Origin: Fibrobacteria bacterium
GTDB taxonomy: Bacteria; Fibrobacterota; Chitinivibrionia; Chitinivibrionales; FEN-1185
Length of the DNA stretch: 64,000 nt
Direction of reading: 5' to 3'
Assembly: GCA_037447435.1 (NCBI GenBank)
Contig: JBBIGR010000023.1
Coordinates: forward strand, 1-64,000
Under the pieces are notes generated by a model. That model saw only the letters and a program-made list of their open reading frames with translations. It ran no database searches and had not been told where the DNA came from. This document shows, piece by piece, positions 1 through 64,000 of the stretch (positions within the stretch are counted from its first letter, which is position 1; each line of letters opens with the position of its first letter). The position numbers and the translations under genes were made by a program.

Positions 1-567
1 GAGTTCGACGGCGGCGGTGCGATATGGGTACGCGGAGGAAGGTTCAAAGTTGTCAACTGCCGATTTTTCAATAACTGGTGCGCTGAGGCCGGCCCCGATG
101 TCGGCGGCGGTGCGATACGCGTTTTCGATCAGTATCAAAACCTTCCCGTGTATATTGTAAACTCAACCTTCGGCGGGGTGCAGGGGTTGGGTAACAGCGG
201 CGCAAACGGGGGAGCCATCAGCAGCATCGGCGTTTCTTGGAGCATCTTCAACTCCCTGTTTTCCTATAATAAAGCAATTGGCAACGGCGGAAATCCCGCG
301 GATGCCGGAACTGTCGGCGGCAGCGGCGGCGCAATTTACAATGACGGCAATTTCATGACCCTGTCGATATTCGGAAGTTTAATCGAATATAATCAGGTTA
401 ATGCCTATGGGGCCGCAATATTCTTTGTCACAAACGACCATACGGGGATAGTGCATGTGGAGAATTCGACGTCGCGAAACAATATCGGCGGTTCGTGGTA
501 TGAACTGCCGGGGATTTCCATGCACAGCGACACGAAGCGGGAAATAATAAATTCGACGATTGAATAA
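1..567 (+). CDS. 5'-truncated secreted beta-helix / polymorphic-membrane-protein-like protein (GGAI repeats)
   Basis: Frame is open from base 1 (EFDGGGAIWVRGGRFKVVNCRFFNN...). It carries repeated GGAI and FxxN motifs (GGGAIW, GGGAIR, GGAISS, GGAIYN). Stop at 567. Confidence 0.65.
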   Translation, partial: EFDGGGAIWVRGGRFKVVNCRFFNNWCAEAGPDVGGGAIRVFDQYQNLPVYIVNSTFGGVQGLGNSGANGGAISSIGVSWSIFNSLFSYNKAIGNGGNPADAGTVGGSGGAIYNDGNFMTLSIFGSLIEYNQVNAYGAAIFFVTNDHTGIVHVENSTSRNNIGGSWYELPGISMHSDTKREIINSTIE

Positions 568-609
568 TGATAATCGGTTTCGGGGGAAATCGCATTATGG
601 AAATAAGAA

Positions 610-1467
610 TCACTCAATAACCAAATGAATATCCAAGGCCTTTACGCTATGTGTGATCGCGCCGACGGAAATGAAATCCACTCCTGTCTCGGCTATTGAA
701 ACAATGGTTTCGGCGCTCACGTTTCCGCTCGCTTCGAGCTCCACGTGCGGTTTTTTTTGGGCTTTAATGTCAACGCAGGTCTTCATATCGGAAACCGACA
801 TGTTGTCGAGCATGATGCGCTGTATGGGCAGCCCGATGACCTGGGAAAACTCCTCCACCGATTGGATTTCGACTTCGATTGCGACTCGCGAACCGGTCGA
901 CTGGACATACGATAAAGCGCGTTTTGCCGCCTGCGCAGGGCCGCCTGCGGCTTTGACATGGGTGTCTTTGATGAGGATCATGTCGAACAGGCCGAACCGG
1001 TGATTGACGCCGCCGCCATGAACGACAGCCTCTTTTTCGAGTTTCCTCAAAAGCGGCGTGGTTTTTCTTGTGTCAAGAAGTTTTGCCTTGGTGTGGGCAA
1101 TCCGTCGCATGAGGGTATTGGTCGCGGTTGCGACACCGCTGAGATGCTGAAGAAAGTTCAGGGCAAGCCGTTCGCCTGCTAAAATCGCGTGCACATTTCC
1201 CGTGAGCGTGCAAATTTTGCTTTGCAAACCGAGTGAAGTGCCGTTTTCAAGCGCCAGGGCAATATGCATAGCGGGGTCGAGTGAGGAAAAAATCGGCGCG
1301 ATAAGGTGGGCGCCCGATAATATTCCGTGTTGTTTACTTTTAATGATTGCCGAGGCCTTTGCATCGGCGTCAAACAAAGCTTTGGTCGTAATATCGCCGT
1401 CGTTGCCCAGGTCTTCCTTAAGCGCGGAAGCGATTAAATTTTGGTATTCGAACGATAAAATGGTCAT
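610..1467 (-). CDS. nadC: nicotinate-nucleotide diphosphorylase (carboxylating), QPRTase
   Basis: Motifs EDL..GDITT, ERLALNFLQHLSGVAT, LDTRKTTP, NHRFGLFDMILIKDTH, IMLDN, EASG, VDFISVGAITHS. Likely ATG at 1467 overlaps the upstream stop (TAATG); the ORF track extends to 1482. Confidence 0.95.
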   Translation of the reverse strand: MTILSFEYQNLIASALKEDLGNDGDITTKALFDADAKASAIIKSKQHGILSGAHLIAPIFSSLDPAMHIALALENGTSLGLQSKICTLTGNVHAILAGERLALNFLQHLSGVATATNTLMRRIAHTKAKLLDTRKTTPLLRKLEKEAVVHGGGVNHRFGLFDMILIKDTHVKAAGGPAQAAKRALSYVQSTGSRVAIEVEIQSVEEFSQVIGLPIQRIMLDNMSVSDMKTCVDIKAQKKPHVELEASGNVSAETIVSIAETGVDFISVGAITHSVKALDIHLVIE

Positions 1468-3653
1468 TAAAACCCTCGCCACAGGCCTAAGGAGATTTCA
1501 AATACGTTGTCGACTCCGGAATCGACTTTGTTGTTATAGTTGACGGTGCGGGTACTCAAATCAAGGAAATAGAATTCCATATTTGCCGATAGCCCTATAT
1601 TGAAGAAAAGCGGTTTCGTGATCAGGTCGAGCCCGGCTAAAAACCCCCACGATGGCATAGGCGAATAAGAGGGATAAAGGTCGGTTCTGCTTTGACCGAA
1701 ATAAATCGAACCGTATTTGATGGCCTTGTAAAAACTGTCGCTTACGGTAAAGGATAATTGGAAATCAATGCCCGACATATTTGCGGACGGGTCGGTCACA
1801 AGCGGGTGGCGGTTAAAAATAGTCGGAGAGAAATTGATTTTGATTTCAGATCCTTTTGGCCAATTGACGCCGAATCCGCATTCGATTCGTCCGTCGAATT
1901 TGCTTTTTGAGAGTATCGTGTTTTGCGTAAACAATGTATCCTGTCGTCCGCCGGGCATAATGACACGGGCCCTGTTCGACATGTAAAAAGAATGGAATTG
2001 CCCTTGTATGAGCCTGCCGCTTTCCAAAAGAAGCCCCAGTTTCAGGAACATCCCGGTCCAATTAAAAGAAACGTCCGGCACGCGGAGAACAAATCCGTCC
2101 ATGGCAAGTCCTGAAATTTTTTGTGCAAATTCCACGCTCGTTAGAGCGTAAAAATCGTATTCGTTGATCAAGTCGACCCCGATGTCGACTTGATATATAA
2201 AGGCATTCATTGCCGAATCGAGGACGCGTGTCAATGAATCCGCAACTAAGAGCGTATCGAAACGGTACACGGACTTATCCGAAGGCTTTTGATATTGCGA
2301 GGCGTCATAATAAAATCCTGCGCCGAAATGGTATATTGCCGGTTCGTACTGCACCTGTAGCCCGCCGATGGAAAACGACGACAGGTCTGCGATAAATACA
2401 TGTCCCAAAATGTCTCCGGTCTGCAATTGCGCTTGCAAACCGAGTGGATGAAAAAGGGAATACTGGTTTTTTGCGTTAAAATCATCCACGACAAGACCGT
2501 CGCCAAGGGAAAAATGGTCGAGGCAACCGAGTTTGACGAATGTCGAGTCGCCGAAAGGGCCGATGCTGATATGGTCGACAAGGTCAAAAATGCCTTCGGT
2601 GGAAGAAAAATTATACAATGACAATTGTCCCGTGTAGTTTGCTTGGAGCGGAAAACGAATTCCTGCGCTGAACTGGGGGGTCGAATATGATCCTGTAACG
2701 GTAAAACAAGGAAATGCGGAGCCTATGGCCATTGAAAGCGTGTTGTTTTCCTCCAACATAAGCGGGCCTTCTTTGTACAAATCGGGCTTGCGATACAGGG
2801 AAAATTGCGAGGTGACTTTTTCCCTTTCGGTAAGTATTGCCCCGTATATTTTGTTAAGGCTGAACGGGATCTTGTACATGCCCTGATCCGCGTTTTTGCC
2901 GTATTGTTGGGCCATCATTGCTTGGGAAAGCGAGGTTTGGCCGGTCCCTTTGTCTTCGGTGGGTTTAATTCCCGCGACTCCCAATTCGGTTTCGATATAG
3001 TCGTCGCCAAAAAAGTGTTTTAGAACCGATACATGGCGCACCGTGATATACAGCGGCGCGGTCGGTTCTTTGCCGGGGAAAATCATTGTGGTTTGGCCGG
3101 AAGAAAGCCGTATACCCTCTTTTTGCGCAATATTCCTGGTTTTCACATTTCCGCCAAGTGTCTGGAATCCGGTTTCACCGGTTTTCGATTCGACAACGGT
3201 CGAAAACGCGCCGTTGTCCGTTTCGCCGACCGCTGTGGACGTGTACACGCTGATATGGCTTTTTGATATCGCCTTGACAAAGCAGCCGCCCGAAAAAAGG
3301 GTCAAATTGACATCGTGAATTGCGCCGCCGGTGTCGCTCTTTACTTCTCGTATATTGACAAGCGCTTTGGAGTTGGACCCGAGGATGGCGACATTTCCCT
3401 GCCCGAATTGCAAAACGATTTTTGCCTGGAAATACGTTTCTATGATGTCGTTGTCGTTTATCTGGGATCCAACGGCAAGCTTTTCCCAGTCCCGTTTCTG
3501 CACACGCTGGACCTTTGCTCCTCCGTCAAGTGAGATGACGTCGAATACCGCCTGCGAAAACCCTTCGGTGACAAAGACGGCGATAAGCAGACAAAACACC
3601 GGCAATATATTTTTCAATGATACGTTCATTTCTTTGGTAAAACAGGTTTGCAT
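1467..3653 (-). CDS. FecR-domain secreted/outer-membrane protein
   Basis: Signal peptide, then a FecR-like N-terminal beta domain (WEKLAVGSQINDNDIIET...LGSNS...T.TAVG). The C-terminal half is aromatic and strand-rich and ends in Phe (WRGF), like a beta-barrel. Confidence 0.6.
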   Translation of the reverse strand: MQTCFTKEMNVSLKNILPVFCLLIAVFVTEGFSQAVFDVISLDGGAKVQRVQKRDWEKLAVGSQINDNDIIETYFQAKIVLQFGQGNVAILGSNSKALVNIREVKSDTGGAIHDVNLTLFSGGCFVKAISKSHISVYTSTAVGETDNGAFSTVVESKTGETGFQTLGGNVKTRNIAQKEGIRLSSGQTTMIFPGKEPTAPLYITVRHVSVLKHFFGDDYIETELGVAGIKPTEDKGTGQTSLSQAMMAQQYGKNADQGMYKIPFSLNKIYGAILTEREKVTSQFSLYRKPDLYKEGPLMLEENNTLSMAIGSAFPCFTVTGSYSTPQFSAGIRFPLQANYTGQLSLYNFSSTEGIFDLVDHISIGPFGDSTFVKLGCLDHFSLGDGLVVDDFNAKNQYSLFHPLGLQAQLQTGDILGHVFIADLSSFSIGGLQVQYEPAIYHFGAGFYYDASQYQKPSDKSVYRFDTLLVADSLTRVLDSAMNAFIYQVDIGVDLINEYDFYALTSVEFAQKISGLAMDGFVLRVPDVSFNWTGMFLKLGLLLESGRLIQGQFHSFYMSNRARVIMPGGRQDTLFTQNTILSKSKFDGRIECGFGVNWPKGSEIKINFSPTIFNRHPLVTDPSANMSGIDFQLSFTVSDSFYKAIKYGSIYFGQSRTDLYPSYSPMPSWGFLAGLDLITKPLFFNIGLSANMEFYFLDLSTRTVNYNNKVDSGVDNVFEISLGLWRGF

Positions 3654-3865
3654 GAATAGGCCGGAATATAAGACTATGAAATTGCAGATATTCCTACCTA
3701 ATGGTAAAATAATATCCTCTGCATATCAAGGGTCACGAATACCATTATGATAAAAAAACAGTCCGAAACATTGATTTGCCTGTTTACCGTTCATGCGGTC
3801 ATCATATTTGTTTTATCGGTTTTGCTTTTTATCGCCAAATGGTTTCCATATGGAACCTATATCAA

Positions 3866-5686
3866 ATGGATGCAGCAATGGCTTTACAGAGTTTTTTAAG
3901 CCTCGGATTTACCGCTGCTTTTTTTCTGCTCCTTTTCGGCATCGGATCATTTATCCTGGAGAAAGCCTCGATCCGATGCAATGACCCGCTATTGCGGCTT
4001 TGCATGAGCATCGGCATCGGTTTTTGCCTGATCGGCAATGCGATGACGGCTGCAAACTTTTTGCATGTTGCCACGCCTATCGCGATCCGGATCGCCAGCA
4101 TCGCCCTGTGTATACTCTTTTTGCCCTATTGCTGGGGCAAACAAAAGGAAATTCTCGGAATAGGCAAATCGGTTCTCAAAACACTGCGCGCGAGTCACCC
4201 CGTTGTTGCGATATGCTTTATTTCTCTTATTTCGGGCTATTTGGCGCTCGCAGTGCTTCCGCCCACGGATTTCGACAGCTTGATGTATCATTTAGCCGTA
4301 GTGAAATTATGGTTGTCCCACGGCGGATTTTTCAACGTGTTTTTCAATCCGCAGGCCGATTTTCCCATGCTTACCGAAATGGTTTCCATGATCGGTCTTG
4401 CCTGGGGAAACGATATTATTTGTAAAACAATGTCCGTAGGCATCAGTTTCGTACTATTCGGCGCGATTGCGGTGATGTGTAAGAACTATTGCGGTACAAC
4501 GCGCATCGTGATTCCCTCGCTGTTGATATTCTTAACTTTTACAAATACAATAACCAATATGCCCGATTGGAACGTGGATACCGCCCAGGCATTATGGACG
4601 CTCCTGGCGGTTTTTTGCATGGACCGTTTCATCGAAACCGATCAACGGCGCAACGCAGTATGCGCGGGCTTGTTTGCCGGTATGGCAATGCAAACCAAAA
4701 TTTTCGGGGTATTTGTGCTGGCCGTATTAGCGGTTCAGGGCGTTGTGGCTTGGCGGCAGTGTTTCAACAAAAAAAAATTACTACAGGGGTTTGCCGTCGT
4801 CGTTCTTATTGCGATTTGTTGCGGATTGCCGTGGTACTGCAAAAGCTATTTATTTAAATCCACCATACTTTCCATGAGTTCACATGCTCTTATTGACAAT
4901 GAATTTAATAGCCCCCTCGGAATCGAAACGCATACCGGCATCATGTTTCTTTTAATCAATAGTGTGGGCCGACTTGTAAGTTGCTTTTGGTCATTTACTT
5001 TGTTTTTGCGTCATCATAGGGCCGATACTTTTGGCCCCTTGCTTCTTGTCGTGCTTCCATTTGCATGTTTTATAAAAATCCCTCAAAAAGTTATGGTGTT
5101 GTTTTACTGTGCAGCGTCATATTTTGTCTGCATCCTTGGAATGGAAATGGCTGTTTTACAATCGGGTTCCAGCATACGGTACTGCGGTTTCATTCTTGCC
5201 GTAGCTTCGGTGCTGATCAGCTGGACAATATCCCGTTTGTCCGAATTGCCAAAAATAAAAAGGATGCTGCAGATAATGGTCGTCGTAATGGTGTTTCTCG
5301 GCGCAACACTTTTTGTCAAACGGTATAACCGGGAATGGAAAGCTCTTTTTACAAATATGCCGCGTGACGCGTACCTATCCTCCGTATTGCCCGAATATCC
5401 GGTAATTTTGTCGATCAATTCCCTTTCGGATAAAGCAACGGTCATGCCGATTTACAATTTCTCGAATTATTACCTGGATGTCCCGTATATCGCGGCGTAC
5501 CGGAACTATGCGTCGGTTCAAGAAATGAAAAAGGATTTTATGGAAAAAAACATTCGCTATATATTTGCAAACGATAAGCTCGATACGGCCGCCAACGCCG
5601 GGGCGTTTCCGCAGATTCTAAAAAAGCAATGTATTGCTAAAAGGAACGGATTTTATTTGTTCAAAATCGACTTAAATGATTTCTGA
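3866..5686 (+). CDS. polytopic membrane protein, ArnT/PMT (GT-C)-like glycosyltransferase
   Basis: Many hydrophobic segments. Loop motif PPTDFDSLMYHL, plus GLFAGMAMQTK and GLPWY, are typical of GT-C-like proteins. Start uncertain (3776-3878). Confidence 0.6.
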   Translation: MDAAMALQSFLSLGFTAAFFLLLFGIGSFILEKASIRCNDPLLRLCMSIGIGFCLIGNAMTAANFLHVATPIAIRIASIALCILFLPYCWGKQKEILGIGKSVLKTLRASHPVVAICFISLISGYLALAVLPPTDFDSLMYHLAVVKLWLSHGGFFNVFFNPQADFPMLTEMVSMIGLAWGNDIICKTMSVGISFVLFGAIAVMCKNYCGTTRIVIPSLLIFLTFTNTITNMPDWNVDTAQALWTLLAVFCMDRFIETDQRRNAVCAGLFAGMAMQTKIFGVFVLAVLAVQGVVAWRQCFNKKKLLQGFAVVVLIAICCGLPWYCKSYLFKSTILSMSSHALIDNEFNSPLGIETHTGIMFLLINSVGRLVSCFWSFTLFLRHHRADTFGPLLLVVLPFACFIKIPQKVMVLFYCAASYFVCILGMEMAVLQSGSSIRYCGFILAVASVLISWTISRLSELPKIKRMLQIMVVVMVFLGATLFVKRYNREWKALFTNMPRDAYLSSVLPEYPVILSINSLSDKATVMPIYNFSNYYLDVPYIAAYRNYASVQEMKKDFMEKNIRYIFANDKLDTAANAGAFPQILKKQCIAKRNGFYLFKIDLNDF

Positions 5687-7015
5687 GCCTTTTTTTACCA
5701 GCCACAAGGCCCCGACTTTTTCGTGGAACGTTTGCAGGGGAAGTTTTGTTTTCAGCACGCAGTTGAAAAAATTATACTTTCGTAAATCATGGTCTATGAT
5801 TTGGTCTTTCATTTCCGAATACAGGGATGTTCCGGGCATGGGAGTTAAAACCGTGTACCCCGCATAGGTGACTTTTTCCGCATTGGCAAACTCGGCCAAT
5901 GCGTCGAAGTCGGAATCGTCGTAATCGGGCGATACGACGTAATTTCCGCGTATCATGATTCCGTTTTCGTGGAAAATGGAAATAGCCTTTTTTATATTTG
6001 CCGCATCAAGCTGCTTGTTGAATGCTGCAAGCTCATTTTGCCTGAACGATTCGAACCCGCAAATTACTACCTTGAGCCCGGCCTTTGCCATATGCGCAAT
6101 AAGGTCCGGGTTATTTGCGGCCGTATCGCAACGGATGTCCATGATGAAAAACTTATTGAGCCCTTCCTGGTTTATACGGTCGAAAAGGCGTCTCGCATAA
6201 TCCGCGTCAATCACCGAATTTGCATCGGCAAACCGTACCACGCCGTAATCGGTAAGGGTGCGCAATTCGGAAATGATGCTTTCGATGTCGCGCAGGAAAA
6301 ATCCTCCGTCCCATTGCGGCCAAATCGAGCAAAAGGAACATTTGAACGGGCATCCGAGCGATGTAAATAAATACGTGGCTTTTTGACCGCTTCCGCCCGG
6401 TGCCAGATATGCCGGGAGCCATTGCCGGATAAGAGATCGGTCCGGCATGAGAAAGTCCTTTGTTGCGTAATTCCTCAGCACGGGTTTTCCGGTTGTCGGA
6501 ATCAGTCCCGATTTCGTATTGAGCATACAGCCGGACAGTGTAGACATGTTCTTTTTGGTTTCAAGGGCCAGCGCGATGTCCGCAAACGTATGCGATGCTT
6601 GACCAATACAAATAATGTCCGCGGCAGATCCGGCAAAATCCGTTGGACACAATGTCGGGTGCAATCCGCCGGCCACGGTCAAAATGTTTTTGTCGTATTG
6701 CTTGACTGCTTTTAAAATTGCAATGCTTGAATCGAATTCCGATGCAATGACCGTGATGCCGACTATTGCCGGCGATGTTTTCTTACAATACTCAATGGCC
6801 AGTTCCGCCATATCCGGCGCGTTTTCATTGCAATCATATTCGGCTTTCATGTCCAGAACAGTAACATCGTGATGTCTCACTGCAGCGGCAACGGTTAAAA
6901 GACCAAGCGGCGGACCTATCAGTTTTTTATGGATAAAACGTTTTGCCGCTTCGGGCGCAAAAGTCCGAATTGCATTAAACGGCGATCGCGGAGGATTAAT
7001 AAGAAGAATATTCAT
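5672..7015 (-). CDS. cobalamin-binding radical SAM enzyme (class B methyltransferase, HpnR/BchE-like)
   Basis: N-terminal B12-binding domain (ILLINPP...PPLGLL.VAA, VAGGLHPT). CxxxCxxC is GCPFKCSFC; also GFES and LTPMPGT. The C-terminal DLRKYNFFNCVLKTKLPL resembles HpnR-like proteins. Confidence 0.85.
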   Translation of the reverse strand: MNILLINPPRSPFNAIRTFAPEAAKRFIHKKLIGPPLGLLTVAAAVRHHDVTVLDMKAEYDCNENAPDMAELAIEYCKKTSPAIVGITVIASEFDSSIAILKAVKQYDKNILTVAGGLHPTLCPTDFAGSAADIICIGQASHTFADIALALETKKNMSTLSGCMLNTKSGLIPTTGKPVLRNYATKDFLMPDRSLIRQWLPAYLAPGGSGQKATYLFTSLGCPFKCSFCSIWPQWDGGFFLRDIESIISELRTLTDYGVVRFADANSVIDADYARRLFDRINQEGLNKFFIMDIRCDTAANNPDLIAHMAKAGLKVVICGFESFRQNELAAFNKQLDAANIKKAISIFHENGIMIRGNYVVSPDYDDSDFDALAEFANAEKVTYAGYTVLTPMPGTSLYSEMKDQIIDHDLRKYNFFNCVLKTKLPLQTFHEKVGALWLVKKGSEII

Positions 7016-7482
7016 ACGGCCTTAAACGCATGGACTATTGCAGTCATATGGTTTTTTGTCCAAAGCGGTTGCGAGGTCCTGTTGCTCATTTTTCGCGTAT
7101 GCTTGGCTTTCTTTTCTAAAAAAGCGCCTGAAAGAATTTTTACCGTATAAGAAATATCCGGAAAGCAGGACGCGAGTTGACGAGAAATGCTGAATTTGCA
7201 TTTTTGAGGGTCGTCCGAATAGAAGAATTCGCAGTCGGTAAAATTATAGGGCTCAGGTAAAACTTTTTGCAAAGCTTCTTTTGTGCAAAACGAAGCGCAA
7301 AGCCCGATTGCCGGGTGTACAAGGGTCTTACAATGGGATTTTTCTTTTTTCGTGAAAACAAAGGGAAAAAAATCCAAAGGCGCGTTTTCCCATTGAACAA
7401 ACCTGTCGATATGCTCCGAATCGATTCCGCATCCAACGCATCGGACGCAGGAACTACATGTCCAGGTTAACGATGTTGTCAC
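7012..7482 (-). CDS. 4'-phosphopantetheinyl transferase, catalytic half (AcpS/Sfp C-domain-like)
   Basis: GCGIDSE (GxDxE), FTKKE and SFCTKEALQK (KEA motif) are present. The SISH motif is absent. GTG start overlaps the ACP gene. Confidence 0.7.
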   Translation of the reverse strand: MTTSLTWTCSSCVRCVGCGIDSEHIDRFVQWENAPLDFFPFVFTKKEKSHCKTLVHPAIGLCASFCTKEALQKVLPEPYNFTDCEFFYSDDPQKCKFSISRQLASCFPDISYTVKILSGAFLEKKAKHTRKMSNRTSQPLWTKNHMTAIVHAFKAV

Positions 7483-7762
7483 CGTGTTTTACAATTTTTA
7501 AGGTGAGAGTTACAACGTCTCCGATTGTCGTTGCCGGCTTTTTCATCAGGTGTTTGCCAAGAGTTTTAAGCTCTATTTTTAAATTGTATTTTTTTCGAAC
7601 AATTTCCAAAAGCGATAAAAGCATGAGCGAATCGCCTTCAAGTTCCTCTATAATGTTGGTTGAATCAACGAGTTTTGCAATATCTGTATCGCATTCCTCT
7701 GCAAAAAATTCATAGACGAGGCCCTTAATGTCATCATTGATTTTTTGATCGATTTCTGCCAT
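7454..7762 (-). CDS. acyl carrier protein
   Basis: 102 aa, acidic N-half, LEGDSL phosphopantetheine attachment motif, TIGDVV near the C-terminus, AGGAG RBS upstream. Confidence 0.85.
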   Translation of the reverse strand: MAEIDQKINDDIKGLVYEFFAEECDTDIAKLVDSTNIIEELEGDSLMLLSLLEIVRKKYNLKIELKTLGKHLMKKPATTIGDVVTLTLKIVKHGDNIVNLDM

Positions 7763-7832
7763 CGACGGCGTTGCTCCTATAATTAAAGATAATAAATAAG
7801 GTTTTTAAAATACTTTTTTTACACTATACTTA

Positions 7833-7854
7833 TACGATTTTTTAAACAATCGTA
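7833..7854. promoter_or_regulatory. 22-bp near-perfect palindrome between the divergent arms of the lipid cluster (candidate operator)
   Basis: TACGATT-T-TTTAAA-C-AATCGTA, one mismatched pair, in an AT-rich intergenic region. Confidence 0.4.
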
Positions 7855-7953
7855 AAAACAAGTTTTTTTCCGAATTCGGCTTTCCAACCCTTAAATATGC
7901 TTTTTAGAATGGTGCTGGATTTAATCTTAAGACGTTGTGTATTTTATCTGCTC

Positions 7954-8364
7954 ATGAATTTAAAGCCTAATTTCTCAATGCAGGTAACGGTAGAATTTGA
8001 GGACGTGGATTCGTATCGCATTGCGCATCATACGAAACTTATCGCATATCTCGAGCGAGCGCGCGTACGTTTTTTTTCAAACACGGGGTTCGACCTTGCC
8101 GCACCCGATATGGTTCTGGTTTTATATCACCTGGAAACCCAATTTAAAAAACCCGCGTTTTTTCAGGACGAGCTTTCAATTGGGGTGCATATCAAATCCT
8201 TCGACAGCTTCAGGCTCGTGCTGGGGTATAAAATTTTTCGTGACAAAGACCTTATTGCCCGGGCAACGACCGGATTATGTTTCGTGGATCCCGTCACCAA
8301 GGTTATGATTGCGGCGCCCGACAAATACGTCGATAAATTGACGCATGCATTACAGGGGGAATGA
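7954..8364 (+). CDS. acyl-CoA/ACP thioesterase (YbgC/4HBT hotdog fold)
   Basis: VEFEDVDSYRIAHH...YLERAR and FKKPAFFQDEL match the YbgC/FadM pattern. Start uncertain (7897-7978). Confidence 0.85.
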   Translation: MNLKPNFSMQVTVEFEDVDSYRIAHHTKLIAYLERARVRFFSNTGFDLAAPDMVLVLYHLETQFKKPAFFQDELSIGVHIKSFDSFRLVLGYKIFRDKDLIARATTGLCFVDPVTKVMIAAPDKYVDKLTHALQGE

Positions 8365-8373
8365 AAACGATTT

Positions 8374-9582
8374 ATGCCTGAACAAGTGGTAATTACCGGT
8401 CTTGGCTGCGTGAGCGGTCTGGGGCTAGATGTCGCATCTTCGTGGAAAGCGCTTGTATCCGGAACAAACCCGGTCAAAAGATTTTCCCTTTTCGACCCGC
8501 TCGATTTGCCCAATTTCTTCGGCGTCGAATTGGCCGACGGCGCGCAGGACTTGTTTACTACTCATATAAAACCGAGAAGCCGTTCGCAAATGACCAGAGC
8601 GACCATGATCGCCGTCGCGGCGGCGGACATGGCGGTCTCCGACGCGCAGCTGGATTTTGCCGCTTGTAATGCATCCCGCATCGGCGTTGTTTCAGGGGCA
8701 ACCGGAACCGGATACGGCTTTGTCGGGGAAAAAGACGAGCTGCGGATTTTACGCAATATGGCAAACGCGTCGGCCTCATGGATAAGCCTGCGTCATAAAT
8801 GTCAAGGACCGTCGTACGTCGTCAGTACGGCATGTTCGTCTGGCGCATATGCGCTCAGTTGCGCCTACGACCTCGTTGCCTACGGCCAATGCGATATCGT
8901 CATTGCCGGCTCGGCCGATTCTTCCATAAATTTCCCCGATGTTCAGGGATTCTGCAGTCTCATGGCATTGTCCGAAGAAAAGGACTTTGTCAACGCTTGT
9001 CGGCCGTTCGATGCGCGGCGGAACGGATTTGTCATGGGCGAGGGCGGCGGCATGCTTATCGTCGAATCGTCCGGACATGCCGCAAAACGCGACGCGCACA
9101 TCTATGCGAGGCTGCAAAGACCGGCTTTGACAAGCGAAGCGTACAATATATTGTCTCCCCAGCCCGGCGGCATCGGCATGGCGCAGGCTATGGAGCGGGC
9201 TTTGGCAAATGCGCAATTAATACCGGGCGATATCGATTACATCAATGCGCATGGAACGTCCACGCCCTACAACGACCTGTATGAAACCCAGGCGATCAAA
9301 TCGGTTTTCGGCGACGCGGCCTTCCGCATACCCGTTTCCTCGACCAAGCCGCAAACCGGGCATTGCCTGGCGGGCGCCGCCGGCGTCGAGGCGGTATTAT
9401 GCGTCAAGGCTTTGTGCGAAGGCGTCGTTCCGGCGACCATAAACCTTTCCCAGGCCGATCCGGAATGCGATCTGGATTATGTTCCCTTGACCTGCAGAAA
9501 AAAAACAATGAAACATATCATGTCCAATTCCTTTGCATTTGGCGGACACAACGGCGTATGCATATTTTCGGCATATGAGTAG
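8374..9582 (+). CDS. fabF: beta-ketoacyl-ACP synthase II family
   Basis: VVITGLG, STACSSG (Cys), RPFDARRNGFVMGEG, INAHGTST (His), TGHCLAGAAGVE (His), SNSFAFGGHN. The Cys-His-His triad is intact. Confidence 0.9.
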   Translation: MPEQVVITGLGCVSGLGLDVASSWKALVSGTNPVKRFSLFDPLDLPNFFGVELADGAQDLFTTHIKPRSRSQMTRATMIAVAAADMAVSDAQLDFAACNASRIGVVSGATGTGYGFVGEKDELRILRNMANASASWISLRHKCQGPSYVVSTACSSGAYALSCAYDLVAYGQCDIVIAGSADSSINFPDVQGFCSLMALSEEKDFVNACRPFDARRNGFVMGEGGGMLIVESSGHAAKRDAHIYARLQRPALTSEAYNILSPQPGGIGMAQAMERALANAQLIPGDIDYINAHGTSTPYNDLYETQAIKSVFGDAAFRIPVSSTKPQTGHCLAGAAGVEAVLCVKALCEGVVPATINLSQADPECDLDYVPLTCRKKTMKHIMSNSFAFGGHNGVCIFSAYE

Positions 9583-10684
9583 GCCCGTTTATATCGCAGG
9601 AACAGGATCTTTTCTTCCCGGAGATCCGATTCCGTTCGACCGCATCGACTCGGTTCTTGGTCCCCTTTCCCAGGCGCCCCAGTCCATACGGAAATGGTAC
9701 GAGTCCCGCGCCGCAGTCATGAGGGAACTTTTAGACGTGTCGTATGTGCATTATGCCATAGATCCGGTCACGAGAAAATTTACCGAAGATAATGTGACCA
9801 TGTCGGTGAAAGCAGCCATGGCCGCATGCGCTCACGCGGCTATGGCTCCGTCCGACATCGAATTCATCAGTTACGGTTCCGCCCATCAGGACCAAATGCC
9901 CACAGCCTCGGTTCGAATACAGGAGGCCCTGGGCATCGAACGATGCGCCGAACTTTCCATTCATGCGAATTGCACTTCCGCTTACAAGGCCTTGCATTGC
10001 GCGTTCGAATTCGTTAAAAACGGTGTTTACAAAAACGCATTGGTTATTTCCTCGAGCATGTCGTCGTCGGAATTGGTAGCCGAATATTACAATCAGGAAA
10101 AATTGGACAGGGAATCCCTTTTTCTCCGGTGGTTTTTGTGCGACGGTGCCGGTGCGGTTTTGCTTTCGAGCGATCCCGCATTGTCCAAAGGGTATGCTTT
10201 GACCCATACGTTCATCGAATCGATCGGCGGAAAAAAGCCGTCGCTCATGTTCAATGAACGCCCGGCATATTGGCTGCCGCCGAAACAGGAATACGAGGAA
10301 GCGCGTCACCATTTGCGCCAGACGTTCCGCAATGCCCTTTCGACCGAGGTGTTTCAGGAAAAAGAGGGGTCGGTGTTTTTTAACGGACTCATGCGAATGG
10401 TTTCGGCGGGAAACATTCCCTTGGCAAAAATAAAGCTTTTTCAGGTCAATATGCCGACAAAGCATATCATCGAATCGATAATGGACGAATGTGAAAAGGC
10501 CGGCATCAACCGGTCGGCACTGTATTCCCGGCTCTCCGACTTAGGATATGTCGGTCCGCCTATGGTTTTTATCTGTCTGGACGGCATCATTAAGAATGAG
10601 AAATTGCAAAGCGGCGATTTGATCGTCAGTTTTGTCACAGAAGTAAGCAAATTCATGCAGGCGGGATATTGTATATCGGCATGA
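9575..10684 (+). CDS. KAS III-family (DarB/StlD/FabH-like) thiolase-fold enzyme with altered catalytic residues
   Basis: VYIAGTGSFLP, HANCTS (Cys), FLRWFLCDGAGA. The His and Asn positions read FQVNMP and LGYVGP. Confidence 0.8.
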   Translation: MSRPVYIAGTGSFLPGDPIPFDRIDSVLGPLSQAPQSIRKWYESRAAVMRELLDVSYVHYAIDPVTRKFTEDNVTMSVKAAMAACAHAAMAPSDIEFISYGSAHQDQMPTASVRIQEALGIERCAELSIHANCTSAYKALHCAFEFVKNGVYKNALVISSSMSSSELVAEYYNQEKLDRESLFLRWFLCDGAGAVLLSSDPALSKGYALTHTFIESIGGKKPSLMFNERPAYWLPPKQEYEEARHHLRQTFRNALSTEVFQEKEGSVFFNGLMRMVSAGNIPLAKIKLFQVNMPTKHIIESIMDECEKAGINRSALYSRLSDLGYVGPPMVFICLDGIIKNEKLQSGDLIVSFVTEVSKFMQAGYCISA

Positions 10685-11607
10685 CCACCCAACCGAAAAT
10701 CGCATTCGCTTTTCCCGGCGCCGGCGTCGATCCGTGCGGGTATGAAAAAGCGTTTTATTCGCAGTATGAAACCCTGATGAAACCGTATCTGGACATTGCC
10801 TCCGATTTTGCCCGATTCGATTTTGTCCAAGCCGTGAAGCGCGAAGAAATTTCCCGCCTTGACGAAAAAAACAGTCAGCTCTTCGCTTTTGCCTATAGTC
10901 ATGCAACTGCCATGGTTTATTTGCGCAGCCATATCACGCCGTCGTGTGTCGGCGGGTACAGCCTCGGCGTGTATGCCGCGCTTTCGGCAACCGGCGTTTT
11001 TTTATATGAAACCGGGTTGCAAATTGTCGCACAAGCGTTCGATATCATGCAAAAAAGCTGTTCAAGCTCGGAGTTCGCAATGGGTGCGGTTGTCGGTTGT
11101 GCATCGGAAGAAATACGGACACTGCTGGAAAATAATGCCGTGGGCTCATTAACTGTTGTCAATACCAATAACAAAACCTGCAGCATACTGTGCGGATTGC
11201 CGCACGAACTTGAAATGTTTTTTCACATCGCTAAAAATGCAAATGCGTTTTCCGTAAAACGGCTCCCGGTGCGCTTGCCGTATCATCATCCTGTGTATAT
11301 GGCGCAGGCGTCAAAGGATTTTGCCGCCTATTTGCGTTCGGTTCCTTGCAGCGATGCAATTGTCCCGATAATTTCTTCGGTAAATCAGATACCGGTCCGG
11401 TCCGCACATGAATGCAAATCGCTCCTCGTGACCAATCTTTCCACACCCATACATTGGGAAAAGGTCGTGGAAACCATGTATTCGAACCATATAACAACGA
11501 TGTACGAATGCGGTCCGGGTATTTCTTTGTTGCAAAACGGCAGGTTTATGGATAATGATATGTCGTATATAACAATAAAAAAAACTATCAGGAGCGCTTT
11601 GTCGTGA
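10681..11607 (+). CDS. ACP S-acyltransferase (FabD-like)
   Basis: AFAFPGAG, GGYSLG (catalytic Ser), LPVRLPYH, PIHW, YECGPG. Confidence 0.85.
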   Translation: MTTQPKIAFAFPGAGVDPCGYEKAFYSQYETLMKPYLDIASDFARFDFVQAVKREEISRLDEKNSQLFAFAYSHATAMVYLRSHITPSCVGGYSLGVYAALSATGVFLYETGLQIVAQAFDIMQKSCSSSEFAMGAVVGCASEEIRTLLENNAVGSLTVVNTNNKTCSILCGLPHELEMFFHIAKNANAFSVKRLPVRLPYHHPVYMAQASKDFAAYLRSVPCSDAIVPIISSVNQIPVRSAHECKSLLVTNLSTPIHWEKVVETMYSNHITTMYECGPGISLLQNGRFMDNDMSYITIKKTIRSALS

Positions 11608-12674
11608 GCAAACGCATCGCAATCGCAGGCAGCGGTAAAATGGCCAAAGACGTGGGCATGTATTTCCTGAAAAAAGGAAACAGCATTACTTGGATTTCAC
11701 GGCAGGAACAATTGCTGATCGATTTACAGGCAAGCATCGATAAATCGGTACGCATGTTCATGAAGTATTCGGGCGGTATGGTCAAGCAATTGTCGGCCTC
11801 GTTTCTCCTCTACGACGAATTGGAAAAAGACAAATTCGACGTCGTCATCGAATGCACGAAAGAGGTTTTGCAAGACAAAAAGGACGTTTTCGCCTCCTTG
11901 GAAGGGCATATTGCCGATAAGGGATTGCTGTTTTCGGTTTCGTCATCGATCCTGCCTTCGCAAATTCACGAAGCGTGCATCGGCTTTCATGCCATGTTTC
12001 CATTGGAAATGACCACCACTGCCGAGCTTGTAATCGGCAATTCGATCGCACCTGCTTGCCGGGACGCCGCATTATTGTTTTGTAAAGAAAACGACGTCGA
12101 TTTCATTGTTCAAAACGAGAAAAATGCTTTTGCCCTGAACCGGCTTTTATTACCGCTTCAAAACGAAGTGCTTACGGCATTGCTCGATACTGTTTCAACG
12201 CGCGACGTAAACAGCGCATCGCGGTCGTTATTGTTACCGTTAGGCCAAATCGATTTGATTGAAAAAATCGGGCCCAACATAGTTGGGGCGTCGGTAGAAT
12301 CCTATCGGCGTCGGATGGATCCCGTCGAATCCGCAGCGTTTGAACCATTGTCAAAGGGACTGTCCGCATTCCAATCCTATGTGCACAATTCTTCGACGCA
12401 ACCGTTATTGCCCGACGACAAGTACAATGAATTTAAAAACCGCTTGTTGTGTCTGTTTATAAATACCTGTTTGACGTTTATCGAACAAAAACAGATTCCC
12501 AGGCAGGAATTGGATTCCTCGTTTTCCGATGTGTTTTCGTCCGAAGGCACCTTGCAGAATGCAATCGACGATGTCGGCTTGGAAACGATAATCGAAGTTT
12601 GCAATGCGGAATATAAAAAAACGGGGAAATATTATTTCAAACCATCACTGCACGCCGACGGGCAGCCTTTATGA
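11604..12674 (+). CDS. 3-hydroxyacyl-CoA dehydrogenase-like protein
   Basis: Rossmann IAIAGSGKMA, DVVIECTKE..DKKDVF, SSSI, IGFHAMFP...ELV, FALNRLL. Confidence 0.75.
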   Translation: MSKRIAIAGSGKMAKDVGMYFLKKGNSITWISRQEQLLIDLQASIDKSVRMFMKYSGGMVKQLSASFLLYDELEKDKFDVVIECTKEVLQDKKDVFASLEGHIADKGLLFSVSSSILPSQIHEACIGFHAMFPLEMTTTAELVIGNSIAPACRDAALLFCKENDVDFIVQNEKNAFALNRLLLPLQNEVLTALLDTVSTRDVNSASRSLLLPLGQIDLIEKIGPNIVGASVESYRRRMDPVESAAFEPLSKGLSAFQSYVHNSSTQPLLPDDKYNEFKNRLLCLFINTCLTFIEQKQIPRQELDSSFSDVFSSEGTLQNAIDDVGLETIIEVCNAEYKKTGKYYFKPSLHADGQPL

Positions 12675-13342
12675 CAGACGGGATTTTACCGGACAACGCG
12701 ATAACCCTCCGGATCGGGGAAGGGAATTTTGACCTTTGCCCGTTGCTCCATGCCGATGCAAACAACCTGCGGTCGCTTTTGGAAATGCCCGATGTTAAAA
12801 GTTGCTTATTGGTAGTCGGCGGTATTTTGGAAAACGGACCCCAAAAAGCATTGCCGGCGGAATCGAATGCGCGCTTCGCCGGAGAAATCATCGATGCGAT
12901 TCGTTTTGCACCCGTGCCGGTTGCGGGAATCCTGCATACCTGTGCGTACGGCGCTTCGCTGAATTTGTTTCTTGCTTGCCATTTGCGGTTTGCGTCTCCC
13001 GAGGCGGTCATGAAATTCTCGTTGGGCTCCTCGCAAGTATACAATGGCTTTGAACGGGATTTCCGGCATTCTCCCGAACTCATGCAGACATTTTCGTTTA
13101 ACGAAACGGTCGATGCGGTAAAGGCAATGCGATTAGGATTGGTCCACGAAATTGTGGAAGGAGCCATCATAGAAAACAAGGTCAGGGACTATGTTAACGG
13201 GCTGATTTCGGGCAAGCATAAAAAGGTCGTTTCCAGCGTTTTGCATGCGGTCCATGCAAGCAGGAATCTTCCGGTGCACGAGGCGTTGGCTGTAGAGACG
13301 CGGTTGTTTTGCGACTTGGCAAAAGAGGGTGGCCATGAATAA
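12671..13342 (+). CDS. enoyl-CoA hydratase/isomerase-like protein, degenerate
   Basis: PVPVAGI...AYGASLNLFLACHLRFAS, VDAVKAMRLGLVHEIV, EALAVETRLF. The canonical catalytic Glu residues are not evident. Confidence 0.65.
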   Translation: MTDGILPDNAITLRIGEGNFDLCPLLHADANNLRSLLEMPDVKSCLLVVGGILENGPQKALPAESNARFAGEIIDAIRFAPVPVAGILHTCAYGASLNLFLACHLRFASPEAVMKFSLGSSQVYNGFERDFRHSPELMQTFSFNETVDAVKAMRLGLVHEIVEGAIIENKVRDYVNGLISGKHKKVVSSVLHAVHASRNLPVHEALAVETRLFCDLAKEGGHE

Positions 13343-13721
13343 AAGCTCCGGCGATCGGTTTATCACGACAAGTGTCGTATCTGTAAAAATCAACAAGTCG
13401 CCGAAGGCCTTGGAGTTGTTGCGAAACGCCTGTTTTTCCTCTGAAAAAGAAAAACCGGTTTTCCACTATCCTGCGCAACGTATTGCCGGGCTTGCCGCTT
13501 GCAAAAAGGCGATTGCAAAAGTTATACGCGAAATGTTCGGGGCGACCATCCGGGCAAAAAGCATAGTTTTAACCCATCGGACCGCCGCTTCACCGAAAAT
13601 TGCTTCTTTGCCAAAGGAATTCGCGCCCTTAGAAAAAGACTTTTGTATTTCGCTGTCCCACACAAAAACCCATGCGTTCGGTTGCGCCGTGCTCACGATA
13701 CAAGGGGACGACGGTGAGTGA
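13335..13721 (+). CDS. AcpS-fold protein, non-catalytic half (Sfp N-domain-like)
   Basis: IAGLAACKKAIAK (KEA changed to KKA), ASPKI (GKP-like) and ISLSHTKTHA. No GxD motif. Confidence 0.6.
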   Translation: MNKSSGDRFITTSVVSVKINKSPKALELLRNACFSSEKEKPVFHYPAQRIAGLAACKKAIAKVIREMFGATIRAKSIVLTHRTAASPKIASLPKEFAPLEKDFCISLSHTKTHAFGCAVLTIQGDDGE

Positions 13722-14355
13722 AAAGTCGCCTTGCATCACGTTTCATCTTGAAAACGCCATCGCGTATGTAACGATAGCCAGCCCGCCCAAAAATGCCATG
13801 GGCAATTCTTTTTTCATGGAATTGGCTCGCATGCGAAAAGATGTTTTTGCCGCATTATCCCCACGCAACGTGCGGGGAATGGTTGTCTGCGGCATGGGGC
13901 GTCATTTCTCGTGCGGCGCCGATCTTATGGAGTTAAAAGATGCGCTTGCCCACATGGATCGTCAAAAAGGCATCAACGGATTGCTTGACAACAGCAGCAG
14001 TTTCTCCGCCATTGCGGATATGCCGTTTCCGGTTGTGGCGGCAATAAGCGGCTGTTGTTTGGGAAGCGGTCTCGAGCTTGCGTTGGCCTGCCATTATCGT
14101 ATCGCAACAAAAAATGCCGTCCTCGGCCTGCCCGAAACCACGTTCGGGCTCATTCCCGGCTGCGGCGGCACGGTCAGGTTGACGAAACTGATCGGTCATG
14201 AAAAAGCCCTTAAGATTATTTTGTCGGGATCGTCCATGCTCGCAGACGAAGCGAAAAACGCGGGCATAGTGGATCTGGTTGTGGAAAAACAGGACTTACT
14301 GGCCTCGGCAACCAGGTACATCGAAGAAAATCCGTCCCGCAACGGCAATGCATAA
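13714..14355 (+). CDS. enoyl-CoA hydratase/isomerase
   Basis: PPKNAM, FSCGADL, PVVAAISG.CLGSGLELALAC and LPETTFGLIPGCGGT, with both catalytic Glu present. GTG start at 13714 after AGGGG. Confidence 0.9.
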   Translation: MSEKSPCITFHLENAIAYVTIASPPKNAMGNSFFMELARMRKDVFAALSPRNVRGMVVCGMGRHFSCGADLMELKDALAHMDRQKGINGLLDNSSSFSAIADMPFPVVAAISGCCLGSGLELALACHYRIATKNAVLGLPETTFGLIPGCGGTVRLTKLIGHEKALKIILSGSSMLADEAKNAGIVDLVVEKQDLLASATRYIEENPSRNGNA

Positions 14356-14500
14356 GATTTGTCAGTTCATTCCGGCCGGCTGTTGCATTGCGTTTGCAAA
14401 TAAAGGGGAGTATATTTTAAATACCCTTGAAATTCGACAGTCGGACGAGGCAACCGCTATTCCACCTCGTAATAACGCAATTAATAAAGGATCATGGTGA

Positions 14501-15796
14501 ATGGGTTTTAAAATACCGATAATTACTTTGTCAAGCGCTCACGGGAAAAGAGTGTTGTCGTCGATACGAACTGCCGCATCCGACAGAAACGCATCGGCGC
14601 TAAGCAATGTCGCCAATATCCTGTGCGACGTCAAAACCAACGGCGACAAAGCATTGTTCAAATACTCCAAACAGTTCGACGGTGCGACCGTGACGAAGAA
14701 TACTCTTCGTCTTAAGTCGGATTACATCGGGAAAAGGGCCGCGCTTGCGGAAAAGGCGTTTACCGCATCCTGTAAAGAAGCGGCAAAACGGATCCGGGCT
14801 TTTCATGAAAAGCAACTGTCCAAGTCGTTTACCATTAAAACTCCTGAAGGAAAGCTGTCGCAACTGATTCGTCCTCTTCAAAGAGTGGGCGTGTATGTCC
14901 CGGGCGGATACACTGCTTACCCGTCTACCGTTCTCATGGATGTTATTCCGGCGCAAATAGCGGGCGTGGCCGAAATCGCGGTTGCAACGCCGCCCCGAGG
15001 CGAACTTCATCCCGCAATCGCGTTTGCTTTGGAAATGCTTGGCGTACAAGAAGTATACCGCATGGGCGGCCCGCAGGCGATCGCGGCCTTTGCGTACGGG
15101 ACGGCAAGCGTGAAAAAAGTCGATAAAATTGTAGGGCCGGGAAATTTATACGTGGCATTGGCAAAAAAAGCGGTGTACGGCACTGTGGACATCGATTCGG
15201 TTGCCGGGCCCAGCGAAGTCATCGTGCTTGCGGACGCATCGGCCAATCCGCAATGGGTGGCGCTCGATATGCTTGCCCAGGCCGAACACGGCAGCGGCGA
15301 CGAGACCGCAATATGCGTGACCGAAGATATGGAATTCGCAAAACGTTTGCAGCACGCCGTTTCCCTTGAAGTTGCGGCTTCGCCGGTGAAGGATGTTTTC
15401 AAGAAATTGCGGCTCGACGCATTATGCATTTGCATTGCAAAAGACCGGAAACAGAGCATAGATTTTGTCAACGAATGCGGTCCCGAACATCTGGAAATCA
15501 TTACCGCGACCTATGCCAAGGACCTCGATTCCGTCAAGAATGCAGGCGCGGTATTTTTGGGCCCGTATTCTCCCGTTGCCATGGGCGATTATTTTATCGG
15601 CACCAATCATGTACTTCCGACGGGCGGAGCAGCGCGCTATGCATCGCCGCTGGGGGTCGAAAGTTTTGTCAAGCGCATGTCGGTTGCCGAAATTTCCAAG
15701 GCCGGATGCAAAAAGGCGGCAGCTCACGTTTCTGTACTTGCGCGGACCGAAAAATTCGTTCATCATGCGCTCAGCGCCGAAAAAAGGGCCGTCTAA
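14501..15796 (+). CDS. hisD: histidinol dehydrogenase
   Basis: GVYVPGG, GGPQAIAAFAYG, VDKIVGPGNLYV, IDSVAGPSE, LAQAEH, PEHL, GDYFIGTNHVLPT. Confidence 0.97.
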   Translation: MGFKIPIITLSSAHGKRVLSSIRTAASDRNASALSNVANILCDVKTNGDKALFKYSKQFDGATVTKNTLRLKSDYIGKRAALAEKAFTASCKEAAKRIRAFHEKQLSKSFTIKTPEGKLSQLIRPLQRVGVYVPGGYTAYPSTVLMDVIPAQIAGVAEIAVATPPRGELHPAIAFALEMLGVQEVYRMGGPQAIAAFAYGTASVKKVDKIVGPGNLYVALAKKAVYGTVDIDSVAGPSEVIVLADASANPQWVALDMLAQAEHGSGDETAICVTEDMEFAKRLQHAVSLEVAASPVKDVFKKLRLDALCICIAKDRKQSIDFVNECGPEHLEIITATYAKDLDSVKNAGAVFLGPYSPVAMGDYFIGTNHVLPTGGAARYASPLGVESFVKRMSVAEISKAGCKKAAAHVSVLARTEKFVHHALSAEKRAV

Positions 15797-15853
15797 ATCC
15801 GTTTTTAAAGAACTTGTTTTCGATATATTCCACCTTGTCAAAGGACGTACCGT

Positions 15854-16843
15854 ATGGCCAATCCTACCGTGATTCTCGTCGTGGTTCTTGCCATTGCCGC
15901 ATTGATTCTGTTTTTCTTCGTTGCTTCGGCCCTTTCGCTTTGGGTGCAGGCGCTTATTTCCGGCGCACGCGTGGGCCTGTTGAATATCGTTTTCATGCGC
16001 TTTCGGAAAGTACCGCCCAAGGTCATTGTCGAAGCAAAGATCATGGCAAAAAAGGCGGACATTGAAATATCAACGGATTTGCTGGAGGCGCATTTTCTTG
16101 CCGGCGGAAATGTGACGCGCGTTGTCAAGGCGCTCATCGCCGCCGACAAGGCAAACATTTCGCTGGATTTTAAGCGCGCGACAGCCATAGACCTTGCCGG
16201 TCGAAATGTGCTCGAAGCGGTGCAAATGAGCGTGAACCCCAAAGTCATAGAGACACCGCGAGTCGCGGGTGTTGCCAAAGACGGCATTCAGCTTACCGCC
16301 ATTTCCCGCGTCACGGTGCGCGCAAACATCGACCGTCTTGTCGGCGGTGCCGGAGAGGAAACGATTTTGGCACGTGTCGGCGAAGGCATCGTGACTACCA
16401 TCGGTTCCGCGAATTCGCATAAACTCGTTCTTGAAAAACCCGATATGATTTCCAAAACAGTGCTGGAAAAAGGGCTCGATGCCGGCACTGCTTTCGAAAT
16501 TTTGTCAATCGATATCGCCGATGTCGATGTCGGCAAAAATATCGGCGCAGTGCTGGAAACGGACCGGGCAGAGGCAGACAAGAAAATAGCGCAGGCAAAA
16601 GCCGAAGAGCGTCGTGCAATGGCTATTGCGGCGGAGCAGGAAATGAAAGCCAAAACACAGGAAATGCGTGCAAAAGTCGTGGAAGCCGAGGCGAAAATCC
16701 CGCAGGCCATGGCGGAGGCGTTTATAAAAGGTAATTTGGGCGTCATGGACTATTATAAAATGAAAAACGTCATGGCCGATACCGGAATGCGTGAGGCAAT
16801 AGGCGGTACGTCCCATGAAGGTTCCAAAGGCGAACAGAAATAA
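15854..16843 (+). CDS. floA: flotillin-like protein FloA (YqfA/UPF0365)
   Basis: [76 protein letters not shown]. Confidence 0.95.
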
Positions 16844-16854
16844 CCAGATAATCA

Positions 16855-16885
16855 CAGTTGCACGGTAACGGTTACCTTGCAACTG
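16855..16885 (+). terminator. hairpin between floA and the downstream gene (possible terminator or stabiliser)
   Basis: CAGTTGCA-C-GGTAAC-G-GTTACC-T-TGCAACTG, followed after 5 nt by a T-run. Confidence 0.4.
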
Positions 16886-16910
16886 CCGACTTTTTTGAAA
16901 CGGGTATTAT

Positions 16911-17540
16911 ATGCATGCAGATATAGGATCGTTTGTTCAGCCGTTTGTAGTAATACTATTTGTCATTATCATGTTTTTGTCCCAGCTTGCAAAAGCAAAA
17001 CAAAAGCAAAAACAGGCCGAAACCGAGCCAAATCGCAGAGGAACCGGTCCTCAATCCGCAACACCCGAAGAACAATCAAATGATCATACGACAACAAACG
17101 ACGGCCGCGACCCAATAAAAAAAGAGGAGCCGTCGCAACTCAAGCGGACACTCGACGAAATTTTCGGCGAACTGGGAATACCGGTGCCGGGCGAACAAGA
17201 ACCAAACAGTGAAAAACCGCATGGATACACGGAACCGCAAAAAAACAGGCCCGCCGAAGAGACTGTAACAAAGAATAAAAGGATCGATAGTAAAGAGCCC
17301 AAGCAATATCCGGTGTCAGTGTCAGTTGCCACTGCCGCGATATCAGCCGTTCAAAAGGACGCAAATGCGGCCTACGATTCTGCGAGCCCGCTTACGGAGA
17401 AAAATATCTATGCGGTTTCGTCATCTGTTGTCGAAGAGGAACGTTCATTACTGGGTAAGTACGATGCCAAAGAATTGCAGCGGCTTGTAATTTGGAGCGA
17501 AATCCTTGCAAAGCCCAAGGCCTTGCAAGAAGAGAATTGA
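16911..17540 (+). CDS. YqfB-like membrane-anchored protein associated with floA
   Basis: N-terminal TM helix, low-complexity middle, C-terminal LQRLVIWSEILAKPKAL motif typical of genes downstream of floA. Confidence 0.65.
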   Translation: MHADIGSFVQPFVVILFVIIMFLSQLAKAKQKQKQAETEPNRRGTGPQSATPEEQSNDHTTTNDGRDPIKKEEPSQLKRTLDEIFGELGIPVPGEQEPNSEKPHGYTEPQKNRPAEETVTKNKRIDSKEPKQYPVSVSVATAAISAVQKDANAAYDSASPLTEKNIYAVSSSVVEEERSLLGKYDAKELQRLVIWSEILAKPKALQEEN

Positions 17541-17641
17541 ACCCCGCCGCAAAGTCCGAATGCCTTTTTTTCCGAAGACCGCGATTACAACCGGATGTAC
17601 ACTTCAGTGAGCAGCCTGCAATGCGCTCGAATATGGGATTC

Positions 17642-19069
17642 ATGAAAAAGAAAAAAGTCCTGCTTGTTTATACCAATACCGAAAAAGCCCCGTATCCGGT
17701 TCCGCCCATCGGCCTTTGTCTATTGGCCCAGGAAATTAAATCCGAATATGACGTAATGATATTCGACGGTCTCATGCGTCCGCATACGGAATTGCCGGAT
17801 ACGATAAACGATTTCCAGCCCGATTATATCGGTATCGGCATCCGGAATATAGACAATATTGTTATGGACAATCCGTTGTATTATATCGACGGCATATTCG
17901 AAACTTTCATTGCGCCGATCCGTCACTGTACTAAAGTTAACCTTATCGTCGGCGGAAGCGGTTTTTCCGTTTTCCCTATGGAAATACTGAAACGGTTCGG
18001 TATTGAATACGGCATCGTGGGCGAGGGAGAAACATCGTTTCCCCGGCTTCTTGACGCATTGGATAACGGGAAGAGCGGCCGCGGCATTCCGGGCGTTGTC
18101 CACGTCGACGATCAAGTCGAATCTTCGCTTTCGTTACCGGGCGATTTACCAACAAAATTTCCGGTTCAGTCTGAAATCGACGCTTGGATCGATTTTTCTC
18201 CGTATCGTCAACGCGGCGCATATCCGGTTCAAACGAAACGGGGGTGCAGTCAGCAATGCATCTATTGCACCTATCCCTGTATAGAAGGTACAAAGTATCG
18301 GAGACGTGACCCAAAAGAAATTGCCGATGAAATCGAGGCGACATGCCGAAGGCTTGGCGACGTGCTTTTCGAATTTGTTGATTCCACTTTTAATGATCCG
18401 CCCGGTCATGCCGAGCAAATTTGCCGTGAAATCATAAAAAAGAAAATCAAAGTCCGGTTACGTACCATGGGCATTAATCCGCGCGGTGCGAGCAAGGAGC
18501 TGTTCGACCTCATGGTCGCGGCCGGATTCACGCAAATCGATTGCACGCCGGATTCCGCTTCCGGCATCATGCTTTCGAATTTGCGGAAAAACTTTACAAA
18601 AAAAGAACTTGAGGTAACGGCGCTGCATATACGACAATGCAATATTCCCACGATGTGGTTTTTTATTTTCGGCGGGCCGGGCGAAACCGAAGAAACCATA
18701 CGGGAAACATTCTCATTTATCGATGAATTCGTGAACGAACAGGATATGGTGTATATGATGGTAGGTCTTCGTGTTTACCCCGGTACCGAGCTTTATGATA
18801 TTGCCGTTGCCGAAGAATGCTTTCCAAAAGACACATCGATTTTAAAACCGGTTTTTTACGTACCCAAAAGCGTTTCACGGCAAAAAATCGACGCGCTCCT
18901 TTCCGAAGCCGCGCAAAAAAGGCATAACTGCGTTCTTGCCGCAAATTCCACTCCGCCTCCCGAGCTTATGCAAAAAGCAATGAAACTCCGCAACGAACAA
19001 AACCTCAAAGAACCGATGTTTCGGACCTTGCTTCGTATAAGAAAAGAAATGATGGCGCAGTCCGTTTAA
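17642..19069 (+). CDS. cobalamin-binding radical SAM protein (lipid-biosynthesis-associated type)
   Basis: VLLVYTNTEKAPYPVPPIGL, IRNIDN, GGSGFS, VQTKRGCSQQCIYCTYP (CxxxCxxC), FVDSTFN, FGGPGET, RVYPGT. Likely start MKKKKV at 17642. Confidence 0.85.
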   Translation: MKKKKVLLVYTNTEKAPYPVPPIGLCLLAQEIKSEYDVMIFDGLMRPHTELPDTINDFQPDYIGIGIRNIDNIVMDNPLYYIDGIFETFIAPIRHCTKVNLIVGGSGFSVFPMEILKRFGIEYGIVGEGETSFPRLLDALDNGKSGRGIPGVVHVDDQVESSLSLPGDLPTKFPVQSEIDAWIDFSPYRQRGAYPVQTKRGCSQQCIYCTYPCIEGTKYRRRDPKEIADEIEATCRRLGDVLFEFVDSTFNDPPGHAEQICREIIKKKIKVRLRTMGINPRGASKELFDLMVAAGFTQIDCTPDSASGIMLSNLRKNFTKKELEVTALHIRQCNIPTMWFFIFGGPGETEETIRETFSFIDEFVNEQDMVYMMVGLRVYPGTELYDIAVAEECFPKDTSILKPVFYVPKSVSRQKIDALLSEAAQKRHNCVLAANSTPPPELMQKAMKLRNEQNLKEPMFRTLLRIRKEMMAQSV

Positions 19070-19181
19070 ATCTTTGATCGCAAAATGTTACGGTATTCCC
19101 AATAGCTGATATTTCCGAAGGTATCCAATATTGACATGCTTCAGTTGTGCCGGACAAATGTGAGAAGCTGTTTAAAAGATG

Positions 19182-19237
19182 TTTATTATTTATAATAATA
19201 AATATTATATTATTTATAATCGTATTTATTGTACAAT
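19182..19237. promoter_or_regulatory. AT-rich promoter region with two palindromes upstream of brnT (candidate antitoxin operator)
   Basis: TTTATTATT-TAT-AATAATAAA at 19182-19202 and ATTGTACAAT at 19228-19237. Confidence 0.4.
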
Positions 19238-19255
19238 CAATATAACGGTGTTTCC

Positions 19256-19522
19256 ATGGACTTTGAATGGGATCATGATAAAAATATCCTTAATGTAAAA
19301 AAACACGGCATTTCATTTGAGGTTGCGGTAAAAGCATTTCTTGATCCTAAACGAAAAATCCGTTTAAATAAAAAACATTCGGTAGTTGAATTGCGATACT
19401 ATTGTCTTGGCATGGTTGAAGGCCGAGTATTAACCGTTAGGTTTATAGTTAGAGGAAGCAAAGTTCGAATAATTGGCGCAGGATACTGGCGTGAAGGGAG
19501 AAAGATATATGAGCAAGATTAA
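19256..19522 (+). CDS. brnT: BrnT family toxin
   Basis: MDFEWDHDKN..N.KKHGISFE.A...F.DP, ELRY..LG, VLTVRF..R...VRIIGA. Confidence 0.9.
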   Translation: MDFEWDHDKNILNVKKHGISFEVAVKAFLDPKRKIRLNKKHSVVELRYYCLGMVEGRVLTVRFIVRGSKVRIIGAGYWREGRKIYEQD

Positions 19523-19763
19523 GAGCTATACCAATGCTCCGTCCGACATTGCAGAGGAACTTAAAAATTCCGTCGCCACCGATGATTTTCTGCCGTCTCC
19601 GGAAAGCATAGCAAATGGTTTAAAAAAACAGGAAACCATACCCGTAACAATGAAGCTTAAAAAAGAAACCGTTGCCCGGTATAAAAGATTTGCGGATAAG
19701 AAAGGAATCAAATACCAAACGTTTGTTTCGGAAGTTTTGGATTCCTATGCAAAAAAGCTGTAG
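19509..19763 (+). CDS. BrnA/CopG-like ribbon-helix-helix antitoxin
   Basis: Overlaps the toxin stop. DDFLPSP and VTMKL...V..YK..A...GIKYQT...VLDSY match the BrnA/CopG pattern. Confidence 0.8.
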   Translation: MSKIKSYTNAPSDIAEELKNSVATDDFLPSPESIANGLKKQETIPVTMKLKKETVARYKRFADKKGIKYQTFVSEVLDSYAKKL

Positions 19764-19772
19764 AAGAAAGAT

Positions 19773-19847
19773 TGGAGGCGGCACCCAGATTTGAACTGGG
19801 GAATAACGGTTTTGCAGACCGCTGCCTTACCACTTGGCTATACCGCC
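19773..19847 (-). tRNA. tRNA-Cys(GCA)
   Basis: Reverse complement GGCGGTATAGCCAAGTGGTAAGGCAGCGGTCTGCAAAACCGTTATTCCCCAGTTCAAATCTGGGTGCCGCCTCCA. Cloverleaf, GCA anticodon, CCA encoded. Confidence 0.97.
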
Positions 19848-19859
19848 CCGAAAGAATGG

Positions 19860-19892
19860 AAAAAAAGGAAGGTTTTTGACGACCTTCCTTTT
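19860..19892. terminator. intrinsic terminator-like hairpin between tRNA-Gly and tRNA-Cys
   Basis: Minus strand AAAAGGAAGGT-CGTCAAAA-ACCTTCCTTTTTTT, with T-runs in both directions. Confidence 0.55.
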
Positions 19893-19898
19893 GAATTT

Positions 19899-19975
19899 TG
19901 GAGCGAGAGACGAGATTTGAACTCGCGACGGCCACCTTGGCAAGGTGGAGCTCTACCAGTCTGAGCTACTCTCGC
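19899..19975 (-). tRNA. tRNA-Gly(GCC)
   Basis: Reverse complement GCGAGAGTAGCTCAGACTGGTAGAGCTCCACCTTGCCAAGGTGGCCGTCGCGAGTTCAAATCTCGTCTCTCGCTCCA. Confidence 0.97.
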
Positions 19976-19990
19976 TTAAACTGAAGATTA

Positions 19991-20019
19991 AAGATAGTTT
20001 ATTTAAAAAAAAGTGTCAA
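19991..20019 (-). promoter_or_regulatory. sigma70 promoter of the tRNA-Gly/Cys unit
   Basis: Minus strand TTGACA (20019-20014), 17-nt spacer, TATCTT (19996-19991). Confidence 0.75.
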
Positions 20020-20036
20020 GCTCTTGATGAAAAAAA

Positions 20037-20336
20037 TCACCCGGGATTCCATGTTTGTACGGTTGTTAATATAAGTGCCAGGTAAATCATCATCCCGACG
20101 GCCAAAGCAATATAGCGTTTTGCATCAACATTACGCTTGATGATCTTAATTTTTTCTTTATCCGTCGTGGAAATTGAAACCGTAGAATCAGGTGTTTTTG
20201 CGATAGCCCGTACCGAATCCGAATGAGTCGCGGTTGTCGACGGAGTCGTCGCGGGCGCGGTTTGTCCAAACCCTGGTATGCACATTACACTCATTATGAA
20301 AAGGATGATTGCGACGAATGCAGGACGTGATATCAT
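20037..20336 (-). CDS. small hypothetical membrane protein
   Basis: Signal peptide, Thr/Ser/Pro-rich linker, C-terminal TM helix. Fills the gap downstream of gatB. Confidence 0.6.
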   Translation of the reverse strand: MISRPAFVAIILFIMSVMCIPGFGQTAPATTPSTTATHSDSVRAIAKTPDSTVSISTTDKEKIKIIKRNVDAKRYIALAVGMMIYLALILTTVQTWNPG

Positions 20337-20416
20337 AATTTAAATTGTTCCCGATTAAAAAATTGCTTCAAGTCCGCCCATAATTTCCTCCCCATTAAAA
20401 AGGAGAAAGAGAGCGT

Positions 20417-21847
20417 TCATTTCAAAAGCGAAGAGACCAGTTTGCTGACTTCCTTCGGGTTTCCTTTACCTTTCGTCATTTTCATGACCTGGCCCACAAA
20501 AAATCCTTCAAGCTTGGTTTCGCCCGCCTTAAACCGCTCGATTTCCTTCTGGCTTTTTGCCAAAACTTCCCTGACCATTTTCTCGAGTTCGCCGGTATCG
20601 GAAATCTGCGTCAACCCTTCCTGCGAAACAATCACATCCGGGTCCTTGTCCTGATTTTCTATTATGTCAAAAACTTTTTTCCCCGCAGACGCCGAAATGG
20701 TGTTTTCCGCGATAAGTTTGCACAGGTTTCCCAGGCGCTTGGGCGTCACTTTGATCGTACGAACATCCGATTTGTTTTCCTTGGTGACTCTAAGCACTTC
20801 ACCCATGATCCAATTGGCCACGAGCTTGTAATCTTTGCAAAACGCAACAGCTTCCTCGAAATATTCCGCCGTTGCCGGCGAAAGAGTGAGCACTTCCGCC
20901 ATATAGGGGGTAATTCCATAGGAATCGATAAACCGCTTACGCTTATTTGCCGGAAGTTCGGGCATCGATTTTTCAATAGATTCAACCCATTGGCTATCGA
21001 CAATAAGGGGAAGAAGATCCGGTTCCGGAAAATACCGGTAATCATGCGCATCTTCTTTCGACCGCATGGCAACAGTCTGGTTTTTATTCGGGTCCCATAA
21101 ATACGTTTGCTGCACGATTTTTTCACCATGCATAAGCGCGTCTTTTTGCCGGATAACTTCGTATTCCAATGCCTTTTCGACCCCGCGAAACGTGTTCATG
21201 TTTTTAAGTTCGGTTTTCGTCCCGAGTTTTGTTTCACCCATGGGCCGCAGCGAAATATTGGCGTCGCAACGGAGGCTTCCTTCTTCCATATTGCAATCGC
21301 ATATGCCAAGATATTCAAGGATTTGTTTGATACTGGTCAGATAAGCGTATGCTTCCTGCGGATTGCGCATGTCGGGTTCGGTTACGATTTCTATCAGCGG
21401 CGTGCCGCAGCGGTTCACATCGAAAAGGGAATCGATATCCTGGTCGTGGACCAGCTTCCCGGCATCTTCCTCCAGATGTATCCTGTTTATCCGTATGTTC
21501 TTCCGAATACCATGCGCCTCGATTTCAATAAAGCCGTTTTCACAAACGGGCATATCGTATTGGGAAATTTGATATCCTTTGGGAAGGTCGGGATAGAAAT
21601 AATTCTTTCGTGCGAAAATGGATCGTTCATTTATCCTACAATTCACGGCGCGGCCCATGAGTATCGCCATCTCGACAACTTTACGATTAAGAACAGGAAG
21701 CGATCCGGGCATGCCGAGGCACACCGGGCATCCGTGCGAATTCGGCGCAGCCCCGAATTTCGATGAACAGTTACAAAATATTTTTGTATTTGTTAATAGT
21801 TGGGCATGAATTTCAAGGCCGATAACTGTTTCGAAGTCCACGATCAT
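20417..21847 (-). CDS. gatB: Asp-tRNA(Asn)/Glu-tRNA(Gln) amidotransferase subunit B
   Basis: VIGLEIHAQL, RKNYFYPDLPKGYQISQ, HLEEDAGK, EIVTEPD, GSLRCDAN, DYRYFPEPDL. Confidence 0.98.
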   Translation of the reverse strand: MIVDFETVIGLEIHAQLLTNTKIFCNCSSKFGAAPNSHGCPVCLGMPGSLPVLNRKVVEMAILMGRAVNCRINERSIFARKNYFYPDLPKGYQISQYDMPVCENGFIEIEAHGIRKNIRINRIHLEEDAGKLVHDQDIDSLFDVNRCGTPLIEIVTEPDMRNPQEAYAYLTSIKQILEYLGICDCNMEEGSLRCDANISLRPMGETKLGTKTELKNMNTFRGVEKALEYEVIRQKDALMHGEKIVQQTYLWDPNKNQTVAMRSKEDAHDYRYFPEPDLLPLIVDSQWVESIEKSMPELPANKRKRFIDSYGITPYMAEVLTLSPATAEYFEEAVAFCKDYKLVANWIMGEVLRVTKENKSDVRTIKVTPKRLGNLCKLIAENTISASAGKKVFDIIENQDKDPDVIVSQEGLTQISDTGELEKMVREVLAKSQKEIERFKAGETKLEGFFVGQVMKMTKGKGNPKEVSKLVSSLLK

Positions 21848-21913
21848 CCTCCGCGTAGAATTTTCCGATTACCACGAATTCTAAAAATACTTTTAGGCAT
21901 TGGCAAAAACCCG

Positions 21914-23023
21914 CTAATCTACAGGCAGGTCTTCAATAATTCTGAATTTGAGGCCTTTTTTAGCAAGAGTTGAATCCGCAAAGCTTTGGGCGCTTTGTTT
22001 GGAGTTAAAAGTGCCGACGCGGACCCGGTAAATGTTTTTTCCCTCGGCAATCGCGGCCATGATCGAAACCGGCGAATATTGTTTAGCAAGTTCGTTTTTC
22101 AGCGATCCGGCGTTTTCTATGGAGCCGAATGCGCCGACTTGCAAGCTGAACAAGGTCTTCGGCGAATTTCTTATTGCCCCTATTTTCACCGGCTTGTTTT
22201 GCACTGAGTCTTTGGCCGCCCAAAGTGCGGAATTGGCCGATGCGATAGGAGACTTTGCCAAAGTTTTGGGTTGCAGCAGCATGGATTTTTCCAAATAAAA
22301 CGGATATACCCGTTTTACATGAGCAAGTATCATTGCAGCTTCTTCATTCCGCTTCAATGCCGTAGCGCACGCGTAAACTCCGATATAGGCGCTGCAGGTG
22401 AAAAAACTCGAATCAGGCGATTTGCTGGCTTGGGTGAAATGGGCAAGGGCCTGTTCGAAATCGCTTCTTGCAAAATAAAAAAGTCCAAGATAATAATGCG
22501 ATAACAACCGGTACTGCGAAGCGCTGTCCTGAGAATACGATTGCAGGGCGTGGAAGCCGGCGGTGTCGCTCGTGTCCCGTATGGCTATTTGAAGTTGCGT
22601 TGCAACGAAATCGGGTACCGACGACAGTGCTATTGCTTTTTTGCCGTAGGCGCCCGCTTTTGAGAATTTGCCTTTCATATACATTGCACAGGCGAGCCGG
22701 CAATATGCCTGGGCCCGCAAAGAATCCGGGGCAGCGGAATCGACTGCCGCTTTTTTATACAATTCAATCGCATTTGCAACGTCAGGGGTTGTTTTCGCAT
22801 AGCAAATCATGGTTGCCGGGTCGCTTTGCGAAAGGGTAAACGCTTTTTCGGCAACAGCCTGCGCTTCCGCATAGTCACCGCTTTCCAAGAGGGAATCAAC
22901 TCGCAGCGTCGGTGTTGTCGAAAAAACGGGGATACCAAACACGAAAACGCACAGGCAAGAAAATGCAAGGATACTTTTGCCGTGGGTTCCCGTTATAAAC
23001 GCATGGGGAAACGATTGAATCAT
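21914..23023 (-). CDS. TPR + SPOR domain protein
   Basis: Helical TPR-like repeats (HYYLGLFYF..DFEQAL..F), C-terminal SPOR domain (FSLQVGAFGSIENA...YRVRVGTF.SK..A). Confidence 0.85.
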   Translation of the reverse strand: MIQSFPHAFITGTHGKSILAFSCLCVFVFGIPVFSTTPTLRVDSLLESGDYAEAQAVAEKAFTLSQSDPATMICYAKTTPDVANAIELYKKAAVDSAAPDSLRAQAYCRLACAMYMKGKFSKAGAYGKKAIALSSVPDFVATQLQIAIRDTSDTAGFHALQSYSQDSASQYRLLSHYYLGLFYFARSDFEQALAHFTQASKSPDSSFFTCSAYIGVYACATALKRNEEAAMILAHVKRVYPFYLEKSMLLQPKTLAKSPIASANSALWAAKDSVQNKPVKIGAIRNSPKTLFSLQVGAFGSIENAGSLKNELAKQYSPVSIMAAIAEGKNIYRVRVGTFNSKQSAQSFADSTLAKKGLKFRIIEDLPVD

Positions 23024-23355
23024 ACTGAGGGTATATTTGTTTGTGATGTTGGGTGTTGCTCGCGCGAACTCGACACGACAATCAGGTCTTCCTCGAGCTT
23101 TTTTATTTGTCTGTCGCGTTTGAAAATTGCGGTTTTAAGCGTAACGTAATAATAGGCGGCAAGGGTACAACCTATGGCAAGTCCCAGTCCCAACGCGCCC
23201 GCAACATAGAGGTAAATGGGTAACGGCCTTGTTTGATAGGTAAAAATGACGGCTGCCGCAGTCTGACGGAATTGAGGTTGGGAAAAGGTGACTATGATGA
23301 CAAATGCAATTGCAAACGCCACCACGAAAACGGTTGCCCATTTTAAAAAAGTCAT
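23020..23355 (-). CDS. LapA family (DUF1049) membrane protein
   Basis: Two TM helices around an FSQ..T..LP loop, followed by a coiled coil (RQIKKLEEDL). Confidence 0.65.
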   Translation of the reverse strand: MTFLKWATVFVVAFAIAFVIIVTFSQPQFRQTAAAVIFTYQTRPLPIYLYVAGALGLGLAIGCTLAAYYYVTLKTAIFKRDRQIKKLEEDLIVVSSSREQHPTSQTNIPSV

Positions 23356-23359
23356 AAAA

Positions 23360-24628
23360 CTACTCCCTTTCACCAACGATCGTCATGCCCGAACTTCGTA
23401 AAGCGCGTATCGGTAAAATCATTCCTGCCAGCGGCTCGTTGCAAGAAACCAGGACCCGTTTGCACCCATTATCCTGACCCATCCACATTTTGTCCCCCTC
23501 TTCCTGGCGCGCCGTAAAAAGCACGGAGAGGGATGTTCCCACGCAAGCCTGATACCGTTGTTTTGTGATTGCCGTCTGCGTATCAATCAGGGTCTTTAGC
23601 CGTTGCTTTTTTTCTTCTATCGAAACCGAATCGTCCATAGCCGCCGCAGCGGTATTGTCACGTTTCGAATAAATAAACATAAAAGCGGTTGTAAAACGGA
23701 CACGGTTGAAAAGCGACAACGTATCCAAAAAGTCCGCCTCTGTTTCGCCGGGAAAACCGACCATCGCATCCGTAGTGATGTCGGCGTCGGGAATATGTCG
23801 TAATACGGCGTCGATGACCCGCATATAATCGTCCCGCGTATATTTACGGTTCATGACGCGTAAAATTTTGTCCGAGCCCGATTGAACCGGTAAATGAAAG
23901 TGTTTGCAAACCTTGGGCAATCCGGCTATAGTTTTTACGAGTTTCTCGCTGCAATCCTTCGGATGGCTGGTCGTAAACCGGATTCGGGAAAGTCCGGGTA
24001 TGTCATGTAATCTTGCAAGCAAACCGCTGAAATCGATGTCGCCGTCACGATACGAATTCACATTTTGACCGAGCAACGTGATTTCTTTTGCCCCGCTTTC
24101 AATAAACGACCAAATAGATTCTTCGATGGCGGCTGTCGGCAGGGAAATTTCCGGACCGCGGACATGGGGTACTATGCAATACGCGCAAAAGTTATTGCAA
24201 CCGCGCATTATCGGAACGAATTTGCCGATGCCCTGGTTCTGGTTTGTCGACAATAGTGTCGTTTCGGCGGGCTCGAGGTATGCGTCCAATTCCATGAGAA
24301 ACGTTTCGAAATTGCGGGCGCCGATAACGCGATTCACTCCCGGGATTTGCGCTGCGATCGTTTCACCTTTTCGCTCGGCCATGCATCCGATCACCCAGAT
24401 CGTTTGGTTTGTTTTGCCCTGCCGTTTATGAGCCGCTATTTGCGTGATATGCGACAACGCGCGGTCTTCGGCATGCTGCCGAACGCTGCAGGTATTTACC
24501 ACGACCAAATCGGCGTCATTGCTGGACAATGCTTCGTCATACCCGCGCGACGACAATGCCGATGCGAGAAGCTCCGAATCCGCAACATTCATTTGACAGC
24601 CGAATGTTTCGAAATAATAAGTTGGCAT
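23360..24628 (-). CDS. miaB: tRNA-i6A37 methylthiotransferase
   Basis: ETFGCQMNVADSE, NTCSVRQHAE, GCMAER, MRGCNNFCAYCIVPHVRG, LLGQNVNSY, RFTTSHP, HLPVQSGS. Confidence 0.93.
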   Translation of the reverse strand: MPTYYFETFGCQMNVADSELLASALSSRGYDEALSSNDADLVVVNTCSVRQHAEDRALSHITQIAAHKRQGKTNQTIWVIGCMAERKGETIAAQIPGVNRVIGARNFETFLMELDAYLEPAETTLLSTNQNQGIGKFVPIMRGCNNFCAYCIVPHVRGPEISLPTAAIEESIWSFIESGAKEITLLGQNVNSYRDGDIDFSGLLARLHDIPGLSRIRFTTSHPKDCSEKLVKTIAGLPKVCKHFHLPVQSGSDKILRVMNRKYTRDDYMRVIDAVLRHIPDADITTDAMVGFPGETEADFLDTLSLFNRVRFTTAFMFIYSKRDNTAAAAMDDSVSIEEKKQRLKTLIDTQTAITKQRYQACVGTSLSVLFTARQEEGDKMWMGQDNGCKRVLVSCNEPLAGMILPIRALRSSGMTIVGERE

Positions 24629-24708
24629 AGTAAAAATCTGAGTAAAAAGTTAAAAGCAAAACGTCAAAAGCAAACTTGTCACTTTCAACTCGGAATTTGC
24701 GGCTTGCG

Positions 24709-25206
24709 TTAAAGCCACGCTCTAACCGCGTGGTAACCCCATAAAATCAACATGAGCGTAATGTTGGCAAACACGCCGGCTGCAACGTCGTCCATGGTAA
24801 TTCCCAGACTGTCGTCCAGGGCTTCGAATTTAAATATCGGATAGGGCTTTACAATATCAAAAAACCTGAAAAGGAAAAACCCGAGAACAAGGACCTTGAG
24901 CGACAACGGGACAAACAGAAACGTAATGAACTGACCGGCACATTCGTCTATGACTACTTGTTTGGGGTCGTCATTGCCGAACACTTCCCGCGGGCGCGCG
25001 GAAACAAGTATCGAAAATGCTATGATGAACAGTCCTGCGCCCCACATGACAAGCGGCGTCAGAAGAATATGTTTATAAATGCATATCCACCAGATCAGGC
25101 CGATGGTTGCCGCGGACCCCAAGGTTCCGGATATAAGGGGGATATAGCCGATGAAAAGCATCGATGCCAAGGCTCTTTGCAGCCAAATGAGAAGCGGGTT
25201 TTTCAT
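24709..25206 (-). CDS. pgpA: phosphatidylglycerophosphatase A
   Basis: GTLGS, DPKQVVIDE..GQ, FFLFRFFDIVKPYP, GITMDDVAAG. Confidence 0.93.
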   Translation of the reverse strand: MKNPLLIWLQRALASMLFIGYIPLISGTLGSAATIGLIWWICIYKHILLTPLVMWGAGLFIIAFSILVSARPREVFGNDDPKQVVIDECAGQFITFLFVPLSLKVLVLGFFLFRFFDIVKPYPIFKFEALDDSLGITMDDVAAGVFANITLMLILWGYHAVRAWL

Positions 25207-25811
25207 GGATGGTCTCCGTAATGGATTTCGTTTCTTTCGTGTAAAGCCTGGTTTAATGTCAGTTGGTCGATATATTCGAGCTCGGTGCCGGCCGGGACTC
25301 CCCGCGCAAGAAGGGAAATTTTGAAATTTCGGTTGCCAAAAATCCGCGCAAGGTACAGGCAGGTGGTTTCCGATTCGGCGCTTGCCCCTAATCCTAATAT
25401 AAGTTCTCTGACGGTATGGTCGTCGAGTCTTGCGCGAAGTTCCTTAACCCGAAGCTTGTCGGCGGTAATGCCGTTAATGGGCGATAAAACGCCGCCGAGC
25501 ACGTGGTATAATCCTCTGTAAACACCCGACTTTTCGAACACCAAGACGTCCGACGGTTTTTCGACGACGCAAATGATCGATTGGTCTCGTTTCGGCGACG
25601 CGCAAATTTCGCATAGGTCGCCAAGCCCGTAATTGAAGCATCGTGAACAGGTCTTTACTTTCGATTTGACCGTCGAAATCGAATCGGCAAGCACGGTCAG
25701 TTCCTCCTGCGGACGTTCCAAAAGATATAAGGCCAGCCGCATGGCGCTTTTCCGGCCTATCGTCGGAAGACGACACAACGCTTCTACGAGGTTTTCAAGA
25801 GGTTCAATCAT
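25203..25811 (-). CDS. recR: recombination mediator RecR
   Basis: LPTIGRKSA.RLA, C4 zinc finger, ICVVE, YHVLGGVLSPING, Toprim domain. Confidence 0.96.
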   Translation of the reverse strand: MIEPLENLVEALCRLPTIGRKSAMRLALYLLERPQEELTVLADSISTVKSKVKTCSRCFNYGLGDLCEICASPKRDQSIICVVEKPSDVLVFEKSGVYRGLYHVLGGVLSPINGITADKLRVKELRARLDDHTVRELILGLGASAESETTCLYLARIFGNRNFKISLLARGVPAGTELEYIDQLTLNQALHERNEIHYGDHP

Positions 25812-25814
25812 CGG

Positions 25815-26138
25815 TTATGAAGGAAATCCCATTTGTCCAAGGTCCATTCCTGCGGTGAGGCCGCCGAACGCCGCGTTGGACTGTTCCTTGACCTTTTCCT
25901 GCGCATTTTTAAATGCCGCGACAATAAGGTCTTCTAGCATTTCAACGTCGTCGGGATCAACGATTTCAGGATTCAGCGATACGCCAATGCAATCGCCGCC
26001 GCCGTTGACCGTTATTTTCACCATGTTTCCGCCTGCGGTACCTTCAAAGGTTTTCTTTGCAAGGTCGTCCTGGGCCTGCATCATTTGCGATTGCAGTTTT
26101 TGCGCCTGTTTTAAAATCTTATTGATGTTCTTAGACAT
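25815..26138 (-). CDS. ybaB: YbaB/EbfC nucleoid-associated protein
   Basis: KQAQKLQ, AGGNMV...NG, DPDDVEMLEDLIVAA. Conserved dnaX-ybaB-recR synteny. Confidence 0.95.
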   Translation of the reverse strand: MSKNINKILKQAQKLQSQMMQAQDDLAKKTFEGTAGGNMVKITVNGGGDCIGVSLNPEIVDPDDVEMLEDLIVAAFKNAQEKVKEQSNAAFGGLTAGMDLGQMGFPS

Positions 26139-26150
26139 GTAAATGCCTCC

Positions 26151-27857
26151 TTATAAAACGGTTCCGTCGAAAATGTCGAGAATGTTTTTTATGATCGGTT
26201 CATGTGCGATTTCATCATCTATCGAAGCAAAAGCATTGCTTGGGCCAACGATAATCGAGTTAAGGCCGGCAGGGTCGGCATCCTGCGCTTCCAGCGTTAT
26301 ATGGAGTGTTAATTGCGTTTTGAAAAATTCATTCAAGCCGCTTTGTATCTCGTCGCGATGTTTCTTCTTTGTCACCTCGGAAAATTGAAAATGAAAGGCC
26401 TTGGGAAACCGCAGATCTATCGTATCCGCAGTCATCGAAATGACGGCGGCCACCGATAAATGATATCCGAGCGGCGGCCTGCTTTTTTGTATGTAATCAA
26501 TGAATTGCGGCCAATCGTTTTGAATGGACTTGGCCGGGGAAACATCGGTTGCAATTTCCGGGGAATTTTCAGGGGTTTCCACAGGTTTTTTTTCGAAATC
26601 GGACTGGGGTTCTTTGGAAACTTCAGGTATTGCGGCAGGCGCTACCGGCGGAATTATCGGCATCAAATCAGTTTTTTTTTTATCGTCCGAAACCGGCATA
26701 AAAGAAGCTGCTGTCGACGCTTGAGGGTTTCCCATTGCTTTGAGCAAGGTTTCGATCGACACGGAGGTGTCGAGACGGACCAGTTTCATAAGCATGATTT
26801 CAATCAGAAAGCGGGGAAACGAACTCCACTTGAGTTCGGCCTCGGTTTTCCGGATGATTTCCGCCATGCGCAATAAATCCGCTTCGGTGAACGAAGCGGC
26901 GTGTTTTGTAAGCTGCTCGGTCACTCCGGCGGCCAAGTCGAGTTTGTTGTTGTCAAGTACGCCGGGCACATGACTAAAAAGCATGGTGCGGACATAATCG
27001 AGCAATCCGCTGCAAAATTCGCTTAAGTCAAATCCGTGCGATAAAACTTCCTCGATTGCGGCCAATGCCGGCTGCGGATTTTTAGCCGCAATTGCGGCAA
27101 CTACCGTATCGTACATCTCATTGCTTATTATGCCCAATGCCGATCGTACCGATGCTTCATCGATGGTGTCCTGGGAAAACGAATAGACCTGATCGAGCAA
27201 GCTCAACCCGTCGCGCATGCTTCCTTCGGCTTTGCGGCCAACCAAAAGCAATGCCGGATGGTCGAACGGGATGGCTTCCGCTTTGCAAATGTGTTCGAGG
27301 CGACCGGTTATCTGTTCGGTAGAAATCCGCTTGAAGTCGAATCGTTGGCATCTCGAATGAATGGTCGCGGGTATTTTTTGCGGTTCGGTTGTTGCAAAAA
27401 TAAAGATAACGTTTTTCGGCGGTTCCTCAAGGGTCTTGAGCAATGCGTTGAATGCCGATTTGGAAAGCATATGCACTTCGTCTATCACATAGATGCGGTA
27501 TTTCCCGCCCATGGAAGAGTAACGCACGTTGTCTCGTATTTCCCGGATGTCTTCAACGGAATTATTGGACGCGCCGTCGATTTCAAGCACATCGAACGAT
27601 GAGCCGCCGATGATGTTTTTGCATGGTTCGCATTCGCCGCACGGCGTGGCGGTCGGGCCTTTGTCGCAATTCAGCGCGCGGGCGAGGATCCGGGCCGTCG
27701 TTGTTTTGCCGACCCCGCGGGTTCCGGTGAAAATATAGGCATGCGCAACTCGATCTTTTTCAATGGCCTTTTTCAGGGTAGCGGTGATATGTTCCTGGCC
27801 AACGACATCGTCGAATGTCAACGGACGCCATTTGCGGGCAAAAACCAAATAGCTCAT
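26151..27857 (-). CDS. dnaX: DNA polymerase III subunit gamma/tau
   Basis: MSYLVFARKWRP, GTRGVGKTT, EIDGASNN, IDEVHMLS, LKTLEEPP, SRCQRF. Confidence 0.98.
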   Translation of the reverse strand: MSYLVFARKWRPLTFDDVVGQEHITATLKKAIEKDRVAHAYIFTGTRGVGKTTTARILARALNCDKGPTATPCGECEPCKNIIGGSSFDVLEIDGASNNSVEDIREIRDNVRYSSMGGKYRIYVIDEVHMLSKSAFNALLKTLEEPPKNVIFIFATTEPQKIPATIHSRCQRFDFKRISTEQITGRLEHICKAEAIPFDHPALLLVGRKAEGSMRDGLSLLDQVYSFSQDTIDEASVRSALGIISNEMYDTVVAAIAAKNPQPALAAIEEVLSHGFDLSEFCSGLLDYVRTMLFSHVPGVLDNNKLDLAAGVTEQLTKHAASFTEADLLRMAEIIRKTEAELKWSSFPRFLIEIMLMKLVRLDTSVSIETLLKAMGNPQASTAASFMPVSDDKKKTDLMPIIPPVAPAAIPEVSKEPQSDFEKKPVETPENSPEIATDVSPAKSIQNDWPQFIDYIQKSRPPLGYHLSVAAVISMTADTIDLRFPKAFHFQFSEVTKKKHRDEIQSGLNEFFKTQLTLHITLEAQDADPAGLNSIIVGPSNAFASIDDEIAHEPIIKNILDIFDGTVL

Positions 27858-27877
27858 AAAGACCTAGTTTAAAAAAA

Positions 27878-27976
27878 GGGCCAAGTTTACCTGCGGCACA
27901 CTCAGTTACCGTTTACCGTTGCTCCCTTCCGGGCCTGGCGGGGTTCACAGACTGTCGTTGCGCAGGGCCTGACCCC
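27878..27976 (-). ncRNA. ffs: signal recognition particle RNA (small, 4.5S)
   Basis: Minus strand contains GTGAACCCCGCCAGGCCCGGAAGGGAGCAACGGTA (domain IV with GGAA tetraloop) inside a long hairpin ending in a T-run. Lies upstream of dnaX. Confidence 0.92.
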
Positions 27977-27989
27977 GATTTACTGAGAA

Positions 27990-28077
27990 TGGCGGAGAGG
28001 TGGGGATTTGAACCCCAGATACATTTCTGTATACACGCTTTCCAGGCGTGCTCCTTAAACCGCTCGGACACCTCTCC
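27990..28077 (-). tRNA. tRNA-Ser(GGA)
   Basis: Reverse complement GGAGAGGTGTCCGAGCGGTTTAAGGAGCACGCCTGGAAAGCGTG...GGTTCAAATCCCCACCTCTCCGCCA. Long variable arm. Confidence 0.97.
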
Positions 28078-28092
28078 GAATATTTGTCATCA

Positions 28093-28121
28093 AAAATAAC
28101 TATTCGCAGCAGCTATGTAAA
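28093..28121 (-). promoter_or_regulatory. sigma70-like promoter for tRNA-Ser/ffs/dnaX
   Basis: Minus strand TTTACA, 17-nt spacer, TATTTT. Confidence 0.5.
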
Positions 28122-28238
28122 CAGGCATATCAAAAACCATATGCAGATTTTTACCGGGAACAAGAATTAAATTCCTGAAAATAGGAATACTTTTTGCAAT
28201 TTTACACAAGAAAATAGATTTTAGCTGTTGAAACAAAT

Positions 28239-28254
28239 TGGCATTTAATTTGCC
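28239..28254 (+). promoter_or_regulatory. sigma54 -24/-12 promoter motif
   Basis: TGGCATTTAATTTGCC matches TGGCAC-N5-TTGC spacing. Upstream of the response regulator. Confidence 0.6.
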
Positions 28255-28445
28255 TCTAAGAATATTCGAATTAGGATTTTGCAAAGATTTCAAAATAGGG
28301 TAAGCGTGAAAATAGATAGGCCGGACTCAAAGGACGGTATCGTATGATTGTACCTTACCATTTAAACAGTAAATCGATTAATTATCTATCATTGGCACTT
28401 ATGGGTTCAACGGTAGAGCGCGCTTCAAAACGCAGGGGAATTCAA

Positions 28446-28823
28446 ATGAATCATGAAAATAAAAGGATTTTGCTCGTCGACGATGAAGAGGTCGTTTTGT
28501 TTGGCTATTCAATGGTTTTATCCGAACCATGGCTGAGCGTCGACACTGCGGAATCGGTTATAGAAGCGAAGACCTTGCTTAGCAATCATGCGTACAATGC
28601 GGCAATCTTGGATTTGCGCCTGTCGAATTCAACGGCATTGGAAGGCATGGATTTGATTGTCGAAGTAAAAAATTCCCAGGCCAAATGTAAAATCTTTGTT
28701 CTTACCGCCTATGGTGATGATGAAACGCGACTTCGGGCAAAGACATTAGGTGCCGATTATTTTCTCGAAAAGCCGGTTGATCCGGAAGGATTAAAGAAAA
28801 TGCTTTTTGAAGTGGGTTTGTAA
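28446..28823 (+). CDS. single-domain response regulator (REC)
   Basis: ILLVDDE, AILDLRL (phospho-Asp), LTAYG, FLEKP. Likely start at 28446 after AGGGG. Confidence 0.9.
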   Translation: MNHENKRILLVDDEEVVLFGYSMVLSEPWLSVDTAESVIEAKTLLSNHAYNAAILDLRLSNSTALEGMDLIVEVKNSQAKCKIFVLTAYGDDETRLRAKTLGADYFLEKPVDPEGLKKMLFEVGL

Positions 28824-28912
28824 TGTAGTGCCTTGGCAATTGCCCGTTACCGCCTTTTCAATTCGATGAACCCTATACCGATACGCACTCTTCTTTAATG
28901 GATATTCAGGAT

Positions 28913-31900
28913 CTAAGGTTTCCAAATCGCATACAAGGTTATATTGGACGTTCCAATTGGTAAACTGTTGCCTGTAGCATATGTGGTACCGGCACCAAGA
29001 GGATCGGTGTTCCATCCGCTAAAATTAAACCCGGTATTTACAAGAGTGCCAGAATCAAGAACTGTCGCATTTTGGCCTGGAGCGTAGGTGTTCGGGTCAA
29101 CCGGGGCTGTTCCACCGGTATTGTTGTTCCCGTTATACGTAACCGTAAAATTTGCTGCGAAACTTACAGCTATCGTATGGTTTACAGAAATGTTTGTAAA
29201 AGAGTATGTCGTTACTGCACCTTGCGAAACGCCGTCGACCAGCACCTCTGCGACATGATAGTTAGAAGCCGGCGTTATAGTGAATGTCTGTGATGCTGCG
29301 GCATTGACAACCACGGAACCGCTCGGAGAAATGGAGCCATTGGCGCCCGCAGATGCCGAGATGGTAAATGTGTTGACGGCGAACGTTGCACTGATGCTGT
29401 GATTTGCCGTAATACTTGTAAAGTTAAATGCGGTAATAGCACCTTGCGAAACGCCGTCGACCAGCACATCGGCGACATGATAATTGGCTGCCGGCGTTAT
29501 TGTGAATGCCTGTGAGGTTGCGGCGTTGACAACCACGGAACCGCTCGGCGATATGGAACCGTTGGCACCCGCGGACGCCGAAATCGTGAAAGTATTGACG
29601 GCAAAAGTCGCGCTTATCGTATGGTTGGCTGTGATATTTGAAAAAGTGAATGTCGAAACAGTGCCTTGCGAATTTCCGTCGACCAAAACGTCGGCAATAT
29701 GATAATTTGCGGCCGGCGTCAAGGTGAATGTTTGCGAAGTAGCGGCGTTAACGACCACCGAACCGTTCGGCGAAATGGATCCGTTGGAGCCGGCCGAAGC
29801 CGTAATAGTGAAGGTATTTATGGCAAAAGTCGCGCTTATCGTGTGGTTGGCAGTTACATTCGTAAAGTTGAACGTCGAAACGGAACCTTGTGAAATTCCG
29901 TCGACCAAAACGTCGGCGACATGATAATTTGCGGCAGGCGTCATGGTAAATGCCTGAGCGGTAGCGGCGTTAACCACCACCGAGCCGTTCGGCGAAATGG
30001 ATCCGTTGGAGCCGGCCGAAGCCGTAATGGTGAATGTGTTTATGGCAAAGGTAGCGCTTATCGCGTGACTTGCAGTCACATTGGTAAATGTATAGGTCGT
30101 GACTTGCCCTTGTGAAACGCCGTCCACCTGCACGTCGGAAATATGATAATTTGCCGCGGGTGAAATTGTAAATGTCTGGTTGGTTCCAATGACCACCGAA
30201 ACAGATCCCGCGGGCGAAATAGAGCCGTGAGACCCGGCCGTCGCAATAATGGTTGCCGTCGGAACGGCAGTCCACTGCGCATATAAAATCACGTTTGCGG
30301 TTCCCATGGTAAATGTTGCACCGGCATTATACCCGGCACCGTTTCCGCCGGACTGGGTATTCCATCCCATAAAGGTGTATCCCGATCGAGCAAGATTCCC
30401 GGTATTGCCCAGAACCACCACCGATTGTCCCGTTGCATAGCGGGCGTTGTCCACGGGGACGTTGCCGGATGTTGCGGTAGTAGAATTATAAATAACCGTA
30501 TATGTCTGGTTCCATTGTGCATACAATATCACATTCGAAGTGCCGATCACCAGAACGCTGCCCGACGTGTAGGATACCCCGCTGCCGTCCGAAGCAGTAT
30601 TCCAACCTGCAAACGCGAATCCTGATTTCGCAAGGCCTCCCGTATTACCGAGAACGGCAGCAGTTTGGCCGGTCGTGTAATGCCCGTTGTCCGTGGGTAC
30701 GTTCCCCGAACCTCCGTTTGCATTATAGCTTACCGTATAGGTCGGTATCAGGTTCCATCGTGCGTACAATGTTTCGTTCGCATTTCCCAGGACAAATGTC
30801 GATCCCGCAATGAACAGGGTCCCGTTTCCTGCCGCTGCAGTGTCCCATCCTGCAAATGAATATCCTGTTCTTGAAAGGTTTCCGGTGTTTCCCCGTACGA
30901 CGACGCTCGCACCTGCCAGGTAATTGTTCGGATCAACCGGAACAGACCCGCCGGTACTGCCATTTTTGTTGTATGTCATGGTGAATGTAGGATTTGCGGT
31001 CCATTGGGCATACAAAATCAGGTTGGCCGAACCCATTGTAAAGGTGGCGCCGGCGGCATAACTCGTGCCGCTGCCGTTTGTTTTCGTGTTCCATCCAACG
31101 AAAGTAAACCCGGATTTAACAAGGTTTCCCGAGTTTAAGGCCGCGGTAACGGATCTGCCGGCAATGTAGTTATTCGTATCCGTCGGTATGGATCCCCCGG
31201 TATTACCGTTGCCGTCATAAGAAACCGTAAATGTCGGGAGGGCTGTCCATTTTGCAAATAAAGTCACGTTGGAGGATCCCATGGTAAAGGATGCCCCCGC
31301 TGCATAACTGATCCCGCTGCCGTCGGCAGCCGTATTCCACCCGCTAAAAGTAAAACCTGATTTTGCAAGAGCTCCGGTGTTGCTGCTTGCGATGACGCCT
31401 TGTCCCAGGACATAATGGGCTGTGTCGGAGGGAATTGTCCCGCCGGTGTTGCCGTTGCCGTTATAGGTTACGGTGTATGTCGAAATGATTGCCCACTGTG
31501 CATACAAGACCACATTGGTTGAGCCCATTGTAAAAGTTGAGCCGACCGCATAGCTGGTTCCGCCGCCGTTCGCTTGCGTATTCCAGCTTGCAAAAGAATA
31601 GCCGGTCCTGACAAGAGATCCCGGGTTAAGAACGGTCACGATGGAACCGGACAGGTAGTTGTTGATATCAGTAAGAACCGTTCCGCCGGTATTGCCGTTA
31701 CCGTTATAGGTGACGATATACGTGGAATTTGCGGTCCACTGTGCATACAAAATCACGTTGGCCGAGCCCATTGCAAAAGTAACCCCGGCGGCATAGCTTG
31801 TACCGCTGCCGTTCGTTTTCGTGTTCCATCCAACGAACGTAAATCCCGTTTTGGAAAGAGTACCGGTATTCGACGATACGGAAACGGAAGCACCGACGGT

Positions 31901-34624
31901 ATAGTTATTGTTATCTGCCGGAACGGTTCCGCCGGTATTTCCATTGCCGTCATAGGTGACGGTAAAGGTAGGGTTTGCCGTCCATTTTGCATACAACGTG
32001 ACATTGGCAGACCCCATTGTAAAGGTAACGCCGGAAGCATAGCTGATGCCGCTGCCGTCGGCAGCGGTGTTCCACCCGATCAAGGTGAATCCTGTCTTAA
32101 CGAGAACTCCGGTGTTATTGCGGGTCACGACGTTTTGCCCGAGAGAATAGTGTGACGTGTCGGACGGTATGGTTCCGCCGGTGTTTCCGTTGCCGTTATA
32201 GGTTACGGTGTATGTTGAGATAACGGTCCATTGCGCGTATAAGACCACATTTGCCGAACCCATGGCAAATGTTGAACCGACCGCATAGCTGGTTCCGCCG
32301 CCGTTGGCTTGCGTGTTCCAGTTCGTAAAAGAATAGCCGGTTTTGGCAAGCGATCCGGGGTTAAGAACGGTAACCGTGGAACCGGTTGTGTAATTGTTTA
32401 CATCGGTTCCGACGCTTCCGCCGGTATTTCCATTCCCGTTATATGTAACCGAAAATGTCGGATTCGCGGTCCACTGCGCATATAAAATCGTATTTGCCGA
32501 ACCTATTGAAAAGGTAACGCCTGCTGCATAGCTCGTGCCGCTGCCGTTAGTTTTCGTGTTCCATCCAACGAACGTAAAACCGGTTTTGACAAGAGACCCG
32601 GTATTGGACAAGACGGTAACGGTTGCGCCCGTTGCATAGTTGTTATTGTCAATTGGGACAAGACCGCCGGTATTGCCGTTGCCGTCATAGCTAACGGTAA
32701 AGGTGCTGTTTGCCGTCCATTGCGCATACAAAGTCACATTTGACGAACCCATTGTAAAGGAAATGCCTGCGGCATAATTGATGCCGCTGCCGTTTGCCTG
32801 CGTATTCCAACCAATAAAGGTGTTTCCCGTTTTTGTCAGGGCTCCCGTGTTTGAGAGTACTGTCACGCTTTGTCCGAGCAGGTAATGAGCAGTGTCGGAG
32901 GGAGGCGTTCCGGCTGTGTTGTTGTTGCCGATATAGGTAACGGTAAAAGTCGGATTGGCAGTCCATTGTGCAAACAACGTTACATTGGAAGAACCCATTG
33001 GAAATGTTGCGCCTTCGGCATAACCGGTACCGCTTCCGTTCGCTGCGGTGTTCCATCCTGTAAATGTGCTGCCCGATTTTACGAGAGAGCCCACATTCCG
33101 TGTCGTGACTGCTTGGCCTTGCGCATAACTATTAACGTCGGCAGGGACGTTTCCTCCCGTGTTTCCGTTGCCGTTATAGGTGACGGTAAAGGTTGGATTG
33201 GCAGTCCATTGCGCGTATAAAACGGTATTGGCGGTGCCGATAGCAAAGGTAACACCCGCCGCGTAGGCAGTGCCGGTACCGTTTGCCTGAGTATTCCATC
33301 CCACAAATGTAAATCCCGTTTTAGCAAGCGACGAGGTGTTTCCGAGTACCGTGACGATTGCGTTTGCGATATAATTATTATTATCTATCGGGACGGTCCC
33401 GCCGGTGTTGCCATTTCCGTCATAGGTCACCCAAAAAGTCGGATCTGCGGTCCATTGCGCGTACAAGGTCGTATTTGAAGAACCCATTGTAAATGCAACG
33501 CCTATTGCATAACTGATGCCGCCGCCGTTTGCCTGAGTATTCCAACCAACAAAAGTGTTTCCCGCTTTGGCAAGCGATCCCGAATTGCCGAGCACGGTGA
33601 CGGTTTGGCCCAATTCGTAATGGGCCGTGTCCGATGGAACTGTCCCGCTTAGGTTTCCGTTTCCGTCATAAGTGACCGTATACGTCACGTTAACTGTCCA
33701 TTGCGCGTATAAAACAACATTGTCTGTACCAACCGGTAATTTCGCGCCGGTTACATAATATGCGCCGCTGCCGTTAGCCTGTGTGTTCCAGCCGACGAAC
33801 GTAAAACCGTTTTTAACAAGGTTCCCCGAGTTGCCGATTACGGCGACGCTTTGGCCCTGCCCGTATTTATTGCTGTCTATGGGAACGGAGCCGCCGGAAT
33901 TTCCGTTTCCATCGTAAGAAATCGAAAACAGTTTTTCAAAAACAATGCAATGGATTGTGTCGATGCCAGATACGACGTTTTTGTTGTCAATCATTTTCAC
34001 GAGGATGGTTTTTTCTCCTGTGTCATTGAACTGAGTTTGAAATGTTCCGGTAGGAGTAGTATCTAAAAAGTCTTTCCCGTTTTGGGCCCACAAATACGAT
34101 TTGATTGTACCGCCCACATCGGTTGCCAATACCGAAAGGGAAAAGGGAAGGGCTTTCTGCGCTTGCACGGGAGTATTCGTTGAAATAATTTGAGGGCGGC
34201 TCGATTTTATAATTAGCCTGGCACTATCAGCGTCGCTTACATTTCCGTCGAAATCGGTTGCTATAACCTTCAGAACCGCTGATTTTATTGGAAATTCTCT
34301 GGTAACAATCATGGTGTCTTTGTCGGTACCGTCGGCGCTGTCAAAGAAAGCCGAGTCGTTATTCCATGAAAAATAGACTTTTTTTACCCTTCCTTTGATC
34401 CCGCCGATGCCGGTGTCGGAAATGGAAAGAGATATGGAAATAGTATCTTGTAAATATCCGGAAATGGTGTCGGCATTAAAAAACACATGAGGCCTTTTTC
34501 CGGATATATAATTGCCGGATTTCACATCAAACGGATTATCCCTGTTGCAAAATAAAAAAAGCAATGTAGATCCAAGAATCACAATCATCGATGGCATAAA
34601 TGATTTTATAAATCTCGATTTCAT
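28913..34624 (-). CDS. giant (~1900 aa) surface lipoprotein with InlB B-repeats (Listeria-Bacteroides repeats) and divergent InlB-type repeats
   Basis: Signal peptide ending LLFLFC, then NRDNPFD and Ig/PKD-like domains. Then 15 tandem ~80-aa repeats (YxGNG..F.GWNT..LYAQW), 5 ~73-aa repeats (ITASAG.NGSISP..V.VDG..HTISATF) and one final type-1 repeat. The ORF track extends to 34666. Confidence 0.88.
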   Translation of the reverse strand: MKSRFIKSFMPSMIVILGSTLLFLFCNRDNPFDVKSGNYISGKRPHVFFNADTISGYLQDTISISLSISDTGIGGIKGRVKKVYFSWNNDSAFFDSADGTDKDTMIVTREFPIKSAVLKVIATDFDGNVSDADSARLIIKSSRPQIISTNTPVQAQKALPFSLSVLATDVGGTIKSYLWAQNGKDFLDTTPTGTFQTQFNDTGEKTILVKMIDNKNVVSGIDTIHCIVFEKLFSISYDGNGNSGGSVPIDSNKYGQGQSVAVIGNSGNLVKNGFTFVGWNTQANGSGAYYVTGAKLPVGTDNVVLYAQWTVNVTYTVTYDGNGNLSGTVPSDTAHYELGQTVTVLGNSGSLAKAGNTFVGWNTQANGGGISYAIGVAFTMGSSNTTLYAQWTADPTFWVTYDGNGNTGGTVPIDNNNYIANAIVTVLGNTSSLAKTGFTFVGWNTQANGTGTAYAAGVTFAIGTANTVLYAQWTANPTFTVTYNGNGNTGGNVPADVNSYAQGQAVTTRNVGSLVKSGSTFTGWNTAANGSGTGYAEGATFPMGSSNVTLFAQWTANPTFTVTYIGNNNTAGTPPSDTAHYLLGQSVTVLSNTGALTKTGNTFIGWNTQANGSGINYAAGISFTMGSSNVTLYAQWTANSTFTVSYDGNGNTGGLVPIDNNNYATGATVTVLSNTGSLVKTGFTFVGWNTKTNGSGTSYAAGVTFSIGSANTILYAQWTANPTFSVTYNGNGNTGGSVGTDVNNYTTGSTVTVLNPGSLAKTGYSFTNWNTQANGGGTSYAVGSTFAMGSANVVLYAQWTVISTYTVTYNGNGNTGGTIPSDTSHYSLGQNVVTRNNTGVLVKTGFTLIGWNTAADGSGISYASGVTFTMGSANVTLYAKWTANPTFTVTYDGNGNTGGTVPADNNNYTVGASVSVSSNTGTLSKTGFTFVGWNTKTNGSGTSYAAGVTFAMGSANVILYAQWTANSTYIVTYNGNGNTGGTVLTDINNYLSGSIVTVLNPGSLVRTGYSFASWNTQANGGGTSYAVGSTFTMGSTNVVLYAQWAIISTYTVTYNGNGNTGGTIPSDTAHYVLGQGVIASSNTGALAKSGFTFSGWNTAADGSGISYAAGASFTMGSSNVTLFAKWTALPTFTVSYDGNGNTGGSIPTDTNNYIAGRSVTAALNSGNLVKSGFTFVGWNTKTNGSGTSYAAGATFTMGSANLILYAQWTANPTFTMTYNKNGSTGGSVPVDPNNYLAGASVVVRGNTGNLSRTGYSFAGWDTAAAGNGTLFIAGSTFVLGNANETLYARWNLIPTYTVSYNANGGSGNVPTDNGHYTTGQTAAVLGNTGGLAKSGFAFAGWNTASDGSGVSYTSGSVLVIGTSNVILYAQWNQTYTVIYNSTTATSGNVPVDNARYATGQSVVVLGNTGNLARSGYTFMGWNTQSGGNGAGYNAGATFTMGTANVILYAQWTAVPTATIIATAGSHGSISPAGSVSVVIGTNQTFTISPAANYHISDVQVDGVSQGQVTTYTFTNVTASHAISATFAINTFTITASAGSNGSISPNGSVVVNAATAQAFTMTPAANYHVADVLVDGISQGSVSTFNFTNVTANHTISATFAINTFTITASAGSNGSISPNGSVVVNAATSQTFTLTPAANYHIADVLVDGNSQGTVSTFTFSNITANHTISATFAVNTFTISASAGANGSISPSGSVVVNAATSQAFTITPAANYHVADVLVDGVSQGAITAFNFTSITANHSISATFAVNTFTISASAGANGSISPSGSVVVNAAASQTFTITPASNYHVAEVLVDGVSQGAVTTYSFTNISVNHTIAVSFAANFTVTYNGNNNTGGTAPVDPNTYAPGQNATVLDSGTLVNTGFNFSGWNTDPLGAGTTYATGNSLPIGTSNITLYAIWKP
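29155..30260 (-). repeat. intragenic tandem array of 5 divergent InlB-type repeat units (~219 bp)
   Basis: Recurring CCGTCGACCA and GGCGACATGATAATT motifs. Units encode TFTI.ASAG.NGSISP.GSVVV. Confidence 0.88.
30262..33928 (-). repeat. intragenic tandem array of 15 InlB-B repeat units (~240-246 bp)
   Basis: Recurring GCCGTTGCCG(T/C)ATAG, TTCCA and CCATTG(C/T)GC motifs at ~240-bp spacing, all in frame. Confidence 0.9.
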
Positions 34625-34665
34625 ATAAAAACTCCTGAAAAAATCGGCATATACTAAATAGGGCA

Positions 34666-34681
34666 TGCTAATTGCGTGCCA
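34666..34681 (-). promoter_or_regulatory. sigma54 -24/-12 promoter motif for the giant lipoprotein
   Basis: Minus strand TGGCACGCAATTAGCA, 42 bp upstream of the likely ATG. Confidence 0.65.
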
Positions 34682-34816
34682 ATAATACTATAAGAAAATT
34701 TTAATGAGTCAAAGCTTGGAATTGATGATCATTAGTAAAAATTGATTTTTCGCAGAATCATCAAAAGTATATCTGAAAAGTAGTGCCCCTAAAACTATCA
34801 TGCAAGGTTATGGAAT

Positions 34817-36712
34817 ATGGCTTTTTCTTTAAACGACTTTTCCAATATTAAGAAAATAGGCGAAGGTGGTATGGGCCACGTTTATAGTGCCACACAAATT
34901 TCCTTAGATCGCAAGGTCGTTATCAAAGAATTGGCATCTAATCTAGATAAAGACCCGAACATAATCAAGAAATTTGGTAATGAAGCACGCTCGGCAGCAG
35001 CACTCGACCATGAAAATATTATTCATATTTACGACTTTGGTGAGGACCGCGGATCGTTTTTCATATCAATGGAGTTCATTGACGGCATGGATTTGGAACA
35101 GTTTTTACGATGGCAGCCGTTTTCTTTTGAAGTTGGCCTAATGGTCTTGCTTGAAGCTGCAAAAGGCCTCAGATATGCCCACGAACGCGATATTGTACAC
35201 TGTGATGTCAAACCCGGAAATATTCTTATCTCAAAAATAGGAAAAGTGAAAGTTGCGGATTTCGGATTGGCCCAGGCAGGCAACCGGAAAATCGAAATAG
35301 GCGATTCAACAAGCGTGTTCATAACCCCGGGATACATGCCTCCCGAGATTGCATCCGGAATGCAAAATCATGATAAAACCGTAGACATATGGTCTATCGG
35401 TGTTTTAGCATACCGGATCATTACCGGATCCTTGCCGTTTACAGCCACAACCATGGCGAAACTCGTGAATGCCATTGTAAATGAAAAGGAAAAAGATCTC
35501 GAGCAAATGGTGCCTTCCTTGCCAAACGACCTCTGCGAAGCAATAAAGCATTGCCTGGTTAAAGATCCTCAAAAACGTGCGCAAACGCTTGATGCTTTTA
35601 TCGGGTCACTTGAAAACTTTATTTTTGAAATGGGCGTGCGGGACATAGACAGAATGATAATGGCCTATTTATCCAATAAAGAAAACGCCATGCAAATGCT
35701 TGCCGAGCTGCTGGTGCAATTTCACATGCATAAGGGGAACGATTTTCAGGACGAGGGGAATATTTACAAGGCCGATGCTCATTTTAGACAAGCAGAGAAA
35801 TACGGGGTTTTCGACCCTCATTTACGGCCGCACCAACCTGTCGTCCTTGGCGGGAAAAACGTTCCCGGTTCCCTGTCAAAACCGAACCGATTCGCTTTTT
35901 TGAAAATGCCGCGTCCCAAGTTGTTTCCAATGAAGAAATCCGCCGGTATTGTGAGCGCTTTATCCATCGTTGCGGTCGGGGTTTTATCGATGATTTTCTT
36001 TTCGGGTCGAGGGCCGGATAAAAAGGAAGAAAAAGCCCGGCTTTTACGAAATGATGCGCAAACTGTTTTCGAAATAAATAGTGATCGCGGCATAAGCAGT
36101 CCTGCGAATAATGCCAAGCCCAAAGACACGGCAATTGGGGCTTCCGAAACATACGACGTTCTTAAGCAAGGTCTTACCAAGGTAGATGGATTGGATAAAG
36201 CGGAAAAGACGAATAAGAAAACTGCGGTTTCACGTGCAAAACCTGCGGTTGAGAGGCAAATAAAGCCATTAGTCTCATCTTTGGGATTTGTAAAATTTAA
36301 AATCGATCCTCCGCAAGCGAGCGTAATGGTCGACGGTAAAAGATGCAGTCCTCTCGAAATTTCACAAGGAAAACAATTGAACCCCGGCGGCCATTCCATT
36401 GCCGTTTATTCGATAGGGTATGCGGCATATTCATCGACGTTAATGCTGGAATCGGGTGAGACCCAAATCCTGAACGTTACCCTCAAGCAACAACAACGCG
36501 GCATTGGGAATCTTCATGTGTATTCCTACCCCTGGGCCGAGGTTTATATCGACGACTCTTATCAGGGAAATGCGCCAACGCCCAAGCCGCTTTCCTTGCC
36601 CGAGGGGGATCATTCTCTTGTGTTAAAACGAGCGGGGTTTAAAACCTATAACGCCACGGTACACGTTGCAGCAAATGAAACGACCCGGATAAAAGTGCAA
36701 CTCGAACAGTAA
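34817..36712 (+). CDS. Hanks-type Ser/Thr protein kinase with TM helix and two PEGA domains
   Basis: IGEGGMG.VY, VVIK, HCDVKPGN, VADFGLA, TPGYMPPE, DIWSIG. TM near aa 375-395. C-terminal P.A.V.VDG and YPWAEVYIDD..G..P (PEGA). Confidence 0.92.
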   Translation: MAFSLNDFSNIKKIGEGGMGHVYSATQISLDRKVVIKELASNLDKDPNIIKKFGNEARSAAALDHENIIHIYDFGEDRGSFFISMEFIDGMDLEQFLRWQPFSFEVGLMVLLEAAKGLRYAHERDIVHCDVKPGNILISKIGKVKVADFGLAQAGNRKIEIGDSTSVFITPGYMPPEIASGMQNHDKTVDIWSIGVLAYRIITGSLPFTATTMAKLVNAIVNEKEKDLEQMVPSLPNDLCEAIKHCLVKDPQKRAQTLDAFIGSLENFIFEMGVRDIDRMIMAYLSNKENAMQMLAELLVQFHMHKGNDFQDEGNIYKADAHFRQAEKYGVFDPHLRPHQPVVLGGKNVPGSLSKPNRFAFLKMPRPKLFPMKKSAGIVSALSIVAVGVLSMIFFSGRGPDKKEEKARLLRNDAQTVFEINSDRGISSPANNAKPKDTAIGASETYDVLKQGLTKVDGLDKAEKTNKKTAVSRAKPAVERQIKPLVSSLGFVKFKIDPPQASVMVDGKRCSPLEISQGKQLNPGGHSIAVYSIGYAAYSSTLMLESGETQILNVTLKQQQRGIGNLHVYSYPWAEVYIDDSYQGNAPTPKPLSLPEGDHSLVLKRAGFKTYNATVHVAANETTRIKVQLEQ

Positions 36713-36715
36713 ATC

Positions 36716-37456
36716 CTAAAAAGCATAACTCAACGCCCATTGTCCGTTACCGTTAATGCCGAAGGAAAAGTTTTTTGAAGGAGCCTCTTTTTTTGAAAAC
36801 AGATAAATGGATATCGGTAACATGACCGCACTCGCCGCGGCGCACGCGATGCCTGCGATAAGCGATGTTTGGTAATTGTTGTAATATTTGTCCAATTGCG
36901 TTTGATCGGGACTATTCACCGATTTGTATTTTTGATTCTGGTCATTAGCGTATAGTAATAAAATGCCGCTTCCACCGGCGCATATAAGCGAACCTGTCAA
37001 TAAAAGAACCGGCGCGACGATATTTTTTTTATAAACGGATGTGGTCGCTATGGGCTTGTTTTGTTTTTCCTTCGATATGGCTTCAAGCTTTTTTTCCAGT
37101 TTTGCCTGATTGAAAATAATGGTGATGTTCGGAGGAACCTCCAGCGTGTCTATTGACATCGCCCCAAATTTATTCAGTGCTGTTTTAAACGTAAGTTTCG
37201 ATTGTTCGATCAAGTTGAGCATGCCGTAGGCAAAACCGAGGTATTTATAGGCTTCGATCTGATCTTCGGGAACAGATAACTGCGGAATCAATGCGTTGAG
37301 GCTATCGGCTGCTTTTTGATACTCGCCGTCGGTATAGGCAATTATGCAAGTTTCAAGTTTCGTCCGTAATTCGTTTTGGGCTCCAGACATTGTCCAAAAG
37401 GAAGCGATAAAACAAATACACATCAAGAATCTAACGCCGGCATTTGCGCGAACCAT
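36716..37456 (-). CDS. secreted/membrane TPR-like protein
   Basis: Signal peptide, AYTDGEYQKA...EAYKYLGFAYG, then two C-terminal hydrophobic helices. Convergent with the kinase. Confidence 0.65.
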   Translation of the reverse strand: MVRANAGVRFLMCICFIASFWTMSGAQNELRTKLETCIIAYTDGEYQKAADSLNALIPQLSVPEDQIEAYKYLGFAYGMLNLIEQSKLTFKTALNKFGAMSIDTLEVPPNITIIFNQAKLEKKLEAISKEKQNKPIATTSVYKKNIVAPVLLLTGSLICAGGSGILLLYANDQNQKYKSVNSPDQTQLDKYYNNYQTSLIAGIACAAASAVMLPISIYLFSKKEAPSKNFSFGINGNGQWALSYAF

Positions 37457-37518
37457 GGCCCTGTTTCCCCCTTGTTATTTGCAAAGTAATAAAGCTTGTG
37501 TGCGGCAACGGCATGTTC

Positions 37519-38451
37519 CTACGGCTTTTCGACGCTTGTTTTTGATCCGTGCTTTAAAAAAGTCCCGTTGTGGAATTCTTGAAACGCAATTTTTAATTCC
37601 TCTTGCGTATTCATCACAATCGGGCCATACCATGCGACCGGTTCGTTGATCGGTTTGCCGGAAACAAGCAGAAATCGCATGGGTTCATGCCCGGTTACTA
37701 TAGTGCACTCGTCGCCGTCGCCGAAAATCACCAAAGACTCGTTCCGGATACGGCCTTCCCGTGCCATGTCAAAATAATTGCTGCCTTCCATGTCAACCTT
37801 ATAGGGGTCCCATTCTTTTTCAAAATATCCGCACCCTTCTATGATATATGCAAAACCGGTATGTCCTTTTCGTATCGGATGCGAAAATGCCGCGTTGGCG
37901 GGCATCGAAACGTCAAGATATTGCGGGGCAATAATAATGTTCTGGACAGGTCCCTTAACATTATTGATTTCTCCGCAAATAATCTTAATCTTACAATTGT
38001 TTTTCAAGGTGATTTCGGGAATTTGACTTTGTGTGATTCCCCGGTATCGAGGACTGGTCATTTTATGAGACCTGGGGAGGTTTGCCCAGAGTTGAAATCC
38101 CCATAACGATCCGTTGGCCGATCCCTTCGGCATTTCCTGATGAATAATGCCGCTGCCCGCAGTCATCCATTGAACGTCTCCGGATCCGATAATGCCCCTG
38201 TTGCCCATGCTGTCGCCATGGTCAATCTCTCCACTAAGGATATAGGTAATTGTTTCTATCCCTCGGTGAGGATGCCAGGGAAATCCGCTTACATACTCTT
38301 CCGGATTGCTTGAATGAAAGTCATCTAAAAGTAAAAAAGGATCCAACAGGGGAACGTGGTCGTTTCCAAATGCTCTTTTTAAGGAAACGCCTGCACCTTC
38401 AACAGTTGGTTTACTTCGTATTACTTTTTTAATGTTGCGGGTTTTTAGCAT
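37519..38451 (-). CDS. pirin family protein
   Basis: DPFLLLDDF, GFPWHPHRGIETITY, VQWMTAGSGIIHQEMP, GFQLWANLP, YGPIVMNT. Confidence 0.95.
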   Translation of the reverse strand: MLKTRNIKKVIRSKPTVEGAGVSLKRAFGNDHVPLLDPFLLLDDFHSSNPEEYVSGFPWHPHRGIETITYILSGEIDHGDSMGNRGIIGSGDVQWMTAGSGIIHQEMPKGSANGSLWGFQLWANLPRSHKMTSPRYRGITQSQIPEITLKNNCKIKIICGEINNVKGPVQNIIIAPQYLDVSMPANAAFSHPIRKGHTGFAYIIEGCGYFEKEWDPYKVDMEGSNYFDMAREGRIRNESLVIFGDGDECTIVTGHEPMRFLLVSGKPINEPVAWYGPIVMNTQEELKIAFQEFHNGTFLKHGSKTSVEKP

Positions 38452-38481
38452 AATTTAATCCTCTCATTTTACAATAGTATT

Positions 38482-38497
38482 CACAATAATCATGCCA
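38482..38497 (-). promoter_or_regulatory. sigma54-like promoter motif (imperfect) upstream of pirin
   Basis: Minus strand TGGCATGATTATTGTG. The -12 element reads GT instead of GC. Confidence 0.4.
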
Positions 38498-38536
38498 ATA
38501 TCATACCAACACTAATCGATACTAATTCCAGAATAA

Positions 38537-38574
38537 TTCTCATTTTAGGAAATTAACAATTCCTATATTGAGAA
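38537..38574. promoter_or_regulatory. paired 15-bp enhancer-like sites (TTCCTA-W3-TGAGAA)
   Basis: TTCTCATTTTAGGAA (38537) and TTCCTATATTGAGAA (38560), inverted, 23 bp apart, about 150-180 bp upstream of the sigma54 motif at 38720. Confidence 0.6.
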
Positions 38575-38719
38575 TTTCAACACGTTGGTAATTTTAAAAA
38601 CTCCTTCGAAAAGGATTCCCGTTTATTTCTCTCTTCCAAAGGCCGATGGTACTGCTTAGTCTGCTTTAATTCGCAATAATTTAGACACAGCAAAATGAAA
38701 AAAACAGAAGCGTTGCATA

Positions 38720-38735
38720 CGGCATAAGTCTTGCA
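38720..38735 (+). promoter_or_regulatory. sigma54 -24/-12 promoter motif for the wza-wzc operon
   Basis: CGGCATAAGTCTTGCA. Confidence 0.7.
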
Positions 38736-38786
38736 TTAATAATAGTTGAAAATGGAAAACCCAAACTTTAAATAGGGACACAAACT

Positions 38787-39581
38787 ATGAATCAGGAAAA
38801 AAAGCCTTTGCTCATACAAAGTGAAACCAACCCGCTCTTTTTTTTATTCCCGGTCTTGATTTTGGCAAATTTAATTTTCGGCGCAGATAAAGAAATCGCC
38901 GTGTTACGTACGGCGGAAAACGACAAAACGATAGCGACCGATCAATACCTAACGAGTCGTCACGAGGAAACCGTCGATCCTGCCAGTATCCGGCATCCCT
39001 TTGCAAAAGGAGATGCGGTGAGAATCGTCATTGCTCCCGATACTATGCATTTTGTCAATGGAATATACCATATCGACGATCACGGATATGTTTTTTTGCC
39101 CGTTATCGGAAGCACGCGGGTGGATACGATGTCCGAAAAAACCCTCACAACGTTTTTAAACACCGTGTATCTACAATACTTACGGTACCCGACGGTCCAG
39201 GTCCAGCCGCTCATACGTTTATCCTTGCTCGGTGGTTTTTACAAACCCGGTCTGTATTACATTAACCCGCAGGCTTCTGTGTGGGAGGCAATTGCCCTTG
39301 CAGGAGGGCCTGTTCGTGAGGACGGACTTAAAAAAATCAATTGGTACCGGGAAGATGTAAAGCTCAAATCCGGCCTTGTTCCTTTTGTTTCAAGCGGTGT
39401 TTCACTCGAAACCATGGGTGTGAAATCCGGAGACCATTTCAGGGTGATGCAACAACCCATGCGGACCGGTTGGGAGGTATTCATTGCCGATGTATTGCCC
39501 ATCGTCAGCGTGACCGTTTCCGCACTTTCCACAACGGCAACTTTGTATTATGTGGCTCAAGCTTCCAAAGGGGTGAAATAA
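38787..39581 (+). CDS. polysaccharide export protein (Wza/OPX-like, SLBB domain)
   Basis: GDAVRI...YHIDDHGYVFLPVIG, YLRYPTVQV, LGGFYKPGLY, EAIALAGG, C-terminal helix. Confidence 0.85.
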   Translation: MNQEKKPLLIQSETNPLFFLFPVLILANLIFGADKEIAVLRTAENDKTIATDQYLTSRHEETVDPASIRHPFAKGDAVRIVIAPDTMHFVNGIYHIDDHGYVFLPVIGSTRVDTMSEKTLTTFLNTVYLQYLRYPTVQVQPLIRLSLLGGFYKPGLYYINPQASVWEAIALAGGPVREDGLKKINWYREDVKLKSGLVPFVSSGVSLETMGVKSGDHFRVMQQPMRTGWEVFIADVLPIVSVTVSALSTTATLYYVAQASKGVK

Positions 39582-41980
39582 TGTCAAGTTTTACAACCCA
39601 GATTTCCGCCCATGAGCGTCGAGGCAATTTTTTTGCTCGAATACGGCATTACCGGCAGTTACTATGGAGAACAAAATGGATATTGCTTTTTTGTGCCGTT
39701 TTTTTTCTTATTTCATCGTCTATCACGGTGCTGTTCCTGACAAAACATGGAAAAGCGGAATTTGCAACGGTATTGATCGGTGTGGAAAATACGGCCGACC
39801 GCACCGCGGTCAAAGACGTGAGCGGGCTCATGCAGGCGCAGTCGGATATGATATTAAGCCGCACTTTTTTACAAGGTATCGTTTCAGATATGTCGTTGCG
39901 TTTAACGATAAAAAAATTTCCGCGCAGCTCCATCGTCGATTCGATCGCATTGGATTCCAATACGTTAAACGGAAGATACCGGTTTACTCTGGATTCCGAC
40001 AATCCGGGAATGTATTGGATTGGCTATTCGGGAAATGACGGGGAGGGAATAGTCAATGAAATACGTTCGCATTTGGAAAAGCCGAAAGAAATCCTTCGCG
40101 GAAACGTTTCGGAATTGTCGGTGATTTCCTTCGGCGGTCTGCGGCTCAATTTTTGCAGCTCTTTTAAGGCCAATCCGCATAATTTCTTTTTCAAAATTAT
40201 CGATATGCAAACTGCTGTCGAGGACCTTTTCGATAAAATTTCCGTCAAAGAATCCGATTCCCGGACGGGCGTATCGAATATTTCCCTTTCTGTAAAAGGA
40301 AAGGATTATAAACTCGCTGCGGACATTGCGAACAGGACCGCAGACGCATTTGTCGACAGAAACATGAATTTCAAACAGGCGCGGACACGTAATCTCGTTT
40401 CTTCATTGGAAAAACAGCTCGAATCCGTAAGCAAGGATTTGATGTCCACACAGGACGCGCTGGAACGATTCCGGGCTGCAAACCCGTCGATAGGTCTGTC
40501 CGAAAACATCAAACAACGGATCGGCAGTTTGAGTGCGATGGAAAAGGGCGCTTTTGATTCGAAAAAAGCCCTTATCGAAGGCCAGGAATTGCAATCCCGG
40601 TTTTCAACACAAAGCACCGACGAAAAACAGTTGGTGGGCAAGGAAATTCTTGCATTTCTTGCGGCTCGAAACGTGTCGGCCGCTGCGGCATTGACAACCG
40701 AATTTACCGAGCTTGTTACGGAGCGGAGACAACTCGAAAAAAATTATGTTGCCGAACATCCCTTACGCATCGATAATGCGACAAAACTCGGGAAGGTTCT
40801 CGATGACATAAATGCGGCGTTGACCGCTTACTTGTCGTCAACGCAAGCCCAGGCATCCGCCAATGCCGCAAATATCGCTTCCTTGTCGAATGAGTTGCAG
40901 ACCTTGCCGAGCAAGGAGTTGCAATTGGCCGAGCTTGAACGTCGCCATCAAATCTTTTCCGATATTTATTCGTCGGTTTTGAACAGATATAATCAGGCAA
41001 AAGTATCGAACACCGGTGAAGTTTCTGAGGTATATGTCATGGATAGGGCGGTTCCGCCCATTTCGCCCCCTCCGATGATTCTTAAGTTGCTTGTCATTAT
41101 TTTTTTCGTGACGCTCATGGGCACGTTTTTGCCAGTTTTGGCATTGGATTATTTCGACCGTACGGCGCACACCGAAGACGATTTCATATTGAAATGCGGC
41201 AAGCGGGTTTTTGAAGGAATTCCTAAACTTGAAGTGTTATCTAAAGTAAAATTGCGGGAGAACGGGCACAACGGGCATGTAACGGTCGATTCGTTGCATG
41301 ATTCCGACGAAATTACCAAAGAAGTGTTCCGGGTTCTTCGCACGAAGTTAATGCTCAAAATATTCGATGCGCCTAAAAAATCACTGGTTGTCACAAGTCT
41401 TGAACCCGGGGCAGGAAAATCGACCGTAACGGCAAATCTGGCGTTTTCTCTTGCCCAACAACGCGTGCGGACGCTGGTCATTGATGCCGACCTGCGGCGG
41501 GGAACCCTTTACAAATGGTTCGGCAAGCCGCAAACGCCCGGATTATCGGATTTTTTAGGTTCCTTTGCCGAGGTGAATCGCGATGCGGCGATGGCGTTGG
41601 TCCATGCGACATCCGTGCCGGACTTGTTTTTTGTGAATGCGGGGACACCGCAGGATACGTCGTCCGAATTGCTTTCATTGCATAATTTTGAGCAATTGCT
41701 TAAGGTGTATTCCGAGAAATTCTCGCTTATCATAATCGATTCGCCGCCGCTCGAAGCGGTCATCGACGCGGCGATTATCGCGCCGCTTATATACGGATTC
41801 CTGGTTATCGCAAGGGCAGGGGTGACCGATGTTTCCGAGCTGTCTGAAAAAATATCGGAATTTCCGGTTATCGACGAAAAAGTAATAGGGTATGTGTTAA
41901 ATAGTTTGACGTCGGAAAAATCGTCGAAATATTTCAAATATTCCAAGTATTATGCGGCAATGAAACCGGAAAAGGCATAG
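39581..41980 (+). CDS. wzc: polysaccharide co-polymerase / tyrosine autokinase (Wzc-like)
   Basis: Two TM helices with a coiled-coil periplasmic domain, E.FR.LRT, Walker A PGAGKS, IDADLRR, IIIDSPP, C-terminal Tyr cluster KYFKYSKYY. ATG overlaps the upstream stop. Confidence 0.9.
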   Translation: MSSFTTQISAHERRGNFFARIRHYRQLLWRTKWILLFCAVFFLISSSITVLFLTKHGKAEFATVLIGVENTADRTAVKDVSGLMQAQSDMILSRTFLQGIVSDMSLRLTIKKFPRSSIVDSIALDSNTLNGRYRFTLDSDNPGMYWIGYSGNDGEGIVNEIRSHLEKPKEILRGNVSELSVISFGGLRLNFCSSFKANPHNFFFKIIDMQTAVEDLFDKISVKESDSRTGVSNISLSVKGKDYKLAADIANRTADAFVDRNMNFKQARTRNLVSSLEKQLESVSKDLMSTQDALERFRAANPSIGLSENIKQRIGSLSAMEKGAFDSKKALIEGQELQSRFSTQSTDEKQLVGKEILAFLAARNVSAAAALTTEFTELVTERRQLEKNYVAEHPLRIDNATKLGKVLDDINAALTAYLSSTQAQASANAANIASLSNELQTLPSKELQLAELERRHQIFSDIYSSVLNRYNQAKVSNTGEVSEVYVMDRAVPPISPPPMILKLLVIIFFVTLMGTFLPVLALDYFDRTAHTEDDFILKCGKRVFEGIPKLEVLSKVKLRENGHNGHVTVDSLHDSDEITKEVFRVLRTKLMLKIFDAPKKSLVVTSLEPGAGKSTVTANLAFSLAQQRVRTLVIDADLRRGTLYKWFGKPQTPGLSDFLGSFAEVNRDAAMALVHATSVPDLFFVNAGTPQDTSSELLSLHNFEQLLKVYSEKFSLIIIDSPPLEAVIDAAIIAPLIYGFLVIARAGVTDVSELSEKISEFPVIDEKVIGYVLNSLTSEKSSKYFKYSKYYAAMKPEKA

Positions 41981-41981
41981 G

Positions 41982-43046
41982 ATGCGTATGCCTGGTATAA
42001 GGCGCCCGGCATTAGAACATCCGGCCCCTATTCTTTTTTGCATCACCCTCATAATGCTACTGGCCGGTCTTTGGCCTTTCCGGTTTTCTTTTCCGAATAA
42101 AGCGCATATCACCCAACGAGGCATGATTCGGTTCTCGGCACCATCGTTTGCCTACGACGACAAAGCCTTAAATCCTTTGGAACAAAAATTCCTCTCCGAT
42201 TCCAATTACTCATTGGATCTAACGCTCAACGGTTGGCCGCAGCAACGGCGCTATGTCGCACGAATAATTACCTTAGTCAACGGCGGGCGGGAGCATGTGG
42301 TCGTTGGGCAATGGAAAACGCATTTGATCGTATATGCAACCGAACAAATTCAGGGAAAAAGGATTGGGAAAACAAAAGAACTTCCCGTTTTCAATGCGTT
42401 TGCAAAGACAAAAGATTTTCATCTTTCCTGTCTGCAATATAAAGATACTCTTTTAATTTACGTAAACGGCGAATTGAAACGCAAAGCCGGGCAGGTGAAA
42501 CTGTTCGACAGGTTTCCAAGCGGTAATAATCGCTTTATGTTCGGTTCCACGCAACATGGGAAATTCGGATATTCCGGCGAATTCGGTGAATTCAGGATTT
42601 CAAGGTCATTAATGAATTATAAACCCGACATCGAATTTACGATAGGTCAAAGAAGAGGTGACGGCGCCCATGCCATTATCGTACCGAAAGAATTCCCCTT
42701 GTTTTTAAAACCCGTTCTTGCTTATCCGTGGCATGATTTTACCAATGATGCGTCGTATTGGTCCGATATTGCGGTCAATCTTGTCGGGTTTTTGCCGTTC
42801 GGATTTTTTATGGCTGCGGCAATGTCCGCACGATATAAAATGCGAGGAAAAGTTAATTTTAAAAAAGTGGTCATATTCACGACAATTGCAGGAACTGCCT
42901 TCAGCCTGACTATCGAACTGTCGCAAGTTTTTATGCCTTTGCGAACCTCGCAATTATCGGACCTGATAAATAACGGATTGGGAACTATGATCGGCGCAAT
43001 ACTGTTGTCCGTATCCTTAAAATCAGCCCCTTGCTCCACAAATTGA
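41982..43046 (+). CDS. VanZ family membrane protein with a LamG/ConA-like periplasmic domain
   Basis: N-terminal TM (GLWPF), beta-sandwich motif (LLIYVNG...FG...YSGEF), C-terminal VanZ (DIAVNLVGFLPFG, SLTIELSQVFMPLRTS..DLINNGLG). Confidence 0.8.
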   Translation: MRMPGIRRPALEHPAPILFCITLIMLLAGLWPFRFSFPNKAHITQRGMIRFSAPSFAYDDKALNPLEQKFLSDSNYSLDLTLNGWPQQRRYVARIITLVNGGREHVVVGQWKTHLIVYATEQIQGKRIGKTKELPVFNAFAKTKDFHLSCLQYKDTLLIYVNGELKRKAGQVKLFDRFPSGNNRFMFGSTQHGKFGYSGEFGEFRISRSLMNYKPDIEFTIGQRRGDGAHAIIVPKEFPLFLKPVLAYPWHDFTNDASYWSDIAVNLVGFLPFGFFMAAAMSARYKMRGKVNFKKVVIFTTIAGTAFSLTIELSQVFMPLRTSQLSDLINNGLGTMIGAILLSVSLKSAPCSTN

Positions 43047-44478
43047 GCGGCGGCACAACGAGGATAATGGCGATATATGCAACGGTAAAGGCCGCTGCTG
43101 CCATGGAATTCCCCAGCAACGACGGAAGATGACGGGGTAACGAATGTTGGAACAGCGGCGCAAAAAACACCAGGATCGCACACAATACGAACGGGAGGTA
43201 TAAAAAGAATATCTCCCGCAGCTGGGCCATAAACGGTAATGCAAGCTCCTTGAAAACCGAACGCCATATAAGGGTCGTCAATACAAACCCCGATACCGAT
43301 AGCCCGATGGCGATTCCTTCTATTCCCATATGAAGCCTGACAAGACCGTAGCACATCCCGATATTCAACCCGAGGCTGGCGACGACGTATAAAAGGACGT
43401 TGTTTTGTTTGTCTATTGCAACAAGATAATTGACTCCCGAACGAATCAGGCAGATGAAATACGCTCCGAGTAAAAGGATTTTCGCGGACATTGCTCCGGG
43501 CATATATTTACTGAAAAAAAGCTTGTACACATCCGGGGTCAAGATGAAAAGAGTGCCGATGATAAGCGGAAGCGCAAGGCCGAGCAACCGTGCCGGCATT
43601 ATCACATATTCGGAAATGGTGTTTTGTGACGCGTTTTTGCCTATTTCTTCATTGACTTTTGGGTAGAGTACCCTCCCGAGGATCATGGGAACCAAGACAA
43701 GGGCCGATACGATGCTTGCGCCCAAACCGTACCATCCCGTCGCCTGTTTTCCGAGCATCGCCATGCATAAAACCCTGTCAATGGTTGTTTGGAACATATA
43801 AGCCCACCAAATGATGGTAATGGGAAACCCGACGCCTATCAAGTACTTGAGTTGCTGTATGTCAAATGAGGGCGGAACAGCTCCCAATGTTTTTTTATTC
43901 ATCGCAATCGATATGCCCAGTATGCATATCTCGTTGACTGCAATGGCAATGACCGCGCCGTTAAGGGACCAAAAATATGAAAAAGGAACTATAAGGCAAA
44001 ACAGCGAAAGGGAACGGGCAGAATCGATTATCCCGACAAGCCTGAAATCCTGATGAGCCATGAACCGGTAATAATAGAATGCGGAAAACATGGAAACGCT
44101 TGCGGCGATTACCATAATGCGGATGATGAATGTAAAGGACAGCAGTTTCGTCGTTGTCGCGAATAATGGAAAAAGTAAACCGAGCACTATGAGGACTGCG
44201 GCCGACAAAAAGATTGAACCGAAAACATTTGATTCGAGCGCTCGTGCTTTTTCCGCTTCTCCCTGCCCTGAAAAGAAAGGGAAAAGCTTTATCAGCGACT
44301 CTATTGTCCCCAGACAAACGATGGAAGAAAATGACCCGATGACTAGTACCGTTATCCAGGTTCCATAATCGCCCGGAGAAAGAATATGCGCGACCAAAAA
44401 CATGGTAAGCGCACCGATGACTTTTACAAATGCAACCGCGATCGAAAAATAGGCAAGGTTTTTTGCTGTTTTGTTCAT
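42985..44478 (-). CDS. wzx: oligosaccharide flippase (Wzx)
   Basis: About 12-14 TM helices. A.ILSPGDYG, GFP, IDRV...LG..ATGWYG, VLYP. Confidence 0.85.
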   Translation of the reverse strand: MNKTAKNLAYFSIAVAFVKVIGALTMFLVAHILSPGDYGTWITVLVIGSFSSIVCLGTIESLIKLFPFFSGQGEAEKARALESNVFGSIFLSAAVLIVLGLLFPLFATTTKLLSFTFIIRIMVIAASVSMFSAFYYYRFMAHQDFRLVGIIDSARSLSLFCLIVPFSYFWSLNGAVIAIAVNEICILGISIAMNKKTLGAVPPSFDIQQLKYLIGVGFPITIIWWAYMFQTTIDRVLCMAMLGKQATGWYGLGASIVSALVLVPMILGRVLYPKVNEEIGKNASQNTISEYVIMPARLLGLALPLIIGTLFILTPDVYKLFFSKYMPGAMSAKILLLGAYFICLIRSGVNYLVAIDKQNNVLLYVVASLGLNIGMCYGLVRLHMGIEGIAIGLSVSGFVLTTLIWRSVFKELALPFMAQLREIFFLYLPFVLCAILVFFAPLFQHSLPRHLPSLLGNSMAAAAFTVAYIAIILVVPPLNLWSKGLILRIRTTVLRRS

Positions 44479-45116
44479 TCGGTACGATCAACCTTGTTCC
44501 AGGTGCCGGTGCTGCCGTTGAATCGACTGATAATTTTTGCCGGCGCGCCGGCGGCAACGCAGTAATCGGGAATATCGCCGTTTACAACCGAATTAGCGCC
44601 GATGACGCAATGTTTCCCTATTTTTGCCCCGGGCAGTATCACGGCATTGTGGCCGATCCAGGTTTGTTCTCCGATCAAGACATCCATTGCTTTGCGGATC
44701 CCCTGATCGGTAATGGGGACCGAAACATCTTTAAATTCGTGGCCGTGATCGGATATGAAAACATTTCTTCCCAACAGCACATGCTTTTCAAGGATGATGT
44801 TTTTGGCTGCGGATATGGTCGCATTCATGCCGATGGAAACATTGTCGTGAATTGTCAAGAGCGGCGTTTGAGGAAGCGCATTGTTTTCTATCACGGTTTG
44901 TATCCAGCAATTGCCGTTGATGACGACATGTCGTCCAACTGCGATAAATCGCATATTCGAAAACCTGAGCGGCGGCGTAATGACCGAATCCTTTCCAAAA
45001 GTATGAAAGCACTGCCGTAATACGAATGTGTATGCGCGCGCCTTGATCCGCAATAATTTTACAAGCAGTGTTTCCATCATGTCGTCCTTTTTATAAAATA
45101 CCGGTTGCCAGGTCAT
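44475..45116 (-). CDS. hexapeptide-repeat O-acyltransferase
   Basis: Left-handed beta-helix repeats, SDHGH, IGEQTWIG, VIGANSVV, AAGAPAK. Confidence 0.88.
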   Translation of the reverse strand: MTWQPVFYKKDDMMETLLVKLLRIKARAYTFVLRQCFHTFGKDSVITPPLRFSNMRFIAVGRHVVINGNCWIQTVIENNALPQTPLLTIHDNVSIGMNATISAAKNIILEKHVLLGRNVFISDHGHEFKDVSVPITDQGIRKAMDVLIGEQTWIGHNAVILPGAKIGKHCVIGANSVVNGDIPDYCVAAGAPAKIISRFNGSTGTWNKVDRTE

Positions 45117-46546
45117 TTGCTTGGGTATTCCGCCAAAGATTTATTGAGGACATCGGTTTTTTGGGTCGAGACATTCCTCCGAAGGTCCATCGTTTCACAA
45201 TGCAACGGATAACCCCAGTTGTTTACGAATTTTATATCGGCCACCGACAAATAAACGATGCTGTTTTTATCGTATCCGCGGGTTTGCCATGCGGAAAAAC
45301 TCCATCCCTGATAGGGCGTCGCACGCGCGAAACATTTTCCATCGAGCGGCATGCAATAGGTGTTGTCGTCAATGGTTAAGTTGCGTTCGTCATTGTCGGA
45401 TTCAAAAGTGACAACCGACGACGCGCCGACGATCGTATTGTTGACAATGGCGGTGTTCCCGCTTGTTTCGAGCCGCACCGCCGCGGTTCTGGGACTATAA
45501 ACCGTATTCCCCTGAAAAATCGTTCCTTTCGACGTCCATCCGAAAAAACACGCGGAATAACTATGCGCGTTTATATAGACGTTGTTTTGGATGATCGTAC
45601 TGTCCGCATAGGAAAGAAATGTCATTGCCGTGCCGCCGAAATCGGTGAAATTCCGGTTATTGTAAAACAAATTGTTTTCAACGATGTTATGAATAGGGCG
45701 GCTTCCGTTAGCTTTACGAATAAAGACATAATCCGTATGGGGAGGGTCGCCCGTTCCCTGATAAAAGCCGTTGTCGAATTGATACAAGTCGTGAATAGTA
45801 TTCCGTGATACGAGGTTAAAGGCGCAGGTGCGGGACGATGCGCTTAAGTCTATTCCCCAGGTAATGTAATCATGAACGACATTCGAATCGATAACGCATC
45901 GGTTGCCGCCGTCTACGGCAATGCCGCTTTCGCCGCATCGCGTAATATCGCAATCGGCGACGACGCACGAGTCTGCCCAAACGAGCTTCACGCCAACACC
46001 CGAAGGTATCGTCAAGCCGTCGTTTTTTGCATATCCTATATCATGGATAAAACATCGGTAAAATTGACAGAATGAACAATGATTGAAATAAATGCCTTTC
46101 CCGCCTGCCCAAGAAGAGACGGCATTGGCAGGACAATTCCTGATTTCGAAATTTCGCACGACAATATGGGAAACGGATTTCGCATCGGAAAAAAAGCCAT
46201 AATACCGCGTATTGCCGCCGTCAACGATTGCCTTGTCCCAACCCCATTGTCCGTCTGAATTTCCGTCGTACACGATCGGCTTGCCCTTTTGGCCGGAAAA
46301 CGGAATCGTGACGGTGCCTGCATACACGATGGAGCCGCGGAAAAAAACCGTATCGCCCGATTCCAACCTTGTTTTCGCCGGTTGGCCGACAGCATTTTTG
46401 TCGCCGGGGCAATGTTTGAAGCATTGTGATGTCGACATACCGTTTTGCGAGTCGTCACCGTTTGAAAAGTCGACAAAATACGATTTGGAATATGACGAGG
46501 TGAAAAGAAACAAAGTTATGATAATTGCAATAGAGAAATTATGCAT
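45113..46546 (-). CDS. secreted right-handed beta-helix protein (polysaccharide lyase/hydrolase-like)
   Basis: Signal peptide, YFVD..GDD..NG.S, GDTVFFR, and repeated N-ladder beta-helix motifs (C.IHD, N.IHD, VENNLF). Confidence 0.75.
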   Translation of the reverse strand: MHNFSIAIIITLFLFTSSYSKSYFVDFSNGDDSQNGMSTSQCFKHCPGDKNAVGQPAKTRLESGDTVFFRGSIVYAGTVTIPFSGQKGKPIVYDGNSDGQWGWDKAIVDGGNTRYYGFFSDAKSVSHIVVRNFEIRNCPANAVSSWAGGKGIYFNHCSFCQFYRCFIHDIGYAKNDGLTIPSGVGVKLVWADSCVVADCDITRCGESGIAVDGGNRCVIDSNVVHDYITWGIDLSASSRTCAFNLVSRNTIHDLYQFDNGFYQGTGDPPHTDYVFIRKANGSRPIHNIVENNLFYNNRNFTDFGGTAMTFLSYADSTIIQNNVYINAHSYSACFFGWTSKGTIFQGNTVYSPRTAAVRLETSGNTAIVNNTIVGASSVVTFESDNDERNLTIDDNTYCMPLDGKCFARATPYQGWSFSAWQTRGYDKNSIVYLSVADIKFVNNWGYPLHCETMDLRRNVSTQKTDVLNKSLAEYPSK

Positions 46547-46548
46547 AG

Positions 46549-47916
46549 TTATTGCCTTGCGTCAAAATGAGAAGCCAAAGATTTTGTCGGCAAAACCGTT
46601 ATTTTGGTGAAAGCCGTTTGAACCGGTACCGAAACGCAATCTGCCGAAATGGCGATAGCCGCCATGAGAAAAAACCAAAAAACCTGTATCTGATCGAAAT
46701 ATGAAACGGAGATAAAGGATACGGCATGGGCGAATAAAGATGCACCCATCGCCCAAACAATGAATCGGTTGCCAAAATTGCCCGGTGAAAGCCCTCTGAC
46801 CGCATGGCCGACTCCCATAAACCCACGAACCACAATAACGATGAACAGTATCATGGTAATGATACCGCCGTTTACTCCCTGTACAAGATACTGATTGGTT
46901 ATGTCAGCCTTTGTCGGGTCGATAAGCAGCCCGGTAGGCATCCAATGGGCAGTTACTTTCGTTCCGATAAGCCACCATTCGTTGAAATACCGAATTGCCT
47001 GGTCAATAAGGTACGCCCGATGCCATCCGGTACCGCCGGTCAAACTGCTGAGCCGTGCCAAGACATACCATACCGGCGATTTCATGGATAATTGTAAAGC
47101 AATGATGAGGCCTACCATGATCCAACGAACAAAGCGCATATGGTCTTTGAGTACCCAGAGCATAAGACCGAGTATTCCGTAAAGCGATGCCATAAGCGCT
47201 CCCGAAGAACCCGAACAAATAACGATGACAAACGCGGCAACTATTCCCGAAAAGGTCAGAAGTTTCGAGACTCCTTGTTGCCACCAAAGCGAAATGATGA
47301 TCGGCAGCATTGTCGCGCCGAATGTTCCCATTAGTATAGGATGCCTGAAACTTCCTTGACATCGAACTCTCCCGTTGCGCAGTTCCGATATTTCCGGGAC
47401 TCCTCCCAAAAAGTAGAAAAGATTTTTCCCGGTGACGAATTCGTAAGTCATGGCGCCGGCCAAAGGGATCATCAGCGCAATGCAAACCACGATCATTCTC
47501 GTAACGTCTTCTATTGACGTGAGATATAATCGGCAAAGAAAATACACGCCTACCGTATCGAAACATAGCCCAACTCTGTTTGCAAAAGCCTGGCCGGTTT
47601 GCCACAAAATCGTATAGGTAATGATTGTGGAAATAGACCATGCTATCATTGCTTTGTCAAGGGGCGAAAAACTCAGGACTGCATGATCCTGGATAATGGC
47701 GATCCTAAGAAAGCCGAATACCATCATGACCCGCAGCATGGTGAAATGTGCGGGGCCGATCACCACATATTGCCCTAGCGTAATAAAGGCGGCAACGATG
47801 AAAAGCGGGACCAGGGCGTATTTTTTAGGTAAAAATATCATTGCAAACCCGAGTAAAAGCACAATGCCGAATATGCCCCAATTGGGATTGATGATGTCTG
47901 TCGATGACGGTTCCAC
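46549..47916 (-). CDS. Wzy polymerase / O-antigen-ligase-like membrane protein
   Basis: Polytopic. R.GR.R.QGSF.HPI..G, SGSSG, HRAYLI, DITNQY...GG. Confidence 0.75.
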   Translation of the reverse strand: MEPSSTDIINPNWGIFGIVLLLGFAMIFLPKKYALVPLFIVAAFITLGQYVVIGPAHFTMLRVMMVFGFLRIAIIQDHAVLSFSPLDKAMIAWSISTIITYTILWQTGQAFANRVGLCFDTVGVYFLCRLYLTSIEDVTRMIVVCIALMIPLAGAMTYEFVTGKNLFYFLGGVPEISELRNGRVRCQGSFRHPILMGTFGATMLPIIISLWWQQGVSKLLTFSGIVAAFVIVICSGSSGALMASLYGILGLMLWVLKDHMRFVRWIMVGLIIALQLSMKSPVWYVLARLSSLTGGTGWHRAYLIDQAIRYFNEWWLIGTKVTAHWMPTGLLIDPTKADITNQYLVQGVNGGIITMILFIVIVVRGFMGVGHAVRGLSPGNFGNRFIVWAMGASLFAHAVSFISVSYFDQIQVFWFFLMAAIAISADCVSVPVQTAFTKITVLPTKSLASHFDARQ

Positions 47917-47930
47917 GGTTACATTTCGCC

Positions 47931-48887
47931 TTACTGTTTAACACGGTGAATCGGTGAAAGCGCCCACAGTAAAATCGTAAACCATTTTTGTATCGACCAG
48001 GCGACTTTTTTTGTTCTGCCGTTTGCAAATGAAAACGGAAGAGCGATCGCAAGGACGATCAGCCGCATGCAGGAGGCAACGGCAAAAGCGGTCTTATACA
48101 AATCCGCATACGGTTTTCCACGCCATTTTTTCAAGAATGTATAATTTGCGGTTTTCATGGTTTTTACGGAGAATTGTTTTATTGGAGAATTCTTCGTGCT
48201 TGTTCCGCCGTGGTGAACAATGCTGGCATCGTTCGCATAATATATTCCGTATCCCTGCTTCCCGATGGAATAGCACAGGTCAACATCTTCGGAATACATA
48301 AAATAGGAAGTATCGAACATGCCGGCTTTTATAAAAGCTTCCCTGCGGACAAACAATCCGGCGCCTGACAAGGCCGATACTTTGACGGGGGATTTTTGCC
48401 TTTCGTACAGCTGCTTTGTGCCGAAAAAGGAGAACCGGTGGAATTTTGTCCGCAAAAATTCAAATGAGAAAATCTGGTTGAAAATGGTCGGAATGGGCAA
48501 TATCGCCGATGTTTGTACGGACAGGTCGGAGTTGAGCAGTCTGCAACCAAGTGCGCCCGCATCCGGTAATTTGTCAAGGTGCCGAATGCAGATGGTTATT
48601 GCATTTTCAAGGATTACGGTGTCGGGATTTAAAAAAAGAACGTACGAACCCGATGCCTGATCAAACCCTATATTGTTCGCACCGGCAAATCCCAAGTTCA
48701 AAGAGCTTTCTATGATCCGTATGCCGGGGTACTGCCTCCGAATAAGGTCGCACCCGTTATCGGTTGATGCATTGTCAACCACGATGACTTCAAATTCAAT
48801 ATCCCGCGTTTCTTTAAATATTGAAGCAAGACAAGACAACAGATACGATGTACTGTTGAAATTTACGATGATAATCGATGCGTCCAT
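47931..48887 (-). CDS. glycosyltransferase family 2
   Basis: SIIIVNFN, VVDNASTD, NLGFAGANN, FLNPD, FMYSEDVD. Confidence 0.92.
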   Translation of the reverse strand: MDASIIIVNFNSTSYLLSCLASIFKETRDIEFEVIVVDNASTDNGCDLIRRQYPGIRIIESSLNLGFAGANNIGFDQASGSYVLFLNPDTVILENAITICIRHLDKLPDAGALGCRLLNSDLSVQTSAILPIPTIFNQIFSFEFLRTKFHRFSFFGTKQLYERQKSPVKVSALSGAGLFVRREAFIKAGMFDTSYFMYSEDVDLCYSIGKQGYGIYYANDASIVHHGGTSTKNSPIKQFSVKTMKTANYTFLKKWRGKPYADLYKTAFAVASCMRLIVLAIALPFSFANGRTKKVAWSIQKWFTILLWALSPIHRVKQ

Positions 48888-48893
48888 AAAAAC

Positions 48894-49763
48894 TCATTTC
48901 CATATCGTTGGCTTCAGAAACAGGCGGTTCAATTGTTGTTTTCGCAGGTACTTGACCAATTGCGGATCATTTACCCTCTGCTTGCGGGAAACTATTGCCT
49001 TGCAATACCCGTACAATAACCCGAGCGATTCGATGAAAAACGGCCACCGGAAGCTTCGCTTGATGATTTTGGAGGCTAAATACAAAGGATGATATCCGGA
49101 TATATATGACCCGACCCCGTTTTTTATCGCATTCTTCCAAATGCCGACTTCCATACCGGTTGCTCGATGCTGGACTATTTTCAATTCGGGAAAATTCCGG
49201 GTCGAAAATCCCAGCATGTTTGCTTTTACTTCGTCAAGCGTATCCCATCCGTTTATCGCATACATGCCGCCCATCTCGTCCCATAGTTTCTTCTTGTACA
49301 TTTTCGCGGCGCCGCGGACGTGAAATCTGGGTGTGCGTTCGAGATTTAAGACGCCGTTTTCAAGATTGTAAATTACGCCGCTTGCCAGTCCGAGTTTGGG
49401 GTCTTTGTCAAAAAAGTTCATGCATTGTTCGAAATAGTCTTTTTCAAACGATAAATCGCCGTCAAGCTTTACAATATAGTCCCAAGTCATATCGTTTGCG
49501 TGCTCGAAACCAAAATAAAAAGCCTGGACCTCGCCGCCAGCCGAATTTCTGAATCCGCGGTCTTTTCTGTGTAAAGCAATGATCCACGGATATTGCCGTG
49601 CGAACGAATCGATAATTTCTCCCGTTTTATCCGACGAACCGTCGTCGACGATGATATATGCTACAGGGAGAACCGTTTGCGAAATTACCGAACGTATGGT
49701 TTTGTCTATAAACCGTTCTTCATCCCTTACCGGTGAGATCACGACATATTTGTTGTTTTCCAT
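48894..49763 (-). CDS. glycosyltransferase family 2
   Basis: ISPVRDE, VDDGSSD, KLDGDL, GWDTLDE. Confidence 0.9.
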   Translation of the reverse strand: MENNKYVVISPVRDEERFIDKTIRSVISQTVLPVAYIIVDDGSSDKTGEIIDSFARQYPWIIALHRKDRGFRNSAGGEVQAFYFGFEHANDMTWDYIVKLDGDLSFEKDYFEQCMNFFDKDPKLGLASGVIYNLENGVLNLERTPRFHVRGAAKMYKKKLWDEMGGMYAINGWDTLDEVKANMLGFSTRNFPELKIVQHRATGMEVGIWKNAIKNGVGSYISGYHPLYLASKIIKRSFRWPFFIESLGLLYGYCKAIVSRKQRVNDPQLVKYLRKQQLNRLFLKPTIWK

Positions 49764-49768
49764 ACCGA

Positions 49769-50968
49769 TTAGTCCTTGGCCGTATCGGAGTTACTTTTTA
49801 CAAGGTTGTTGGCTATTTGAGCGAAAACCTTGCTTTTTATGTCCCAATTATTATCTAATGCAAATTTCAGGCCGTTTTCGGATAATTGCTTTTTTCGCGA
49901 TGAGTCCCCTTGCAGATTGATGATGCATTCCGCTAAACTTTCGGGACTGTCCGGCGTAAAAAACATGATTTGCGAATCGTTAAAATAAAATTCATCGATT
50001 GTTGTTTTCGATGCAATTACGGGTATGCCGGAAGCCATGAAATCGAGGATTTTCGAGCTGAACGCTTCGGAAGCAAAAAAACCCCCTCGTTTCGGAACTA
50101 TTCCAATGTCAACCATTTTATAGACTTCTACCAACCCATGGATATCATGCGGAGGGAAAAACTCGATAACGTCATGGAGTTTTCGTTCGGCAATAAGTTT
50201 TTCGAGCTCGCTGCGGTATTGCGGAACCCAGGACGCTGCATAAATTTTCAGTTTCGCATACGGAATGGTTTTCCGGACAATGTCCATTGCGTTTACGGCG
50301 ATGTCGATTCCGTGATGATGGGACAGATGCCCCGGATAAATAAGAGACAATTGATCGTTGCGTACCCGATATTTTATGTCCTTGAAATATTCCAAATGAG
50401 GATAATTGACAAATCCTATAGTTCTATCGAATGCCTTGTGGTCCCTGGTCGAAATTTTTTTTCGCCATAAATCGTTTCCCGTGATGACGAAATCCGCGAA
50501 AGAAACCGAAAGGAATTCGACAATGCGAAGCACTTTTCCTTGCCAGGAATTGAGCGGCTTGTGAAAACGTTGGCAAAAAAATTCGGGCAGGATATCGTGG
50601 ATGTCGAGGATAACCTTTGCACCCAATAGTTTTGGAATGAAGGCGGTGAAAACAAAAAAATCAGGAACATTATGAACGATTATGAGCGAATACTTATACC
50701 GTAAATGGTTCTTTAAAACAAGAAAACTGCTTTTGATGAAAAATGTCCCCATTTTCAGAAGGTAATCAAAGGGACCTCCCTGCTCATCGAAATCCCTGGA
50801 TTGGATGCGATGCACGTTCACGCCATCAAGAATCTCGAAACTCTTTGTAGAATCAGTTTTTAGAGCGATTGCATCGGTGCGGTCGCCCTTTCTGTGAAGC
50901 ACTTCGGCGTAACGCCGTATTCTGAAATCGGTTTCATAAAAGGCATATGCCACTGTACATGAGTTCAT
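49769..50968 (-). CDS. glycosyltransferase family 4
   Basis: D.RIRR.A, HNVPD, DIHD..PE, DIGIVP, KILDFMASGIPVI. Confidence 0.88.
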   Translation of the reverse strand: MNSCTVAYAFYETDFRIRRYAEVLHRKGDRTDAIALKTDSTKSFEILDGVNVHRIQSRDFDEQGGPFDYLLKMGTFFIKSSFLVLKNHLRYKYSLIIVHNVPDFFVFTAFIPKLLGAKVILDIHDILPEFFCQRFHKPLNSWQGKVLRIVEFLSVSFADFVITGNDLWRKKISTRDHKAFDRTIGFVNYPHLEYFKDIKYRVRNDQLSLIYPGHLSHHHGIDIAVNAMDIVRKTIPYAKLKIYAASWVPQYRSELEKLIAERKLHDVIEFFPPHDIHGLVEVYKMVDIGIVPKRGGFFASEAFSSKILDFMASGIPVIASKTTIDEFYFNDSQIMFFTPDSPESLAECIINLQGDSSRKKQLSENGLKFALDNNWDIKSKVFAQIANNLVKSNSDTAKD

Positions 50969-50980
50969 GATTGTTTCCTC

Positions 50981-52177
50981 TCATCCTGTAAATGAATTGA
51001 CGGCATCGATGATTTTTGCCTTGTCCGAATTGGAAAGCGTATAGTAAACAGGTACGGTCACGACGGTTTGGGAACATTGTTCGGCAATGGGACAATCGTT
51101 TGCATACCCGTATTTTTCCTTTGCCTCATTGGATATATCGTCGAGGTATTTTGCCGCATCGATGCAATGCGCTCGTAAATGTTCCGCAAATCGGTTCCTT
51201 GCCTCATTGCTATGGGTACGAATGGCGAATTGATAATAATTGCTTTCGCAATATGGTTTTTCAAACGGGAAAATCAGGCTCGTATTTTTCATAGTCTTAA
51301 GGTAGAAAAGCCCGTTTTCTCTTTGGCGGAGAATTTTTTGTTTAAATGACCGAATGCGTTTGCGGATCAACGCGGAATCACCCGGAGATACGGAACGCAT
51401 CGTAAATCCCGTCTTAGCAGTCAGATTAAGCTTTTTGTCGAGTCTGATGCCGATCGGATATCCTATTGTTCCGTACCAGGGACGTTGATACAAGGTGGAT
51501 TTTACCCAGGTCGCCCCGAAATGCAAAAGCGAGGCAATCATTTTCCACTCCGGTAACGAAGATACGATTTTTCGAAGTGTCGCCGACAGCTCCGGTTTTT
51601 TTGATATGATAACGCTTCCTTCTCCGACAGATAAGTTTTTACCGCTGCGAAAAGAGAAGAACGAAACGTCGGCAATATTACCTGTCAATATCCCCTTGTA
51701 TGTGCTGTACAGGGACTGGGCGCAATCTTCGATAACCCAAATCCTGCCTGCCGCCTCGCGTAATGCATCCATATCGACGCTGTGGCCGAACATATGAACG
51801 GCAATGATTGCGCTCAGTTCGTTTCGTTTTTTTTTGACATCATCAATGGATATGGTGTAGGTTTCGGGTGAAATATCGATAAATCGGGGAATAAATCCGG
51901 CCTGAATAATTGCATCGAAAACCACGGGACAACAGAAAAGCGGTACACCTATTTTCGATCCTTTTTCAAGGCCGAGCGATTGCAGAATTGTAAACAACGA
52001 AAGTCTTCCGGACGTCGTGTAAAAATGATTCCCCGAAAAAAGCGACGAGAGATTCGAATCGGACTTGTCCGCAGGGAAAATGGTTGCCGCAATCGCCTGA
52101 AAAAGAGTCGTTGCGGTGTAATCCCAATTATAGCGGGGTATCAAACGGGTTTTTGAAAAAATGGTTCCGTTCTTCAT
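50981..52177 (-). CDS. DegT/DnrJ/EryC1/StrS family PLP-dependent aminotransferase
   Basis: SGR, VHMFG, VIEDCAQS, FSFRSGKNL..GEG. Confidence 0.85.
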   Translation of the reverse strand: MKNGTIFSKTRLIPRYNWDYTATTLFQAIAATIFPADKSDSNLSSLFSGNHFYTTSGRLSLFTILQSLGLEKGSKIGVPLFCCPVVFDAIIQAGFIPRFIDISPETYTISIDDVKKKRNELSAIIAVHMFGHSVDMDALREAAGRIWVIEDCAQSLYSTYKGILTGNIADVSFFSFRSGKNLSVGEGSVIISKKPELSATLRKIVSSLPEWKMIASLLHFGATWVKSTLYQRPWYGTIGYPIGIRLDKKLNLTAKTGFTMRSVSPGDSALIRKRIRSFKQKILRQRENGLFYLKTMKNTSLIFPFEKPYCESNYYQFAIRTHSNEARNRFAEHLRAHCIDAAKYLDDISNEAKEKYGYANDCPIAEQCSQTVVTVPVYYTLSNSDKAKIIDAVNSFTG

Positions 52178-52181
52178 AGGG

Positions 52182-53234
52182 CTATCCTAAATGTTTAAAT
52201 AAAATCGGGCTTATGGATTCCATTATGCCAAGAGGCATATGCCGCCAGATTCTTGTCATGACCTTATAGCCAAAATCGCTTTCTTTAACCGAAACGGCGC
52301 CTTTAACTCTGGGGAAATAATAGTACGGCAATTCGGTATCAACCATTCCCCACATGTTTTTGTATCTGATGAGACCCGTATTATCGGGAGATGTTCGTCC
52401 AAAATCTAATGCTTCATATCCGTTTTGAATCCCCCACGTTATCACATGCCAGGTAAGCAAATGGTTCGGGTGGAATTTTTTAAGCGAATCCGGGTCCGAT
52501 GCGTTGTATTTGTAATGGATTTGCTTTGCAATGGTTAAAAAAACCGATGCTGCGATAATTTCGTTTTCATGGTATGCGGTGAGAATGAATCCGTGACCTT
52601 CGACAATGACGCGGGAAAAAAGGTTGTCGAAAAACACTTTGGGCTGACAGGGTACTCCGTGTTTCCGTCGCGTCAAGTTGTTGAGACGGTAAAACGCGTC
52701 GAGTCCTTTGCCGTTATTCTCAAACTTGATCTGGACCCCGGCTTTTTCCGCTTTTCGAATGGAATATTGTATTGTCTTTTTGTCCAGGGCGTTATGTACG
52801 GCATCAATTCCTTTAACTAAATTTAGGACATGCCGCTTGTAGTAATTGTGCAGCAAAAAATCATTCCCGCTGCCCAGATTGCTCCGTATTTCGATGTAAC
52901 GGACGTCCTCGGCGTGTTCGTTTTTGACATGTTCGATCAACTCCTGCTGGGCAACGGTGGTCGTGCAGAGCGGGCCGCCGTAATCGGAAAACGGCAACGA
53001 GACGATACGGTTTCCAATCAGGCGGCTTTTCAATTTAAACAAGGGAAAAACACCTTCCAAAAAGCCCGCTTCATTTTTAACAATGTATAATAGCGGCTCG
53101 AATCGGTACGTTTCCTGAATTGCGTATAACCAGCACGATAAATGTGACGGGCTGGCAGCCGGATGTTGTTCGATAAAAGCGTCCCACAACGACATGGCTG
53201 CTTTATTGGATAATGAGAGCTTTTCGATTTTCAT
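52182..53234 (-). CDS. FemAB-like / GNAT acyltransferase
   Basis: WD.FI, SLPFSDYGGP, IRKAEK.GV, FY.L...RRKHGVP.QP..FF, PNHLL.W, DFGRT..N.GL..YK..WG. Likely start MKIEK at 53234. Confidence 0.85.
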   Translation of the reverse strand: MKIEKLSLSNKAAMSLWDAFIEQHPAASPSHLSCWLYAIQETYRFEPLLYIVKNEAGFLEGVFPLFKLKSRLIGNRIVSLPFSDYGGPLCTTTVAQQELIEHVKNEHAEDVRYIEIRSNLGSGNDFLLHNYYKRHVLNLVKGIDAVHNALDKKTIQYSIRKAEKAGVQIKFENNGKGLDAFYRLNNLTRRKHGVPCQPKVFFDNLFSRVIVEGHGFILTAYHENEIIAASVFLTIAKQIHYKYNASDPDSLKKFHPNHLLTWHVITWGIQNGYEALDFGRTSPDNTGLIRYKNMWGMVDTELPYYYFPRVKGAVSVKESDFGYKVMTRIWRHMPLGIMESISPILFKHLG

Positions 53235-54204
53235 ATAAATGTCTTTCGTTGCGATCTTTTGCAGCATTGTGTTTTGGCACCAATTCGACATCGACATACT
53301 CTTTTTTAAAGAACCGGGCAATGTCCTTTGGTAACACGTTCCAATATTCATTCGCATACCTGGATTGTACGTAGGTAATAAAGTCCGCATAGTAAGAAAC
53401 CGGGTATTCCTCTGCCTTGCACCGCCGATGGGTAAAATTCATGTAATCGGGATGAGTATTGATAAGCGCCATTCCGCCGTTTTCCGCAATCCAGTCGAGT
53501 TTTGCTTTCCAAACTGAATTGTCCTTATTGCCAAGAAGGACAAAAAGAGAAAAGTCCTGGCATAACGTATACGGTAATTCCACGTATCCGTTTCTGTTGA
53601 TATCTGAGGCGGATATCCAGAAGGGGAAAATCGTTTTCATGTTTTCCGGTTGCGGTTCAAAAGGATCGGTGTCGAAGGTCGAGGCATCATATTCAATGTC
53701 GAATTCCTTGATCCACTCGAGATTTCGAATCATAGACGGCGCACGAAACCCGACGGCTTCCCATTCTTTGAGGTAGTTGTTGATTTGCACGCATCTTTTT
53801 TGGAAAATTTCACGGGAGCTGAAAAGTTTTCCATCATGAGTAAGGCCGTGAACCCCTATTTCGAAACCGTTTTTCGCAATGGTCTTTCGCACTTCCTCTA
53901 AAACCCGGTACCGCTGCGGAACAAAATTGAATGAGGAAATAAAACCAAGGTTTTTTTCCAATTCCATTAGGGCGATACTGGCATCATGTCCTTTTTGCGT
54001 ATCTACATCGTGAGTCAAAATGAAGGCGAATTTTTTTCCTTCGGGCCAGCCTTGCCAATTTGTGGGTTTGGATTCTGATCCGGGAAATATAGGCCATGTA
54101 TCGGCATGCGTATGTAGCGCGCGTCGAACCAGCATTCTTCGTAACGATAATTGTACGCTTCTCGGTACGAGCGGCTTGACAGTATAAAAAAATTTATTAC
54201 CCAT
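53203..54204 (-). CDS. polysaccharide deacetylase (CE4-like) family protein
   Basis: WP.GK.FA..LTHDVD, GFEIGVHGLTH, GFRAP, YDAS, HPDY. Confidence 0.8.
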   Translation of the reverse strand: MGNKFFYTVKPLVPRSVQLSLRRMLVRRALHTHADTWPIFPGSESKPTNWQGWPEGKKFAFILTHDVDTQKGHDASIALMELEKNLGFISSFNFVPQRYRVLEEVRKTIAKNGFEIGVHGLTHDGKLFSSREIFQKRCVQINNYLKEWEAVGFRAPSMIRNLEWIKEFDIEYDASTFDTDPFEPQPENMKTIFPFWISASDINRNGYVELPYTLCQDFSLFVLLGNKDNSVWKAKLDWIAENGGMALINTHPDYMNFTHRRCKAEEYPVSYYADFITYVQSRYANEYWNVLPKDIARFFKKEYVDVELVPKHNAAKDRNERHLYENRKALIIQ

Positions 54205-54216
54205 ATAAGACCTTTC

Positions 54217-55251
54217 TTAGGCAACGTACTTATACACCAGCGACCCAACGGCATTGAGAATTGGAACCGGCAGCTTTTTAAAGATAGTGGTATAGAATGC
54301 GGGGACCGTTGCTGAGGGAGCTTCGAACCCCTTCGTTGCGAAATTGTATTTATAATACTGCAAAATTTCCTCTTTTGCACCCCAACCTGATTTATAATAG
54401 CGAAGGCCTTCGTTGTCCATTTCCGTTCTTCCCATTACCATTTTAACGATATGGTTTTTGCAAAACCATTGTATAGCTTCCCACATGACCAGGTTGTTGG
54501 CGCGTAGGTTTTGGAACGATATGTCGGAAGCGGAATATTTGTAAACAGCCATGGTGCCGAAATGGAAAAACATGGCCCCTGCAATCGGTCTTTTTTCATA
54601 AAACGCCAATACGATGAACCCGCACCCTTTTTGTAAAATGTGAGCGTGTATTTTCTCGAAAAATGAAAAAGGTTGCGGCGGTGCTCCGTGACGTTTTCTC
54701 GTAAGGCTGTGAAGACGGAAAAATGCTTTCAACGATTCCATCGAAGTCGAAATGCTCGTATCGAGTCGTGCACGCAACGCCTTTTTAACGTTACCCTTGT
54801 TTCCGTTCGAAAAACCCTTGAACACCTCGCTGGGGTCGGGTTGCAACGCGAGTTGATGATTATAAAATTCCGCCGAAGCCGTCCGGGAGGCAAGAGAAGG
54901 AACGGCCCCCCTGATTTCAAGCGTTTTCCATTTTGACAAGGCACCGAAGTCCAGAATTCGGTCCATGATGTCTTTATTGTCAATAGCGACGATCGGCTCG
55001 CTAAAATCCGAAAACGGCAAAGAAACGCCTTTTTTCGGCATAAGCCGTGTATTGATTTCCATGAAAGGGACCAGCGTCTCTATAACGTTGTTTTCAATTG
55101 CTGCAAAATACACCGGTTTAAATCCGTAGGAACTCGATAGTGCTTTTGCCCACGCAGCCGAGTGAAAAAACGAATGCTGATTGTTGGCCAAAAGCATTTC
55201 GTCCCAGTGGGGTTCCAAAAGAGGGTTAATAACGACAAGACCTTTATTCAT
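54217..55251 (-). CDS. FemAB-like / GNAT acyltransferase (paralog of 52182-53234)
   Basis: FFHS.AW, SLPFSD, TRKRHGAPPQP, ANNLVMWEAI, GRT..N.GL..YK.GWG. Start 55251 or 55278. Confidence 0.85.
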   Translation of the reverse strand: MNKGLVVINPLLEPHWDEMLLANNQHSFFHSAAWAKALSSSYGFKPVYFAAIENNVIETLVPFMEINTRLMPKKGVSLPFSDFSEPIVAIDNKDIMDRILDFGALSKWKTLEIRGAVPSLASRTASAEFYNHQLALQPDPSEVFKGFSNGNKGNVKKALRARLDTSISTSMESLKAFFRLHSLTRKRHGAPPQPFSFFEKIHAHILQKGCGFIVLAFYEKRPIAGAMFFHFGTMAVYKYSASDISFQNLRANNLVMWEAIQWFCKNHIVKMVMGRTEMDNEGLRYYKSGWGAKEEILQYYKYNFATKGFEAPSATVPAFYTTIFKKLPVPILNAVGSLVYKYVA

Positions 55252-55282
55252 ACGGTTTCCTCGTAACAAGGGCGTCACACTG

Positions 55283-56476
55283 TCATTGCGCTGTCTCGAA
55301 AAAATCAGCTATGGTTTCAACGACGAATTCTTGTTGCTGCTCCGAAAGTTCCGGAAACATGGGTAACGACAACAATTGGGATGCGACTTTTTCCGCAACG
55401 GGAAAGTCGTTGCTTTTAAGCCCTAAATATCCGTAGGCTTTCTGCAAATGCAACGGTAAAGGATAGTGTAAACCCGTACCGATGCCCTTTTGAGTCAAAT
55501 ATTTTTGCAATTTGTCTCGATGGGGCGTCGCAATGACGTATAAGTGGAAAACCGATTTCGCCCATTGCGGTTCAACAGGCAGGGCAATGGAAGGGATTCT
55601 ATCGAATAGATAATGATAAAAATGCGCCCTTTTCCTGCGGTTTTCATTCCACTTGGGCAGATATCGCAGCTTAACGGATAAAAAACCCGCCTGTATGGAG
55701 TCAAGTCTCCCGTTATAACCTTCCATGTCATGGAAATATTTTTTTTCCTGACCATGATCGCGAATCGTACGGATATAATGAGCGATATCGTCGTCGTCGG
55801 TTGTAACTGCCCCGCCTTCGCCAAGCGCACCCAGATTTTTTCCGGGATAAAAGCTATATGCAGCTGCTCTGGAAAGCGCGCCGGGTTTTACCCACTTGTC
55901 CAATGATTTCGAAAAGTATTCCGCCCCGTGGGCCTGGCACGCATCTTCAATGACTACGCATCCGTATCGTTTCGCTATTGCATTGATTTCGTCCATGTTG
56001 GCCATTTGCCCGTATAAATGAACCGGAACGACGGCTCCGACGATTTGATTGGTTTTTTTTAAACGGGCTTTTTTTATCGAAGTGTCAAATTCGCAATCCC
56101 CGGTGAAAAATTCCTCCAGTTTGGTCGAGGACATGGAGTATGTCTTCGGGTCGATATCGATAAACATTACTTCGCAATTGGTTTGTGAAATTGCCTCGGA
56201 AGTGGCGATAAAGGTATTGGGCACCGTCAGTACGATTTCATCGGGGCCGACACCGGCCGCAAGTAATGCGAAACGAAGCGCGTCGGTTCCGCTGCTCACG
56301 GCTATGGCATGCTTGGCGTTGCAGAATTCGGCGAATTGGGATTCGAAGTTCTGTACAAGTTCTCCGCCAACAAAGCTGGCGGAACGCAATGCGGCGGTAA
56401 AAACGGTTACCAACTCATTTTCCAAAAGCCGGTGAGGCGAGACAAGGTCGACGAAAGGTATTTTATCGGTTGACAT
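55283..56476 (-). CDS. DegT family aminotransferase (WbpE/WlbC-like)
   Basis: IPFVDL, SGTDAL, PVHLYGQ, IEDACQAHGA, SFYPGKNLGA.GEGG, GYNGRLDSIQA. Confidence 0.92.
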   Translation of the reverse strand: MSTDKIPFVDLVSPHRLLENELVTVFTAALRSASFVGGELVQNFESQFAEFCNAKHAIAVSSGTDALRFALLAAGVGPDEIVLTVPNTFIATSEAISQTNCEVMFIDIDPKTYSMSSTKLEEFFTGDCEFDTSIKKARLKKTNQIVGAVVPVHLYGQMANMDEINAIAKRYGCVVIEDACQAHGAEYFSKSLDKWVKPGALSRAAAYSFYPGKNLGALGEGGAVTTDDDDIAHYIRTIRDHGQEKKYFHDMEGYNGRLDSIQAGFLSVKLRYLPKWNENRRKRAHFYHYLFDRIPSIALPVEPQWAKSVFHLYVIATPHRDKLQKYLTQKGIGTGLHYPLPLHLQKAYGYLGLKSNDFPVAEKVASQLLSLPMFPELSEQQQEFVVETIADFFETAQ

Positions 56477-56960
56477 GGTTTCTCCTTTTTAAAGTTGCCG
56501 GATTTCCGGCCACAATGGTGTTCGCTTCGACGCTTTTTGTCACGACGCTTCCGGCACCTATGATCGCGTTTTCCCCGATGGTCAAATTACACAGAATGGT
56601 GACCCCCGACCCTATTGAAGCCCCTTTTTTTACCAGGGTTTTCTCCAAATTCCAATCGCGTTCGCTCTGCAACGATCCGTCGGTATTGGTCGCACGAGGG
56701 TACTTGTCGTTGATAAAGGTCACGCTATGGCCGATAAAAACGTCGTCTTCGATGTTGACGCCTTCACAAACAAACGTGTGGCTCGAAATTTTACAATTAT
56801 TGCCGACCGACGCATTTTTTTGAATCTCCACGAATGCGCCTATTTTCGTGTTGTCGCCGATAGTGCATCCGTACAGGTTTACGAATTTCGAAAGATATAC
56901 GTTTTTACCCAAAACGACATCGCTGCCGATGAACTGAGTGGATGAGGGGTCGTTGGTCAT
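56463..56960 (-). CDS. N-acetyltransferase (WbpD/WlbB-like, hexapeptide)
   Basis: NLYGCTIGD, VEIQKNA, SHTFVCEGV, FINDKYPRAT, GASIGSG, VAGNPA. Confidence 0.88.
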   Translation of the reverse strand: MTNDPSSTQFIGSDVVLGKNVYLSKFVNLYGCTIGDNTKIGAFVEIQKNASVGNNCKISSHTFVCEGVNIEDDVFIGHSVTFINDKYPRATNTDGSLQSERDWNLEKTLVKKGASIGSGVTILCNLTIGENAIIGAGSVVTKSVEANTIVAGNPATLKRRNHVNR

Positions 56961-57958
56961 AATGCCACCGTCTTTCCATTCATTTTCAACGACCGGTCGC
57001 ATGCGTCGAGAAGCTTTACAACCTGCAATCCGGCTTTCCCGTCGTTGATAGGGGTATCTCCTTTTTCAATACAGTGAAGGAAATAGGACGTTTCCATTTT
57101 AAGGGCCTCTATATTTTCGAGCTTCGGCACATTGATATCGCCGGATCGGTAGCTTACTAAAAGGTCGTATATTCCTTCTTTCGTCGTTACATTGATTCCT
57201 TTATCGTATATCTTGATTTTTTCATCTTCCACGCCGTCGTTCCAAACGAGCATTTTTTTCTCACCGCCTATGAGCGTACTCCTTATCTTAACCGGGGACA
57301 GCCAGTTTACATTGATATGTGCAATAAGGTTCGACTGGTAGTATACGGCGATATAGGCAATATCTTCATAGTGGTTTACATGTGCGCGGCCGTAGGCAGC
57401 GACTTCGACGGGTCTATCGGGAATGACGTAATCGAGGATCGCGAAATCGTGGGGCGCGAGATCCCAAACGACATTTATATCGTGCTGAAAAAGTCCGAGG
57501 TTTACTCGGGTGGAATCGTAATAGTAAATCTTCCCGAGCACGCTTTCGCGCAGCAATTCCTTTATTTTTTTTACCGCGCTGCAAAACAGAAATGTATGGT
57601 CGACCATGATGACAAGGTTCTTTTTTGCCGCGATTTCTATGAGTTCTTCGGCGTGTGTAACGGAATCGGTAAACGGTTTTTCAACGAAAACATGTTTGCC
57701 GTTTTCCAATGCCCGTTTGGTAAGCTCGTAATGCGTCGAAACCGGAGTCACGATTGCAACGGCATCTATATCAGACGAAAGCAGTATATTGTCCGGTTCT
57801 GTTACCGTCGCTATGCACGGGTGATTTGCTGCCAGTTTTTTAAGCGTCGCGGGATTTTTATCGCATACCGCCGTTACTTGCGCACCGTCGGCGGCTATAA
57901 AGTTTCTAACGATATTCGGTCCCCAGTACCCATATCCGATTATACCAATCCTGATCAT
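56957..57958 (-). CDS. Gfo/Idh/MocA oxidoreductase (WbpB/WlbA-like sugar 3-dehydrogenase)
   Basis: GIIGYGYWGPN, GKHVFVEKP, DHTF, WDLAPHD. Confidence 0.9.
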   Translation of the reverse strand: MIRIGIIGYGYWGPNIVRNFIAADGAQVTAVCDKNPATLKKLAANHPCIATVTEPDNILLSSDIDAVAIVTPVSTHYELTKRALENGKHVFVEKPFTDSVTHAEELIEIAAKKNLVIMVDHTFLFCSAVKKIKELLRESVLGKIYYYDSTRVNLGLFQHDINVVWDLAPHDFAILDYVIPDRPVEVAAYGRAHVNHYEDIAYIAVYYQSNLIAHINVNWLSPVKIRSTLIGGEKKMLVWNDGVEDEKIKIYDKGINVTTKEGIYDLLVSYRSGDINVPKLENIEALKMETSYFLHCIEKGDTPINDGKAGLQVVKLLDACDRSLKMNGKTVAL

Positions 57959-58036
57959 AAGTCACCTTCTTTTCCTTGATAATACTAAATTCATTTTGAT
58001 TACTACTAAGAGCTTGAAACAATACGAGAAAAACCA

Positions 58037-59203
58037 TCAGTAAGCCCCCCTAAAAACAGCCAGTGGGGTCGACAAAATGAGCTTAATATCCCACCACAAA
58101 GACCATTTCATTATGTATTGAAGGTCCATTCTGACCATAGTGTCGAAGGTTGTTTTGCTGCGCCCGTAAACCTGCCAGTATCCGGTTATCCCGGGTTTGA
58201 TTTCATAGACGCGGCGTTTGTGCCAGGTATGGTAATTCTCTAGTTCGTAAAGGATCGGCGGCCGCGGTCCGACGAGGGACATGTCGCCGATAAAAACATT
58301 GAAAAATTGGGGCAATTCATCGAGTGATGTTTTTCTGATGAATTTCCCTATCTTTGTGATACGGGGGTCGTCGACAAGTTTGTAAACCGTATTTTTCCCC
58401 TCATCGTTCGACTCGACCTTACCGGATATCAATTTCCTTATATATTCGTGATGTATCGAAGGATCGTTGTTGGTATACATTGACCTGAACTTGATAAATT
58501 TGAACGGTTTCCCGCCGTAACCGATCCTGTTTTGTGTAAAAAAAACCGGCCCTTTGGAGGTCAGTTTTATCATTACCGCAATGATAATAAAAAGAGGGGA
58601 GAATAAAACCAGGAGCATACCGCTTCCGATGATGTCTTCCAGGCGTTTTAAAAAGCGGGCCCCTGTTTTTGTTTGCAAAACGTTAATGCTTGATGGATAA
58701 AAGTGGAGTTCCTCGGGTCCTTGCATGGTATTTCCGTCTTTGCTCTTGGGTTGCGGAAATATGGCATACGTGACGTCGACCAAGTCCGCTTTTTCCTGCC
58801 CGAACGAATGATGAAGATTATCCAGAATCTTTTTTACGATATTGTCTTTGCCCGATTCGGTGATTTCGGTGTAAATGATGCCGATGCACCGGTCGAATTC
58901 ATACCAACCCTTTATGTCGATTTCTCGAGCGGAATTTGCTATCACATGCCCCATGTTCTTGACAAAGAAGCTTCGGGAAACGGTGCTCGAAAGGTTTTTA
59001 ATGTGCATCATAACGAGCATGATCGGCTTTTTTGAGCGTTCGGTTCGTTTTCTCTCCATTGCGAGCATTTCAAGGAAAAACGATTGGGAAAAAAATCCGA
59101 ATTCATCATCAAGTGTTTCGCTTTTTTTTGCTTTCATTTCAAATTTAGGCAGCAGGAAATTACTTTTTTTTGTTTTATTTTCATCATTACTTTTCATATG
59201 CAT
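58037..59203 (-). CDS. priming polyprenyl-phosphate sugar transferase with an N-terminal degenerate GGDEF-like domain
   Basis: C-terminal Bac_transf motifs KR..DI, GPVFF.Q.R.G, KFRSM, DDPRITK.G.F.RK.SLDELPQF, MSLVGPRP, KPGITG. N-terminal F.E.L..ERKRTERS..P...REID. Confidence 0.9.
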   Translation of the reverse strand: MHMKSNDENKTKKSNFLLPKFEMKAKKSETLDDEFGFFSQSFFLEMLAMERKRTERSKKPIMLVMMHIKNLSSTVSRSFFVKNMGHVIANSAREIDIKGWYEFDRCIGIIYTEITESGKDNIVKKILDNLHHSFGQEKADLVDVTYAIFPQPKSKDGNTMQGPEELHFYPSSINVLQTKTGARFLKRLEDIIGSGMLLVLFSPLFIIIAVMIKLTSKGPVFFTQNRIGYGGKPFKFIKFRSMYTNNDPSIHHEYIRKLISGKVESNDEGKNTVYKLVDDPRITKIGKFIRKTSLDELPQFFNVFIGDMSLVGPRPPILYELENYHTWHKRRVYEIKPGITGYWQVYGRSKTTFDTMVRMDLQYIMKWSLWWDIKLILSTPLAVFRGAY

Positions 59204-59267
59204 TGACCTTTTATCATGTTTTTTACGAGATCGTTCAATCGGAAGCTTTCATCATAATAATTAGGTA

Positions 59268-59283
59268 CGCAAACCCTATGCCT
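59268..59283 (-). promoter_or_regulatory. sigma54 -24/-12 promoter motif for the long leftward EPS operon
   Basis: Minus strand AGGCATAGGGTTTGCG. Confidence 0.65.
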
Positions 59284-59395
59284 ATCGATAAACAACCGTG
59301 AATTCCCGGAAAAGAGGTTGGAATAGCGCTTGATCGGATCCCAATATGTATTGAAATTGGGAAAATTAACAAATGTTAAAATCGATCCCGTTGCT

Positions 59396-59433
59396 TTGTC
59401 ATTTTTGCGAACGGCGAATTCCTAATTTGAGAA
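59396..59433. promoter_or_regulatory. paired enhancer-like sites (TTCCTA-W3-TGAGAA)
   Basis: TTCCTAATTTGAGAA at 59419 and a degenerate inverted copy TTGTCATTTTTGCGA at 59396. Same 23-bp offset as 38537/38560. Confidence 0.55.
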
Positions 59434-59493
59434 AATAAAAATTTATCCTAAAATCCGGCTAGGATTTTGGCGGGTAATGCCAAAATTTTGATA

Positions 59494-59509
59494 TGGTACA
59501 ATTTTTGCG
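59494..59509 (+). promoter_or_regulatory. sigma54 -24/-12 promoter motif upstream of the NtrC-type activator
   Basis: TGGTACAATTTTTGCG. Confidence 0.6.
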
Positions 59510-59608
59510 CTTAATGAAAATTTCTTTTATATTATGGATATTACATTTATCTTTAACTGCGTACCGATACTCTGATTAAAAGGATAAACCCCACTTGATA
59601 AGCAAATT

Positions 59609-60937
59609 ATGAGAAACAAAAAACTGCTCCTTGTAGACGACGACGAAGCTGCGCTTTTCGGTTATGAACGGTTTTTATCGAAAAGCGGATTTGATACCGT
59701 TGGTGTGTCCACCATTGCCAGTGCAAAAAACGCGATAGGATCCGATCGATTCGATGCCGTTGTTTTAGATTTAAAATTGCCTGATGGAAATTCAATGGAT
59801 TGGCTACCGCTTCTTAAGGCGTCTTATCCTGCGATGCCGGTTATCATCATTACCGGTAACAACGATATTCCGACTGCGGTAAAGGCTACCAAAAACGGTG
59901 CAGAAGACTTTTTGACAAAGCCTGTGGAAATGGCCGACCTTGAGGCTTGTCTGCAAAAATGCCTTGAAATAGGTTCGCTCCGGAAACAGGCACTGGTGCA
60001 GAATCGTCTTGTCAAACAGGATAATCCGTTTTTCGGGTCAAGTCCGGCAATAAGTCAGGTCATCGAACATGCGACCGTTGCTGCGGCAAACGATACGGTT
60101 GTTTTGCTTTTGGGGGAAACCGGGACCGGCAAGGGCGTTTTGGCAAAATGGATTCATTCCAAAAGCGAACGGAAAGCAGGCGCGTTTGTTGAATTGAATT
60201 GTTCGAGTTTAAAAGGGGAACTTCTTAAAAGCGAACTGTTCGGGCATGCAAAAGGGTCATTTACATCTTCGGTGAAAGATAGGGAAGGCCTTATAGAGGT
60301 TGCCGACGGCGGCACCTTGTTCCTTGATGAAATAGGCGATATGGACATCGATGTTCAGGCGCAATTGCTTAAAACAATAGAAGAAAGGTCGTTTCGGCGG
60401 ATCGGCGAAAACAATGTTCGCAAAAGCGATTTTAGATTGATATGCGCGACAAACAGGGATTTGCTCAAAGAGACTGAACTCGGAAAGTTCCGGAGCGATT
60501 TGTATTACAGAGTTTGCGTTTTTCCGATACGGATGCCGTCGCTTCGCGAGCGTAAAGATGATATAGCCGGATTATGCGAGCATATCCTTTCAAGTTTCGA
60601 TTATTCCCATCAACCCTTAAGCCGCGAAGTGTTACAACAGTTGATTTCGTACGGGTGGCCGGGCAATATCCGTGAACTTCGAAACATGCTTGAAAGAGCT
60701 TTTTTGCTTTCGCGCGGGCAGGAAATTCTGCCAGTGCATTTCCCCGGACTTGGCATTTCGGTTTCTATGCCTCTGCCGGAACCCAATTTGGAACTCGCCA
60801 GTATCGAGAGCATGGAACAAGTACATATTAAAAAGGTTTTGGATCATTGTGACGGAGACAAGTATAAAACCAGCGAGATTCTGGGCATATCACTTTCTTC
60901 ACTGTATCGAAAGTTATCGCAATTCAATATTACGTAA
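59609..60937 (+). CDS. sigma54-dependent response regulator (NtrC/AtoC family: REC-AAA+-Fis HTH)
   Basis: LLVDDD, LDLKLPDG, GETGTGK, SELFGH.KGSFTSS, GTLFLDEIGD, ATNRDL, FRSDLYYR, WPGNIREL, LGIS.SSLYRKL. Confidence 0.95.
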   Translation: MRNKKLLLVDDDEAALFGYERFLSKSGFDTVGVSTIASAKNAIGSDRFDAVVLDLKLPDGNSMDWLPLLKASYPAMPVIIITGNNDIPTAVKATKNGAEDFLTKPVEMADLEACLQKCLEIGSLRKQALVQNRLVKQDNPFFGSSPAISQVIEHATVAAANDTVVLLLGETGTGKGVLAKWIHSKSERKAGAFVELNCSSLKGELLKSELFGHAKGSFTSSVKDREGLIEVADGGTLFLDEIGDMDIDVQAQLLKTIEERSFRRIGENNVRKSDFRLICATNRDLLKETELGKFRSDLYYRVCVFPIRMPSLRERKDDIAGLCEHILSSFDYSHQPLSREVLQQLISYGWPGNIRELRNMLERAFLLSRGQEILPVHFPGLGISVSMPLPEPNLELASIESMEQVHIKKVLDHCDGDKYKTSEILGISLSSLYRKLSQFNIT

Positions 60938-60954
60938 CCAATCGACTGGCAGGC

Positions 60955-60994
60955 AAAAAAAATGCCGTTTTGCACATGCTTAACGGCATTTTTT
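60955..60994. terminator. bidirectional intrinsic terminator between the activator gene and tRNA-Ser
   Basis: AAAAAAAATGCCGTT-loop-AACGGCATTTTTT. Confidence 0.8.
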
Positions 60995-60998
60995 ATTG

Positions 60999-61090
60999 TG
61001 GCGGAGAGGTAGGGATTTGAACCCTAGGAACCCAGTAAAGGGCTCAACGGTTTTCGAGACCGCCCCGATCGACCACTCTGGCACCTCTCC
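60999..61090 (-). tRNA. tRNA-Ser(CGA)
   Basis: Reverse complement GGAGAGGTGCCAGAGTGGTCGATCGGGGCGGTCTCGAAAACCGT...GGTTCAAATCCCTACCTCTCCGCCA. Long variable arm. Confidence 0.96.
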
Positions 61091-61166
61091 ACAGACTATT
61101 TAACTTACTGATAAAACTCAAATTGCCAAGATTAATCAACTTATGGCGGTCATTTCGAAAAACAAA

Positions 61167-61217
61167 TCTTGACGATTTCTTGACGGAAAAATTCTCCCCG
61201 ACTTATATTTTCCCCGA
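61167..61217. repeat. short tandem direct repeats upstream of the integrase (candidate arm-type sites)
   Basis: TCTTGACG at 61167 and 61178; TCCCCGA at 61195 and 61211. Confidence 0.45.
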
Positions 61218-61256
61218 TTGAACTTCTAAAAATATATAGCGTTTGAGGCCGGTTCA

Positions 61257-62681
61257 ATGGGAAAATCAAACCCACTATACAAAGATCCCAATTCCAAAGT
61301 CTACTTCGCCCGTTGGTACGAAGGGAAGAAAAGGATCATGTTGACATTGTCAACGGAAGATCCCCTTGAGGCCATGCGGCGGGTGCCCATAGTAACTGCG
61401 ACCAAAATGAGCTGGCTTCAATATCAGAAGACCATTTCAGGGTATAAGGAGAACTCTCCCTCTGAAATCAAATCTCTGTCAGGAATCAGCCTTAGTCCCC
61501 CGCTTATTATGAACGCAACCAGAGACGGGACGATCAAGCTTATTGAAAAGGGCATCAAGGAGGGACGTGCTCAGTTTGATCAACAAACCGGACAGTGGAC
61601 TATTTATGCCGACAGTCCTGCGAAGTTCACCGACGCAATTGATCATTTCCGACGCGAATTGTCAACAGTCGACAACTCGAAGGAAATCGAGGAGTTTTAT
61701 CTGGTAAGCATGCCACAACTCTATCTTGACAAGGTGACGGCTGAAAGGTACGCCCGCATCTGGCTGGACTTCCTTAAGATTCAAAATGTATCGTCCTGGA
61801 GCAGGGTAAATGAGGCGCTCTGTGTTGAATTCAAAAAATGGAGGAAAGAAACCAAGCAAAGCAGGGGAGAAAGGGAAGGCGTTGCGCCGTCAAACTTGGT
61901 TGTAGAAAGGCATTTCAAGTTCTTGTCTCGCTCGTTTGAGGAAGCTGGTGATAAGGGATTCATGCGGGTCAACCCTATAAAGAATTGGCGGCCAGAGACC
62001 CACACGCCAGAACTTCAGCAGTCCTTGACCAAAAACGAATTGTTCAAAGTTTTATCAGACAGACGGTGGCAGCAGGATTTTCTGATGAACGGGAAAACAA
62101 AAGTGGAATTGGGATATAAGTTACAGGATGTGCTCTTGCTGCTTTTCGCATCTTGCAAACGTCGGGGGGAAATCCTCAAGCTGAAAATTGAAAACATTAA
62201 TTTCAAAAATCATTTTTCATATTACACGGAAACGAAGAATTCGTCCAAAGGCACGTCATACATAATCCACAAGGCCTTCTGGTTGACGCCTGAACTGGAA
62301 AAGCTCATCCGACAATTGATGGCAGGTCGAAAAGAAGGTTACCTTTTTCCCTGTCCTCCTGTCATGAAGCGGGCTGATTCAAAAACGGAAGATATCCTTA
62401 ACGGCGAATTTCTGAGCGAAGTATTTCGAGAGGTCGTCGGAAGAATTGTTCCGACGAAAGAAGTAAGTCTGAAGAATTTGAGGCAAACCGCCACAGATTT
62501 CATGGAGCAGGAAGGCCTCACCGACGACGAAATTGATGCGGCATTGGGGCACCATCAAGTCAAGACCGCATTGAAGCACTATCAGGACAGGTCGGCAGAG
62601 GCTATTGCCAAGCGCCTTTCGCTGAGAACAAAAAAGGGAATTGAAATACTCTCCAATACTTGCAATCAGTTTTTTGTTTAG
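61257..62681 (+). CDS. tyrosine recombinase / integrase
   Basis: N-terminal arm-binding-like segment (YFARWY.GKKR...L.T.D..EA), NPI linker, SCKRRGEILKL (Arg), ETKN (Lys), GYLFP, KNLRQT, LGH...HY (Tyr). Confidence 0.88.
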   Translation: MGKSNPLYKDPNSKVYFARWYEGKKRIMLTLSTEDPLEAMRRVPIVTATKMSWLQYQKTISGYKENSPSEIKSLSGISLSPPLIMNATRDGTIKLIEKGIKEGRAQFDQQTGQWTIYADSPAKFTDAIDHFRRELSTVDNSKEIEEFYLVSMPQLYLDKVTAERYARIWLDFLKIQNVSSWSRVNEALCVEFKKWRKETKQSRGEREGVAPSNLVVERHFKFLSRSFEEAGDKGFMRVNPIKNWRPETHTPELQQSLTKNELFKVLSDRRWQQDFLMNGKTKVELGYKLQDVLLLLFASCKRRGEILKLKIENINFKNHFSYYTETKNSSKGTSYIIHKAFWLTPELEKLIRQLMAGRKEGYLFPCPPVMKRADSKTEDILNGEFLSEVFREVVGRIVPTKEVSLKNLRQTATDFMEQEGLTDDEIDAALGHHQVKTALKHYQDRSAEAIAKRLSLRTKKGIEILSNTCNQFFV

Positions 62682-63297
62682 AAGTGTTATTTCCTATTAA
62701 AAATATTGATAAAAGTTAAAAAGTATAAGTTCTAAACTTGTGTAACAATCCCTGAAATTGCTTTATTTTTACTTTGCATTTCATTTGTCAAATCTTGCAG
62801 GTGATCGGTCATCGCGCCACATAGGGCAAAACGCCATTGGAATATCGTGTGTATGCACTATTGAGTATTGCAATATTGGTTTTGAAGAACTTCTTGAACC
62901 AGAAAACTACGGAAAAATCAATTAAACACTTTCAAACGGGTCTTTGCCACGCTGTCTGTGTCCGTGTTGGCCACGTGGAGATGACACCGCCGGCATTGTT
63001 ATATTGACCCCAACACCGGTTTTTTAGCCACCTACCAAAGGCTTAAACCTGTCGAATATGGCTGGAGTGGTCTAGGATTTTCACAGACTTGCAGGAAATA
63101 CCATTTTTCTGATTACGCTGTTTGTCTTTATCCGGTCTAATTTCAATATTTCCAAGTAGATCCACAACTGGCCTTCCTGAGTAGTATCAATTCGATAAGC
63201 ACCTTAGTCATTCTTCCGTAATTCTCTTTTAATATTATTTGAAGTGGTATAGTCGATTGTCGAATTGACACGATCTAAAACCATAGAGGAGGGATAA

Positions 63298-63534
63298 ATG
63301 CAAATGAATAATGTAGTGTATGAACTGCACCGGATTGCTACCGATCTTGAGAGGGAATATTCTCGAATTGCGGATTCGAAAATTGAAATCCAGCTTGAGG
63401 AACTTAAAAAGGAATTCTTGAAAAACGTGAAAAACAATCCTGCACTTAAGATCGATGGGGAGACGGTATGGAATAAAATAAAGGAGTCCATACGTCAAGA
63501 TATGCGGAAAAGACCGCAGGATTGGAGGACATGA
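63298..63534 (+). CDS. small hypothetical protein
   Basis: Strong RBS (AGAGGAGG) before the ATG. 78 aa, helical and charged. Confidence 0.55.
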   Translation: MQMNNVVYELHRIATDLEREYSRIADSKIEIQLEELKKEFLKNVKNNPALKIDGETVWNKIKESIRQDMRKRPQDWRT

Positions 63535-63884
63535 AGACCTATGGAGGAAACGTCTCAGGATGGACACGGTAATTTGGTTTACTTAAAAATTTGATAATAT
63601 CACAAAGTAAGACACTATTTTGTGTTGTGCCAAAGAGGTCTTAATTTGATGATAGTTGATTAAATGGCTTTATTATGGTAGAATAAAAAAAGTTCTTTTA
63701 GGATAAACCCGTAAAACAGGGAGCTTTGTTTTTTCTTGCTCTGGCTAATTTACCGGACTATATTCTGGAGAGCTTGGCAGAAAATGTACAATGAAAATTT
63801 ATAACAATATGATAAAAGGAGTATTAAAAATAAGGTAGAAAACCTTTAAAATTGAAAACCAATTAACGCATCTTTTTGCTTTGT

Positions 63885-64000
63885 TCTGACTTGAAAACTG
63901 GCACTTTTCCATCCGACAGAACGAGTAGAAGGCATGCGTCCCATATGGGACGCGCTTTCTTTCGTCTTGTCGGATAGGTATGCCAGTACCTCAAGTCAGG
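63885..64000. other. long imperfect inverted repeat (>=115 nt hairpin), possibly continuing beyond the window
   Basis: Nested pairings CTGACTTGA/TCAAGTCAG, ACTGGCA/TGCCAGT, ATCCGACA/TGTCGGAT, ACGA/TCGT and AGAAGGC/GCTTTCT around the perfect palindrome GCGTCCCATATGGGACGC. Confidence 0.8.

Follow-up and report, generated by a model that had tools for sequence, protein, structure and literature searches.

The window analysed, a 64,000-nucleotide stretch of contig JBBIGR010000023.1 from a Fibrobacteria bacterium, contains at 5672–14355 all eleven open reading frames that an earlier, sequence-only reading had described, in the order and on the strands given there, and its family assignments stand. 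They form, as that reading also had it, two divergent, tightly overlapping operons, in which neighbouring genes overlap by 4–29 nt with the sole exception of a 9-nt gap between the thioesterase and FabF genes. The minus-strand arm of three genes encodes a dedicated acyl carrier protein (ACP; 7454–7762, 102 aa, Pfam PP-binding), AcpS-fold protein 1 (7012–7482, Pfam ACPS) and a core B12-binding radical SAM enzyme (5672–7015, 447 aa, Pfam B12-binding and Radical_SAM). The plus-strand arm of eight genes encodes a hot-dog (4HBT/YbgC-type) thioesterase (7954–8364) and a FabF-type ketosynthase (8374–9582), both assigned by family profiles, a KAS III-fold enzyme (KS; 9575–10684) placed as a sister of StlD/DarB by PDB sequence match, fold and tree, a FabD-like acyltransferase (AT; 10681–11607), a 3-hydroxyacyl-CoA dehydrogenase family enzyme (11604–12674, family profiles), crotonase-1, which is degenerate in this genome (12671–13342), AcpS-fold protein 2 (13335–13721) and crotonase-2 (13714–14355, Pfam ECH_1, E 1e-38); the starts of the thioesterase and crotonase-2 were placed by homologues. 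The arms are parted by a 191-nt A+T-rich spacer (7763–7953), presumably the promoter region, in which an Rfam search gave no match; the promoter-like sequences in or near it, at 7756–7783 and 7881–7910 (+), are consensus matches only. No FabG, FabZ or FabI family match lies within 5672–14355, again as claimed.

A scan of 185,579 species genomes with the KS gene as marker gave 289 relatives, and the gene set is syntenic in many genomes and common to uncultured bacteria of many phyla; because of this recurrence across phyla, the arrangement lies far beyond chance. Counting genes within 10 kb of the KS gene in 37 long loci, we found the dehydrogenase in all 37, FabF in 36, two crotonases in 35, the AT and the ACP in 30 each and the thioesterase in 28; in the other seven cases, the ACP gene lies elsewhere in the genome. 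The FabF, AT and ACP genes might suggest housekeeping fatty-acid synthesis, but this reading, to which we allow practically no probability, is refuted by a complete canonical plsX-fabH-fabD-fabG-acpP-fabF operon, standing separately on contig C27, and by the presence of the cluster in 13 of 81 genomes of the host's order. The cluster is thus not the sole such copy in the genome, has neither FabG nor FabZ, and its AT does not have the malonyl-binding Arg117 of a malonyl-specific FabD. Recurrence and the separate operon together bear out the claim of a dedicated, conserved cluster, and the set is, as had been suspected, apparently undescribed: NCBIfam, PDB and literature searches (MIBiG and antiSMASH lay outside their scope) gave no characterised match.

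The ACP carries D-S-L at 44–46, each residue conserved in at least 85% of 70 homologues. The two small genes described earlier as half-phosphopantetheinyl transferases (PPTases) are indeed PPTase-related and complementary in motif loss, but each is a whole AcpS-fold domain, not a half. Protein 1, whose profile matches AcpS structures, has G-x-D-x-E and KEA-x-x-K (D21, E23, K68, E69 and K73 invariant in 29 sequences) and is devoid of the G-x-P and S-H motifs; protein 2, whose profile matches Bacillus subtilis AcpS at E 2e-12, has G-x-P and S-x-S-H (G54, P89, S108 and H111 invariant in 31 sequences), has lost the acidic metal-binding residues and shows a Lys in place of the Glu in the KEA motif of AcpS. 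Both therefore resemble AcpS/Sfp PPTases in fold and differ in that the motifs which AcpS holds in a single chain are divided between two genes on opposite arms, whose products may form a complex. Sfp itself consists of two halves, which these split motifs resemble.

The core radical SAM enzyme has the class B architecture, with an N-terminal B12-binding and a radical SAM domain both above the Pfam cut-offs and an intact CxxxCxxC motif that is conserved in 51 orthologues; its nearest profiles fall far below cut-off (HpnR, 121 bits against 650; BchE, 112 against 481). An orthologue with 50–65% identity is present in all 41 carrier genomes tested, among 251 genomes of the phylum it occurs in all 13 KS carriers and one other, and where the cluster is split the gene travels with the ACP. 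This predicted vitamin-B12 radical enzyme is likely to modify the lipid. A second, accessory B12 radical SAM gene (17642–19069, plus strand), related to TIGR04072 (319 bits against a cut-off of 360), lies 3.3 kb downstream, beyond the coordinates of the sequence-only reading, with hisD, floA and one unknown gene between; it belongs to the same system. It lies within 10 kb of the KS gene in 17 of the 37 long loci and has orthologues in 30 of 41 carrier genomes, yet in only 3 of 13 Fibrobacterota carriers.

The KS meets StlD in both fold and ancestry: its best PDB sequence match is StlD (E 3e-19), the top six Foldseek matches of its AlphaFold model (pLDDT 93) are StlD chains (TM 0.84–0.86), and its clade is the sister of the DarB clade, the joint node having a FastTree support of 1.0. 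On the NCBIfam StlD/DarB profiles NF005293 and NF053539, however, it scores 118.8 and 94.8 bits, below the respective cut-offs of 450 and 550, as against 607 and 615 bits for a canonical DarB of a carrier genome. The Cys-His-Asn triad is incomplete, since Cys133 is kept (154 of 154 homologues) while Asn292 (154 of 154) and Tyr325 (153 of 154) occupy the StlD His and Asn positions, which the DarB clade retains in most full-length rows of the alignment and tree. At the position of StlD Glu154, the 154 homologues have Ser (64), Asn (46), Gly (41), Gln (2) or Ala (1), and never Glu. In CorB, a related head-to-head enzyme, His and Asn mutants are described as inactive (PMC5506619); both residues are replaced in the KS, so an identical ring closure cannot be taken for granted. 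One could instead envision the KS as an acyl carrier or transferase only, with a single short unsaturated chain being methylated or cyclised by the radical SAM enzyme while bound to the ACP, and then transferred by the Cys enzyme to an external acceptor to give an ester or amide; this scheme we consider possible but unlikely. Transferase-type KAS III enzymes such as ChlB6 and PtmR likewise retain Cys and lose His and Asn, deeper members of the KS clade have Ser or Gly at 292 and keep only the Cys and Tyr, and a radical SAM enzyme that travels with the ACP fits action on an ACP-bound chain. CerJ, too, is described with an altered triad (PMC5506619). Against transfer, the KS keeps StlD-specific features (the FLRW-L-x-DGAGA motif, and TM 0.85 to StlD as against 0.70–0.79 to the FabH-type structures listed), and outside Bacteroidales no conserved acceptor-making or envelope gene stands beside the core. 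The transfer scheme comes close to the idea of the sequence-only reading, which was right that the KS is altered; as to its role, the evidence leans somewhat towards ring closure over simple transfer, because the KS is specifically the sister of the ring-forming StlD/DarB clade.

Among the other chain-building enzymes, FabF retains C154, H293, H330 and F387 in 86 of 86 homologues, its Cys-His-His set intact, and shows a family-wide deletion of ~14 residues ahead of the 'NM' helix relative to three other FabFs of the genome. The AT (144 bits on the fabD profile, cut-off 261) has the catalytic Ser98 and His206, but the malonyl-binding Arg position, Arg117 in FabD (PMC11775670), is, by alignment to FabD structures, Ala in 82 and Val in 1 of 83 homologues. 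The dehydrogenase holds the catalytic Ser, His, Glu and Asn of NAD-type L-3-hydroxyacyl-CoA dehydrogenases (S114, H129, E141 and N179 in 102 of 102 homologues); its position 32, after the second Rossmann strand, corresponds to the NAD-selecting Asp of solved Hbd/HAD structures and is Asp in only 2 and Glu in 3 of the 102, being mostly Cys, Ser or Thr. The loss of this Asp suggests use of NADPH and a biosynthetic direction, and an NADPH-linked member of the family has been described (PMC9393629). The earlier designation of beta-oxidation-type enzymes thus holds for the families but not for the function, and the dehydrogenase and crotonase are more likely the cluster's reductase and dehydratase. 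Crotonase-2 has both catalytic glutamates, as do 214 of 222 homologous crotonase domains, all eight exceptions being first crotonases; in this genome crotonase-1 has Asn at the first Glu, has lost the PE...PGxGG and FxxGAD motifs, and gives no Pfam and only weak NCBIfam matches.

A catabolic block, performing carrier-bound beta-oxidation with the KS as a thiolase-like enzyme cleaving C–C bonds, for example in a 1,3-dione ring, strikes us as highly improbable. No second member of the dehydrogenase's family was found in this genome, the only other crotonase-fold match sits in a menaquinone-type operon, and Asn292 presumably resembles the thiolase Asn; however, the dedicated ACP, PPTase-fold genes, intact FabF and NADP-type cofactor site indicate synthesis, and the conserved neighbours include no recurrent acyl-CoA dehydrogenase, ETF or transporter family. 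Rather unlikely, though less so, is a single joining of two chains by the KS (Claisen or Michael) with no ring formed, after which the dehydrogenase and crotonases would reduce and dehydrate the adduct, yielding a fatty acid or hydrocarbon precursor with a branched open chain. The non-decarboxylating active site, the presence of two crotonases and the reductive type of the dehydrogenase would suit this, but Met108 and Ser102 occupy what we take, from FabH numbering, to be the catalytic Glu positions of OleA and HMG-CoA synthase, the FabF Cys is invariant, unlike in a beta-branching KS0, and the crotonases are in the main ordinary Glu/Glu hydratases.

We tentatively favour, at slightly below an even chance, a self-contained, oxygen-independent StlD/DarB-like pathway that would join a 3-oxoacyl and a 2-enoyl chain on its own ACP into a cyclohexanedione- or resorcinol-type lipid tailored by radical SAM chemistry; StlD and DarB being the closest neighbours of the KS in sequence, fold and tree supports it. 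Gene content, synteny, residue changes, fold and tree position are the observed basis, from which we infer the steps. The two AcpS-fold proteins would jointly activate the ACP; the Arg-less AT would load an uncharged acyl starter, with malonyl-ACP supplied by the housekeeping FabD; FabF would extend the chain to 3-oxoacyl-ACP; and the NADPH-type dehydrogenase and crotonase, in the roles of FabG and FabZ and with no enoyl reductase, would convert part of it to 2-enoyl-ACP. The Cys/Asn/Tyr KS would take one chain on Cys133 and join the other to it without decarboxylation, the core radical SAM enzyme might C-methylate the product or oxidise the ring in DarA's stead, and the thioesterase would release or edit. 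DarB is described as acting on a beta-keto and an alpha,beta-unsaturated thioester (PMC6836626), and StlD as accepting only unsaturated intermediates within a pathway that borrows its KS, reductase and dehydratase from FAS II and has no AT (10.1101/2022.10.20.513026); by sequence, all four of these activities are encoded by the cluster itself. The recurrence of the dehydrogenase, FabF and two crotonases in nearly all long loci and the Asp loss in the dehydrogenase likewise favour this pathway. No aromatase was identified, which counts against it. The fuller proposal is doubtful but worth stating: a new type II system with a private ACP, on which the work of FabG and FabZ has passed to a crotonase and an NADPH-dependent (S)-3-hydroxyacyl dehydrogenase. 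These would supply a Cys-Asn-Tyr condensing enzyme of novel chemistry, together with an obligate B12 radical enzyme by which the ring would be aromatised or C-methylated in an oxygen-independent reaction. If true, it would be a new chain-building system whose products, resorcinol-like lipids of a class not seen so far, would be widespread in anoxic sediments.

Four DarA queries gave no match in 172 loci, where an adjacent DarA/StlC was sought, or in this genome; among 51 carrier genomes, 7 give strong matches, always adjoining a canonical darB. The query had separately been identified as DarA. Canonical darB is also present in seven Bacteroidales carriers and one Fibrobacterota carrier, so the module is no simple substitute for it. 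The module adjoins flexirubin-type genes in 16 of 26 Bacteroidales genomes tested, and there the product might serve as the hydroxyl-bearing partner of an aryl polyene; canonical darA/darB occurs in 1 of these 16 against 6 of the 10 others, a split that speaks for the StlD/DarB-like reading, albeit in a hand-chosen sample of related, incomplete genomes. FlxY exceeds its cut-off in 22 of the 26 Bacteroidales carriers, and in four carriers, one of them a single-chromosome genome, no FlxY-like ligase was found. In this genome, a FlxY-like ligase on another contig scores 431.6 against a cut-off of 520 bits; as such ligases occur in 63 of the 81 genomes of the order and the cluster in 13, there is no specific flexirubin link here.

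Among known systems, the ladderane cluster of anammox bacteria and Desulfotalea psychrophila likewise sets B12 radical SAM genes beside FAS-like genes in anaerobes, and a ladderane-type route, with an ACP-bound polyene chain cyclised by B12 radical SAM enzymes, could draw on the TIGR04072-like accessory enzyme and on a CrtI-like gene in 7 of 37 loci, as well as on ladderane-labelled gene clusters reported in non-anammox Fibrobacterota, Myxococcota and Desulfobacterota (PMC9902471). We give it a very slim chance: those two genes are accessory parts, the TIGR04072 score is below cut-off, and our core has neither amxFabZ nor FabG, whereas amxFabZ, FabF paralogues and desaturases are the parts described for the anammox cluster. 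The terms 'hydratase' and '3-hydroxyacyl-CoA' have no word-start occurrence in PMC2649909, and the defining KS, dehydrogenase and crotonases do not figure among the ladderane genes in the passages covered. The type II FAS/aryl polyene cycle (FabD, FabF, FabG, FabZ/ApeI) shares the ACP, intact-triad FabF, AT and thioesterase, but the cluster has a 3HCDH-family enzyme and crotonases in the places of FabG and FabZ, and an AT without Arg117. As in the cluster, no enoyl reductase is known from polyene systems. The polyketide beta-branching cassette (ACP, KS0, HMGS, ECH1, ECH2, AT) has a similar parts list, with a Cys-less KS0, the HMGS catalytic set and a Glu-less decarboxylase; here, in contrast, the FabF Cys is kept (86 of 86), the KAS III enzyme is without the HMGS Glu, His and Asn (HMGS profiles reach at most 39 bits on the cluster), the crotonases are normally Glu/Glu (214 of 222) and no modular PKS lies nearby. 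Closest are DarABC/StlCDE, the makers of dialkylresorcinols, cyclohexanediones and bacterial stilbenes, and BrtCD, which share the StlD/DarB-fold sister KS and a dedicated ACP. The Bacteroidales module is embedded in clusters of flexirubin type, a setting that darAB also has in F. johnsoniae (PMC3992019). From these the cluster differs in its KS, with His/Asn/Glu changed to Asn/Tyr/Ser and profile scores far below cut-off, in having no DarA, in carrying its own FabF, AT, dehydrogenase, crotonases, thioesterase and PPTase-fold genes in place of a borrowed FAS II, and in its near-obligate B12 radical SAM enzyme.

The sequence-only reading described eleven open reading frames at 5672–14355, and an ORF check and a family profile search confirmed all eleven together with their family assignments. 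The left arm runs in the order ACP, AcpS-fold protein 1 and B12 radical SAM enzyme (the core radical SAM; 5672–7015, minus strand), and the right arm in the order thioesterase, FabF, KAS III-fold ketosynthase (KS; 9575–10684), FabD-like acyltransferase (AT), 3-hydroxyacyl dehydrogenase, crotonase-1, AcpS-fold protein 2 and crotonase-2; start and stop codons overlap at all junctions except one. That reading had allowed that this might be the only fabF/fabD/acp set in the genome, but a second, canonical plsX-fabH-fabD-fabG-acpP-fabF operon lies on contig C27 of the host genome (5.05 Mb; completeness 99.6%; gene labels from sequences and BLAST matches), and the eleven-gene block is therefore not the housekeeping synthase. 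The reading did not include a second B12 radical SAM gene at 17642–19069, which is accessory to the set. A convergent PMT_2-like membrane protein (636 aa; 3776–5686, plus strand), whose gene shares 15 nt with the stop end of the radical SAM gene, was also considered as a member and rejected, having a homologue in only 1 of 172 loci. No B12 riboswitch scored above the Rfam threshold within the window. A search of largely open-access literature found no description of the eleven-gene set. The cluster is a real, widespread and apparently uncharacterized biosynthetic system, best placed with systems of the StlD/DarB kind but outside the DarB family, and as a defined set of eleven genes it is expressible.

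Elsewhere in the window, a BrnT/BrnA-type toxin-antitoxin pair (19229–19763) is directly adjoined by two tRNA genes (19776–19847 and 19902–19975). A 1917-aa protein with 16 Listeria-Bacteroides repeats and InlB B-like repeats (28913–34666, minus strand) adjoins a Ser/Thr-kinase-like gene read from sequence (34817–36712). A large exopolysaccharide-type locus (38787–59203) encodes Wzc-like, VanZ, beta-helix, GNAT/FemAB and sugar transferase proteins and, by sequence reading, also carries genes for flippase, glycosyltransferase and aminotransferase proteins; a phage-integrase-family gene (61257–62681, plus strand) lies close to the window end.

Relatives of the KS are numerous: 1334 among 4723 candidates passed E≤1e-20, 289 of 324 candidate stretches from 185,579 species genomes were confirmed as KS-bearing, and of 544 candidates from metagenomes 383 were confirmed. 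In the plasmid collection all relatives were distant, the ten listed having 25–27% identity. Locus details refer to the best 80 of the 289 confirmed genome matches, which come from Fibrobacterota, Bacteroidota, Myxococcota, Desulfobacterota, Spirochaetota, Calditrichota, Hydrogenedentota, Rokubacteria and Kiritimatiellia. No cultured carrier occurs among these 80, all of which are MAGs, and none is named in two top-120 protein lists, where the entries are MAGs or unnamed. Judging from the taxa, we infer that the carriers are anaerobes. With a spread across uncultured members of some nine phyla, the product could be an unrecognized lipid or biomarker of anoxic habitats.

The full 21 kb was contained in 37 of the 80 genome loci. 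Within 10 kb of the KS, these long loci, which are not independent because many are from related Bacteroidales, hold the dehydrogenase (37/37), FabF (36/37), two crotonases (35/37), AT (30/37), ACP (30/37), thioesterase (28/37) and core radical SAM (25/37), in a gene order that varies from phylum to phylum. Whole-genome searches covered 41 of the 80 genomes, chosen for long contigs (26 Bacteroidales and 15 others). The ACP missing from seven long loci was present elsewhere in the genome in all seven cases, in five of them within ~5 kb of the core radical SAM orthologue. Fused genes in relatives (loci L077:11100–13703, L041:12987–14306, L022:8379–9407 and L042:8219–9310) join the accessory radical SAM to the dehydrogenase, crotonase-1 to crotonase-2, or crotonase-1 to AcpS-fold protein 2. 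In some genomes optional tailoring genes adjoin the module (L036:6900–7982 and L058:6631–7722): a sulfotransferase gene lies upstream of the ACP, and a gene for an O-methyltransferase occurs in 4 of the 37 long loci; such neighbors are compatible with a hydroxyl-bearing product.

The core radical SAM has an orthologue in all 41 carrier genomes (50–65% identity). A survey of 251 genomes from the phylum found the KS orthologue in 13; those 13 and one further genome have the radical SAM orthologue. This co-occurrence makes the enzyme a core part of the cluster. One genome, G137, has a core orthologue at 51% identity (C36:20774–22114), and a genome search there found no cluster KS, ACP or dehydrogenase, so the cluster was either lost or fell into a gap of the assembly. 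The accessory radical SAM has orthologues in 30 of the 41 carriers and in 3 of the 251 phylum genomes (six candidates scored per genome). A third, DUF4070-containing radical SAM family was rejected as a core part, being present in 16/37 long loci and, in the host, on contig C51. HpnR and BchE profiles scored similarly against the core enzyme, and both scores were low. The host genome also carries further FabF/ACP/B12-radical-SAM gene groups (C2:154779–165653, C22:10756–20036, C30:43560–47028 and C16:32202–35026), and its B12-radical-SAM-like genes beyond the cluster number at least 12.

The top PDB sequence match of the KS is StlD, which is also the best fold match (TM 0.85) of its AlphaFold model (pLDDT 93). 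In a FastTree phylogeny whose 96 rows combined full-length representatives with canonical DarBs, members of the family and three of the host's FabH-type proteins, the KS family falls within a clade sister to DarB/StlD. Cys133 never varies across the 154 distinct sequences of the family, and the same holds for H130, H245, H246 and H297; where StlD has its His, 154/154 have Asn, where it has its Asn, 153/154 have Tyr, and Glu occurs at the StlD Glu154 position in 0/154. For Tyr325, the orientation is a homology-based prediction. In most of the clade's deeper members, among which Phycisphaerae, KSB3 and Clostridia are named, Tyr is retained and position 292 is Ser or Gly; proteins P0126, P0129, P0130, P0134, P0135, P0138, P0139, P0142 and P0152 keep both Cys and Tyr, with exceptions at position 292 in P0126, P0129 and P0130 (Asn) and P0134 (Asp). 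Scores of the KS lie far under the StlD/DarB profile cut-offs. The KS is thus not a DarB, though of common stock with DarB; it would be a candidate first thiolase-fold enzyme with Cys/Asn/Tyr replacing Cys/His/Asn. An acyl-Cys intermediate is probably still formed, and decarboxylation of malonyl is probably beyond the enzyme, by analogy with the His/Asn clamp role described for a related enzyme in PMC5506619. An enzyme of this kind might only transfer a radical-modified acyl chain, much as the sequence-only reading proposed; we consider this main rival to a two-chain condensation rather unlikely, albeit deserving of real weight.

Other enzymes of the cluster are altered as well. The catalytic Ser and His of the AT are kept in 83/83 sequences, and the position of FabD Arg117, which binds the malonyl carboxylate (PMC11775670), is Ala in 82/83 and Val in 1/83. 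On these residues the AT should carry uncharged acyl groups; it may also act as an editing hydrolase. FabF keeps Cys-His-His in 86/86 and lacks ~14 residues in a segment lining the acyl pocket. All catalytic residues of the dehydrogenase are kept in 102/102, and at the position of the Asp that selects NAD in solved Hbd/HAD structures, Asp occurs in 2/102 and Glu in 3/102; with Lys or Arg in the glycine loop in 99/102, the loss of Asp suggests that the enzyme uses NADP(H) in a reductive role. A catabolic function for the cluster is highly improbable. Both catalytic glutamates are present in 214/222 crotonase domains; the eight exceptions are all first copies, from several lineages, and the host's crotonase-1 is also degenerate, so that a single active hydratase per cluster seems to suffice. 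The dehydrogenase and crotonase would be a candidate first case of such a pair serving an ACP cycle as its reductase and dehydratase. Both small genes encode AcpS-fold proteins that match AcpS structures, with the motifs divided between them, one keeping D/E/KEA and the other GxP and SH. When their profiles were compared directly, the probability came out at 5%; the pair co-occurs in 25 loci. The two proteins may pair up, which would make them a candidate first PPTase split over two genes; another PPTase is encoded on contig C42 of the host.

In Bacteroidales the module often adjoins a flexirubin-type cassette (extra FabF paralogues, ACP, ApeI-like dehydratase, LolA, polysaccharide deacetylase and GT2-DUF2062), and FlxY was above cut-off in 22/26 Bacteroidales carrier genomes. 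Four carriers, however, yielded no FlxY-like gene, and across the host's order FlxY-like ligases are common whether or not the cluster is present (63/81 genomes, against 13/81 for the cluster). As a control, this count weakens the case for a flexirubin tie beyond Bacteroidales, and a cluster-specific one in the host phylum is not supported; the host's flexirubin-like genes are scattered over contigs C20 and C2. Canonical darB was above cut-off in 8/41 genomes and darA present in 7/51 carrier genomes, and among Bacteroidales darAB occurred in 1/16 genomes whose module adjoins the cassette versus 6/10 of those without this arrangement. We did not find darA in the 172 loci or in the host genome. 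DarA-less DarB homologues of unknown product are described from cyanobacteria in PMC6836626.

The same source has DarB coupling a beta-keto thioester with an alpha,beta-unsaturated one. The reading we favor, tentatively and at a little under an even chance, is a self-contained condensation of two chains giving a cyclohexanedione/resorcinol-type lipid, each chemical step of which is inferred: the dehydrogenase and crotonase would do the jobs of FabG and FabZ, and the core radical SAM would either work as a C-methylase or stand in for DarA without needing oxygen. Open-chain branching, in which no ring would form, is unlikely. Tests led us to reject or down-weight readings as a beta-branching cassette, an OleA-type system or a ladderane pathway, the last being highly improbable. 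FabG-like genes amount to 6 ORFs across the 172 loci. According to 10.1101/2022.10.20.513026, the StlD pathway must take a KS, a reductase and a dehydratase from FAS II and does not itself include an AT. Two-chain condensation is therefore favored: whereas the StlD pathway has four activities borrowed or missing, this cluster encodes all four beside a sister of StlD.
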